From: Mobula hypostoma
Taxonomy: Eukaryota
DNA length: 64,000 nt
Assembly: GCF_963921235.1 (NCBI RefSeq)
Contig: NC_086097.1
Location: 82,462,001-82,526,000 of the forward strand
Direction: 5' to 3'
A model generated the notes under the pieces. It was given only the letters and a program-made list of their open reading frames with translations, did not search any database and was not told the origin of the DNA. Numbering within the stretch: position 1 is the first letter of the stretch; each line of letters starts with the position of its first letter. Shown here one piece after another: positions 1 through 64,000 of this stretch. A program made the position numbers and the translations under genes.

Positions 1-454
1 AGAAATGTAATACATCCCATGATTTTCAAAGGGTTTTGCAGTAATGTGGTATTGAAAAGAGAAGCAGGTGATTAGGGATATGATGAATGAAATTGCAAAG
101 AGGAATGTTATCTGAACGTTTAGACCATTCAATCTGTCAACAGTAAACTGTAGTAAAAGGGTGTATTTGATCCAGCACCTGAGATATTTTTCTTCTGTAT
201 ATGTTGTAGGTGTAGTTTTCCTCCTTTTTAAGGTACAGATCTGAACTTCAGCATTTAAAATTTTACTTTTTTAGATCTTTATGCTCACGTTGCTTTTAAT
301 AGTACTTTGACCAAACTGTAATTGAGATGACCAGGATGGAATGTCAATTAACACTGAAAGACATTAGATGTACAAGATAAATTATTTGTAAAAGTACCAG
401 CAGTGAAACATCTGGGCTTCAGCACAAGATACCATCATAGGGAGTAACACAGGC

Positions 455-582
455 TGTTTAAGAGACTACTAGACAGGTATATGGAGGAATCTAAGGTGGG
501 GGCTTATATGGGAGGCAGGGTTTGAGGGTCAGCACAACATTGTGGGCCGAAGGGCCTGTACTGTGCTGTACTATTCTATGTT
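455..582 (+). mobile_element. CR1 LINE 3' end fragment
   Basis: Ends in ggtcagcacaacattgtgggccgaagggcctgtactgtgctgtactattctatgtt, the same tail type as the CR1 RT copy ending at 7470. Confidence 0.75.
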
Positions 583-928
583 AAATTCCTGGACTTTGTC
601 TCCACTCTTCACCTAAAACTATTGATTGTTTCTTATTTGGATTACATAGTGTGCACCTGAACCCAATATTGTTTTCAAGTGTTTATTCATAGTCCTCACT
701 TTATGGCAGGCATTACTAACTGATTATCAAGAATACAAACCTGGTTATTTCATCAGGTTCTCAGCAACCCCAAAACCTCAATTGGATTATTTGCATCAAC
801 TGTTCTTTTTGATCTATGGAAGGGAACATGGGGCCAGCAAGCAAAATAAAGGAGACACATTAATGTTTTCTAGTGACTTATGATATCTAGAAAATATTTT
901 CAAGTTGCCACTTCATTAGTTACCTCCA

Positions 929-1392
929 TGGTCTTCTGCAGCTGTAGCCCACCTACTTCAAGGTTTGACATATTGTGCATTCAGAGATGCTCTTCTGTAC
1001 ACCACTGCTGTAATGCACAGTTATTTGAATTACTGTTCCCTTCCTGTCAGCTTGAACGAGTCTAGCCAAGCTCCTTTGACCTTTCTCATTAATAAGGCAT
1101 TTTCACACACACAGCTGCCATTCATTGGATGTTTTTGTTTTGTTTTTTGCACCATTCTCTGTAAACTCTAGAGCCTGCTGTGTGTGGAAATTCCAGGAGG
1201 TCAACAGTTTCTGAGACACTCAAACACTCCATCTGGTACCAACAGTCACTCAATGTTCAAAGTCACTGAATCAATTTTTCTTTATTCTGATGTTCAGTCC
1301 GAACAACTGAACTTCTTGACGATGTCCACATGCTATTGTGCAAATCAAATCAGCCAAATTAGGTATACCTAATAAAGAGGCCACTGAATGTA
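929..1392 (-). mobile_element. Tc1-like DNA transposon remnant (5' TIR and decayed transposase N-terminus)
   Basis: TIR-like aggtatacctaataaagaggccactgaatg at 1361-1390 followed by TA; minus-strand translation near 930-990 gives SISECTICQTLK*VGYSCRRP, resembling the Tc1 HTH region. Confidence 0.7.
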
Positions 1393-2249
1393 CATCTACT
1401 TCCTCTGATAACACATATGATTACAACAGATGAGGCTGACATAAGTGCAAAATTGTTTGGCATTTCAACAATAAATTGCAGTGAATGTGACAATTCAGTG
1501 CATGAGTCACCTGCAGAAATTCTATTGTTATAATAAGAAGCATGTCCAGCCTAGTTAGAGCCTTCAACAGGTTGTCCTTTATCATGGAACACCAATAACT
1601 TTTAATTAATGCCTTTAATATACAACAGCATTTTTTGCATAATGCGCAGTGGTGGCAAAGTGCTATTAAAAGAAATAAAACTACTTTATTCTAAGTGGCT
1701 CTGAATCTCCCTTTCCCCATTCTCCATTACAGCCTGGGAAAAGATGCAACAATGTAAGTAGCTTTGGGAGATAAAGATAAAAGAGTAAATAACTTCTGAA
1801 ACAGAACAGGAGTTTTTCAAAACAACATACAACAGTAAGTTCACTCATTCCAAAGCATGTGAATGGCATTGACTCAAATACATTTTCAGATCTACCTATA
1901 AGAGTTTATAAACTGACTTGTGCCTTCTGTAATACTGCATCAACCTTGTTTTACTCCTGCTCACAAATTGAGTAGTGCAGATTTGGTTCAGCAGAATTGA
2001 TACCTGATGAATTTCTAAGGTAAATACAGTAATAATGATTGTGTAGGTTATAAATCAAATCCTCTGTTATTCACTTCCTCCTGCTTCCTCCCCAAAGCTA
2101 GACCATTACATTCTGACAGGTAAAAATTCTCCACTGTCCTGATTTATTTCTCTTCATTACTATTATATCCAAACTACAACCACACCTTTAGCATGTGAAG
2201 CTCGTTGATCTACTAACTATTGAAGCAGCAGTATTCATGAATGTCATTA

Positions 2250-3002
2250 ATTGGATCAGAGTGGCTGGGCCTGGGGCCGAGAATGAAAAACAAACCAATG
2301 TTAGGCCGATTTAAGTGCCAAACCAGTTTAAAAGGATCAAGGCATCAAGGCCGTGGGCAAAGGACAAACTGGTGTTCAGCTCACTCATCTGCAGGGTTTA
2401 CGTCCCTCAGCAGCTGTGGCCTGCAACCATCAGCACTGAACTGACACTGGGCCTGTGGCCTGCAGCCATCGGGCTTCAGCACCAGCTTCAATCACGTCAG
2501 CACTGAACTGACTCTGGGCCTGTGGCCTGCAGCCATCGGGCTCCTGGACCAGCTTCCCTCACCTCAGCACTGAACTGACTCTGGCCCTGTGGCCTGTAGC
2601 CGTCGGGCTCCTGGACCGGCTTCACTTGTGTCAGCACTGAACTGACACTGGGCCTGTGGCCTCAGCACCAGCTTCAATCACGTCAGCACTGAACTGACTC
2701 TGGCCCTGTGGCCTGCAGCCGTCAGGCTCCTGGACTGGCTTCACTCGTGTCAGCACTGAACTGGTTGTGGATTCACTTTCGGGGACTCTCCGGTTCATGT
2801 TCTGTGTGTTATTTATTGTTTGCACGATTTGTTGTTTTTTCCCAACATTTGGTGTTTGATGGTCTTGGTTGTGTGTGTGTATTTTTAATGGGTTCTATTG
2901 TGTTTCTTTGTTTTGTGGCTGCCTGCAAGAAGATGAATCTCAAAGTTGTATACTATAGTATACAAACACTGATAATAAATGTACTTTCTATCTGAACTTT
3001 GG
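2250..3002 (+). mobile_element. Non-autonomous retroelement with internal 67-bp tandem array and LINE-type tail
   Basis: tcagcactgaactg recurs at 2430, 2497, 2564, 2631, 2683 and 2750; the 3' end (aagaagatgaatctcaaagttgtata...aataaa...tgaactttg) resembles the Rex-like tails ending at 4230 and 36940; related minus copy at 63370-63790. Confidence 0.6.
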
Positions 3003-3645
3003 ACTTGTCTTTATGCAGTCCATACTGCACTCCTCTCCTTCTTTTCATTAAAGATCTTAATCAGGTTTGTCAAAGGAAATTTGCCTTTATTATGACTGTC
3101 ACTTACTGACATGTCCTCCCAGCGATGATTAACTTAGTCCCAGACTGCAGATGTCACCATTGTCACTTTTGATTACTTGCCCACAATTCAGGATTTCCCA
3201 CTCTCAGCAGCAGCTAGACCGGTTACCAGAGATTTGAGTATAAGGTTGATTTTTGTGTCCTGATCATGGTTATTTCTTTCCGTATAAAATGAGCTTGAGT
3301 TGTAGTTAGCACTGAATTTCATGCGTTGTCACAGATTAACACTCAACAAAATTTGTTTTCCCACATAGTGAATCATTTTTGTTCCAGCTGGTTTGACACC
3401 TTGTGCAGATAGACAAAGAATAAAGTATTATTTATCATGAAGGGTTCTGGTTAAGTTATAATTATGAGCTGGTTGTGAGTCTGTTACATCAACTCTTTGA
3501 CATAAAGATGATGTTTCCTCCTTCCTCTCTGAATACACTTTCAATAAAATGATAGTTCCATACTAGAATTAAAGGAAAGGTTAGTTAGAATTTACTTATC
3601 TCTGAAGCAGAAGGCTGTGAAATTAATTCCTGCTGCACAGTCACA

Positions 3646-4230
3646 ATCAGAATCAGGTTTAATATCACTGGCATATGTTGGTAAATTTGTGAACTTTGTG
3701 GCAGCAGTACAATGCAATACATGATAGTAGAGAGACAAAGAAAACTGAATTACAGTAAATATATATATATATATATAACATTGTTAAGTAATGCAAAGAA
3801 ATAGGAAATTAAAAAAGTAGTGAGGTAGTGTTCATGGGTTCAATGTCCATTCAGAAATTGGATGGTGGAGGGGAAGAAGCTGTTCCTGAACCGTTGTGTG
3901 TGTGCCACAATGATTTGAACATAGCAATTTCATTCAACTTCACTCGCCCCATCACTGAACTGTTCCCACAACCTACGGACTCACCTTCAAGGACTCTTCA
4001 TCTCATGTTCTCTATTTATTGCCTATTTATTTACTATTTTATTCTTTTTGTATTTGCACTGTTTGCTGTCTTTTGCACACTGGTTGAACTCCCAAGTTGG
4101 TGTGGTACGGTATTTCATTGATTCTGTTATGGTTATTATTCTATGGATTTATTGAGTGTGCCCTTAAGAAAATAAATCTGAAGGTGATATATGTACTTTG
4201 ATAATAAACTTACTTTGAACTTTGAACTTT
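3646..4230. mobile_element. Two divergent Rex1/Babar-like LINE 3' end fragments (about 3646-3905 minus, about 3920-4230 plus)
   Basis: aatcagaatcaggtttaatatc tail on minus; aataaacttactttgaactttgaac tail on plus, homologous to 36650-36940. Confidence 0.55.
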
Positions 4231-4451
4231 TGTAATGATACTACAATGCAGCAATGAATGAAATGAAACCTTGCCTGCTCTCTAAGCTGGATGTAAGAAT
4301 TCCATGCAGCACTTTAAAAACAATCAGTGAACCATCCCAGTACCCTCTGCACCTCTGCACCAATAGCAAATGCATTGCTGTTTGTGGGGGCTTGCTGAAT
4401 CTGTGCAATATTGCTTAGAGTGGTTCTCAAAAAAGAAGGGGATTGAATTGA

Positions 4452-4652
4452 AAACAACAGGAATTCTGCAGATGCTGGAAATTCAAGCAACACACATAAA
4501 AGTTGCTGGTGAACGCAGCAGGCCAGGCAGCATCTCTAGGAAGAGATGCAGTCGACGTTTCAGGCCGACACCCTTCGTCAGGACTAACAGACGAAGGGTC
4601 TCGGCCTGAAACGTCGACTGCACCTCTTCCTAGAGATGCTGCCTGGCCTGCT
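4452..4652. mobile_element. Miniature fold-back Penelope-like insertion
   Basis: 64-bp inverted arms 4516-4579 and 4590-4653 (2 mismatches); 14-bp TSD ggggattgaattga at 4438-4451 and 4653-4666; sequence matches the 3' terminus of the GIY-YIG PLE at 48714-50792. Confidence 0.85.
4550..4585 (-). ncRNA. Minimal hammerhead ribozyme motif (PLE type)
   Basis: agtc-CTGACGA-agggtgtcggcct-GAAACGTC-gact on the minus strand. Confidence 0.65.
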
Positions 4653-4656
4653 GGGG

Positions 4657-5388
4657 ATTGAATTGAATTGACTTTATTACTTACATCCTTCATATACATG
4701 AGGAGTAAAAATCTTAACGTTACATCTCCGTCTAAATGTGCAATATGTAATTTATAGTAATTTATAATAAATAGTATGTACAACAGGATAGTCAATATAA
4801 CATAGAAATACAGTTGTGTCACCATGAGTTATTCAGTCTGATGACCTGGTGGAAGGAGCTGTCCTGGAGCCTGTTGGTCCTGGCTTTTATGCTGCGATAT
4901 CATTTCCCGGATGGTAACAGCTGGAACATTTTGTGGTTGGGGTGACTCGTGTCCCCAGTGATCCTTCGGGCCCCTTTTACACACCTGTCTTTGTAAATGT
5001 CCTGAATAGTAGGAAGTTCACATCTACAGATGTGCTGGGCTGTCAGCACCACTCTCTGCAGAGTCCTGTGATTAAGGGAGGTACAGTTCCCATACCAGGC
5101 AGTGATGCAGCCAGTCAGGATGCTCTCAATTGTGCCCCTATAGAAAGTTCTTAGGATTTGATGGCCCACACCAAACTTCTTCAACAGTCTGAGGTGAAAG
5201 AGGTGCTGTTGTGCCTTTTTCACCACACAGCTGATATGTACAGACCATGTGAGATCCTTGGTGATGTTTATGCCAAGAAACTTAAAGCTGTTCATCCTCT
5301 CAACCCCAGATCCATTGATGTCGATGGGGGCTAGCCTGTCTCCATTCCTCCTTAGTCCACAACCAACTCCTTTGTTTTTGCGACATTT
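4657..5388 (-). mobile_element. Rex1/Babar-like LINE, 5'-truncated
   Basis: ORF 4900-5295 (FKFLGINITKDLTWS...KKAQQHLFHLRLLKK...IESILTGCITAWYGN) is the RT C-terminus; (TCAAT)n tail at 4657-4671; same family as 33501-34293. Confidence 0.8.
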
Positions 5389-5469
5389 GCAGAAGTGAAA
5401 CTGACAATTGTAAGTTGTCTTTCAGTCCCTTACAAAGTGGTTTCTGGACAATTAAATAATATGGAAACA

Positions 5470-6075
5470 GAGCAGTATTTCCAGTGGCTATTAGGGGGTC
5501 TGTAGAACAATCCCATCAGTGTGATTCCACCCATCCTATTCGTGAGTTCCACCCAAATGGACTCAGTGTCTGATTTCTCCAATACGTCTCCCCTAAGTGC
5601 AGCTGTGATATTGTGGCTGATTAGTAGTGTAAGCCAACCCTTCCCCCCACGTCCCACCTCTTTTATCTCCTCTTCTATCTTTTCTATAACTTCAAAACCT
5701 GGTACATTAATCACCCATTCCTGCCACTCTCTCAACCAAGTATCAGTAATGGCCACAACATCATTTTTCCAAGTATTGATCCATGCTCTAAGTTTATCAT
5801 CCTTACCCATGATACTCTTAGCATCAAAATATACACGCTTCAAACTATCCAACCCAACCTATTCCCTTATTGACTTGAAGTTCCAGTTCCCTGCCTCCTA
5901 TAAAACTAGTTTAAACCCTCCCAAGTAGCATCAGCAAATCACCCGGCCAGGATGTTGGTTCCCCTCTGGTTCGGGTGTAACCTGTCCCTCTTGTATAAGT
6001 CACCCCCTCCCAGGAGAAAGTTCCAATGATCCAAGAACTTGAAACCCTGTCCCCTGCGCCATCTCTTCGGCCACT
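5470..6075 (-). mobile_element. CR1 LINE fragment (ORF1 end and APE endonuclease start)
   Basis: ORF 5430-5852 contains DVVAITDTWL, ESIWVEL and YRPPNS motifs. Confidence 0.8.
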
Positions 6076-6084
6076 CAATTTATA

Positions 6085-7470
6085 GCAATTTAGGAAGAGA
6101 ACAAGGATAAGTCCTGGGAACTATAGACCAGTGAGTCTCATGTCAGTTGTAGGGATATTGCTGAAGAAAATCCTTAAGGATAGGATATACGAGCATTTGG
6201 AAACCTGTGGCCTAATTAGGGATAGTAAGCATGGCTTTCTGTGGGGCAGGTCGTGTCTCACTAACTTGATTGAGTTTTTTGACGAGAGAGATTGATGAAA
6301 GTAGGGCAGTGGATGTTGTCTACATGTAAGGCATTTGACGTGGGAAGATGAGATCTGCGGTGAATTGGCTGTTTGGATCTAGAACTGGCTTGTGCATAGA
6401 AGACAGAGCATAGAGGTTGAAGGTACTTATTCGAGTTCAAGTAGTGTAATTAGTGTTGTTCTGCAGGGACCTCTGTTGTTTGTGATGTATATAAATGACC
6501 TGAATGAAAATGTAGGTGAGAAGGTTAGTAATTTTATGGATGATACCAAGATTGGGGGAGTTGTAGCTAGTGTAGAAAACTGGCAAAGAATACAGCACAA
6601 TATCAATCAGTTGCTGATATGGGCAGAGAAATGGCAGATGGAGTTTAACCCAGATAATATGAGGTGTTGCACCTTGGTAGGGCAAATACAAAGAGATCAG
6701 TATGCTGTTAAAGGCAGGATCCTTAACAGTGTTACTGAGCAGAGAGATCTTGGGATCCAAATTTATAGCTCCTTGAAATCACCTACACAGGTTGATAAGG
6801 TGGTTAAGAAGGCTTATGGAAGACTTGCTTTGACTAGTCGAGACATTGAGTTGAAAAGTTAAGAGGTTATGTTGCAACTTCATAAAACTCTGGTTGGGCC
6901 ACATCTGGAGTATTGCATACAGTTCCGGTTGCTCCACTCTAGGAAGGATGTTGAGGCTTTGGAGAGGGTGCAGAAGAAGTTTGCCGGGATGCTACTTGGT
7001 TCAGAGGACATGTGCTATCTCGAGAGGCTGGATAAGCTTGAGATGTTTTCTCTGGAGTGCCAGAGGGCTGAGGGGAGATGTGATAGAGGTCTACTAGATA
7101 ATGAGAGGCATGGATAGAGTGGACAGAGAGTATCTGGGTTTCCCATGGTTGAAATGCCTAATACCGGGGGAGGGGGATGCATTGAAGGTGAGAGGGAGTA
7201 GGTTCAAAGGGGATGTAAGAGATAAGTTTTTTACTCAGAGTCACGGAAGCCCCGAATACCCTGCCTGGTACAGTGATAGAGGCACGTACATCAGAAGCTT
7301 TTGAGAGATGCTTGGATAGGCACATAGATGTAAGGAAGATGGAGGGATATGAACCTGGTGTAGTTAGGAATGATTAATGTTTGGGTGTTTTTGATTTGCG
7401 TTTTAGCTGGTTCGGCACAACATTGTGGGCCGAATGGCCTGTTCCTGTACTGTACTGTTCTATGTTCTAT
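6085..7470 (+). mobile_element. CR1 LINE, decayed RT and 3' UTR
   Basis: NYRPVSL, GPLLFVMYINDL, FMDDTKIGG, WAEKWQMEFN and PHLEYC motifs in broken ORFs; (TTCTATG)n tail. Confidence 0.9.
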
Positions 7471-7865
7471 GAGGTATGTAGGTACGAGTTCAGTGGGGTA
7501 GGAGCAGACAAAAACAATAGGTCTCCCTCAGTAGTAGTTTTGTGGATCTTGGGTAGGAGGTAGAAACAGGAGCTGAGGGTTAAGGGAACTATGAGATTGG
7601 TGGCGGTGGATTGGAGATCCCCAGAGTCGATGAGCTTGGTGCTGGTATGGGAGACAATGGCCTGTTGCTCCTTAGTGGGGTCCTGTTCGAGGGGTCAGTA
7701 AGAGGAGGTGGCTGACAGTTATCGCCTGTCCCCAGCAAGGTAGAGGTCAGTCCACCGGACTACTACAGAACCCCCTTATCTGTGGGTTTGATGGTGAGAT
7801 TAGGATTAGTGCAGAGAGCAGCACATTCAGAGGGAGTAAGGTTTGAATTGGAGAGAGGAGTGGTA
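7471..7865 (-). mobile_element. Penelope-like element RT N-terminal fragment (decayed)
   Basis: Minus-strand translation gives NPNLTIKPTDKGGSVVV and FYLLPKIHK...GRPIV, typical PLE RT motifs, with internal stops. Confidence 0.75.
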
Positions 7866-7879
7866 AACTCAAGACGGTT

Positions 7880-8810
7880 GATGTAGTGAAAAAAGAGAGA
7901 GAAAAAGGAAAAAAATTACTGAGGTAGCATTCATAGTTTCATTGTCCATTTGGAAATCTGATGGTGGACATCGCCTTCTGAAGATACATTGAAGGCTAGT
8001 GCTCAGGATGGAGCTGGCTGAGTTTACAACTTTCTGCAGTGTTTTCCGATGCCGTGCCGTGGCCCCTCCATAACTGACAGTGGCACAACCAGTTAGAATG
8101 CTCTCCATGGTACATCTGTAGAAATTTGTGAAAGTCTTTGGTGACTTATCGATTGTCATCAAACTCCTAATGAAATATAGCTGCTGTCATTCCTTCTTGT
8201 AAATACATCATTAAGTTGGACCCAGGAGAGATCCTCAGAGATATTGACACCCAGGAACTTGAAACTGCTCTCTCTTTTCACTGCTGATGAGGGCTGGTGT
8301 GTATTCCCTCAACTTTCCCTTCCTGAAGTCTTTGGTCTTACTGATGTTGAGTGCCAGTTTGTTATTGTGACACTACTCAACTAGCTGATCTATCTCACTC
8401 CTGTACGCCTCTTCATCATAATCTGAAATTCTGCCAACAACAGCTGTGTCATTGGCAAATTTATAGATGGCATTCAAGCTGTTCCTAACCATAGAATCAT
8501 GGGTGTACAGAGTACAGCAGTTTGCTATGCACGCATCCTTGAGGTGCACCAGTGTTGATAGTTAGCGAGGGGAAATTATTTCCAGTCCTTACTGACTGTC
8601 AAGGAAATCAAGGATCCAGTTGCAGAGGGAGGCTTGTTGATTCGAACTGAGAGTATGATGGTGTTGAATGCTAAATTGTAATCAATAAACATCAGCCTGA
8701 TGTAGGTGTTGCTGTTGTCCGAGGCCAAGTGGAGGGTCAGTGATATTGAATCCACTGTAGACCTATTGTGGTGATAGACTGCAGCAGGTCCAGGTCCTTG
8801 ATGTAAGAGC
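7880..8810 (-). mobile_element. Decayed Rex1/Babar-like LINE
   Basis: ORF pieces YHHNRSTVDSIS...IRLMFIDYNLAFNTI and FYRCTMESILTGC. Confidence 0.7.
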
Positions 8811-9530
8811 AATAACATTCTACAGGAGAGCAGGAGGGAAAAATGGGCACGAGGGGGTTATAATCCACTTTTCTCAGGCAAAGTATCTTTCGAAGAGCAA
8901 GTTGATGAAAAAGTATATCATATAAAAAACTAGCTTGGGATTAAGAGTTTAAAGAGTTTACATAAAGATCATATACAGGGAAGGCACAACTATTATTTTG
9001 GTCTGCATCTTCTTTGTAAAACATGTTAGAGACACATTAATTCTTCTTTTGTGGCAGCAGAGAAGGGGATAAAAATTAGTCAAAACTTCACATCTATACA
9101 TTGCTCAAGCATGATTTTAAGCCTTTTAAATATTGTGCTAATGATACAGCACATCAAGTTTTTTTAGACTACTTACAGGGTCAAAGAAGGGGAAGAATAC
9201 ATTAACCCAATGTTGGTCCTTCACAGGTTTATTCTGATCATCAGCAGCTGTAACATGGCACCCTGTGCTGTGTTTATAGGTTTACTGGCATGAATATTAA
9301 TACCTCTAGACAATAGGTGCCAAGGTTTGTTTCAAATTCATTTATAATTCATATCCTTTTCTCTTTCAGATGAGCCAGTTGAATGATCATGCTGTCATTG
9401 ATATCTCTTGACAATGAGTTGAGATCTGAGTGTGGAGGGATGAGATTAAATTTCTTGATAGATTTTCAGAGTTTTCATCAAATTGATCTGCACGTAACAC
9501 ATATATATATACTTAGTTACATATCAGAGG

Positions 9531-9725
9531 GGCAACACACAAAGATGCTGGATAAACTCAGCAGGTCAGGCAACATCTAAGGAGAGAAATGGACAGTCAT
9601 CCCTCCAGTGTTTGTGTTGCCGAGTTTTCCAGAGTTTTTGTGGGAAACATCATCTGTCCATTTCTGTTCATAGGTACTGCCAGGTAGCTGAGTTCCTCCA
9701 GGACTCCAGCATCTGTAGCCTCTTG
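9531..9725. mobile_element. Old fold-back PLE-tail-derived element
   Basis: Inverted arms (ctcagcaggtcaggcaacatctaaggagagaaatggacag vs ctgtccatttctgttcataggtactgccaggtagctgag); imperfect TSD tag(t/c)tacatatcag(a/g)gg at 9514-9530 and 9726-9742. Confidence 0.6.
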
Positions 9726-10529
9726 TAGCTACATATCAGGGGAGGTCACTGATCTTTTAACAATTCATTCACACGATGCTGGTGTTAATGGAAAGGCAAA
9801 CATTTGTTTACCATCTCCAAATGTTCTTATACTGAATGGTTTGCTGGGGTATTTCAGGGGTCTGTTGACCACAGCTCAATCAGTCTGGAATCATGTATTG
9901 GTCAAGGAATATAAAGACAATAGGTTTCTGTCCCCCCCACCCTCCCGAGTAAACCAGACAGATTGTTGCACTGATCTGAGAAATTCATAATCATCATTGT
10001 AATTAAAATGTTACTCATTCAGAGAGTTTGCAAATCTTTGCAAATTCTCTGCTCCAGAGAGCTGTGGATGCTCAGTCACTGAGAATATCCAGGACTGAGA
10101 TTATTGGTGATGAAGGGTTGGACGTGATTCAGGAACCATGTGAGCTATGTCTGTTTCCTTATCTCCTGTTCTGAACACTGATGCTAGTTCCTTCAGCCCA
10201 GATGTAGATCATGAATTTAAACTCAGCATCAGGAGTAGTGAGAATTGAACTTGTGTCACAAGATTATTGATTCAGAACGACCAGCTACTATCCCAGCAAT
10301 AAGCATTCTGTTGCCATACCCCTAAATTACTTCTAAATTGTAGAAAACCCAGTGTAATTCAGGCATCTCAGTCAATGCTTTCAGATTCTTGATGAGGGTA
10401 TTCAGTTAGTGCACGCTGACTACAGTAGCTCAGTTGCTGGAAATCTAAACCATTTTCTCTCATCATCTCTCAGTTTTGTTGACCTGTATAAACAACTGGA
10501 ATCAGCCTAATGTGTGATCAAGCTCGTCA

Positions 10530-10805
10530 AGGTAGCATAGTGGTTGATGCAACACCGTCATTGCTCAGGGCGTCCCGGAGTTCAGAGTTCATTTCCAGCT
10601 CTGTTCTGTGAGGAGTCTCTGTACATCCTCCCTGTGGATCACGTGGGTTTTCCCCGGGTGCTCTGGTTTCCTCCCAAAGTCTGGAGTCATACCGGGTAGA
10701 TTAATTGGTCATTGTAAATTGTCTCATGATTAGGTTGGGGTTAATCGGGGTTGTGGAGCTGCTGGAAGGGCCATCTCCACACAGTATCACTAAATGAATA
10801 AATAA
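10530..10805 (+). mobile_element. tRNA-derived V-SINE
   Basis: A-box-like head, V-domain gtgggtttcccc gggtgctctggtttcctcccaaag, (AAAT)n-like tail. Confidence 0.75.
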
Positions 10806-11088
10806 GTTCCCACAAACTTGTCCTTTTGGGATTGAGCGCCATGTGGGGCAGTGAATGACAGGTGCTTGAATGTAAACTGAATTGACTGCAGTGTATTGTT
10901 AAAGTTCAAGTTACAAGTTATTGTCGAAAAACAATCTCACATTGTACAGATCATGCTAGCCATGAAAAGTTCAGATTTTGTGGCATTTGAAATGCTAGAT
11001 TACTTTATCTCCAAACCTTCACAGAAAACTAACAGAATCAGATCAACACCACCATTTTGTTGCCAAAAGATATTTCATATCCCATCTA

Positions 11089-11889
11089 AGTTGCTGGTGA
11101 ACGCAGCAGGCCAGGCAGCATCTCTAGGAAGAGGTACAGTCGACGTTTCAGGCTGAGACCCTTCGTCAGGACTAACTGAAGGAAGAGTTAGTAAGAGATT
11201 TGAAAGTGGGAGGGGGAGGGGGTGATCCAAAATGATAGGAGAAGACAGGAGGAGGAGGGATGGAGCCAAGAGCTGGACGGGTGATTGGCAAAGGGGATAT
11301 GAGAGGATCATGGGACAGGAGGCCCAGGGAGAAAGACAGGGGGGGGAACCCAGAGGATGGGCAAGGGGTATAGTCAGAGGGACAGAAGGAGAAAAAGGAC
11401 AGTGACAGAAAGAATGTGTGTATAAAAATAAATAACGGATGGGGTACGGGAGGAGGTGGGGCATAGCGGAAGTTTGAGAAGTCAATGTTCATGCCATCAG
11501 GTTGGAGGCTACCCAGACAGAATATAAGGTGTTGTTCTTCCAACCTGAGTGTGGCTTCATCTTTACAGTAGAGAAGACCGTGGATAGATATGTCAGAATA
11601 GGAATGGGATGTGGAGTTAAAGTGTGCGGCCACTGGGAGATCCTGCTTTCTCTGGCGGACAGAGCGTAGGTGTTCAGCAAAGTGGTCTCCCAGTCTGTGT
11701 CGGGTCTCACCAATATATAGAAGGCCACATCGGGAGCACCGGACGCAGTATATCACCCCAGCTGACTCACAGTTGAAGTGTCGCCTCACCTGGAAGGACT
11801 GTCTGGGGCCCTGAATGGTGGTAAGGGAGGAAGTGTAAGGGCATGTGTAGCACTTGTTCTGCTTACAAGAATAAGTGCCAGGAGGGACT
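11089..11889 (-). mobile_element. Penelope-like element 3' portion (GIY-YIG, 3' UTR, hammerhead)
   Basis: ORF with GVIYCVRCSRCGLLYIGET; hammerhead motif at 11138-11173; 11-bp TSD tatcccatcta at 11078-11088 and 11890-11900. Confidence 0.9.
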
Positions 11890-12395
11890 TATCCCATCTA
11901 TTGGAATGGATTTGTTTTGATTACATGGTCTACCCTAAAACTACCCGGAAGACCACTTTCACCATCACCCTGAGCCAAGTTATGTCACAAACAAAAATAA
12001 GCTTCCTTCAGCATTTCAAGCCAGATTTGAAAGGATTGTTAAAAGGCCATTGAAGAGTTGGCTTCACTGCTGTCATGACAGAAAGGCCAAACCATTTAAG
12101 ATTTCTTTTGAGAAAAGATATGACAAACAATCATGAATCTTGAATGAGTGATACTGATGGACTATTGATATCCAAGTTGCTTTTGCTACTATTGAAGGTT
12201 TCAGCATTGCCTTTTCTTTGATCTATTGAATTCAGTTATTCTAATTCCCCAGTCGTCATGACGGGATTTCAGTGTGTTTCAAACCATAGGTCAAAGGCTT
12301 CGGATTATCTCTCCCAGTAGTGAGGACAATGACAAATAGCATGTTGCCCTCAGAGTTTATTTTTGAATTTATGGTTTTCAAAACTATGTTATTCA

Positions 12396-15300
12396 GGTGG
12401 GAACCAGAATGACAGAGCAGAGGAAGGGGAAAACAGAAATAAATCTAAGATAGTGAGCAGTAAAGATGTCAGGATAGACAGGCAGGTGATGGGGCAAATT
12501 TGCAGCCATTGGGATGAGTTGCAGTGCAATAAAGTTGCAGTGAAATCAAAGCGAAAAGTATCAAATAATGGTCTTAAGGTGTTATACTTAAATGCACGCA
12601 GCATAAGGAATAAGGTGGATGATCTTGTCGTACAGCTACAGATTGGCAGGTATGATATTGTGGCCATCACTGAGACCTGGCTAAAGGATGCATGTCTCTG
12701 GGAGCTGAATGTCCAAGGATACACGGTGTATCGGAAGGATAGGAAGGTAGGTAGAGGGGGAGGCGTGGCTTTATTGGTAAGAAACAATATTAAATCATTA
12801 GAGAGAGGTGATATAGGATCGGAAGGTGCAGAATCTTTATGGATTGAGCTAAGAAATAGCAGGGGTAAACGGACCCTGATGGCAGTTATTTATAGGCCTC
12901 CAAACAGCTGCAGGGATGTGGACTACAAATTACAACAGGAAATAGAAAAGGCTTGTCAGAAGGGCAGTGTTATGATAATTGTGGGGGATTTTAACATGCG
13001 AGGGGATTGGGAAAATCAGGTCGGCACTGGATCTCAAGAGAGAGAATTTGTAGAATGTTTGCGAGATGGCTTTTTAGAACAGCTTGTTGTTGAGCCAACT
13101 AGGGAATCGGCTGTACTGGATTGGGTATTGTGTAATGAACCGGAGGTGATTAGAGAGATTGAGGTGAAGGAACCCTTAGGAGGCAGTGATCATAACATGA
13201 TTGAGTTCACTGTGAAATTAGAAAAAGAGAAGCTGAAATCTGATGTGTCGGTATTTCAGTGGAGTAAAGGAAATTACAGTGGCATGAGAGAGGAACTGGC
13301 CAAAGTTGACTGGAAAGGGACACTGGTAGGAAAGACAGCAGAGCAGCAGTGGCTGGAGTTTATGCGAGAAATGAGGAAGGTGCAAGACAGGTATATTCCA
13401 AAAAAGAAGAAATTTTCGAGTGGGAAAAGGATGCAACCGTGGTTGACAAGAGAAGTCAAAGCCAAAGTTAAAGCAAAGGAGAGGGCATACGAGGAAGCAA
13501 AAATTAGTGGGAAGACAGAGGATTGGGAAGTTTTTAAAACCTTACAAAAGGAAACCAAGAAGGTCATTAAGAGGGAAAAGATTAACTATGAAAGGAAGCT
13601 AGCAAATAATATTAAAGAGGATACTAAAAGCTTTTTCAAGTATTTAAGGATGAAAAGACAGGTGAGAGTAGGTATAGGACTGATAGAAAATGATGCTGGA
13701 GAAATTGTAATGGGAGATAAGGAGATGGCAGAGGAACTGAACGAGTATTTTGCATCAGTCTTCACTGAGGAAGACATCAGCAGTATACCGGACACTCAAG
13801 GGTGGCGGGGAAGAGAAGTGTGCGCTGTCACAATTACGACAGAGAAAGTACTCAAGAAGCTGAATAGCCTAAAGGTAGATAAATCTCTTGGACCAGATGG
13901 AATGCACCCGCGTGTTCTGAAGGAAGTAGCTGTGGAGATTGCGGAGGCATTTGCGATGATCCTTCAAAAGTCAATAGATTCTGGCATGGCTCCGGAGGAC
14001 TGGAAGATTGCAAATGTCACTCCGCTATTTAAGAAGGGGGCAAGGAAGCAAAAAGGAAATTATAGACCTGTTAGCTTGACATCGGTGTTTGGGAAGTTGT
14101 TGGAGTCGATTGACAAGGATGAGGTTACAGAGTACCTGGAGGCATATGACAAGATAGGCAGAACTCAGCATGGATTCCTTAAAGGAAAATCCTGCCTGAC
14201 AAACCTATTACAATTTTTGAGGAAATTACCAGTAGGCTGGACAAGGGAGATGCAGTGGATGTTGTATATTCGGATTTTCAGAAGGCCTTTGACAAGGTGC
14301 CACACATGAGGCTACTTAACAAGATAAGAACCCATGGAATTACGGGAAATTTACATACGTGGATAGAGCGTTGGCTGATTGGCAGGAAACAGAGAGTGGG
14401 AATAAAGGGATTCTATTCTGGTTGGCTGCCGGTTACCAGTGGTGTTCCACAGGGGTTCGTGTTGGGGCCGTTTCTTTTTACATTGTACATCAACGATTTG
14501 GATTATGGAATAGATGGCTTTGTGGCTAAGTTTGCTGACGATACGAAGATAGGTGGAGGGGCCGGTAGTGCTGAGGAAACGGAGAGTCTGCAGAGAGACT
14601 TGGACAGAGAAGTGGCAAATGAAGTATAATGTTGGAAAGTGTATGGTTATGCACTTTGGCAGAAAAAATAAATGGGCAGACTATTATTTAAATGGGGAAA
14701 GAATTCAAAGTTCTGAGATGCAACGGGACTTGGGAGTCCTCGTACAGGATACCCTTAAAGTTAACCTCCAGGTTGAGTCAGTAGTGAAGAAGGCGAATGC
14801 AATGTTGACATTCATTTCTAGAGGAATAGAGTATAGGAGCAGGGATGTGATGTTGAGGCTCTATAAGGCGCTGGTGAGACCTCAGAGTACTGTGGGCAGT
14901 TTTGGTCTCCTTATTTAAGAAAGGATGTACTGACGTTGGAAAGGGTACAGAGAAGATTCACTAGAATGATTCCGGGTATGATAGGGTTAACATATGAGGA
15001 ACGTTTGTCCGCTCTTGGACTGTATTCCTTGGAGTTTAGAAGAATGAGGGGAGACATCATAGAACCATTTCGAATGTTGAAAGGCATGGACAGAGTGGAT
15101 GTGGCAAAGTTGTTTCCCATGATGGGGGAGTCTAGTAAGAGAGGGCATGACTTAAGGATTGAAGGGCACCCATTCAGAACAGAAATGCGAAGAAATTTTT
15201 TTAGTCAGAGGGTGGTGAATCTATGGAATTTGTTGCCACGGGCAGCAGTGGAGGCCAAGTCATTGGGTGTATTTAAGGCAGAGATTGATAGGTATCTGAG

Positions 15301-15443
15301 TAGCCAGGGCATCAAAGGTTATGGTGAGAAGGCGGGGGAGTGGAACTAAATGGGAGAATGGATCAGCTCATGATAAAATGGCGCAGCAGATTCGATGGGC
15401 CGAATGGCTGACTTCTGCTCCTTTGTCTTATGGTCTTATGGTC
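12396..15443 (+). mobile_element. CR1 LINE, 5'-truncated, with near-complete but frameshifted ORF2
   Basis: APE motifs (YLNARS, ITETWL, GDFN, SDH) and RT motifs (NYRPVSL, SGVPQG, FADD); frameshifts near 14215, 14605 and 14885; (TCTTATGG)n tail; 7-bp TSD ttattca at 12389-12395 and 15444-15450. Confidence 0.95.
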
Positions 15444-16199
15444 TTATTCAACCACTATGACATAAATGTTTTCTCCTTTTTGTTATCCACATTGCTGCCC
15501 ATGAAAGAATTAAAGACAAAAGCTAACCGCAGGCAGCTGTTGCTGAAGTCAGGCAAATGGTGGAAGAGGCAAATGAGACTGTATCACTAATGTTTCCCCA
15601 TTCTAAAATACAAACAGACACGGCCAGAAATTCTCAGTGGACCAATACGTATCTGTGGGAGGAGAGACTCTTTGTCAGAAATGAGGAGAAAATAGAATTT
15701 GAAGCTGCAGGATGGGTGGGGAGGGGTGTGGAAAATATCTCTTGACACCTCTAACTGGGGTGAAGATCCACATTGTAGACTCCTCCTCTCCAATCTCACT
15801 TCTGCTTAACCCAACTTCTTCTTTCCTCATTCTGATAAAACATTAACTGTCTTTACATAGATGTGTCATCACCTGTTCTGTATTGGCTGCTTCTGCTATT
15901 TTTATTTTAGATTTACAGCATCTGCAGGCTTTCCTTGTTCAGTGTCAAGCTAAAAATGTCTTGTTTCCGAGATAGACACAGACTTTCATTCCTGCCACAG
16001 AGAAAAATTGCACTGTCTTGGCAATCCAGCGAAGATGTTTCACCCTATCTATCTATCTATTTATGAGATACAGAGTGGTAACAGCCCCTTCCAGCCCAAT
16101 GAAGCCGTGACATCCAATTACACCCATGTGACCAGCTAAGCTATTTATTATATGTCCAGCATTAAATAAATTTATTTAATATTGAAATGAAATTAGTTA

Positions 16200-17105
16200 C
16201 CATGGCGTGATTACAGCTCAGGGTGTTCCGGACCTTGGAGTTCAGTTCCGGTGCCATTGTGCAAGGAGTCTCTGTACATTATCCTGTGGAGTGCATGGGT
16301 TTTCTCTGGGTCCTCCCATTTCCTCCCACAGTCCAAAAGACATATCGAGAAGAGTAAGTGGTCATTGTAAATTGTCCTGTGATGAGGTTGGGAGGTTGCT
16401 GGGCTGGCATGGCTCGAAGGGCCAGAAGGGCCTACTCTGCGCTACAAGGGCAGGAGGGGAAGATGGCGGCAGGACGCAGCGCACACAGCCTCTCCGGTGA
16501 AATGATATCCTATTTGTTAAATAGGGTACTGTGCACAATTCTGATTTGATGGAGACAGCCATGAGAAGCACGAAGGAACATCTGGAGAATCTTCTGAAAT
16601 GCCCGGTTCGCTGCTGCTGCTACTGTGCAATCGAGAATCTCCGGAGGGAAGGCCCCATATCCCTGGCTTTCCCTGCTACTGGCGGCCGGGGCTGGGGTCG
16701 AAGCGCTCGGTAGAGATGGTGCTCGGTGTCGGAGGGCTAGTCGGAGGCTCAATGTTTTCGGACGACTCAGAGTCGGACTGTGATTGGGCACGGCAGGGAG
16801 AGTTTTCTTCCTTCTCCTGCCTGCGTGAGATGTGGGACTTTCGAGAGACTTTGAACTTTTTTTACCGTGCCCATGGCCTGTTCTTTATCAAATTACGGTA
16901 TTGCTTGTACTGTTGTAACTATATGTTATAATTATGTGGTTTTTGTCAGTTTTTCAGTCTTGGTCTGTCCTGTGTTTCTGTGATATCACACCGGAGGAAT
17001 ATTGTATCATTTCTTAATGCATGCATTACTAAATGACAATAAAAGAGGATTGCGTCTCCTCATAATCTAATCTAATCTAATCTAATATCACTAGATGAAT
17101 AAATA
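16200..17105 (+). mobile_element. V-SINE interrupted near its 3' end by a younger element
   Basis: V-domain at about 16295-16340; SINE tail resumes at 17086 (tatcactagatgaataaata). Confidence 0.6.
16451..17085 (+). mobile_element. Non-autonomous retroelement (GC-rich head, (TCTAA)n tail)
   Basis: Starts ggggaagatggcggc; ends aataaaagagg...taatctaatctaatctaatctaa; no recognisable protein. Confidence 0.6.
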
Positions 17106-17306
17106 GATGATGAGTCGGATGAATTGTTGCCAATTACTTTCATACAGGAAAGAAGGGCATGTGCATCTATTGAATTCCACAGTCCTTCCCATCCTTGTTG
17201 ACTGCATTAGCATGTCCATGATTCACTTTAAAATTTCAGCCACCTTGGTTTGCGATGTTTTGTGTCACCTCTGCTATTTTCTTACCAATATTTATTCTCC
17301 TGAATT

Positions 17307-17955
17307 GGAATTGGAATGTGTTTATTATTGTCACTTGTACTGAGATACAGTGAAGAAGTTTTGCTTTCATGCCATCCAGCCAGATCATTCCATACAGAGA
17401 TAGCGAAAAGAGCAAAATGCCAAATATCATGTTAGTTACAGAGAAAATGCAGTGCAGATAAACAAAGTGAAAATGCCATCACAAGTTAGGTTGGGCGATC
17501 AGGTATTAATTTTTTGGCTATTACAATCTGATAACAATGGGATAGAAGTTATCCTTGAGCCTGGTGATATATGCCCTCAAGCTGTTGTTTCGTCTGCCCG
17601 ATGGGAGTGGGGAGAAGAGACAGTGACTGGAGTTGAAGGTGTCCTTGATTATTTTGGTCACTTTCCTGAGGCAGCAGGAAGTGTAGTAGGAGTCACTGGA
17701 GGGGAGGCTGGTTTACACGATAGACTGGTGTATGCTCAGAACTTTTTGCAATTTCTTGCAGCTGCCATACCCAGCTGTGAAGCATCTGGTTACAGAGCTT
17801 TCCATGATACATCTATAAAATTAGCTGAGTCGTCAGGGACATGCCAAATCTACTTAGCCTTCTGAGTAGAGGCATGGTTTACCTTCATGACCATACCATC
17901 CATGTGGCTTGGTCAGGGAAAATTATTAGGAATACTCATACTAGAAACTTGAACA
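17307..17955 (-). mobile_element. Decayed Rex1/Babar-like LINE 3' part
   Basis: ggaattggaatgtgtttattattgtcac tail and decayed RT C-terminal similarity to 7880-8260. Confidence 0.5.
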
Positions 17956-18114
17956 AACTATCTGTTGCATCACAAATCTCTGCAAAGAGACTATATCTTC
18001 ATCCAGGATTGTCTCCATGATGGTTCCAGCATATTCTTCACTACATTTCATTTATTTCTCAGGCGACACATTATATTCTCAAAGTCCTACAATTTCCGAC
18101 AGTGCAGTCTTATT

Positions 18115-18375
18115 TATTTATCTATCTATCTTTTGTTTAGAGAACAAGCCCTGGTAGCCCAACGAGCCACACCACCCAGCGGCCCACCTCTTTAGCAATA
18201 GCCTAATCACAATGACGCATTAACCTACTAACTGCCACATCTTTTGACTGTGGGAGGAAACTGGAGCACCCGGAAGAAACCCACGTGGTCATGGGCAGCA
18301 GCGTAATTGAACTCTGAACTCCAACACCCCGAGTTGTAATAGTGTCACGCTAATCGCTACCCTACCCTGGTACCA
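18115..18375 (-). mobile_element. V-SINE
   Basis: Reverse V-domain gtgggaggaaactggagcacccggaagaaacccac. Confidence 0.7.
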
Positions 18376-18889
18376 CAAGATACAACATAGCCATCCTAAA
18401 TCTAATTATACATGGCTAATAGTTCAACAAGCCACAAAAAAAAACATTGCCACTAGAATTATTGCCCAACTGGGAGCTGAAAGATAATCTTTATTATGAA
18501 GAAACCAAACAAGGTGTCCAAAGTACATTTCAAAATATCTTTGCACTTTCTGGATTCACTTGTTTTGTTTAGAAACTGTATGGATATTTTAATCATTTTT
18601 AAGTTTTGTCAACTTTGCATTTTATATTGCATTCCTTAAGTCCATGAGTGCATTTTCTATAAACCAGGATTTATTAATATAATTTTATATAAACCAGGAT
18701 TCATTAATATAATTGGTGCCAGCTGCAACCTGCAGTCCTTGTCCACCCAGCCAGCACAGCTAAAGTTGGACGTAAAGCTAGAGTTGTTGCGACACAGAAT
18801 GCAGTAAACAGCATAATACTGTTTGTGTTCCTTTTCTCTCCATTAGAACAAATGGAAAAGTGAAGTCCTTTCCTTTTTTTTTCTGCTGC

Positions 18890-19515
18890 TCTCTACACTG
18901 CAAAAAACAGGATCTTCTATTTGATTGCCACTTCCATTCTGACTTGTCTATCCTTATCTTTCTTTACTGTTGTGATGAGTTCAACCTCAAATTGGAGGAG
19001 CAACATATTCCATCTGGGTAGCCTCCAACCTGATGGCATGAACATCAATTTCTCCAAATTTTGGTATTATATACTCCCCTCCCTCCTTCTCTTTTTTTTT
19101 CCATTCCCCATTCTAGTTACACTCTCACCCTTCCTCTTCTCACCTGGCCATCAACTCCCTTTGATACCCCTCCTCCTTCCCTTTCTTCCATGGCCCACTG
19201 TCCTTCCTTTTCAAATTCCTTCTTTCTTCAGCCCTTTGCCTCTTCCACCCATCCCATCACAGCATTTCACTTCATGTCCCCCCCCAATCCACCCGCCTGC
19301 CCCCTCACCTGATTGCATTCATCACTTTCCAGCTTGTACCGCTTCCCCTCATTCTTATTTTAGCTTCTGCTGTCTTCCTTTCCAGTCCTGATGAAGGGTC
19401 TCAGACCAAAATGTCGAGCCTTTATTCCCGTCCATAGATGCTGCCTGACCTGCTGATTTCCTGCAGCATTTTGTGTGTGTTGCCCAAGATTTCCAGCATC
19501 TGCAGATTCTTGTGT
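18890..19515 (+). mobile_element. Older PLE 3' fragment with decayed hammerhead
   Basis: IFHLGSLQPDGMNINFS C-terminus; agtcCTGATGAagggtctcagaccaaaatgtcga at 19384-19417 (core G lost). Confidence 0.75.
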
Positions 19516-20752
19516 TGATGCTTTGCTTTAATGTGCCTTTTGGTTTATACCTATGCTCTGGGGCAGAAGTCACTCTGCCTTTGAAGGAATCTTAGCATCA
19601 AAATTCAAGGTGTCCTTTATTCATATTTTTTTCTTTATTATCTGCCTTCTCCCAACCTTTGCTTGAATTTATAAACAATTAATTACAGTTTCAATGGCTA
19701 CAATTACCATATAATCCATCTGTTCTGCAAGCTTCCTTGAACTAAGCAACTTAAAAGTCCGCTTGTCTGTTTGAAGCAACCTAAATTAAACACACCTTTG
19801 TCTTACCTCAATTACTGACCTCTTGAGCAATAATAAAGCAGGTGTAGTGAATGAGCATTTGCTTTCACAGACTGGGTGTCTCCTCTCTACAGTGCTTGTT
19901 TGCAAAGCTGTTCTATTGAAAATACTTTTTAACTTCAGGCTGATTACTGCCTTCCATTTACATTTTAAGAACTGAAGACTAAATCTCGTTTACAACCAGA
20001 AAATAAATAACTGTTAGCTGGAAGTTTACTTGCATCTGTTTATGATCTTACAAGTGGCAGCTGCTTGTGTTTAGAAAGCAAGCTTAGGAAACATGAGACT
20101 ACCAGCCCATCCATTACACATAATCCCCTTAATTCATAATATTCCAAAAAGGAATTGTGTAAATTGTATTTGTATTTGTTCCACTATAACATTGCCTTTT
20201 GGTGTATTCTGAAAGTAGTTTTCAGCTTTTTCTCTCTTACTCTTCCTTTGAACTAATTCAGTGAATTAATGTCAAATATCAGTATAAAGTGTCTCTTCTC
20301 ATGCAAACTTATCAGACCCTCCTTTCTGGGAACTCCTCCAAGACACTGTGTGCTAGGACACTGAGGTTATTCAGTGATGATGGATTCAAATTGTTCTAAT
20401 GTGCAGCTAAAAGTAGGAAACAAAGCAAAATTGATTGAGGCCAGAAGAAAGGAACTGACATTCACATTTCAATAGTAAATAGCTTCCAGGTGCACAAGTT
20501 ACTGAAACTATTTTCCTTTTTTACTGCAGAATAATTTATTAAGGGTTGCCACGTGTATATAAACAACATTTATGTTGTTTTACAGCCTTCTTTTCTGAGT
20601 GATAAAATTTAGCAGAGAAGAATAGGAGATAGAAAATGCGTGTAAAAAGAACTGTGACCTTTTAGTGTGAGTTGACAGCTAAATCAATTTTGCTTCACTT
20701 TTTATGGAAGTGAGGTTTTCTGAGATTGGGCTATATAATACTCACTCACACA

Positions 20753-21020
20753 TATCATCATCGTTATGTGCTTTGCCATATGATGTGTGCAGTCATGGTC
20801 TTTTGACCATTATTGTTCTCGGCAAATTTTTCTACAGAAATTGTTTGCCATTGATATTTTCAAGGCAGTGAATTTACAAGATAGATGACCCCAGCCATTA
20901 TGTATTTGACGTTGATCTGGTGCTATACCTTGGCCAAGGGTGATCTGCAGGCTAGTAGAGGGAAGGAGCTCCTTACAACTCCCTTGGTAGAGACACAGCT
21001 CCACCCTGGCACGCGGCCTC
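20753..21020 (-). mobile_element. SINE-like element with (GAT)n tail, possibly RTE-associated
   Basis: catcatcatcg tail; aatggcaaacaatttctgtagaaaaatttgcc-type 3' segment on minus. Confidence 0.4.
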
Positions 21021-21497
21021 CTATATATATAAAACAATGAAAACTTTGTCAATATTCTTGCCTGAAGCATAAACTTTCTAAGGAGAGGAATGAAGACAAA
21101 CTGGTTTAGTAAGAAACACGTGCTGCTTATTTTATAACAAATGAATTAAAAGGCAAAATTGATGGCTAAATGTGTTCTGTACCTTATAACATTCATGGCA
21201 CACAGAGAAAGTTTAAATTATGTTGATCCACACATGTAATCCGCATATCCCCAACACATGCTGGGTACACAGTTCTGAATGACATGTGGTCTTGCTGTTC
21301 TGTCACACACAGTACAAAGAAAGCAGCCCACATGTGTAAGAATAAGGGGTGCAGGACCACTTTATCTTTATTCCTATCCCAACTAACTTCAATGTGGTGA
21401 GCTGGACCGCAATGAAGGAATTCATTTCTGATCATTACTTCGGTGAAGCCTGTTATTTCCTTTGTAAAGCCTCAAAGTACTGTGATCCTCTCCCTAA

Positions 21498-22008
21498 AGC
21501 CTGATTTATACTTCTGCATCAACTCGACACCATTAAGTACTGCGTCACCACAAACCCGACACAGAGCCTACACGGATCCCTATGCCAGAGCCTGATGCAC
21601 ACCTCTCCCGAAATGTAACTACGCGTCGTGGCAACACAGAACGCAACAGCTGTGACTGGTCTGCTTGGTAGCATCGCATTTCCTCCTAGGCTGTAACAGC
21701 TTCCCATTGGGCGACTGAAGGGAAGGAACTCTGGCTGCAATGTTTTCTATAAAGCTTTACAGACCTCTGAAATTATGGAGGGGACATTTCGCTTTTATGA
21801 GAAAAGACGCTCGCTTTAAACTTGTTTACCCCGAGAAAGACTACCATGACCATGAAGCCTTGCGCAGGCAGGTGTGTGCGCATACGTGACGTGCGCAAAT
21901 TGCAGAATGACGCAGATACACCAACGCACAAGTATAAATGCTCACAACGCACGTAAGCCACTTGCGTAGGTTACGGCGTCCAGTTAATGCAGAAGTATAA
22001 ATCAGGCT
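21498..22008. mobile_element. PIF/Harbinger-type MITE
   Basis: Perfect 22-bp TIRs agcctgatttatacttctgcat at 21498-21519 and 21987-22008; TAA on both sides. Confidence 0.9.
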
Positions 22009-22257
22009 TAACTCTCAGCCTCTGCCACTACAGTCGAAGTCTTTTTTGCCCACCAAAAAAGTTTTACTTGTTTTGCATATTGAGTACAATTGGAGCATGT
22101 CTTTCTCTACATTCATTGTCTTGTTAATTCATTACAATATTCTACAATGTGTCAAAGACATGCATGTTTCCTGCTTATGCACCCATTTAAAAATTTGTTA
22201 TAGTGTCTGCCAGCAGCAGTACCCTAGACAAAAGTCCTTGTCCAGAAAGCTTTTTAA

Positions 22258-22730
22258 CATAGAAACATAGAAATCTACAGCACTTCACACGCGCTTCGGC
22301 CCACAAAGTTGTACCAACCATGTAAATTACTCTAGAAACTGCCTAGAATTTCCCTACCGCATAGCCCTCCATTTTTCTAAGCTCCATGAACCTATCTAAG
22401 AGTCTCTTAAAAGACCCTATCGTACCTGCTTCTGCCAATGTCACTGGCAGTGCATTCCATGAACCCACCATTCTGTGTGAAAAACTTACCTCTGATATCC
22501 CCCTTGCACCTACTTCCAAGAACCTTAAAACTATGCCCCCCCGCCCCCGTTAGCCATTTAAGCCCTGGGGAAAAGCCTCTGGCTAATCACACAATCAATG
22601 CCTCTCATCATCTTATAGACCTCTATCAGGTCACCTCTCATCCTCCGTCACTCCAAGGAGAAAAAGCCGCGTTCACTGAACCTATTCTCACAAGGCATGT
22701 TCCCCAATCCGGGCAACATCCTTGTAAATG
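22258..22730 (-). mobile_element. CR1 3' fragment
   Basis: Homologous to 23722-24200; catagaaacatagaaa tail. Confidence 0.85.
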
Positions 22731-23721
22731 TCCTTTTGTTATGGCTTCACTGAGGCTCACTGCATCTTCAAGCATGTGGTCTTGCATCTTGCAAAGTACC
22801 ACTCTGGCACATACACTGCATCTCTGAGTCATCACTGGAAGGTTGAGTGTCTCCTGCCACTCTTCTGAAGTCATCTAATGATTTCCAGCACTGGTTGCAT
22901 TGCCACTGACCCATGCAGATAAAACTGTTTCTCCAAGAGTGAGTTGGTCTTGAGCAGTCCCTTTTCGAGTATTTCTATTCATGCAGTTTTGAACATCTTC
23001 CTTGTTTTCTTTCCAATCCATAGTGTTTGCTCTGACATTCAAACATGGCACACTATAACGAAAGTAATTTGGTGCAATCAGTGAATTTATACCATTAGAA
23101 AACTATTGAAGATATGTTCTAAGCTTTGCACCAGAAGAGGAAAGAATTCTAATGTTGGGAAATTGGTTCTACTATCTGGCCTTACATTATCTCTCTGTCC
23201 CTTTTGTGGCCTGATTTTTTTTCTGCTTTTACAATCTTTCTGATGCTTTAAATATCTTGACCACTGATATATGTGCAGTATTGATTTTTAAAAAGCCTTG
23301 CCTAGTGTGATTGGCAGTGATCTTTAAAACCGTATCAGCCTGATGTTTCTTGAATGACCGGATATTGCTAACAAATAGACTACTGTTTAAACATTTGCAA
23401 AACCACCCTTTTCACATGTTACTCACCCCTTACCTGCCTGTCCCTCCAGTAAGGGAAGCTAAATGGTGTATAGGTTGTCTTGAAATTAAGCATCTTGGTA
23501 CATACAGTATAGGCAAACGAAGTCCTATAGTATGATGCCAAACCTGGAAAAGTAGCCCATGACTGTCAATTGTCACAGATTTCAACAAGGTTTTACAATG
23601 GGCACTGGAGATGAGCATTCAGGCGAGGGGAAATTTAGAAAATGAAAGAGAAAAAGACAAGAGAAAGTGCAGGATAGTGAAATGAAGAACCTTTATCTGA
23701 AATCACAGTATTCATATTAAG

Positions 23722-24880
23722 ACAGATAGAAACATAGAAACACAGAAAGCCTACAGCACAATACAGGCCCTTCAGCCCACAAGGTTGTGCTGAACATGTC
23801 CCTACCATAGAAATTACTAGACTTCCCCATAGCCCTGTAATTTTCTAAGCTCCATGAACCTATCCAAAGGTCTCTTAAAAGACCCTATCGTATCCACCTC
23901 CACCACCGTTGCCAGCAGCCCATTGCACGCACTCACCACTCTCTGAGTAAAAAGGTTACCCCTGACATCTCCTCTGTACCTACTCCCCAGCACCTTAAAC
24001 CTGTGTCCTCTTGTGGCAACCATTTCAGCCCTGGGAAAAAGCCTCTGACTATCCACATGATCAATGCCTCTCATCATCTTATACACCTCTATCAGGTCAC
24101 CTGTCATCCTCCGTCGCTCCAAGGAGAAAAGGCTGAGTTCACTCAACCTGTTTTCATAAGGCATGCTTCCCAATCCAGGCAACATCCTTGTAAATCTCCT
24201 CTGCACCCTTTCTATGCTTTCCACATCCTTCCTACAGTGAGGCAACCAGAACTGAGCACAATACTCCAAGTGGGGTCTGACCAGGGTCCTATATAGCTGA
24301 AACATTACCTCTCAGCTCCTAAATTCAATTCCACAATTAATGAAGGCCAATACACCATAAGCCTTCTTAACCACAGCATCAACCTGCGCAGCTGCTTTGA
24401 GTATCTTATGGACTCAGACCCCAAGGTCCCTCTGATCCTCCACACTGCCAAGAGTCTTACCATTAATACTCATATTTGACCTACCAAAATGAACCACTGT
24501 ACACTTATCTGGGTTGAACTCCAACTGCCACTTCTCAGCCCAGTTTTGCATCCTATCAATGTCCGACTGTAACCTCTGACAGTCCTCCACACTATCCACA
24601 ACACCTCCCACCTTTGTGTCATCAGCAAACTTACTAACCCATCCCTCCACTTCCTCATCCAGGTCATTTATAAAAATCACAAAAAGTAAGGGTCCCAGGA
24701 CAGATCCCTGAGGTACACCACTGGTCACCGACCTCCATGCAGAATATGACCCGTCCACAACCACTCTTTGCCTTCTGTGGACAAGTTAGTTCTGAATCCA
24801 CAAAGCAATGTCCCCTTAGATCCCATGCCTCCTTACTTTCTCAATAAGCCTTGCATGGGGTACCTTATCAAATGTCTTGC
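23722..24880 (-). mobile_element. CR1 LINE, 5'-truncated RT and 3' UTR
   Basis: SGVPQGSVLGP, FADDTK and RPHLEYC motifs in ORFs 24414-24764 and 23817-24305. Confidence 0.92.
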
Positions 24881-25774
24881 AGAATTATTTGATTATGCAA
24901 ATAGAAATAAATTATATCCGCTACAGAGATATGGTTATGAAGCAGCAAGATTGAGAATGAAATATTCGAAGATATTTAAGAAGAGAAATAAGAGATAAGC
25001 AAATGTACAGTAAAAGAAGGTAGGGTGGACCTGTTAATAAAGGTGAGGTTACTGAGGAAAATCAAGGTATAATTTGAGTCAAGCAATTTGAGTCAAGCAA
25101 AGAAACTGCAAGTGGCAAAATAAAATAGAGAGAATTATATATAAGCAGCTGAACACTAGTGGTAATGTTTGGCACTATGCATCAGGAAGCTGGTGTATTA
25201 TCTAATAAATGGAGGTGAGAGACATGACTTCTGTACATTATCTCCTCACTTTACAAGAATGAATGAATGAAAATAATTTTGGTAGGTAAAATTTCATGAA
25301 TTGAAACAATTGGTAAAATGCATTTTGGCCACTGTTTTGCAATGAATTCTAAGAGAGAGAGGAGAGTGGCATTATTTGTTGCAGAGAAAAATGGCTCAAT
25401 AAATCAAAATGTTACAGGGATTTATCCCTTATTAATAATGATTAGTGAGGCACAAAGAGAATCTGTATTTACTGACAGCACCTTTATTGGTTCAGTTCAC
25501 AAGCAAGTGAATTTACACAATCGAATACCTGTGTGCACACCTACTAAGTTTTCCTGACCTTCCATGAACAGTCAAAAAAGTAGAAACTGTAATACCCAGG
25601 AAAGGGGTCTCCGCTGGCCAGGTGCTCCTCTAATCTCCACATGTCCAACATAGGGCCCTCCACATCCGTGATGGTTGATCTCCAGAGAGCTGCTGCAGCC
25701 TGTGTACCCAAAATTTTTCATTTTTAGTCCTACCTTTATCAGATCAACCTCTGATGTTTCAATTTGTTTGCTCA

Positions 25775-25901
25775 AGAGAAAATCAGTAAATGCTGGAAAT
25801 CCAAACAACACACACAAAATGCTGGAGGAACTCAGCAGGTCAGGCAGCATCTATGGAAAAGAGTATAGTCGACGTTTTGGGCCAAAACCCTTCAGCAGGA
25901 C
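25775..25901 (-). mobile_element. PLE terminal segment with decayed hammerhead
   Basis: agtcgacgttttgggccaaaacccttcagcaggac at 25867-25901 plus the gatgctg...ccagca tail. Confidence 0.65.
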
Positions 25902-26063
25902 CCATCTGACTGACCTGTGTCAGTTCTCATTGGATGTAGCTCAGGGCTACAAGCAGTATTGTTTCATCGGCCTTGCCTTCAACTTTGTGCCTTAGGTGAT
26001 TTCTTTTGTTCCATTCAACTCCGACTGGTTCAAACCAGTCAAACCAGGTCACCCAGACACTAA

Positions 26064-27102
26064 GGCTATGCCCACACTACACCGGATAATTTTGAAAACA
26101 CCAGTTTCGAGTAAAAACGACAGGCGTACACACTAAGCCTTTTTCAAAATATCTCTGTCCACACTAACACGGATATTTGGGCGAATCTCCTCTACTGGGC
26201 ACGTGCAGGACACACAGAAAACACGTGAAGAGGAAACGGTATACTTAGTGCGCGTTTGTCCAGTTACAGAGTAGAAAAACTTCAAAGGAATTGCTCTTGG
26301 CTCTCGCGCAGGAGGACTTAAAACTAAAAAAAACAAACACTGGAGCGTATGGAGGCAACCGACAGGGAGTTCACGGACAGTGTGACCCGGCTGACGACGA
26401 ACATTGAAAAACTGACTAACTCTGTTGCATTAATAAAGCACCTTGTTAAATGTATAAAACATGTCTGCTTCAGTGTTATCTTGTATTTCCATACAACGTT
26501 ACACATCTATTGTCAGAGATGTACTTGCATAAATAGGTAAAGCACCTTCACACAAGCAAGGACAGAAAACAGGGCAAAGTGAGTATACTTATTTATTCAG
26601 TAAGCTATGGGTCAAAGTATTTGGTGAGTACATTTCTAACTCTTCTGACTTCAGTCTCGTTGCCATCTGTTCTGAAATTGTTAGGTTGTATGGAGTTTGC
26701 GTTCAAGACAACAATGAAATGCCGCGCTGCGGCCATCTGTTCCAGCACGTCATGACAGCGTTTTTAAATAGTCAAAAAATCTCACTTTACAATTTAACTC
26801 TCACGCCGTTCACACCGACTGCGCGTTATAACAGCCGTACGGCAGTGCTTGCACAGTACCAAGCAGAAGCAGAAAAAGCATTGTTGTTGTGGTGTTGGCA
26901 TGACAGCGTTTTTAAATCTCTCCGTTTACCCCATACACACTACAACGGATATTCGGCGTTTTCAGATTTATTCACTCTGGAGACCGTTTCTGAAAATCTC
27001 CGTTTTTGGGGGGTGAAAACACTGTTTCAGTGTGGACAGAAGGTCAAAACGAAGAGAAAAAGCTGCATTTTCCAAATTATCCGGCGTAGTGTGGATGTAC
27101 CC
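26064..27102 (+). mobile_element. Non-autonomous Harbinger element A
   Basis: TIRs ggctatgcccacactacaccggataattt and aaattatccggcgtagtgtggatgtaccc; TAA on both sides; coding relic MEATDREFTDSVTRL. Confidence 0.8.
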
Positions 27103-27105
27103 TAA

Positions 27106-27895
27106 GGCTACATCCACACTAGACCGGATAAATCCATAACCGAAGCTTTTTCTCTTCGTTTTGGCCCTCCGTCCACACTGAAACGGTCTTTTCCTCCCCC
27201 GAAAACGGAGCTTTTCTAAAATGCTCTCCAGAGTATTTAAATCTGAAAACGCTGGTTGGGCGTTGTAGTGTGTACGGGGTAACCAGAGGTTTTAAAAAAC
27301 CTGTCATCCCTTTCATCGGCGAAGAGACTATGGCTGTAGGAAATGTTTCCAGGGTGACCCCTCTGCAGGAGTGGGGAAGATGTGGTGGGGCCACCCGGGG
27401 ATCTGTGTGTCCGTATGTGTAGCTATTGCAGTGGCTGTGAGGCTGGTATTGTGGTGGTGAAAAGTACTGGGGGGGGAGCCATCACATTCCTCATCACTGC
27501 AAATCCTTCTGCAATAGAGTTAGTCAGTTTTTCAACGTTCGTCATCAGCCGGGTCACACTGTCCGTGAACTCCCTGTCGGTTGCCTCCATACGCTCCAGT
27601 ATTTGTTTTTTCAGTTCTAAGTCCTCCTGTGCGAGAGCCAACAGCGGTCCGTCGTTATGCAATTTCTTTTTAAGTTTTTCTAGTTTGCAACTGGACAAAC
27701 GCGCACCAAGTATACCGTTTCCTCTTCACTTGTTTTCTGTAGATGTGTCCTGCTGATGCCCAGTAGGAGGAGATTTGCCCAAATACCCGTTTTAATGTGG
27801 ACGGAGGTATTTTCAAAAATGCCTGATGTGGACGCCTATCGTTTTTACACGAAACCGGCGTTTTCAAAATTATCCGGTCTAGTGTGGACGTAGCC
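27106..27895 (-). mobile_element. Non-autonomous Harbinger element B (opposite orientation)
   Basis: TIRs ggctacatccacactagaccggataa and ttatccggtctagtgtggacgtagcc; flanked by TAA and TGA; coiled-coil relic AQEDLELKKQILERMEATDREFTDSVTRL. Confidence 0.8.
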
Positions 27896-27915
27896 TGAGC
27901 CTAACAAGATCACAG

Positions 27916-28069
27916 CAACACACATCAAAGTCGCTGGTGAACGCCGCAGGCCAGGCAGCATCTCTAGGAAGTGGTACAGTTGACGTTTCGGGCCGAGACC
28001 CTTCGTCAGGAATGACGTGAGTGAAGTGTGTTGCTTGAATTTCCAGCATCTGCAGAATTCCTCTTGTTT
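27916..28069. mobile_element. 154-bp inverted PLE mini-insertion with hammerhead core
   Basis: 12-bp TSD acaagatcacag at 27904-27915 and 28070-28081; minus-strand hammerhead core at about 27978-28010; plus-strand terminal 44 nt. Confidence 0.85.
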
Positions 28070-28658
28070 ACAAGATCACAGATTGCTTCTTCACACCTGC
28101 CATTTTACACAATAAGCAGTTTATTGGAGAATGGTCTCAGGTTTAGCAGATCATTAGCAGAAACTCCTTGCATCCACTTTCAATTGCTCTGAATGCTATC
28201 ACAGTGCACACAATGGCGGCTGGAAGGATAGTCTCATGAAATGGCCAGTTCCATTCCTGTTCACTGATTGTTGTTCTTTCTGGCCAACTAAAGGTAATCT
28301 GAAGAATCAAAGCCATTATCATTAACCTTTATAAACTGAATATCCATGAAATTGAGGAAGGAAAATGCTAAGATCTATTATTTAAGAATTGGCAGCAGGG
28401 CATTTAAATCATCATAAAAGGACTGTGCGGAGTTAACATAGATTTATGAAAGGGAAATATTTGAAATTGTAGCCATCAGAGTAGATGAGCGGGCTGCAGT
28501 GAATGTTTTGTATTTGAATTTGAAAAGGTCTTCAAAAATGTGCCACTTAAAGTTATTAAACAATAAACAAAAAGCAAAGATCATGCAGATGCTGTAAGTC
28601 TGAAGTAAAAACAGGAAGTGTTGAAAATACTCAGCCAGTCAGGAAAGAGTTATATTTA

Positions 28659-29295
28659 TGTAAGGGATTTCTTCATTTATGTTACTGCTAAGCCTAATAA
28701 AATGGCTTCTTTGTTATGTTATAATAAAAATGGCTTTTATGTAATAATAACTCCGATGTAAGGACTTCTCTCTCTCTCTCCCTGTTTGGGTTATATTATT
28801 GATAAGAGAGAGAATGAACCAATGAGTGTCCATGTTATTCTTTTTGTGGGTGATATTGTGTCCCATGTGGCTGGGAACCGTGTGGTTTGGCGGACTTTTC
28901 GGGAGGAGATCCACAGAGCAAAGACGTGCTGGATGCGCTTTGGTTGACCACCGTGGTTGGTCCCGAGCGGCGAGTCGAGGGGGTCGGAGGGGATCGCATG
29001 GTGGAACGAGGACCCTGTTAATTGAGCTCCCAACAGTTATGCACGAAGTGGTTGAACTCTGATAAGTCTGGCGCCTTTTACTTTCCCTTTTATATTGTAT
29101 CTCTATTAATTACATAGTTCCAGTAAGATTTATAAAGTGCAATCTGTAAATGGTACATTGTGTGCTGTCTGATATTTGATGTGTGAGTTTGTACCAGGTG
29201 GCATTACACAGCAACGATGCAACCGTGAGACACGGTTTGGCGGGCGGACGGGGTTTCCCCTAGATAAACACAAGCCGATAGACGTAAGCATTACA
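28659..29295 (+). mobile_element. Solo LTR related to the Gypsy LTR at 51941/59463
   Basis: tgtaa...ttaca ends; 4-bp TSD ttta; shares aatggcttctttgttatgttat and gagctcc-aacagtt...gataagtctggcgcctttt blocks with the Gypsy LTR in reverse complement. Confidence 0.85.
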
Positions 29296-29856
29296 TTTAT
29301 AAAGAGGAATAGAGTTAACATTTGGGGTTAACAGCTTACCTCACTTCACCTGTGGAAGAGCGTACATAAGTTAATCCTTAAATTGTAGAGCGGTCACCCT
29401 TCTAACCCTTCCTGACCTGCCTTCAAAGTAGGAATAACCTTTGTTAAATAAGGAGATGAAAACTGCACAGATGTTGCAAGACTTCCGTGCTGGGTACTCC
29501 ACCTCTCTTGCAACGGAGACTTACATTCTTCTTGTCATCTTAATTCCTTGCTGTATCTGCATGCTAACTTTCAATAATTCTTGCACCAGATCTCTCTGCA
29601 CACCAGTGAAGTTTGAAGTTCAAAGTAATCATATTATCAAAGAACCTATATGTCTCCATATGCTACCTTGAGGGTTATTTTCTTACAGGTATTCACAGTA
29701 GAACAAAAAAAAGATAGAATCAAAGAGAAAATACACACAGACGAAGACTGACAGGCACCCGATGCGCAAATAAAATTAAGTAAATAAGTAAGGATTTGAG
29801 TTGTAGAGTCAGTGAATGTGAGTCCATAAACACAATCACTACTTAAATAATGAAGA

Positions 29857-30860
29857 CACGAGGAATTCTGCAGATGCTGGAAATTCAAGCGACATACATC
29901 AAAGTTGCTGGTGAACACAGCAGGCCAGGCAGCATCTCTAGGAAGAGGTACAGTCGACGTTTCGAGCCGAGATCCTTCGCCAGGACCAACTGAAGGAAGA
30001 GTGAGTAAGGGATTTGAAAGTTGGAGGGGGAAGGGGAGATCCAAAATGATAGGAGAAGACAGGAGGGGGAGGGATAGAGCCAAGAGCTGGACAGGTGATA
30101 GGCAAAAGGGATACGAGAGGATCATGGGACAGGAGGTCCGGGAAGAAAGACAAGGCGGGGGGGGGGGGAATGCCAGAGGATGGGCAAGGGGTATAGTCAG
30201 AGGGACAGAGGGAGAAAAAGGAGAGAGAGAGAAAGAATGTGTGTATATAAATACGTAACGGATGGGGTACAAGGGGGAGGTGGCCTCCTCTACTGTAACC
30301 CATTCTGATATGTCTATCCATGGCCTCCTCTACTGTAACCCACCCTGATATGTCTATCCATGGCTTCCTCTACTGTAAAGATGAAGCCACACTCTGGTTG
30401 GAGGAACAACATCTTATATTCCGTCTGGGTAGCCTCCAACCTGATTGCATGAACATTGACTTCTCTAACTTCCGCTAATGCCCCACCTCCCCCTTGTACC
30501 CCATCCGTTATTTATTTATATACACACATTCTTTCTCTCTCTCTCCTTTTTCTCCCTCTGTCCCTCTGACTATACCCCTTGCCCATCCTCTGGGTTTTTC
30601 CCCCCCTCCCCCTTTTCCTTCTCCCTGGGCCTCCTGTCCCATGATCCTCTCATATCCCTTTTGCCAATCACCTGTCCATCTCTTGGCTCCATCCCTCCCC
30701 CTCCTGTCTTCTCCTATCATTTTGGATCTCCCCCTCCCCCTCCCACTTTCAAATCTCTTACTAGCTCTTCCTTCAGTTAGTCCTGACGAAGGGTCTCGGC
30801 CCGAAACGTCGACTGTACCTCTTCCTAGAGATGCTGCCCGGCCTGCTGCGTTCACCAGCA
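29857..30860. mobile_element. Fold-back PLE insertion (two inverted 3' arms)
   Basis: Minus arm 29857-30283, plus arm 30281-30860; 16-bp TSD acttaaataatgaaga at 29841-29856 and 30861-30876. Confidence 0.9.
30779..30814 (+). ncRNA. Minimal type I hammerhead ribozyme motif, best-preserved copy
   Basis: Stem I agtc/gact; core CUGACGA (30783-30789); stem II gggu/gccc with cucg loop; GAAA; palindromic ACGU helix III; predicted cleavage after GUC at 30810. Confidence 0.8.
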
Positions 30861-30876
30861 ACTTAAATAATGAAGA

Positions 30877-31002
30877 GTCTTAATGAAGGGTCTCTGCCCA
30901 AAATGTCAACTGTTTATTCCCCTTCATTGATGCTGCCCGACCTGCAGAGTTCCTCCAGAATTTTGTGCGTGTTGCTTTGGATTTCCAGCATCTGCAGAAT
31001 CT
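30877..31002 (+). mobile_element. Older PLE terminal segment with decayed hammerhead
   Basis: gtcttaatgaagggtctctgcccaaaatgtcaactg...ttccagcatctgcagaat. Confidence 0.65.
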
Positions 31003-31474
31003 GTACTTGACACCGCCCCTTGATAAAAAGGAGTCTGGACACACGGCCATAGGAAATTACAGGCACAGATCTTTGACTGCCTATTTTGTGATAGTTCATG
31101 TAAAAAGACATCAATATATCAAAGAGGAATATTATGGATCAATACAGACTACACAAGCTTTCCAAATGTGCAAACCTTATCATGTGTTTGACTTTATTGG
31201 GGTACTGCTGGTTTTAACAAAGTTGCAGATTGAGAGGATACACAGAGGGTATGTTTAGTTTTAGCTTTTCAATTTTCATATATTAGAATTATCAGTACTT
31301 TTAACTGTGTCAGAAATAGCTAAACTCAATTTTTGCCCATCAGTTTAAATAGTAGACATATAGAAGTGTAGTCTAAAGTTATTATACTTATGGGTCTTAT
31401 AAATCTGGTACTATACCTTTGTAACATAGCAATTGAGGATGGGTAAGATGATGGCCAAGATGAATAACTTCATT

Positions 31475-31712
31475 GACCATAAGACAATAAGATATAGGAG
31501 CAGAATTAGGCTGTTTGGCCCATCGAGTCTGCTGTGCCATTTCATCATGGCTGATCCAACTTTCTCTCAGCCCCAATATCCTGCCTTCTCCCCGTATCCC
31601 TTCATGCCCTGACCAATCAAAAATCTATCAACCTCTGCCTTAAATGTACATAAAGACTTGGCTTCCACAGCTGCCTGTAGCAAATAACTCCACAAGTTCT
31701 CCACTCTCTGGC
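31475..31712 (-). mobile_element. CR1 3' end fragment
   Basis: FSQRVENLW...FKAEVDRFL...GYG; gaccataagacaataaga tail. Confidence 0.85.
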
Positions 31713-31727
31713 TAAAGAATACAGTTC

Positions 31728-32872
31728 CCAGTTCCTCCGTCTCCGCCGCATCTGCTCCCAGGATGAGGCTTTCCGTTCCAGGACATCTAAAATGTTGTCT
31801 TTCTTTAAGGATCGTGATTTCCCTTCCGCCGTCATCAATGATGCCCTCACCCGCATCTCCTCCATTTCCTGCACTTCGGCCCTCACCCCATCCTCCCGCA
31901 ACCACAACAGGGACAGAGTTCCCCTTGTCCTTACCTACCACCCCACCAGCCTCCAGATCCAGCACATTATCCTCTGCAACTTCCGCCACCTGCAACAGGA
32001 CCCCACCACTAAGCACATCTTTCCCTCTCCACCCCTCTGTTTTCCACAGGGATCCACGACTCCCTGATCCACACGTCCATCCCCACAGATCTCCCACCCG
32101 GCACTTATCCCTGTAAGCACAAGTGCTACACCTGCCCCTACACCTCCTCTCTTGCTACCATTCAGGGGCCCAAACGGTCCTTCCAGGTGAGGCAACACTT
32201 CACTTGTGAGTCTGTTGGGGTCATCTATTGCATCCGGTGCTCCCGGTGCGGCCTCCTCTGCATCGGTGAAACCCGACGCAGATTGGGGGACCGCTTCGTC
32301 GAGCACCTCCACTCTGTTCACCTTAACAGACAGGATCTCCCGGTAGCCACCCACTTCAAATTTGCTTCCCATTCCCATTTAGATATGTCCATACATGGCC
32401 TCCTCTACTGCCATGATGAGGCTAAACTCAGGTTGAGAAGCAACACCTCATATACCGTCTAGGTATTCTCCAGCCCCTTGGTATGAACATAGAATTCTCC
32501 AACTTATGGTAATTCCCTCCCCCTCCCTTCTCCTATCCCTATTTCTCTCTGCCCCCTTCCCCAGCTGCCTATCACCTCCCTCATGGTTCCGCCTCCTTCT
32601 ACTACCTATTGTGTTTTCCCCTATTCCTTCTTCACCTTTCCTGCTTATCACCTCCCTGCCTCCCCTCCCCCACCCCTTTATCTTTCCCCTTACTGGTTTT
32701 TCACCTGGAACCTACCAGCCTTCTCCTTCCCACCCTCCCCCCACCTTCTTTATAGGGCCTCTGTCCCTTCCCTCTTCCATCCTGACGAAGGGTTCCGGCC
32801 CAAAACGTTGACTGATGGTTTCCACGGATGCTGCCCGACCTGCTGAGTTTCTCCAGTGTGCTGTGAGTGTTG
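31728..32872 (+). mobile_element. PLE (second subfamily) 3' portion, frameshifted
   Basis: QFLRLRRICS, RVPLVLTYHP and GVIYCIRCSRCGLLCIGET motifs; mutated hammerhead at about 32778-32813; 15-bp TSD taaagaatacagttc at 31713-31727 and 32873-32887. Confidence 0.9.
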
Positions 32873-33500
32873 TAAAGAATACAGTTCATATCTAACTGGC
32901 GACTCGCAGTCTGCTACCAGTGAGGAGGCTCAACTATTTGTAAAAGTAACTTTTAAGTTGCTGGATTGTTGTAAGATACTAATTATTCTTTAGTAGTCAG
33001 TGTACTGCCTGATTCCAATTAGCGTAGTTGATTCTTGTTATCTGTTTCCTGCAACATTCTGGTAAGTTGTATCAAACTTTTCCTTCAGTTAACTTTGAGT
33101 GAGCAATAAATGTCAGTAACGCCCACATTGCAAGAGAGAGAAAGATCATGTTTTGCATATGATGCAAATGTGTGGGCTGAAATATTAACTGTGTAATCAT
33201 TTCAAACACATACCAATGCTTCAGTATTCAAAATTAATTGCTCACTAAAAGAAACAATTCAAAACAATAAGCAAGAATACATGGAATCATGTTCATATGA
33301 CAGGTAAAGTAATTTGACAACAAGCAGATTATTGAAGACAGGAGACACCACAGACTGTACAGGCGAGAACCTGGAGCAACAAACAAGATGTTTGAGGAAA
33401 ACACAGGATCAGGCAGCATCTGTGGGTGAACATGGGCATCTGATGTTTCAAGACAAGACTTTTCATCTGGACTTGACCCAAAACATCTATTGTCCATTTC

Positions 33501-34293
33501 TCAAATAATAATGAGGCAGCCCACAGAGAAGAAGTCATCACCCTGACACAGTGGTGTCAAGAAAACAACCTCTCCCTCAATGTCACAAAAACAAAGGAGC
33601 TGGTTGTAGACTACAGGTGGAATGGAGACAGGCTAGCCCCTATTGACATCAATGGATCTGAGGTTAAGAGGGTGAACAGCTTTAAGTTCCTCAGCATAAA
33701 CATCACCGAGGACCTCACGTGGTCTGTACATACCAGTTGTGTGGTGAAAATGGCACGACAGCATCTTTCACCTCAGACCATTGAAGAAGTTTGCTGTGGG
33801 CCCTCAAATCCTAAGGACTTTCTACAGGAGCACAGTTGAGAGCATCCTGACTGGCTGCATCACTGCCTGGTATGGGAACTGTACTTCCCTCAATCACAGG
33901 ACTCTGCAGAGAGTGGTGTGGACAGCCCAGCGCATCTGTAGATGTGAACTTCCTACTATTCAGACATTTACAAAGACAAGTGTGTAAAAAGGGCCTGAAG
34001 GATCATTGGGGATACGAGTCACCCCAAACACAAAATGTTCCAGCTGTTACCGTCCAGGAAACGGTATCGCAGCTTAAAAGCCAGGACCAGCAGGCTGTAG
34101 GACAGCTTCTTCCACACGGCCATCAGACATGGTGACAAAACTGTATTTCCATGTTATATTGACTATCCTGTTGTACGTACTATTTACTATAAATTACTAT
34201 AAATTGCACATTGCACATTCAGACAGAGACGTAACATAAAGACTTTTACCCCTCTTGTATATGAAAAATGTAAGTAACAAAGTCAGTTAAATT
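33501..34293 (+). mobile_element. Rex1/Babar-like LINE, 5'-truncated
   Basis: WCQENNLSLNVTKTKELVVDY and ESILTGCITAWYGN; homologous to 4657-5388; splits an old PLE-tail fold-back (33335-33500 and 34295-34335). Confidence 0.8.
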
Positions 34294-34441
34294 CTTTCTA
34301 TAGATGCTATCTGACCTGCTGAGTTCCTTTAGTATCTTGAGAACGCACTGTTTACTAGTACGTTGACACATCATTCACTTATATGTGCAGGAGTGTTGTG
34401 ATCCTATTGTTTCAAGAGTCATGACAAATATTATTAATTGC

Positions 34442-35105
34442 AGCAACACACACAAAATGCTAGTGAACGCAGCAGGCCAGGCAGCATCAATTGGAAGAGG
34501 TACAGTCAACGTTTCGGGCCGAGACCCTTCGTCAGGACTAACTGAAAGAAGAGCCAGTAAGAGATTTGAAAGTGGGAGGGGGAGGGGATATCCGAAATGA
34601 TAGGAGAAGACAGGAGGGGGAGGGCTGGAGCTAAGAGCTGGAAAGTTGATTGGGAAAAGGGATATGAGGCTGGAGAAGGGAGAGGATCATGGGATGGGAG
34701 GCCTAGGGAGAAAGGGGGAGGGGAGCCCACTATAGTGAGAGGGACAGAGGGAGAAAAAAGAGAGAGAGAAAAGGGGGGGGAGAGAGAGAGAGCAAGAGAG
34801 AGAGAGAGAGAGAAATAAATAAATAAGGGATGGGGTACAAAGGGGAGGTGGGGCATTAGCGGAAGTTAGAGAAGTCAATGTTCATGCCATCAGGTTGGAG
34901 GCTACCCAGACGGAATATAAGGTGCTGTTCCTCCAACCTGAGTGTGGCTTCATCTTGACAGTAGAGGCAGCCGTAAACGAAGGGTCTTGGCCCGAAACGT
35001 CGACTGTACCTCTTCCAATTGATGCTGCCTGGCCTGCTGCGTTCACCAGCATTTTTTATGTGTGTTGCTTGAATTTCCCGCATCTGCAGATTTCCTCGTG
35101 TTTGC
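34442..35105. mobile_element. Fold-back PLE insertion
   Basis: Minus arm 34442-34973, plus arm 34977-35105; 12-bp TSD attattaattgc at 34430-34441 and 35106-35117. Confidence 0.9.
34504..34539 (-). ncRNA. Minimal hammerhead ribozyme motif (GUU triplet)
   Basis: agtc-CTGACGA-agggtctcggccc-GAAACGTT-gact on the minus strand. Confidence 0.75.
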
Positions 35106-35871
35106 ATTATTAATTGCCAGTAGTTTACTAACCAGCTGAACAGTCCTTATTTCTCCTCTGTTTTTGTCTAGCATATACTTTGGAACTTTTATTGCTCCCT
35201 GGATCCCAATGACAGCAAACCCAGTGCAATACCAGAGAATTAAGAATGAACAATAAGTGCTGCCTCAGTGATGACTTTGTGACCTGTGAATGAATAGAAA
35301 CAAAACTGGTAAATTCAATCAAACCTGCAAAGTCCAATTCACATATCCTCAAAGAAAGGAGTGCAACTATAAAACAAGGAGTTTTTAAAAATCCTTGTAG
35401 CATGTCCTTTATAACTTGCTGAATAAATATTTCTAATTTTAATTTTCTTTTTATATTTACATAACTCCACTAATAGAGTAATAGTGTGCTTCACAGGAAC
35501 GGTCTGATAAAAAGGCAGCATGAATCCTTTTGGATGCATATTTTGAGTAAATGTTATGCCTTCACAGCCCATTGCAAAATTAAAAGTTAGAGTTGCAGAT
35601 GAATGAATCGTCCGTCACAGAAATCAAAGGCAGGGGAATGGATTCTAGTTCACCCCATGTTTTTTCTATGTTCCTTGATGTTCTGTACCCAATTCCTAAT
35701 AAGCCTGAATTGCTATCTATTTGCTATCCTTTTTCTACCACTTCGCTGACTTTACATGCATATGGTATTTCCTCAGATACCCTTTTAATATAAAAGCATC
35801 ATGCAGACATAGATCTGAGCTATCTAGCATTAATGCTGTGAAGCTAACTTCCTTGTGTACATAAAACCTCC

Positions 35872-36940
35872 AATATTAATAGACTACAGGTGCATCACAA
35901 GGCTGTGTGCTTAGCTCCCTGCTGTACCCACTTTACACTTATGACCCTATAACCAAGCACAGCTCCAATGCCATATTTAAATTTGCTGATGACACCACTA
36001 TCACTGGCTGAATAAAAGGTAGTGATGAATCAGTACCTAGGAGGGAGGTTGAAAATCTGGCTGAGTGATGCCACAACAATAGCAACCTCTTACTCAATGT
36101 CATTAAGACCAAGGCGCTGAATATTGCCTTCATGAGGAGGAAACAAGAGGTCCATGAGCCAGTTATCATTGGGGGATCAGAGTTGGAGAGGATCAATAAC
36201 TTTAAGTTCCTCGGTGTTATCATTTTAGAGGACCTCTGCTAGGCCAAGCACATAAGTGCAATGATGAAGGAAGCATGACAGCATGTCTACTTCCTTAGGA
36301 GTTTGTGAAAATTTGGCATGACATCTAAAACTTTTGACAGTCTTCTATAGATGTGTAGTGGAGAGTATGGAAACACCAATGCCCTTGAACAGAAAATCCT
36401 ACAAGAGTAGTGGATACAGCCCAGTCCATCACAGGTAAAGCCCTCCCCACCATTGAACACACCTACACAAAGCACTGTTGCAGGAACTCAGCATCCATCA
36501 TCAGGGACCCCCACCACCCAGGACATGCTGTCTTCTTGCTGCTGCCATCAGGAAAAGGGTACAAGAGCCTCAGGACCCACACCACCAGGTTTAGGAACAG
36601 TTATTACCCTCAACCATCAGGCTCTTGAACCAAAGGGGATAACTTTACCCAACTTCACTCGCCCCATCTTTGAAATCATCCTACAACCTATTGATTTAAT
36701 TTCAAAGACTCCTCATCTCATTTTATCAATATTTATTGTTTATTTTATTATTATTATTATTAATTTACTTTTGTATTTCACACTGGTTGAACACCCAAGT
36801 TGATGCGCTCTCTCATTGATTCTATTATTGTTATTATTCTATTATGGATTTATTGAGTATACTCTCAAGGAAATGAATCTCAGGGTCATACATGATAACA
36901 TATATGCATTCTGATAATAAATTTACTTTGAACTTTGAAC
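35872..36940 (+). mobile_element. Decayed Rex1/Babar-like LINE
   Basis: QGCVLSSLLY, FKFADDTT and LLPSGKGY motifs; (TTGAAC)n tail. Confidence 0.8.
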
Positions 36941-37128
36941 ATTGATCAGTTATTTGAGCTACTAAATGATAAAATCCATCTGGTCTGCAAGCTTCCTTGA
37001 ACTAATCAACTTAGTCAACTTGTCTGTTTTGAAACAAACCAAATTGCCGTATTCTGAACTCTCAAACGTTTTAAACCAGGTGCAGTTACTTACTACAGAC
37101 AGAGCATTTTCAAAGCTGCTCTATAGAC

Positions 37129-37415
37129 TTATACTTAATACTTTATACTTTATTGTCGACAAACAATTGATAGTAGAACGTACAATCATCACAGCGATAT
37201 TTGATTCTGTGCTTCGCGCTCCCTGGAGTACAAATCGATAGTAAATATTAAAAATTTAAATTATAAATCATAAATAGAAAATAGAAAAGGGAAAGTAAGG
37301 TAGTCCAAAAAAAAAACCAAGAGGCCGGTCCAGATATTTGGAGGGTACGGCCCAGATCCGGGTCAGGATCCGTTCAGCAGTCTTATCACAGTTGGAAAGA
37401 AGCTGTTCCCAAATC
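37129..37415 (-). mobile_element. LINE 3' tail fragment (Rex-like)
   Basis: ttatacttaatactttatactttattg tail; ggaaagaagctgtt-type RT end; interrupts the duplicated segment 36973-37582. Confidence 0.55.
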
Positions 37416-38304
37416 TTTGTTTTACTTTGTTTTAAATGCAAACTGATTACTGCTTTCTATTTACATTTTAAGAACTGAAGACTAACTGCCATTAAGTACC
37501 AGAAGTTATACAAAGCAATATTAGTTGAAAGTTCACTTACAAGTGTTTGATCTTACAAGTGACAGCTCTGTGTTTAGAAAACACTTTTTGCAAAAACAAA
37601 ACAAAGAGTGAATATCCATCACAGTCTTCTGGTCTTATGGCTCATGTTCACCCTCCTTGCCCTTTTTTAGGGCAACAGCCAGTTCTTCAGTTTTGCTGAC
37701 ATTGAGCAAGAGGCTGTTGTAGCTGTGAGTTGTAAAATAATTATTACACAACACAGCAGATCTTCTAGAGAATCAAATTCTCCTCTCCACATACTCAAGT
37801 AGTGTTTTATGCGTTTTAAACACAAATTAAACAGTAAATGAATACTTATTTAACTTTACATTTTGAAAACAGACAGATAACTTTTTCCAGGTGTAGATAT
37901 TTTCAATGTGAGCACTTCCAACTGGCAGAACACCTTTAAATATTCTAATACTGGTGGCTAGCCTGAGAGTCTCCAAGCTCAAACTCCAGAATCCTTTATT
38001 TACAGTGTTGGAAAATGGCTCCATGGATATACAAACAGCCAGAATATTAAGTGACAAAGCAGACTTTTCCAGTCTGAGCATTGGAAAATCGCGGGGATAT
38101 GCCTTGTTAATACAGAAGATGGCCACTTAGTGGCCTTTTTGATCTTAATTTGAAGGTTTCAATGACCGAAAGATAACATTAGGACTATTTTCAACAAATA
38201 TTTCCTGAAAACTGGTTCTCATTTTAATGAATAACTGCTATAGTGACACAATTCTACAACTTCTGATTCCATAACACTCGTCATTTCTCACATTGAGATG
38301 CACA

Positions 38305-38635
38305 GGGTGTCACAGTAGTGTAGTGGTTAGCACAGTGCTTTACAGCACAGGCTGTAAGATCAGGGTTCAATTCCCACCACTGTCTGTAAGGAACCTATAT
38401 ATTATCCCTGTGACCAAGTCAGTTTCCTCTGGTGCTCCGGTTTCCTCTCACATTCCAAAGATATACGAATTAGGATTAGTAAATTCTGGGCATGCTACGC
38501 TGGTGTTGAAGGTGATGCTATGGTGACACTTGCAAGCTGCCCTAGCATATTCCCAACACAAGTTATGCATTTCACTGTATGTTTTAGTGTTTCAATGTAC
38601 TACATACGTGACAAATAAAAGCTAATCTAATCTAA
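38305..38635 (+). mobile_element. V-SINE
   Basis: A and B boxes (tagtgtagtgg, ggttcaattcc), V-domain, (TCTAA) tail. Confidence 0.75.
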
Positions 38636-40027
38636 AACAGACATTTCCTTCTTGGTTGGTGTCCACCTGAGTTCCTTATTAAGCTTATTTTATTGTTCTA
38701 TTTGGAATTGAATTAAGAGTTGTAGGAACCAACACTTGACAGTTAAGTAAAGACAATCTATGATGTGATCAAAGAAATAAATACTGAGTAGCAGTGAAAC
38801 ATTGTATGATCTCTTAAATTTGAATTGTAATTATTTATTATCAGACCAAGCCTTTTTTAATGAAAAATATTAGGGATGCACTCTTTTATCAATCACTGCT
38901 GTTGCTCAAGTTATCAGATGCCCTAAGTTACAAACGAACAAAAGCATACTGTGTGTATGATGAGACACAGTTATTAATCTTCAGGCCACCTGACATCTAT
39001 TAGGCAGCAAGCCAAGCACACCAGGGGAAAGTGTTGTGCAGTTCAAAACCCATGATCTACCTTTCTTGTGTATATAAAGAGCTTTTAGGCAGTCATCTGA
39101 AAGAATGTTTTATCTTGCCACAAAAGCACAATAATAATTTTTTTTTCCCAGTCTTTTAAGTATTTCTGTCTTCAGCTTCTTCTCCTCTGCTGTCAGATTT
39201 AGGAACCAGACACCTCTTTCACCTACTCTTCCTAGTTCTGTTGCCATATCCTTAATCCTATCTCTTCCAGTATTGCCACTGTAGCATTTATTTTTTCACT
39301 TATCACAGACTGCATTTCTTTTTTGCCATCTCGTCACTATTTATTGTTGCATTTTTAAAAATTACTATTAGCCTCAAGCAAGCAAGGAATTTAATTGTTC
39401 TTGGGTATATATGACAACAGACTACCCTAAATGTGAATCTGAAGTATGTTGGAAAGTTCTGAGGATATGAAGGGCACTTTAGTTGTAGTTGTAGATTTGT
39501 TCCGCACTCTGTTTCGACCATCCACACATTATGCCCAGCATACTGATTTCAAGTGACATGATGCAAAGACCTTCGCAAACATAGAGATTTGTGGCTTTTA
39601 CAAGCTATCTACAACAGCCATTACATTCAATTAATTTGCACACTGCTACTCTGACCAGGAAAAAATGCACTGAATTCCATAGTTTTTATAAGCAGTTATC
39701 GGAGACATTGGTGCAGCAATGGCTCCTGAACTAACTAATGTGTTCATTCAGGTTTTCCAACATTCCTTTCCCTGAAACTGGTGTCAGTTGATCCAAATGA
39801 CTGCAGGAAGTAGCATGTCTATAGTTACTCCGAAACAGTTCACTTTGTTTGTGAAGGGACTCGTAAAGGCCATTAACTGAAGGCATAGCGCGCATACCTG
39901 GTAATCAGAAAGAAGTGAGGTTAACCCTGCAAGTGTTGGGAACATTCTGCAGGTCACACAATGTCTATGAAAGGAGAAGTAGAGGCAATGTTTCAAGGCC
40001 ATGACATTTTGTCGGAAGGAGAAGTTA

Positions 40028-41170
40028 GTCATGGTCATAGTCATACTTTATTGATCCCGAGGGAAATTGGGTTTTGTTACTGTTGCACCAACCAAGAATA
40101 GAGTATAAATATAGCAATATAAAACCATAAATAATTAATTAGTAATATGTAAATTATGCCAGGAAGTAAGTCCAGGACCAGCCTATAGGCTCAGGGTGTC
40201 TGACCCTCCAAGGGAGGAGTTGTAAAGTTTGATGGCCACAGGCAGGAATGACTTCCTATGACGCTCAGTGTTGCATATCAGTGGAATGAGTCTCTGGCTG
40301 AATGTACTCCTGTGCCCACCCAGTACATTATGTAGTGGGTGGGAGATGTTGTCCAAGATGGCATGCAACTTGGACAGCATCCTCTTTTCAGACACCACCG
40401 TCAGAGAGTCCAGTTCCATCCCCACAACATCACTGGCCTTACGAATGAGTTTGTTGATTCTGTTGGTGTCTGCTACCCTCAGCCTGCTGCCCCAGCACAC
40501 AACAGCAAACATGATAGCACTGGCCACCACAGACTCATAAAACATCCTCAGCATCGTCCGGCAGATGTTAAAGGACCTCAGTCTCCTCAGGAAATAGAGA
40601 CGGCTCTGACCCTTCTTGTTGACAGCCTCTGTGTTCTTTGACCAGTCCAGTTTATTGTCAATTTGTATCCCCAGGTATTTGTAATCCTCCACCATGTCCA
40701 CACTGACCCCCTGGATGGAAACAGGGGTCACCGGTGCCTTAGCCCTCCTCAGGTCCACCACCAGCTCCTTAGTCTTTTTCACATTAAGCTGCAGATAATT
40801 CTGGTCACACCATGTTTTAAAGTTTCCTACCGAAGCCCTGTACTCAGCCTCATCTCCCTCGCTGATGCATCCAACTATGGCAGAGTCACCCGAAAACTTC
40901 TGAAGATGGCAAGACTCTGTGCAGTAGTTGAAGTCCGAGGTGTAAATGGTGAAGAGAAAGGGAGACAAGACTGTGGAGCCCCAGTGCTGCTGATCACTCT
41001 GTCGGACACACAGTGTTGCAAGCACACGTACTGTGGTCTGCCGGTCAGGTAATCAATAATCCATGACGCCAGGAAAGCATCCACCTGCATCGCTGTCAGC
41101 TTCTCTCCCAGCAGAGCAGGGCGGATGGTGTTGAACGCACTGGAGAAGTCAAAAAACATGACCCTCACAG
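40028..41170 (-). mobile_element. Rex1 LINE, 5'-truncated, frameshifted RT
   Basis: VRVMFFDFSSAFNTI, LSPFLFTIYTSD, KFSGDSAIVG (decayed xxDD) and KKGQSRLYFLRRLRSF; (ATGACT)n tail. Confidence 0.9.
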
Positions 41171-42408
41171 TTATCAGAGATATTATACTTTTTGAGCCAA
41201 AGCAGAAGAAATGTAACATCAAGATCTCATCTCCTCCACTACCTCATCTTCCCTGCTCACACATCTCTAGCCAGTCAACTTTCCTTGCTTTCTACACTTG
41301 CTCAGAAACCTTTAAGTTTCAAATACCTCCAAGTTCTGATAAAAGCTCACTGAACTGCAATCTGCCCTAATTCTGACATCTCTGTTATTATTTCAGATTT
41401 ACAGTATCCTCATTATTTTCATTGAAGAAATGAAACTTTTATCTGGGAAAGAACATCATGTACCTTTTATCTGAAATCCTTTGCAAGGACAAGAACTCCA
41501 TTTGGTTTTCGTTCTTATGACAATCATAAAGTGCATTGCAAAATTGGGAATTATGTATAGCTTTTTGTTATCTCTTCTATATTACTTTAGTTATTATCTA
41601 TGTAACGCCCTTTGCCCCACTGACTCCCGTTGCCTAGGGTGAATAGCCATCGACCCTGCCAACCAGTACAAATGCTTTGGTGCAGATAAGGTGTGAGTCC
41701 AATGATCAGCCACGACACAAATATGAAACAATATACAAAGTGCGAGTAAAGAATTATATTTTATAGCAAATTTTTGGTGATGGGTTAGTAGCAAAAACTA
41801 AAAGAAAAGGTGCCACATAAGTAACTTATCAGTCTTGTGCACATAATATTTTATTTATTTTTTTTTTAATTTTATTTTTATTTGGATAAGGAATTCACAA
41901 TTATCATGTACTTTTTTCACACATATAACCTTTTCCATTTTTTTATATGTATAAAACTACAATTATTTCTACATTCTTAAGTACACATTGAGATGATATA
42001 AAAGGAAAATAAACATTTAAATAGATAATTATGTACTGTGGTAAATCTAACCTATTAGGCTAAGTAATGAAATTAGTTGTTAAGAAAAATGGTAATAATA
42101 GTTTCCATACAACCCTTCTGGACCATTTCCACTGGTCCAAAATGTTGCATACAAGCCTATATACCAACCATTGTAGGTGTTTATATCCCAATTTGTTCGT
42201 GCTTGTTCCTGCCCGCAGACATAATTATCCAATCCCTATGTACTTATTTACTTAATTTTTTCATTTTTTTTTATCCCTTTCCCAAATCTTTCCCTTTACT
42301 TGTGTTAATTCTCTATTTTCCAAAAAAAAACAAACATTTAGACTAGGGGTGCTTACGTTAGCAATATTACTGTGTTGATGAGAAGAGCAATATAAATCAT
42401 TAGGAGAG

Positions 42409-45400
42409 TCATCTAAAGTCTGCTCGCATTGGGGTTATATATTCAATCCATTTATTCCAGATTTGATAAAATGTTTCTTTTTGAGTTCTCAGGGAGTAAG
42501 TCAACTTTTCCATTTTAAATATTTCCAAGATAATTTCGTACCAATCTTCTAATGTAGGTGGTATTGGATTTAGCCATTTTCTAGTGATTGATTTCTTACT
42601 TGCCACTAAGAGGGCCTGCAGCAACTTTATATCTTCCTTCTGTTCAAGGATCAATACATGCCCCAAAGAGAGCATCTCAAAGTTCAGAGGTATCTGGGAC
42701 CTAAGTACCTTAACAAATGTTCTATGAATACCTTCCCAAAATAGACTTAATTTAGGGCAATCCCAGAAAATATGAAAATGATTTGCCTCCTTGGAGCCGC
42801 ACCTTCTCCAACACATCACATTTGTATCTTTATATTTTTCCTGATATGGGGTCTTGAAGTATCTTATAATGTTTTTCCAACAATGTTCTCTCCAAGTCAA
42901 AGAATTAGTCGAGGACCATTGAAAGCTGCAGATTTTCCCCCAAGCCTCCTCTGAAAGTACCAACCCCGCTTCTTTCTCCCACTTCTCTTTAATATACAGT
43001 GTATTTACATTTTTAGCATGGGAGAGTGCATTATATAGGTGAGAAACTGATTTACTAGGTATTGAACTGCAAGCTGAATTCAGAATCTTGAAAAATTCTA
43101 ATTCTACTGTTGATAGGTCTGTACATCTACAACTCTGGTTAACATAGTTTCGTATTTGAAGGTACCTAAAAAAGTCATTATGTTCTAGGCCATGTTTGTC
43201 CTGCAGGATTTGGAAACTTTGTAATACTCTTTTATCTATAAATGAGAGGTAGGTTGTAAGACCTTTCTTTATCCATAGCTCAAATCTTTTATCTCCTCTG
43301 TTGGGAAGGAATTCGGTATCATATGCACACCATCTAAAGAGTTTTAACATGTTATTAATTCCACATGAATTAACCACCTTCTGCCATACTTTTAATGTAA
43401 GATTTATCCAAGCATTATTAAATTTTTCCAACTGGGCCATCAATCCTTTGTCAGCTATTGAGGCCTGAAGAGGAAAACTGTCAACTAATCCAAATTCTAT
43501 TTCCTTCCATCTAGCCTTATATTCCCTATTACACCAATATAACAGAGGGGTTATCTGTGAGGCATAAAAATAATTTCTCAGGCAAGGAAGAACCATACCT
43601 CCTCCTTCCTTCCCTAACTGTAAGGTGTTATATCGAATTCTAGGTTTCCTTCCTTGCCAAATGAAGCGGGAAATCCATTTGTCCCATTCCTTGAATTGAT
43701 TATCATCCACCTCCACTGGTAAAGTACGGAAAAGATATAATAACCGAGGAAGAATATTCATTTTTATAGTATTTATCCTTGAATTTAAACTTAAAAAGGG
43801 GATAAGATTCCATCTATGCATATCTGCTTTTATCTCTGAGATTAATGGCCCATAATTTACCTGTGACAGTGTTGAAAGATCCTTCGGCAGGGTTATTCCT
43901 AAATATTTTAATGATTTAGCTTCCCACTTCAGATCGTATATATCCTGCAATTTTTTGGATGGTGTATAATTTAGGGACATAACCTGCGTTTTCTTTACAT
44001 TTATTTTATAACCTGATATTTTCCCAAAGTCATCCAACAGTGTAAACAATCCTATAAATGATTTTTCTGGTTCACTCAGATAGACCAAAACATCATCTGC
44101 GAATAACGCCACTTTCTGTTCAATCCCTGCCACCTTGATACCTTTTACGATTTCGCTCTGTCTTATTAGTTGGGCAAGTGGTTCAATATATAGCGCAAAA
44201 AGGAGAGGAGAAATTGGGCATCCCTGTCTAGTGCCTCTCTCTAAAATGAAGGAGTCAGAGAGGTCCCCATTTATCTTAATTCGGGCTGTAGGGCTGTCAT
44301 ATAGAGTCTGAATTACTTTAATAAACCTTTCTTGAAAGCCGAATCTTCCTAACACTCTGTACAGGAATGCCCAACTAACCGAATCAAAAGCTTTCTCAGC
44401 GTCCAATCCTACTACCATTGTCTCTGTCTCGTTCTTATTAACCTGTTCTAATATGTGCAGAGTTCTCCTTATGTTGTCCTGTGTTTGTCTTTGTTGAATA
44501 AATCCAGTCTGGTCTAAATGGATTAGGCCAGGTAAAAGCTTTTCCAATCTGTGCGCTAATATAGATGTAAATAGTTTGTAATCTAAATTAAGAACACTAA
44601 TTGGCCGATAATTGCCACATTCTAGTTTATCTTTACCCTCTTTAGGAATAACTGAAATAATCGCTTCTCTCCAGGAAGGTGGAGTTTCTCCTCTCTGCAA
44701 GATCCAATTAAAGGTGTTAAGTAGTAATGGGGCTAATTGTGTCTTCAGGGACTTGTACCACTCTGAGGTAAACCCATCAGAACCCGGGGACTTTCCAGCC
44801 TTTAACCTAGAGATGGCCACGTTCAGTTCTTTGACAGTTACTGGTTCTAATAAACTTTCATTTTGTAAATCTGTAAGTTTAGGTAGATCTAAAAAATTCA
44901 ATACACTGTCTATATAGGGCTCATTGGGGGCCCGGGGTTGGGAGTACAGCTCTCGATAATATGTTTCAAAACTCTCTTGAATTTTCCCTATTGTACTCTC
45001 CACAAGCTTTGTCTTTGCATTCTTTATTTTATGAATTGTATTGTCTGCTTGTTGTTTTCGTAATTTATATGCTAATAATCTAGCTGATTTACCTCCTACT
45101 TCATAATTCTTTTGTCTCAGGTAAAGAAAATTTCTTTGAGTTTCCAACGTATAAATATCATCAATTTCACTTTGCAATTTCCTAATTTCCTGTTTTCGAT
45201 TTGAATTACTTTTGTTGCTATCTACAACTTGAAGTTGTTTTAATTTTCCTTGAAGGTCTGCTAATTTTTGTGCATTGATTTTTTTCATGTGAGTAGTAAT
45301 GGAAATAATTTTCCCTCTCAGTACAGCTTTCAATGTATCCCATAAAATCACTGGTGATGTTTCTCCCGTGTCATTAAGGTCTAGATATTCTTTGATTTCT

Positions 45401-46197
45401 CCCCTTAATCTCTCCATTACTTTCGGGTTATTGAGTATATGTGAGTTTAGCCTCCATAGTGTTTTCCTCATTTTCCTTTCCAGGATTAGAGACATAGAGA
45501 CTGGGCTATGATCCGACAGATCAATTGTTGCAATATTACAGTTTTTTATCCTGAGTCTATCTGTAGTAAAGATAAAGAAATAGTCTATCCTTGAATAGGC
45601 TGAATGAGGGAAAGAGTAATATGTATAACCTTTACTAGTAGGGTGTAATTCCCTCCAGACATCTATAATTCCCAACTCCTCCATCAATGAATTCACGTTC
45701 CGAGTCAGAGGTTTATTCTGAGTAACTATTCTTGAAGAATCTAATATAGGATTTAATCTAATATTAAAATCCCCTCCACAAATTACTACCCCTCGAGAAC
45801 TGACCATTAGGTCAAAAATGTGTCTATAAAATGACCATTCACTACCTGGAGGAGCATAAACATTCAGCAATGTTATTTCTGTACCTTCTATTCTTCCTGT
45901 GATTTTTACAAACCGTCCTTCTTTGTCTCTAGTCTCTGAAATATGTTCATAATTAAGAGTACTTGATATTAAAGTAGCTACCCCTCTTTTGTGACTCAAT
46001 TTATATGATGAATAAAATACATGCTTAAAGCCCATTCTTTTTAATTTTCCATGTTCAGATTGGCTCATATGTGTTTCCTGGAGGAAAGCTATTTGTGCCC
46101 TCTCTTTTTTCAATTTAGACATAATCTTATTTCTTTTAATTGGATTCAAAACCCCATTAACATTATAGGAAATTATTTTTACCAATTCAGTTTGCAT
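42409..46197 (-). CDS. L1 ORF2p (APE endonuclease, RT, C-terminal Cys/His domain), 1262 aa, intact
   Basis: SYNVNG, LQETH, GGDFN, SRIDYF, SDH; YRPISVLN, QGCPISP, FADD; CWRRC...HFHIFWDC. Confidence 0.97.
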   Translation of the reverse strand: MQTELVKIISYNVNGVLNPIKRNKIMSKLKKERAQIAFLQETHMSQSEHGKLKRMGFKHVFYSSYKLSHKRGVATLISSTLNYEHISETRDKEGRFVKITGRIEGTEITLLNVYAPPGSEWSFYRHIFDLMVSSRGVVICGGDFNIRLNPILDSSRIVTQNKPLTRNVNSLMEELGIIDVWRELHPTSKGYTYYSFPHSAYSRIDYFFIFTTDRLRIKNCNIATIDLSDHSPVSMSLILERKMRKTLWRLNSHILNNPKVMERLRGEIKEYLDLNDTGETSPVILWDTLKAVLRGKIISITTHMKKINAQKLADLQGKLKQLQVVDSNKSNSNRKQEIRKLQSEIDDIYTLETQRNFLYLRQKNYEVGGKSARLLAYKLRKQQADNTIHKIKNAKTKLVESTIGKIQESFETYYRELYSQPRAPNEPYIDSVLNFLDLPKLTDLQNESLLEPVTVKELNVAISRLKAGKSPGSDGFTSEWYKSLKTQLAPLLLNTFNWILQRGETPPSWREAIISVIPKEGKDKLECGNYRPISVLNLDYKLFTSILAHRLEKLLPGLIHLDQTGFIQQRQTQDNIRRTLHILEQVNKNETETMVVGLDAEKAFDSVSWAFLYRVLGRFGFQERFIKVIQTLYDSPTARIKINGDLSDSFILERGTRQGCPISPLLFALYIEPLAQLIRQSEIVKGIKVAGIEQKVALFADDVLVYLSEPEKSFIGLFTLLDDFGKISGYKINVKKTQVMSLNYTPSKKLQDIYDLKWEAKSLKYLGITLPKDLSTLSQVNYGPLISEIKADMHRWNLIPFLSLNSRINTIKMNILPRLLYLFRTLPVEVDDNQFKEWDKWISRFIWQGRKPRIRYNTLQLGKEGGGMVLPCLRNYFYASQITPLLYWCNREYKARWKEIEFGLVDSFPLQASIADKGLMAQLEKFNNAWINLTLKVWQKVVNSCGINNMLKLFRWCAYDTEFLPNRGDKRFELWIKKGLTTYLSFIDKRVLQSFQILQDKHGLEHNDFFRYLQIRNYVNQSCRCTDLSTVELEFFKILNSACSSIPSKSVSHLYNALSHAKNVNTLYIKEKWEKEAGLVLSEEAWGKICSFQWSSTNSLTWREHCWKNIIRYFKTPYQEKYKDTNVMCWRRCGSKEANHFHIFWDCPKLSLFWEGIHRTFVKVLRSQIPLNFEMLSLGHVLILEQKEDIKLLQALLVASKKSITRKWLNPIPPTLEDWYEIILEIFKMEKLTYSLRTQKETFYQIWNKWIEYITPMRADFR

Positions 46198-46559
46198 TTT
46201 TCTCTAGTAGAAAAAAAGCACTCTCCTTTTCTAACCAAACAGTAAGCAATCCCTTCTCAACAGTAAACCAAGACATATAACCACACCCTAGACATTTCTG
46301 AACGTATAACATTTGAAAATTTTTCCCGACTTCCCACAGTGAGGCCTGAGCACCGACCTGCCTCAGTTCAGAGGGATAACCTCTATCTTCACCCTGTGTT
46401 AGAGGGCCCTCAGCAGTTTGAATAATCATAGAGAATTTTCTCCTATTTATGTCTCGACCATATTGCTATCATTCAAGTTATTCCGCCTAGTTTATTTTCA
46501 GTTACCAGTTTTCATTTTACTTTTAAGTCCGATTTACTCTTTTCAGTCATTTCTCTTAA

Positions 46560-47546
46560 TTAATCTGTATTCTCTGTACATTCGCGTCTGAATATTTGCA
46601 GCTTTTCCTTGTAGTTTGACACTCTGGTTCGAGTGGAGCGTCCTCGCCCCACTAACTGCCACGACTTCTGCCGAATCCTCTCCAGAAGCGACTCCGGTTG
46701 GGTGATAACTTTAATAGGTAGTCCCCGGTCCGCCAGGTCCAACGTTGCCTCCTCCACCGTAGCGTAAGTTTTTGTCCCTTCGTCGTAAAAGACTCTCAGC
46801 CGAGCTGGATACAGAGTCTGGAATCTGATGTTGTTTTCCTTCAGGACTCTCCGTGTTTCCGTATATTCCTTCCGTCTGGCAAGAATCCCCGGTGCGTAGT
46901 CGTGGTCTAAACTGATTTTGCAGTTGTTCCACAGGAGACCTTTCTTTTGCCATGCTCTTTTAAGCACCTCTTCCTTCGTTCTGTAACTGAGAAATCTGAT
47001 CAGAATCGATCTGGGCTGGGTGCCTGCCGGAGGCTGTGGTGCCAACGCGCGGTGAGCCCTTTCTATCTGTAGGTCTTTTGCGGCCGGTATATCAAGGTTC
47101 TCTCTAAGCAGCTTCTCCACGAAGGGAATCATCAATCCAGGTTTACCTTCGGTTCCTTCAGGAACTCCGTAGATCCTCACATTTTCCCTTCTCGAGCGGC
47201 CTTCTTGATCTATTAGTTTCCACTGGAGCTGGTCTTGTAGCTTCAGCATTTCTGCTATCACTTCCTCGGCGTTTTGTAGCTTCTCTTCAATTCCAACAAT
47301 CCTCGCTTCGGCTTCATCTATCCGCGAGTTAGTTTTTACTATTTCTCCTTTAATATCTTCCAGCTGTTTGCTGTTACCTTGTCGGAACTCGCGAATCTCT
47401 CCGAGAATCAAAGACAGAGTCACCGATTCCCCCTCATTATCTCCGTCCTGGCTTGCCGTGGGGGAGCTAGGCCCGTCGCCTTGCTGCGTCTCATTATGTT
47501 TATCAGCCTTCGAAGCGGACTTTTTATTCTTGTTCTTAGACATCAT
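46560..47546 (-). CDS. L1 ORF1p (coiled coil, RRM, CTD), 328 aa, intact
   Basis: Coiled-coil heptads followed by EGRSRRENVRIYG, IERAHR, RFLSY and YPARL motifs. Confidence 0.95.
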   Translation of the reverse strand: MMSKNKNKKSASKADKHNETQQGDGPSSPTASQDGDNEGESVTLSLILGEIREFRQGNSKQLEDIKGEIVKTNSRIDEAEARIVGIEEKLQNAEEVIAEMLKLQDQLQWKLIDQEGRSRRENVRIYGVPEGTEGKPGLMIPFVEKLLRENLDIPAAKDLQIERAHRALAPQPPAGTQPRSILIRFLSYRTKEEVLKRAWQKKGLLWNNCKISLDHDYAPGILARRKEYTETRRVLKENNIRFQTLYPARLRVFYDEGTKTYATVEEATLDLADRGLPIKVITQPESLLERIRQKSWQLVGRGRSTRTRVSNYKEKLQIFRRECTENTD

Positions 47547-48197
47547 CCTTGCCCCTTTTATTAATATAGTTATGCAATATTAAGTATTTGTCTAAATTCG
47601 ATTTTGGGCAGTTTACCTTCTTTTTTGTTCAGAGACCTTTTCCTTACGCCGCCATTCCCTTGATGACCCGGAAGTCCCCCCCCCCCCCCCCGCACATAAT
47701 ATTTTAATACGTTGGAGCTTACGCCTTCGATTCCATCCACAATGTCCTTCCGAGACTCCGGTCACCTCCCGAACCCCTGAAGTCCGGTATCCGCCGCCCT
47801 GGAACCACTGTCCATTCCCCACATGTTTGTCCTCTCCACTCGCCTCCCGAAAAAAAAACCCACGCTCCTCAACTCAGCACACATATACAAGATGACAGAA
47901 CATGACTTCCATTGGCTAACAAATGAATACAGTTTCCATTATCACAGTGTATAACCCAAACATTGCTGTTACAGAGAACCCCTTGCTCAGCAGTTAACAA
48001 TACGAGAAGCCATTTTAATATAACACCTCAGAGAAGCCATTTTGGTAATAAGCGATTAACAGTTAACAGTCTGCCTAGTATTACTGAGAGCCCTACATAT
48101 AGAATGTGGCTCTATGTGAAGAAAGACAGTCCATGTAAAGATCATGCAAACCAGATTAATAGAAGTAGATCTCTGGTCATTCTACAATGAACCCTTC

Positions 48198-48482
48198 ATG
48201 GTAGCACAGTGGTTTAGCACATCGCTTTACAGTACAGGCGACCAGGGTTCAATTCCTGCCACTATCTGTAAGGAATTTGTACGTTCTCCCCATGGCTTCG
48301 TAGGTTTCCTCAGGGTGTTCCGGTTTCCTCCCACAGTCCAAAGACATACCGGGTTGGTAGGTGAATTGGTCATTGTAAATTGTCCCATGATTAGGCTAGG
48401 ATTAAACTGGGGTTGGCTGGACAGCACGGCTTGAAGGGCCAGGAGAGTCTATTCCACGTTGTATCTCAATAAATAAATAAAT
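48198..48482 (+). mobile_element. V-SINE
   Basis: tRNA-like head, V-domain, (AATA)n tail. Confidence 0.8.
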
Positions 48483-48713
48483 ATGAGTGTTTGTAGTATG
48501 TGAATAACATGGAGTTTCAACCCAAATAACTCCTCAAGCCCGTTTTTCATTCACTGTTGACTAATTATACAGTTCTGGTAATATTAGACACACAGATAGG
48601 ATGGCATGCAATGTTTCAAGCCCATTTACTGCAAACCTGGTCTATTTCCGATTGAGATTCTGCCCCATCAATTATAATGACTTACAGGAGATTCCATGCA
48701 GCGGAATAGTTTA

Positions 48714-50792
48714 AACGCAAACAACAGGAATTCTGCAGATGCTGGAAATTCAAGCAACATACATCAAAGTTGCTGGTGAACGCAGCAGGCCAAGCAGCAT
48801 CTATAGGAAGAGGCGCAGTCGACGTTTCAGGCCGAGACCCTTCGTCAGGACTAACTGAAGGAAGAGTGAGTAAGCGATTTGAAAGCTGGAGGGGGAGGGG
48901 GAGGGATAGAGCCGAGAGCTGGACAGGTGATAGGCAAAAGGGGATACGAGAGGATCATGGGACAGGAGGTCCGGGAAGAAAGACAAGGGGGTGGGGGTGA
49001 CCCAGAGGATGGGCAAGAGGTATATTCAGAGGGACAGAGGGAGAAAAAGGAGAGTGAGAGAAAGAATGTGTGCATAAAAATGAGTAACAGATGGGGTACG
49101 AGGGGGAGGTGGGGCCTTAGCGGAAGTTAGAGAAGTCGATGTTCATGCCATCAGGTTGGAGGCTACCCAGACGGAATATAAGGTGTTGTTCCTCCAACCT
49201 GAGTGTGGCTTCATCTTTACAGTAGAGGAGGCCGTGGATAGACATGTCAGAATGGGAATGGGATGTGGAATTAAAATGTGTGGCCACTGGGAGATCCTGC
49301 TTTCTCTGGCGGACAGAGCGTAGATGTTCAGCAAAGCGGTCTCCCAGTCTGCATCGGGTATCACCAATATATAAAAGGCCACATCGGGAGCACCGGACGC
49401 AGTATATCACCCCAGTCGACTCACAGGTGAAGAGATGCCTCACCTGGAAGGACTGTTTGGGGCCCTGAATGGTGGTAAGGGAGGAAGTGTAAGGGCATGT
49501 GTAGCACTTACTATAAGTCTACTGACTCTCACAGCTATCTGGACTATTCCTCTTCTCACCCTGTCTCTTGCAAAAACGCCATCCCCTTCTCGCAATTCCT
49601 CCGTCTCCGCCGCATCTGCTCTCAGGATGAGGCTTTTCATTCTAGGACGAGGGAGATGTCTTCATTTTTTAAAGAAAGGGGTTTCCCTTCCTCCACTATC
49701 AACTCTGCTCTTAAACGCATCTCCCCCATTTCACGTACATCTGCTCTCACTCCATCCTCCCACCACTCCACTAGGAATAGGGTTCCCCTGGTCCTCACCT
49801 ACCACCCCACCAGCCTCCGGGTCCAACATATTATTCTCCGTAACTTCCGCCACCTCCAACGGGATCCCACCACTAAGCACATCTTTCCCTCCCCTCCTCT
49901 CTCTGCATTCCGCAGGGATCGCTCCCTACACAACTCCCTTGTCCATTCGTCCCCCCCATCCCTCCCCACTGATCTCCCTCCTGGCACTTATCCGTGTAAG
50001 CGGAACAAGTGCTACACATGCCCTTACACTTCCTCCCTTACCACCATTCAGGACCCCAAACAGTCCTTCCAGGTGAGGCATCACTTCACCTGTGAGTCGA
50101 CTGGGGTGATATACTGCGTCCGGTGCTCCCGATGTGGCCTTTTATATATTGGTGAGACCCGACGCAGACTGGGAGACCGCTTTGCTGAACATCTACGCTC
50201 TGTCCGCCAGAGAAAGCAGGATCTCCCAGTGGTCACACATTTTAATTCCACATCCCATTCCCATTCTGACATGTCTATCCACGGCCTCCTCTACTGTAAA
50301 GATGAAGCCACACTCAGGTTGGAGGAACAACACCTTATATTCCGTCTGGGTAGCCTCCAACCTGATGGCATGAACATCGACTTCTCTAACTTCCGCTAAG
50401 GCCCCACCTCCCCCTCGTACCCCATCTGTTACTCATTTTTATGCACACATTCTTTCTCTCACTCTCCTTTTTCTCCCTCTGTCCCTCTGAATATACCTCT
50501 TGCCCATCCTCTGGGTCACCCCCCCTCCCTTGTCTTTCTTCCCGGACCTCCTGTCCCATGATCCTCTCGTATCCCTTTTGCCTATCACCTGTCCAGCTCT
50601 TGGCTCCATCCCTCCTCCTCCTGTCTTCTCCTATCATTTTGCATCTCCCCCTCCCCCTCCAGCTTTCAAATCCCTTACTCACTCTTCCTTCAGTTAGTCC
50701 TGACGAAGGGTCTCGGCCTGAAACGTCGACTGCGCCTCTTCCTATAGATGCTGCTTGGCCTGCTGCGTTCACCAGCAACTTTGATGTATGTT
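48714..50792. mobile_element. Large fold-back Neptune-type PLE insertion
   Basis: Minus arm 48714-49509, plus arm 49510-50792; 14-bp TSD agc(g/a)gaatagttta at 48700-48713 and 50793-50806; hammerhead motifs at 48817-48852 (minus) and 50696-50731 (plus). Confidence 0.93.
49510..50399 (+). pseudogene. 5'-truncated PLE ORF: RT thumb, Cys-rich linker and GIY-YIG endonuclease, open to the stop
   Basis: YKSTDSHSYLDYSSSHP, QFLRLRRICS, CKRNKCYTCP (Neptune-type linker), VIYCVRCSRCGLLYIGET, EHL, GMN. Confidence 0.9.
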
Positions 50793-51554
50793 AGCAGAAT
50801 AGTTTATCCAGGTTTGAAAGAATATATTTCTGCATTTGAAAAAAAAATGGATAATAAAGGCACAGAATTTTTTATTACCATAAACCTCTGCAATGCTATT
50901 ATTACACATGTAATTCTAGCCTTTCAAATTGCTGATTTATAGTTTATTCACCAGTTTCAGCTTGTCAGGGTAAAAGTTAGATTGACTACTATATTTATAA
51001 GCAATGTGGAGTTTAACCAAGGAAAATACTGGATGCAATAATGGTATTGCTAAACTGTGAATGTCATTCAAAAATGTACAAGATTTAAAAGTTATTTCAG
51101 GAAGTTCAGGAAGCATTTAAGTGCAAGTCCTCCTTCTTGTCAGACTTTACATCATATTTTACTGTATAGCTCCAAAGATAAGGTTGCACTCCTTTGTTTT
51201 GAATTCATTAGCCAGCTATCAACCTGTCAAATTCTTTAACCTTTATAAATACAATACACAAATTGGATCATTCTCTTACTCTTGTAATCTCAAGAGAGGC
51301 AAGAAAAGTCTCAGCATCTTGCTTCAATAGATTAATTCTTATGACTTCAATATGATTTGGTTACCTGGGGTTCCTTTCAACACAGCAGAGAACTGCACCA
51401 GTCTTATATCTTGCATCACTTGCTGTTCAAAGAACACCCTTACCTTGCTTCTAAATTAGGCTTTCACCTTTGTTTCTCGTATCCCATTGTCTTCAATGTC
51501 CAGGAATTGGATTCTTCAATGTCCAGGAGATTGTTTAGTTCCACCAGTGCCATT

Positions 51555-51835
51555 GCACGATAGCGCAGTGGTTAGCACAACGCTTTACAGTACCAGCGAC
51601 CCAGGTTCATTTCCCGTCGCTGTCGGTAAGGAGTTTGTATGTTTTTCCCATGACTGTGTGGGTTTCCTCCAGGTGCTTCAGTTTCCTCCCACCGTCTAAC
51701 GACGTACGGGTTGGTAGGTTAATGGCATTGTAAAATGTCCCTGGATTAAGTTAGGGTTAAATCGGGGGTTGCCAGGCAGCGCGACTCGAAGGACTGGAAG
51801 GGCTTGTTCTGTGCTGTATCTCAATAGATAAATAA
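51555..51835 (+). mobile_element. V-SINE
   Basis: tagcgcagtgg A-box, ggttcatttcc B-box, V-domain. Confidence 0.8.
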
Positions 51836-51940
51836 TCTCTGATGTGATTGCAGGTTAATTTGATAGAGGTAGTTAACATGAAGAAAGCTGTAGTGCAAGA
51901 GAAATCTAGAATACATAATGGAGTCAGTGGTAGAAGCAGA

Positions 51941-53603
51941 TGTAACATTCCGTTATATTGGCTCGTATATGTCTAGGGGAAATCCCACCCAGCACCTGCC
52001 TCAACGCTTCCCACAGTGTCGGTCGCCACCCGAATCAATCCCAAACATCAATTATCAGCCAGCACACCCAGTAAATTTTAACAAGTACACTTTATAGATA
52101 TTACTAATTCTATGACATTAATATAAATTTGATACAGAAAAGGAAGTAATGAAAAAAAGGCGCCAAGACTGATCAAAGTCCAAGTTCTTCGCGCGCTACC
52201 GTTGGAGCTCAATCGATTCCTGATGACCACCCAAATCCTGTCGACTCACAGCTCGGGACCACCCGAAGTGATTGACCGGAGCCTTTCCGCACATCCGCCG
52301 TCCTCCCCGTCTCTCCTCCGACTACCCGCCAAAAACCCCGTCCACCGTCCTCCCCGTCTCTCCTCCGACTCCCTGCCAAAAACCCCGTCTCTCCTCCGAC
52401 TCCCCACCAAAAACCCCCGCACGTCCGCTGTCCTCTCCGTCTCTCCTCCGACTCCCCGCCAAAACGCCCGCACGTCCACCGTCCTCCTCGTCTCTCCTCC
52501 AAGTCCCCGCCAAAAACCCCGTCCCAGTCATATGATACAGCATTGTATTCGAAAACAAAACGATACATGACCATCCATTGGTTAATAGCACCCAGCTATC
52601 TCTAATAACCCAAGCAACTGTTGTTACGTACCCCGTAACTGGGTTGCCAAACCAGCAGAAATGGATCACTCAGTTGGAGTCTGGATTACTAGAACTAAGA
52701 AAGTTTTATTAAAGAAACAAGCAACACAGTACTCTAATCAAAAGGATAATAAATGCAACAGTTCAGCAATGATAAACACTTATGTACACAGAATTAAGAT
52801 AACAGGATCAATCAAGCTCTATCGTTGTCTAGGGGTAAATGACCAGTTTCAAAGAGACGCAAAGTTCAGTTCAATTTAGTTCAGTTCAGTTCGCAGTAAT
52901 TGCTGCCGTGGGAGATGGACAGTGGGGGGAAGGAGAGAGAGAGCAAAACGAATGAATATTCAAACAGCTTCCACACAGACCTTCGACATCCTTCGCAGTC
53001 AGCTTTCGGGCGAGTCCTTTGTGATGTCATCTGAGGTCACCGACCGTGACCCCTCTGTTTCCAGATACGATCGTTTCTCTGCGGTGAACGTGGCACCCAG
53101 GCAAGGGTGGACACACACCAGGTTCCCGCCGATCGTGCCTTTCCACCCTGTGCGTCTATGGCTTGTCCCGCGACCAGCCGTCAAAACTTCCCACCGACTT
53201 GTGGGAGACGCACCGCTTCCAGGGTCTCGTTACCTCGGGGTGTCGTGTGTGTGCTGCCTTAGCGAACCTGTCCCTTTTTATCCCCCTGCAGGGGTATCGC
53301 CTGTCCATCACTTCAAACAGTTTAGGATTCAAAGGGGGAGCCGATCTTGACAGCTCTCCTTCCGTTAAACTCTCCCGTCATTAACATCTCCAAATGCTGC
53401 TCCATTGTTTTCCTTATCTCTCTCTCTCCTGAAGACAGGTGGCAGACCAACTGCTGATCCCACTGGTGCCAGCACAGGACAGCTAACATCTTAATCTATG
53501 TGTATTCTCGTCACACTGTCTAGTTAGAGACTTTCTCAGCATTCCCCAGTATAACATAACAAAGAAGCCATTTTAAATTTAACAAAAAGAAAGACCCCGT
53601 ACA
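51941..53603 (-). repeat. Gypsy 3' LTR (contains a nested solo LTR)
   Basis: Direct repeat of 59463-60344, interrupted at 52622-53515. Confidence 0.92.
52622..53515. mobile_element. Nested solo LTR of a different family (894 bp)
   Basis: tgttacg...cgtcaca ends; TSD ctgt at 52618-52621 and 53516-53519; absent from the 5' LTR. Confidence 0.85.
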
Positions 53604-53620
53604 CTCTGCCCCCCACCAAT
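53604..53620 (-). other. Polypurine tract
   Basis: attggtggggggcagag immediately before the 3' LTR on the element strand. Confidence 0.75.
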
Positions 53621-53625
53621 AAAAG

Positions 53626-56600
53626 TCATGCCCTCATGATGTTAACAGAGTTCACCAGTGCCCCTTGTAAAACACAAAACCCAACCCAGGTACATAAAGC
53701 AGTGACATAACTTTCCAGGGCTGTAGAGATCACACCCTGTTCTCCCGGCGCTGTATAAGTCAACCTCTCCGGAGGGTGCCTACTCCTCTGAGGCCTCTGT
53801 ACTTCCTCTGCTGACTCTCCCTGTTCAGACACCCCAGGTGAGCCCCCGGGCCTATCTGTCAGACCCTCCCCCTCACCAGGACCCCTCAGCCCCTGTGAGC
53901 CCTCTGCCTCAGGTTCTGCCTCCACCCGCTCCTCCCCCAATCCTGGCTGTAATACAGGCGGCTCTGCAACACCATCCCTCGCTTCCCCTAACTCAGTGAG
54001 GGAAGGGCCAGGAGTCTCGTCTCCTGGCACCAGGGAATCAGCGAACGGAAACGGGTACCACATGTCCGAATCATCATCTTCCGGTGACGTATCCCTTTCC
54101 GGGGTGGAGACCGGCCCCGTCTCTTTCGCAGCGGGCTCTTCCCTCGCCCCACGCCCTCGCAGAGTCCTCGTACTAGGCGTAAACTCCCATTCGGGCTCTG
54201 AGTCTACCTGCACCTCTCGACCCAGGGGCAACAGGTGGTTCCGATGGAGTACCTTGACAGGCCCCTTCCCATCCTCTGGTCTCACCCGGTAAACAGGGAG
54301 ATTCGGCATCTGACTCTCTACCACATACGGGGTGGCCACCCAGCGATCCGCCAACTTGTGCTTACCAGGTAGTCCTAAATTCCAGATAAGGACCTGGTCT
54401 CCCGGCAATAGCTGGACGAACTTTACTTTCGGATCATACCTCTTCTTATTCCGCTGGTTCTGCTTGGTGGCTGCCGCCTCAGCCAACTTGTACGCCCTTT
54501 TCAACTCTCTCCTCATATCAGACACATACTTCAGATAGGACTTCGAAGGTATTTCACCCGCTCCAGTCCCAAAACACAGATCAATGGGCAACCTCACTTC
54601 CCGTCCGAACATCAGATAATACGGCGAGTACCCCGTAGCATCATTGCGAGTACAATTGTAACAGTGAACCAAATGGGCGATGTGCTGACTCCACTTACAC
54701 TTCTGACCGATCTCCAGGGTCCCGAGCATGTCCAACAGGGTCCGGTTAAACCTCTCGGGCTGAGGATCACCCTGTGGGTGATAAGGGGTGGTTCTGGATT
54801 TCTCAACCCCAAGCATACCCAGTAATTCATGGATAAGCCTGCTCTCAAAGTCCCGTCCCTGATCACTGTGGATCCACCAGGGAAGGCCATAATGAACAAA
54901 GTACTTCTCCCATAACACCTTCGCCACTGTAGTCGCTTTCTGGTCCTTATTGGGAAAGGCCTGCGCATATTTAGTGTAGTGATCCGTGAGGACCAAGACA
55001 TTCGCGGTGTTGCTGGTGTCTGGCTCAATAGACAGGAAATCCATACACACCAGGTCCAGGGGTCCCGCACTCTGCAAGTGGGATAACGGGGCCGCCTGCG
55101 CCGGCAGGGTCTTCCTCCTGACACAACGGCTACAGGTCTTACAGTATTCTTCAACCTCCCCCCTCATCCAGGGCCAGTAAGACCAGTCCTTGAGTAATCC
55201 ATAGGTCTTCTCTACCCCTAAGTGCCAGGAATCATCATGTAGAGCCTGGAGCACAGTCTTCCGATACTTCTCAGGCATGACCAGCTGCCAGCGCCGGGGG
55301 TGGTCCGGGGGCGATGTGACCCGGTACAGGACGTGGTTCTTCAGCTTCAACCGGGGCCACTTCTTCAGTAGTAGGGGAACGGAGGCATGCTTCGCCTTCT
55401 CCACCTGCCCCATATCCTCCTGGCTAACCGCGTACCAGATAGTGCCAATGCTCGGGTCATCACGCTGAGCCGCCTCCACTTCCTGGGGGCTCAACTCCGG
55501 CAGCTGCCTGTTCCTCAGAGCAGTCACATTACAGTAAACAGTGGGCAGCGCGTCACCTTCAGCCCCCAGTTGATCTACTGCCCGATCCGTTCCCATCTGT
55601 GCTCCTACTTCCCCGTTGCTCCCAACTTGACACATGGCCTTTACTCCCTGGGCGGGGACACTCTTCCACTCCTCGGCCATGCCCGACTCGTCATGCGCCC
55701 AACGAGATAAAGCACCTACATCGATGTTCCGACTCCCCGGCCAGTACTTCAGGCTGAACTCATAGACAGACAAGGCCACCAACCACCGGTGCCCAGTAGT
55801 GTCCAGATTTTGCAGAGGTCAGGATATAAGTGAGGGGGTTGTTGTCAGTTTTCACCTCAAACTTGGCCCCGTATAGATCATCGCTCAACTTGTCCGCCAC
55901 CGCCCATTTCAAAGCCAAGAACTCCAGCTTGTGAGTGGGATAGTTTCTCTCAGATGGCGACAAGCACTGGCTGACAAACGCTACCGGCCTCAATCCGTTG
56001 TCCTGTTCCTGGTACAGGACAGCCCCCAGACCCTCGTGACTGGCATCAGTGTGTAGAACATACGGCTTCCGGGGATCAGCAAAAGCCAACACCAGGGCGT
56101 GCGTCAGTGCCCTTTTTAGAGATTGGAACACCTCCTCACATTGAGTATCCCACCTCAATCCAAAAGGCTCCCCCGGGTTCAAGTATCCTCCTACCTCCGG
56201 CCCTCGGTCTCCCTTCCTCTTCCTCCCCACAGGTGGATAACCACACAACAGCTGGTTCAAAGGGTGACTCATTTTTGCATATCCTTTCACGAATCGCCGG
56301 TAATATCCGCAAAACCCTAAAAACGAGCGTAAGGCGCTCACCTTCTGAGGTCTCGGCCAGGTGGTTACTGCGGCTATCTTACCCGGATCAGTGGCCACTC
56401 CATTTCGCGAGATTATGTGCCCGACATAACTGACCGACGTCTTACAGAACTGACATTTATCCAGGGAAAGTTTTAATCCTTCCTCCTTCAACCGACTCAG
56501 CACCTTCAGCAGCCGCTCCTCATGTTCCTCCAACGTAGATCCAAACACTATCAGGTCGTCCAGGTACACCAATACCTCCAGCAGGTTCATGTCCCCCACT

Positions 56601-58101
56601 GTCCGCTCCATGAGCCGCTGGAAGGTGACTGGGGCCCCCGAGATGCCTTAGGGCATTCGTTCGAACTGGAAAAATTCCAGGGGGCAGATAAAGGCTGTCT
56701 TCTCCTTATCAGTCTCACTCATTGGAATCTGGTAATACCCACTCCGCAAATCTAATACGCTAAACCACTGGGCACCACTCAAACAGGCCAATGCATCTTC
56801 CATCCTCGGGACCGTATATTGGTCGGGAACCGTGCGGCGGTTCAGGGTCCTATAGTCCACGCACATGCGTACCTTCCCATTTTTCTTCCTTGCCACCATT
56901 ATGGGGGACGCACAGGGGCTTCGGGACTCCGCGATAATCCCTGCATCCTTCAACTGCCGCACATCTTCCACATCTGCTGGGGCCAACCGCCGCGACCTCT
57001 CCCTAAACAGGGTGTCATTTGTCACCCGAATGGTGTGCCGAGTGCTGTTGGAACACCCTACATCAAACTCGTCCTGAGAAAAGACATCCCCTAACTTCAG
57101 CATCTTCTCCACTAGCCTGCTCTTATACTCCAGCGGTACAGGGGAGTCTTCAAAACTAAAGGCCTCCTTGGTCAGCCACCCCCTGTTCTCCAATAGTTTT
57201 CCTCCAGTGGGCTTCATGGGGGCGCTGGACATAACCGTCACCGGGAACAAGTGCGCGAGGGGCATCCTGCGCTTAAAAGTGATCTCCCGCTCCGTTATGT
57301 TCCTTACAATCACCCCTATCCGCTGTGCCTGTACAGCTGAGGGCCTCTGCAATTCAGGTCTCACCAGCGCCCCAGCCGGGAACCGGGACTCCCCTTCCAG
57401 GTCGTCGGGGGCGTCTACTAGCAGGGCCTCACCCGCCGGTACTCAGGGGAATCTGGGGGTCCCCATCACTAATGCCGCCTCCCCTGGCCGTATCACCTTA
57501 GGCCTCGCCTGAGTGCACCACACCGTCCCTCGTTTGCACTCAGGATCCAGCCCCTGGGGGTCACCCACTCCTTCGTACACCGCTTGGAACACTGGGTGTA
57601 CCGAGAGGGTCTCCAGAAAGTTCTCCCCCGCCTTCTTCTTACAGGCTCCCAAGAGCCGTCGCACCAGAGGGGAGTTAGTCCCCACTAGCAGGGCAGCACC
57701 ACTGGTTTCCACCGGGTCCGGACAGACCAACACCAGCGTCTCAAAGGCTTCTGACACTTCCACATCTCCCTCCGAAAATTCCAGTCTCACTGACGAGTAC
57801 CCATCGTACGGGTAATCACCATCACTTATGCCCCAAATCTCCAGTGCATTAAACGGAGTTACTGGCAAATGCTTCAGATATTTGTTGTAGAACGACTGGT
57901 ACAGTAAGGTAACCTGCGACCCGGTGTCAAGGATGGCTTTCGCAAAGATTCCCTCTATCCGTAGGGACACGCTGGAACGGGGTCCCACCAGTCCATCCAG
58001 AATTTGAGCTTGTACTTTCTGCGGTTCCATAGCTGTTTTCTGGGAACGTGTTCCTCCCAAGACTCCAGTCCGTTCCCTCACTGAGCCTCTCCTAAGTTTC
58101 C
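53626..58101 (-). pseudogene. Gypsy pol (protease, RT, RNase H, integrase)
   Basis: LDTGSQVT; MCVDYRTLN, LDLRSGYYQI, YLDD; HTDAS, KLEFLALKWAV; H..H/CKTCSRC, HSDQG, ERFNRTL; in-frame stops at 57443-57445 and 56648-56650; frameshift near 55808. Confidence 0.95.
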
Positions 58102-58102
58102 C
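58042..58102 (-). promoter_or_regulatory. Predicted -1 ribosomal frameshift signal (slippery heptamer and H-type pseudoknot)
   Basis: G_GGA_AAC at 58096-58102 in gag phase; 6-nt spacer; stem 1 gaggcucagu/acuggagucuu; stem 2 gggaacg/cguuccc; the -1 frame is the pol frame. Confidence 0.8.
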
Positions 58103-59394
58103 GACACCTCTCCCTTCTTGGTGGCCCGGTGGCCCTCCCCCATCGGAGCATCTCGTCTCTCACAATCCCTCCGCAAGTGACCCACTTCCTCACAGCTGTA
58201 GCACACCCCCGGCCACTCACACTTCCGCCGGAAATGCCTCTCTCTCCCACAGTTATAGCACACGCTACCCGCCGCCTCTCTCCTCCCGATACGCCCCCCC
58301 GGGGACCCCTTGGATTTCTCTGATCTCACCCCGGCTACCACCTCCTGAACCGCTGAAGACCGTCCCCGGGGGTCCGAGCCCCCTGGTCGGCCCGAAGCAC
58401 TCTCCTTTGCCCGTATCTCTCTAATCAGCTGCCCGAATGATGGAGGGGGGCTCCACTTATATGACTGCCGGATACTCCAAGCCACCCTGTCATCCTCCTG
58501 GGAACCACTACATATCCTGCTCATCCTCAACTTCGCCACTTCGTCCGCCCTCACTACCCCTCGGCGCCGCAGCCCCGTAAGCTTCCCTTCCAGCCGGAAG
58601 ATGTATTCTGAGAGCTTTTCCCCTCTTCTCTGCCCCACTTGTTGAAACTCCGCTAAATGTTGCCAGGGATCTCCTGACAGTCCAAACACTTCCTCCAAAG
58701 CGTCCAAACACTCCGACAGGGAAGCCGAAGGGTGTTCCACTCTCAACTCGCGGACCACACGGGCCGCCCCACCCCTTAAGCTTTCCACCAATCGCTGTCT
58801 CTTTTCCTCATCCGAAACTAGTCACACCTCTAACAACTGGGATATATCCTCAACCCAGGTCTCATAGTCATCCTCCCCTTCCGGGGTGGGCCTAGCTCCC
58901 GAGAAAATTCTCAGCTTCGGACGGGGCCCCTCAACCCTCCTCGCCAGGGAGGTAATGGCAGCTGCTAACTCGGAGGTCTCAGCCCTAACTGGGGGATGGG
59001 GCCTGGCCAAGCCTTCCCACTCCACACCTCCACCCCTGGCTACTGGCACCTCCCCTGGGGCCTCATCTAGCTCCTCCTCCGGCACCTCCTCACTTTCATT
59101 CTCCGGGAAGGTGTAGAGACCCCACGGCTGCGCCTCCCCCTGGACGTGGACTGTCGCTAGTAGTTCCAACGTCATGACGTCGGCACTCGTCTGCACCAAC
59201 ATCCAGCTGGACTCCAGTTCCTTCCCACACCTTCTAGCTACAAGTTCTACCTGCCCGATACCTTTAATCAAACTCAACTCTCGCACCAGTACATCTGCCG
59301 GAATGCAATAATCGACCCCGCTTACCACACACGCATGATTCACCGGTACCTCCTCCAATTCACACCAACTTACAATCTTATCTCAATTCATCAT
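58078..59394 (-). pseudogene. Gypsy gag, PNMA-like capsid with two CCHC knuckles
   Basis: VSWCELEEVPVNHACVVSGV, LRIFSG...EDDYETWVE, EKRQRLVESLRG, GEKLSEYIFRLE, CYNC..HFRRKC and CYSC..HLRRDC; in-frame stops at 59383-59385 and 58822-58824. Confidence 0.9.
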
Positions 59395-59435
59395 CGCACC
59401 ACTTAACGCGACGACTATTACAGCTTTACCGAAAA

Positions 59436-59460
59436 TCCAAATCCAGGACGGTAGCCCTCA
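59436..59460 (-). other. Primer-binding site, tRNA-Pro-like
   Basis: tgagggctaccgtcctggatttgga, 2 nt inside the 5' LTR boundary; compare the tRNA-Pro PBS tgggggctcgtccgggat. Confidence 0.65.
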
Positions 59461-59462
59461 CT

Positions 59463-60344
59463 TGTAACGTTCCGTTATATTGGCTCGTATATGTCTAGGG
59501 GAAATCCCAACCAGCACCTGCCTCAACACTCCCCTCAGGGTCGGTTGCCGCCCGAATCAATCCCAAACATCAATCATCAGCCAGCACACCCAGTAAATTT
59601 TAACAAGTACACTTTATAGATATTACTAATTCTATGACATTAATATAAATTCGATACAGAAAAGGAAGTAATGAAAAAAAGGCGCCAAGACTTATCAAAG
59701 TCCAAGTTCTTCGTGCGCAACTGTTGGAGCTCAATCGAATCCGGATGACCACCCAAATCCTGTCGACTCACGGCTCGGGACCATCCGGAGTGATCGACTG
59801 GAGCCTTTCCACACGTCCGCCGTCCTCCCCGTCTCTCCTCCGACTCCCCGCCAAAAACCCCTTCCACATCCTCCCTGTCTCTCCTCCGACTCCCCCCCAA
59901 AACCCCGTCCACCGTCCTCCCCGTCTCTCCTCCGACTCCCCCCCAAAACCCCATCCACCGTCCTCCCTGTCTCTCCTCCGACTCCCTGCCAAAACCTGTC
60001 CACCATCTTCCCCGTCTCTCCTCCGACTCCCCGCCAAAAACCCCGTCCACCGTCCTCCCCATCTCTCCTCCGACTCCCCGTCTTTCCTCCGACTCTCCGT
60101 CAAAAATCCCGTCCACCGTCCTCCCCGTCTCTCCTCCGACTCCCCGCCAAAACCCCATCCCCAGTCATATGGGACAGCATTATCATCCGAAAACAAAACG
60201 ATACATGACCACCCATTGGCTGATAGCACCCTGCTATCTGTATTAACCCAAGCAAATGTCTAGTTAGAGACTTTCTCAGCCTTCCCCAGTATAACATAAC
60301 AAAAGAAGCCATTTTAAATTTAACAAAAAGAAAGACCCCTTACA
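59463..60344 (-). repeat. Gypsy 5' LTR (882 bp) with internal roughly 46-bp tandem repeats
   Basis: tgtaac...ttaca; 8 copies of the ctcctccgact core versus 5 in the 3' LTR. Confidence 0.93.
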
Positions 60345-60489
60345 CAGATATATCTTGATATTTAAGATTAGATTAGGATATGGTTAAAGGAAAAGAACAT
60401 TGAGGGATATAGGATGATGTTGAAATGGGAAAACCTATTTTATGAGGCTAAGTACAAATATATACTGGTTGAACCAAATAGCAGGCATA

Positions 60490-62350
<1,861 letters not shown>

Positions 62351-63364
62351 GCAGAGGAATAGTGGAATTACTGTGCAACTGTTGAAATCTTTTTGCTTAT
62401 GATGGAGAAGTTATATCAAAGTGGTGGAAGAATCCTTCCATAAATATGTATCTATATTATTTGGAATTTTGTTTGTTTTGTGATCTTTCACAAGATTCTA
62501 AATTAATCAGCTAGGAACTAAGTGAAAAGGAAGTGGAATCACCTGCTTTTGTGTGAATAACCAGAGTAACTCACCACTAGTGTTTCAACCATGTCATTCT
62601 ATTGCAGTAGATTAAGTAGGTTGTGTTTGCTTGACCTTTACCTTTTTCATTGTTTATCACTGCGTCACGTGCTGTTTATGCAGACAATGTGAAGCTCCAC
62701 AATGATTGTTTTGTGGACAAAAGGATCAAAACAAAACCTCTTCACAATAGGAAAGAACCCATTGACTTTAAAATATGCTTTGGTATTCTAAAAGCAAAGT
62801 AGTTTATGGGTGTATTCATCGGACGGGCTTCCACCATCAGTACCTGTGCCATTATGCATTGGGCCTGTGGGGAATGGATAGAAATGAAAGTGTGCCAAGC
62901 CACACCTACTTAGGTTCATGACAGAATTGAAACAAGAGAGGCTATGCTTCAGAGGTGCCACAGTAAAGCTATAATCTGAAAGAGCCTTCTGTAAGTATTG
63001 GGTGAAGGTCATGATGTAATGAGCAGATAAACCTGTAGTTCTGGTTTGTTGCTCAAAGTTCAAGTCATTAATATTTGAAAGAGACAAGGGACCAAAATTA
63101 ATGGCACCAGTGAAGAAAACGTGCATCTTCATTATGGTAAATTGAAGTAGTCTGGGGACTTGAAGGACATAAAGGGAGTTAGCGCTTCCATAATCCTCCT
63201 AACTATAGCAGGTGCACATTTAGAATCCTACTGCATTTGATGGTTGTCAAAGAGGAGATGACAGAAGGGAAAACAAACGTATGGATATTTGTGAAGTGAG
63301 GCATCGAAAAGAGGTGGTGTCCTGTTTGTTGATGGCCTGTGGAACATTGAGAACAACCATATGA

Positions 63365-63790
63365 TCAAAGTTCAAAGTGTTAATACTTTGAGGCTCATCT
63401 TCTTGTAGGCAGCCACACAACAGAGAAACGCAATAGAATCAATGAAAACTCCCTCACAACAAAGACCGTCAAACATCCAATGTGCAAAAAAAATAAATCG
63501 TGCAAACAATAAAAAACTGTAAACAAATAATACACAGAACATGAACCACAGAGTCTCCAAAAGTGAGTCCACAGCCACAGAGCCGGTTCAGGAGCCCGAT
63601 GGCTGCAGGCCGCAGCCACGGAGCCAGTTCGGTGCTGCAGCCGGTCCAGGAGCTGGATGGATGCAGGCCACAGCCACAGAGCCAGTTTAGTACCACAGTG
63701 AGTGCCAATGACTGCGGGCCACAGCTGCAGTCAGTTTAACACTGAGGCTAGTAAAGCCTCACAGAGTAGTGAGCTGAATACCTGTTTGTC
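63365..63790 (-). mobile_element. Non-autonomous retroelement related to 2250-3002
   Basis: Reverse complement of the ttctattg...tgtggctgcct.caagaagatga tail; decayed tgtggcctgcagcc repeats. Confidence 0.6.
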
Positions 63791-64000
63791 CTTCACTCTC
63801 AGCCTCAACACCTTACTTTAAAACATTAAGTTAATTCAAAGAAAGAAACAGGAGTCTGAAAATACAGGTGTAGTTCAAGTATAGCTTAAGCGCGACACGC
63901 AAGTAGCACGTGGTAGCGTGATGACGTATGCAATTAACGTATTTCTACATATAACCCATAATGAATTATTTAAATGAACAAGAATGCTTAATCAAACAAT

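Follow-up and report, generated by a model that had tools for sequence, protein, structure and literature searches.

A sequence at 30779–30814 in a 64,000-nucleotide stretch of the Mobula hypostoma genome (the window, throughout) has the letters of a hammerhead ribozyme and recurs on both strands around it, raising the question of whether such dispersed copies act on host transcripts or belong to the biology of a mobile element. The best explanation, and in our judgement a highly probable one, is that the motif and its copies are the hammerhead of the terminal repeat of an abundant Penelope-like element (PLE), truncated and mostly arranged head to head, likely with no cleaving role in host RNA.

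The motif reads AGTC-CTGACGA-A-GGGT(CTCG)GCCC-GAA-ACGT-C-GACT, letter for letter as the initial annotation gave it:

30779–30814, plus strand: complete minimal type I hammerhead motif, with helix I AGUC/GACU, core CUGACGA, A9.1, helix II GGGU/GCCC, GAAA, the palindrome ACGU and C17

This copy contains the core CUGANGA ... GAAA ... UH, a helix I of 5 bp including a wobble, a helix II of 4 bp with G10.1–C11.1 and the extra A9.1; in place of helix III, positions 15.1–16.1 form the palindrome ACGU, invariant in all four subfamily consensuses. The predicted cut falls at 30810/30811 (C17/G1.1). An Rfam scan returned no hammerhead family at E ≤ 5, as expected for a motif without helix III; Rfam hits to MIR6136 and MIR2593 were discarded as long palindromes scoring below the gathering threshold, and other CTGANGA..GAAA matches in the window (6161, 14535, 19972, 26391, 27548 and others) were rejected for failing the helix descriptor. 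Helix I is invariant and helix II nearly so across the subfamily consensuses, which thus carry no covariation evidence. The further claim that PLE ends bear minimal type I hammerheads with a palindromic helix III is upheld by the structure descriptor, by full-length elements and by Cervera and De la Pena 2014 (PMC4209133). We conclude that 30779–30814 is a real minimal type I hammerhead sequence at a PLE end, an association already known.

All 14 sites first reported for the window are genuine copies by blastn. With a profile derived from sampled copies the number of motif-spanning copies rises to 17, three decayed ones being added (9631 plus, 33473 minus, 40013 minus), and 12 Markov-simulated control windows gave no hits. 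By the structure descriptor six of the 17 are complete (C3 at 4581 minus, 11169 minus, 30783 plus, 34535 minus, 48848 minus and 50700 plus), against none in 200 first-order Markov copies of the window; 11 are broken or truncated. Four of the six carry U11.1, a G·U wobble instead of G10.1–C11.1. The copy at 34504–34539 (minus) is complete as had been proposed but not identical to that at 30779, having U17 (GAAACGT-T-GACT), and the one at 27978 is real but incomplete, its helix I being broken. Nor do the 14 sites amount to 14 independent events: the pairs 4550/4588, 29952/30779, 34504/34977 and 48817/50696 each lie inside one 10–16-bp TSD and thus represent four single head-to-head insertions, to which five of the six complete motifs belong, while the 11138 and 27978 copies each have their own TSD. 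In total, PLE sequence makes up 10.4% of the window, versus ~4.4% of 800 kb of evenly spaced genome samples. Apart from the insertion around 30779, the copies are as follows, with 5′ ends numbered here and below relative to C3 and 3′ ends relative to the cut:

4438–4667: palindromic hammerhead-only insertion with a 15-bp TSD; complete motif 4550–4585 (minus), minus arm beginning at −6 and plus arm at +2 (4590)
9631–9696, plus, and 39944–40013, minus: decayed motif-spanning copies from the profile search, not among the 14 reported earlier
11078–11900, minus: single 5′-truncated copy with an 11-bp TSD; complete motif 11138–11173, the only one in the window without an antisense arm
18928–19513, plus: PLE end of an older subfamily; motif at 19384, core broken
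25773–25901, minus: PLE end of an older subfamily, core broken
27903–28081 (outer coordinates approximate): stub from −2 to +68 (minus, 28011–27914) and inverted tail-only piece 28022–28069; 12-bp TSD, helix I broken
31726–32855, plus: older-subfamily PLE; ORF remnant 77% to the young family, motif 32778 with G12 to A
33397–33473, minus: decayed motif-spanning copy from the profile search, likewise outside the 14
34430–35117: head-to-head insertion with a 12-bp TSD; complete U17 motif 34504–34539 (minus), plus stub beginning at +3 (34977)
48704–50806: head-to-head PLE insertion with a 10-bp TSD; complete motifs 48817–48852 (minus) and 50696–50731 (plus), both U11.1; the plus arm codes for the RT thumb and GIY-YIG end (to 50399)

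The insertion that carries the 30779 motif spans 29857–30860, between the two copies of a 16-bp TSD:

29841–29856: left copy of the 16-bp TSD, ACTTAAATAATGAAGA
29857–30283, minus: inverted arm, with part of the 3′ UTR and a long tail (~+95 to +99)
30281–30378, plus: 40-bp unit × 2.5 where the two arms join
30339–30860, plus: sense arm of this dead PLE insertion, with the last GIY-YIG ORF codons, a pyrimidine-rich 3′ UTR, the hammerhead and a short tail (~+50 past the cut)
30861–30876: right copy of the 16-bp TSD
30876–31000, plus: adjoining PLE end of an older subfamily, hammerhead core broken (C3, G5, G12)

The hammerhead of the inverted arm (29952–29987) is broken (A6 to G), and the 3′ UTR haplotype of this arm is unlike that of the sense arm, the two differing at 24 of 368 positions. 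At 15 of 22 listed differences, each allele is also present in further copies, mostly in linked haplotypes, which suggests that two templates were used in one event; later gene conversion may also have produced the difference. In most other head-to-head pairs the diagnostic alleles are common to both arms. The 40-bp repeat at the junction likely arose by RT slippage. A plus-strand transcript across the insertion is predicted to fold into one long duplex, with 33 of the 36 bases of the 30779 motif paired with the antisense arm at a modelled probability of ~1.0.

On a genomic scale these numbers are unexceptional. The 3.48-Gb genome holds 38,213 exact copies of the 35-base motif, and the 176 motif-spanning copies in 140 evenly spaced 10-kb samples extrapolate to ~437,000 ± 37,000, so that the window, with 17 copies versus 8.0 expected per 64 kb (resampling P = 0.011), is only about twofold enriched—a somewhat PLE-rich yet ordinary stretch, whose flanks contain 40 motif-spanning copies in 200 kb. 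Among the sampled copies 24 are complete by alignment audit and 26 by the descriptor, 152 of the 176 being broken or truncated; complete motifs number ~65,000 genome-wide.

The source of these copies is a full-length unit of 3,513 bp with the motif at both ends, present in three loci (L021–L023), the three among 20 fetched genomic loci with long open frames that hold both the whole ORF and the motif at either end. It runs hammerhead, tail, 1,016-aa RT/GIY-YIG ORF (ATG 166 nt after C3), 285-nt 3′ UTR, hammerhead and tail, and in all three loci sequence continues at least 380 nt upstream of the 5′ hammerhead. As in EN+ PLEs, a single ORF encodes RT and then GIY-YIG (RVT_1 E = 3e-5 and GIY-YIG E = 1e-3, each below the Pfam curated cut-off), with the motifs DKG, YIDD, CX4CxxC and IYC..C..C..YIG, and the insertions show a partial tandem (pLTR), an inverted truncated copy, a one-sided tail and a TSD. 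Its cysteine motifs, CKRNKCYTC at 883 and VIYCVRCSRCGLLYIGET at 920, fit Neptune/Nematis features (PMC8557442), and on these motifs we class it as a probable Neptune-like PLE; the best database match of the protein is a bamboo shark protein, at 72%, which points to a cartilaginous fish as its likely host. The window frame 49479–50399 has a weak GIY-YIG match, and of its 239,356 first-look candidates in the genome the 129 scored are all 97–100% identical. One locus, L023:1-9200, is complex: it combines a near-double tandem with an inverted piece of 1.26 kb and additional stumps, a layout that suggests repeated insertion beside existing copies. On the minus strand of L021, the tail after the 5′ motif is predicted to form stems UGCUG/CAGCA and AGAUGCUG/CAGCAUCU around the +66 priming site; by eye, the shorter of these stems persists across subfamilies while its loop varies, and the word UGUUG precedes both priming sites. 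In this folding model the tail stems near +66 are a candidate RT-binding signal.

The rest of the window is rich in other elements. An apparently intact LINE, which we take to be of L1/Tx1 type, occupies 42409–47579 (minus), with a 339-aa ORF1 and a 1,264-aa endonuclease-RT ORF2 free of stops. A presumably Gypsy-like LTR retrotransposon lies at 51941–60259, its LTRs ~88% identical and containing GC-rich tandem repeats, its coding region split into several frames with integrase domains (Pfam). The element at 26060–27899, with ~370-bp terminal inverted repeats and an internal 109-bp palindrome (27050–27158), is likely a non-autonomous DNA transposon; the 27978 PLE stub adjoins its right end. LINE remnants at 12333–15349 (plus), 6383–7351 and 22256–24696, one with a 658-aa open frame and endonuclease domain, are presumably of CR1/L2 type. 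LINE 3′ fragments at 4660–5421, 33579–34294 and 40183–41052 match Pfam ALKBH8_N, likely a transposon-derived domain and not a host gene. There are also a 1-kb (CA)n microsatellite (60688–61700) and a 67/119-bp tandem repeat (2430–2763) related to 63385–63793.

Subfamilies keep the motif in common, yet within young copies it decays at the pace of its flanks. Identity among the four rough subfamily consensuses reaches 100% in helix I and the ACGU palindrome and 95% in the core, but it is 44% in the 45 nt upstream and 59% in the 14 nt that follow helix I; the tail from +48 to +75 is 90% conserved. The initial annotation had named, beside a lack of cleavage even as a dimer in Mg2+, a core no better kept than its flanks across genomic copies as counting against its proposal, and among young copies the core is indeed no better kept: in 67 of them, leaving out five subfamily-polymorphic positions, non-CpG changes number 10/663 in the core versus 61/2865 in the flank (p = 0.36). 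Older copies, 99 in number, retain the core somewhat better (99/972 changes versus 604/4564 in the tail, p = 0.009), a difference open to detection bias, these copies having been found with a hammerhead-requiring profile and their subfamilies lumped. CpG sites in young copies change at 4–12%, within and outside the motif. The youngest and most abundant subfamily has G10.1·U11.1 (41 of 67 young copies), which argues for loose selection on catalysis. Selection on active elements probably maintains the ribozyme, which decays after insertion, mostly at CpG.

Where copies begin and end gives hints about how the element replicates. Of 86 young-type copies, with ends called by gapped alignment, 82 reach at least 47 nt beyond the cut, and no copy ends within 3 nt of it; 3′ ends lie 47–120 nt past the cut, a few overrunning into the TSD, with peaks at about +66 and +103. 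In a set of 50 pairs (18 unselected and 32 from selected loci), all 43 that have a TSD of at least 9 bp combine a long end with a short one. Among 79 unselected young copies, 36 stand in head-to-head pairs and none tail to tail, with one adjacent direct tandem; an inverted neighbour lies within ~50 nt at 4 of 40 sampled genomic places. On the 5′ side, where counts rest on 1.66 Mb, 15 of 82 untrimmed copies end between −6 and +3; a stricter set has 17 of 75 there (from ~13 insertions, the two arms of a pair not being independent), versus ~1.4 expected from the local rate, and 1 of 75 at +24 to +33. About three-quarters of copies continue beyond −4. The hammerhead edge has 863 exact symmetric junctions genome-wide, compared with 145 for the cut site and 158 for a control position 17 nt upstream; this ratio may be inflated, the patterns being exact matches with unequal subfamily coverage. 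Of the 30 arms at 15 edge-junction loci, most stop between 0 and −5.

Much of this architecture has precedent. Like the metazoan PLE min-HHRs of PMC4209133, the motif is type I with a palindrome for helix III, an extra nucleotide between 9 and 10.1 and a short helix I, and it occurs in both terminal repeats, mostly solo in truncated copies and often as two close copies on opposite strands. It differs in its 4-bp helix II, versus 7–8 in the Schistosoma families, in the G10.1·U11.1 of its youngest subfamily, and in copy number, ~437,000 versus 4,000–9,000 reported for coelacanth and Xenopus by other methods; the searchable supplement of that paper names no cartilaginous fish. With the C-terminal EN+ PLEs Neptune and Nematis (Craig et al. 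2021, PMC8557442; Arkhipova et al. 2013, PMC3846280) the element shares RT followed by GIY-YIG, a CX2-5CxxC linker and CCHH-type cysteines, as well as partial tandems, an adjacent inverted 5′-truncated copy, a 30–40-bp tail at one end and TSDs. Those papers treat the tail as optional or often one-sided, whereas all 43 TSD-flanked pairs of the present family show it as one-sided; in their available sections the two papers do not mention 5′ ends piling up at the hammerhead’s first base. Head-to-head palindromes have been explained by self-priming on an antisense template (PMC3846280).

The closest biochemical parallel is the anole Poseidon element PAc (Frangieh et al. 2024, PMC11167929), whose protein both nicks and extends the two strands, initiating at two neighbouring internal sites and working on uncleaved RNA, and whose hammerhead cuts only with protein. 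As in PAc, the hammerhead here lies just upstream of two adjacent tail-defining RT starts, both strands appear to be extended and the RNA to be uncleaved, features read here from genomic copies. That each pair has one long and one short end corresponds to the one-sided tail already described (PMC3846280, PMC8557442) and agrees with the pair of RT starts in the anole element. Unlike PAc, whose ORF starts inside stem II and whose priming sites are AC-rich, the present element has an ORF that starts 166 nt after C3 and priming sites in GU-rich sense RNA; unlike Penelope/Poseidon, it has the CX2-5CxxC linker. Non-LTR retrozymes (bioRxiv 10.64898/2026.07.22.740005) likewise have a type I hammerhead, derive from the PLE pLTR and are present in a chondrichthyan, but they form head-to-tail arrays with a motif per unit, whereas here there is one direct tandem among 79 young copies and the window holds no array of at least two head-to-tail non-coding units each with a hammerhead. 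We found no paper on the hammerhead of this PLE family in cartilaginous fish, nor on a 5′-end pile-up at a hammerhead motif, though subscription journals, Repbase/Dfam or supplements may hold one.

Ends at least 47 nt past the cut, with none at it, indicate that the RNA template of integrated cDNA had not been severed at the cut site, and the pile-up at −6 to +3 that many templates likely began at the first base of the motif; judged from genomic copies, a transcription start at the motif edge is our preferred reading of the pile-up. All three full-length elements extend at least 380 nt upstream, so that none starts at −4 and the model has to include read-through or a template jump; in D. virilis, transcription starts not at helix I but 46 nt ahead of an intron that ends there (PMC2377424, PMC4209133), which counts against such a start. 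In the scheme that we propose, the element protein would nick both target strands and reverse transcription would be primed at two tail sites, one per strand, with the template RNA still uncut at the hammerhead; the two cDNAs would then be joined head to head. Many templates would likely begin at the hammerhead’s first base, and priming just downstream would run off the template 5′ end, giving hammerhead-only stumps. The ribozyme in active elements would cut slowly, as a dimer and with protein help, serving a step other than template preparation. A more detailed version, which we put forward tentatively and think less likely than not, takes the copies as a record of PLE insertion in vivo, in which RNA would start at the hammerhead’s first base and be copied uncut, each strand priming at its own site (+66 or +103). 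Run-off would then act like LTR strong-stop DNA, yielding stumps or jumping to the 3′ repeat to make a partial tandem that rebuilds the promoter. The hammerhead would be a 5′-terminal decapping switch or a template clasp and no processor of tandem transcripts; as a clasp it would hold two templates for an RT dimer, an option that the different haplotypes in the arms of the insertion at 30 kb would fit.

Other readings compete with this one. In the model of Cervera and De la Pena the hammerhead cuts element RNA to unit length, the ends ligate and RT rounds the circle, producing partial tandems with intact motifs; a circle rebuilds the motif, fits the partial tandems of all three full-length elements and accounts for core selection between subfamilies, but it has no 5′ end at −4 to explain the pile-up, ends are not enriched at the cut site, the point at which linear RNA left unligated would run out, and core mutants of the anole element still insert in vitro (PMC11167929), so that we think this model unlikely here. 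It is likewise improbable that the motif has lost cleavage altogether, active elements included, and persists as a piece of a promoter or RT-binding signal: the tail at +48 to +75, itself 90% conserved between subfamilies, the G·U at 10.1/11.1 in the youngest subfamily, the inactive rod predicted as the monomer’s best fold and the spread of Naiad PLEs without hammerheads (PMC8557442) would suit a non-cutting role, yet all catalytic positions, the extra A9.1 and the palindrome match the metazoan consensus, and the anole motif does cut with protein, C3G/G8C rescue marking this as RNA catalysis (PMC11167929). The pile-up may, moreover, reflect not a transcription start but RT stalling, microhomology at the hammerhead edge or a 3′ splice site, a possibility of some weight that we nonetheless doubt. 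All four subfamily consensuses have a pyrimidine tract followed by AG|TC, with the look of a 3′ splice site, the D. virilis intron ends at helix I (PMC4209133), the commonest junction has 2 nt of microhomology, and most copies run past −4. Against this, the 50 listed junctions have, by eye, no upstream exon common to their spacers; old subfamilies with different upstream sequence fold back at the same edge (a cluster of 11); the 10-bp palindrome at the cut site gives more microhomology, yet fewer junctions; and the arms stop mostly at −3/−4, a YA in initiator-like sequence. This YA sits in what we take to be the initiator-like consensus YYANWYY.

There remains the idea, advanced in the initial annotation, that copies scattered along a single long host transcript base-pair via ACGU and self-cleave, altering intron processing or releasing small RNAs. 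Six complete motifs in a window about twofold richer than expected lend it something, as do the weak in vitro cutting by Schistosoma minimal hammerhead dimers and trimers (PMC4209133) and the genome-wide total of complete motifs, among which rare cases are likely somewhere. Copies on opposite strands, however, cannot pair in a transcript, so only same-strand complete motifs count, namely two plus-strand motifs separated by 19.9 kb and four minus-strand ones lying within 44 kb. Five of the six are head to head, the 30779 copy being predicted to lie buried in a long duplex; most copies, in the window and in the genomic samples, are broken or truncated; and young copies lack extra core conservation. 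The active dimer (−14.7) is predicted to be 9 kcal/mol less stable than two inactive monomers (2 × −11.9) in a nearest-neighbour model, tertiary contacts lying outside it, and the anole motif needs the PLE protein for cleavage (PMC11167929). Among 60 non-repeat window frames of at least 55 aa (of 109, the other 49 lying in the LINE, the LTR element or the CA repeat) none is a Pfam-supported exon, a weak test that misses short exons. Four contig-only sequencing runs of uncertain kind, aligned to a full-length junction, had a depth in line with genomic copy number and, among the 15 of 135 joints shown, none of GT..AG type ending at helix I; they are uninformative on expression, start site or splicing. 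The proposal is thus unsupported and, we judge, very unlikely; the window copies, of which most intact ones are predicted to lie buried in hairpins, likely have no cleaving role in host RNA. Transcription of the head-to-head insertions, if it occurs, would yield long double-stranded RNA in large amounts.

A hammerhead in a PLE end is expected biology, and the geometry of the ends is the useful, mechanistic part. The role of PLE hammerheads and the making of tails, inversions and pseudo-LTRs are unsettled in the field (PMC8557442, PMC11167929), and a young family with intact ORFs, whose near-identical copies number in the tens of thousands, allows sharp, countable predictions—two priming sites, a 5′ end at the ribozyme and no ends at the cut.
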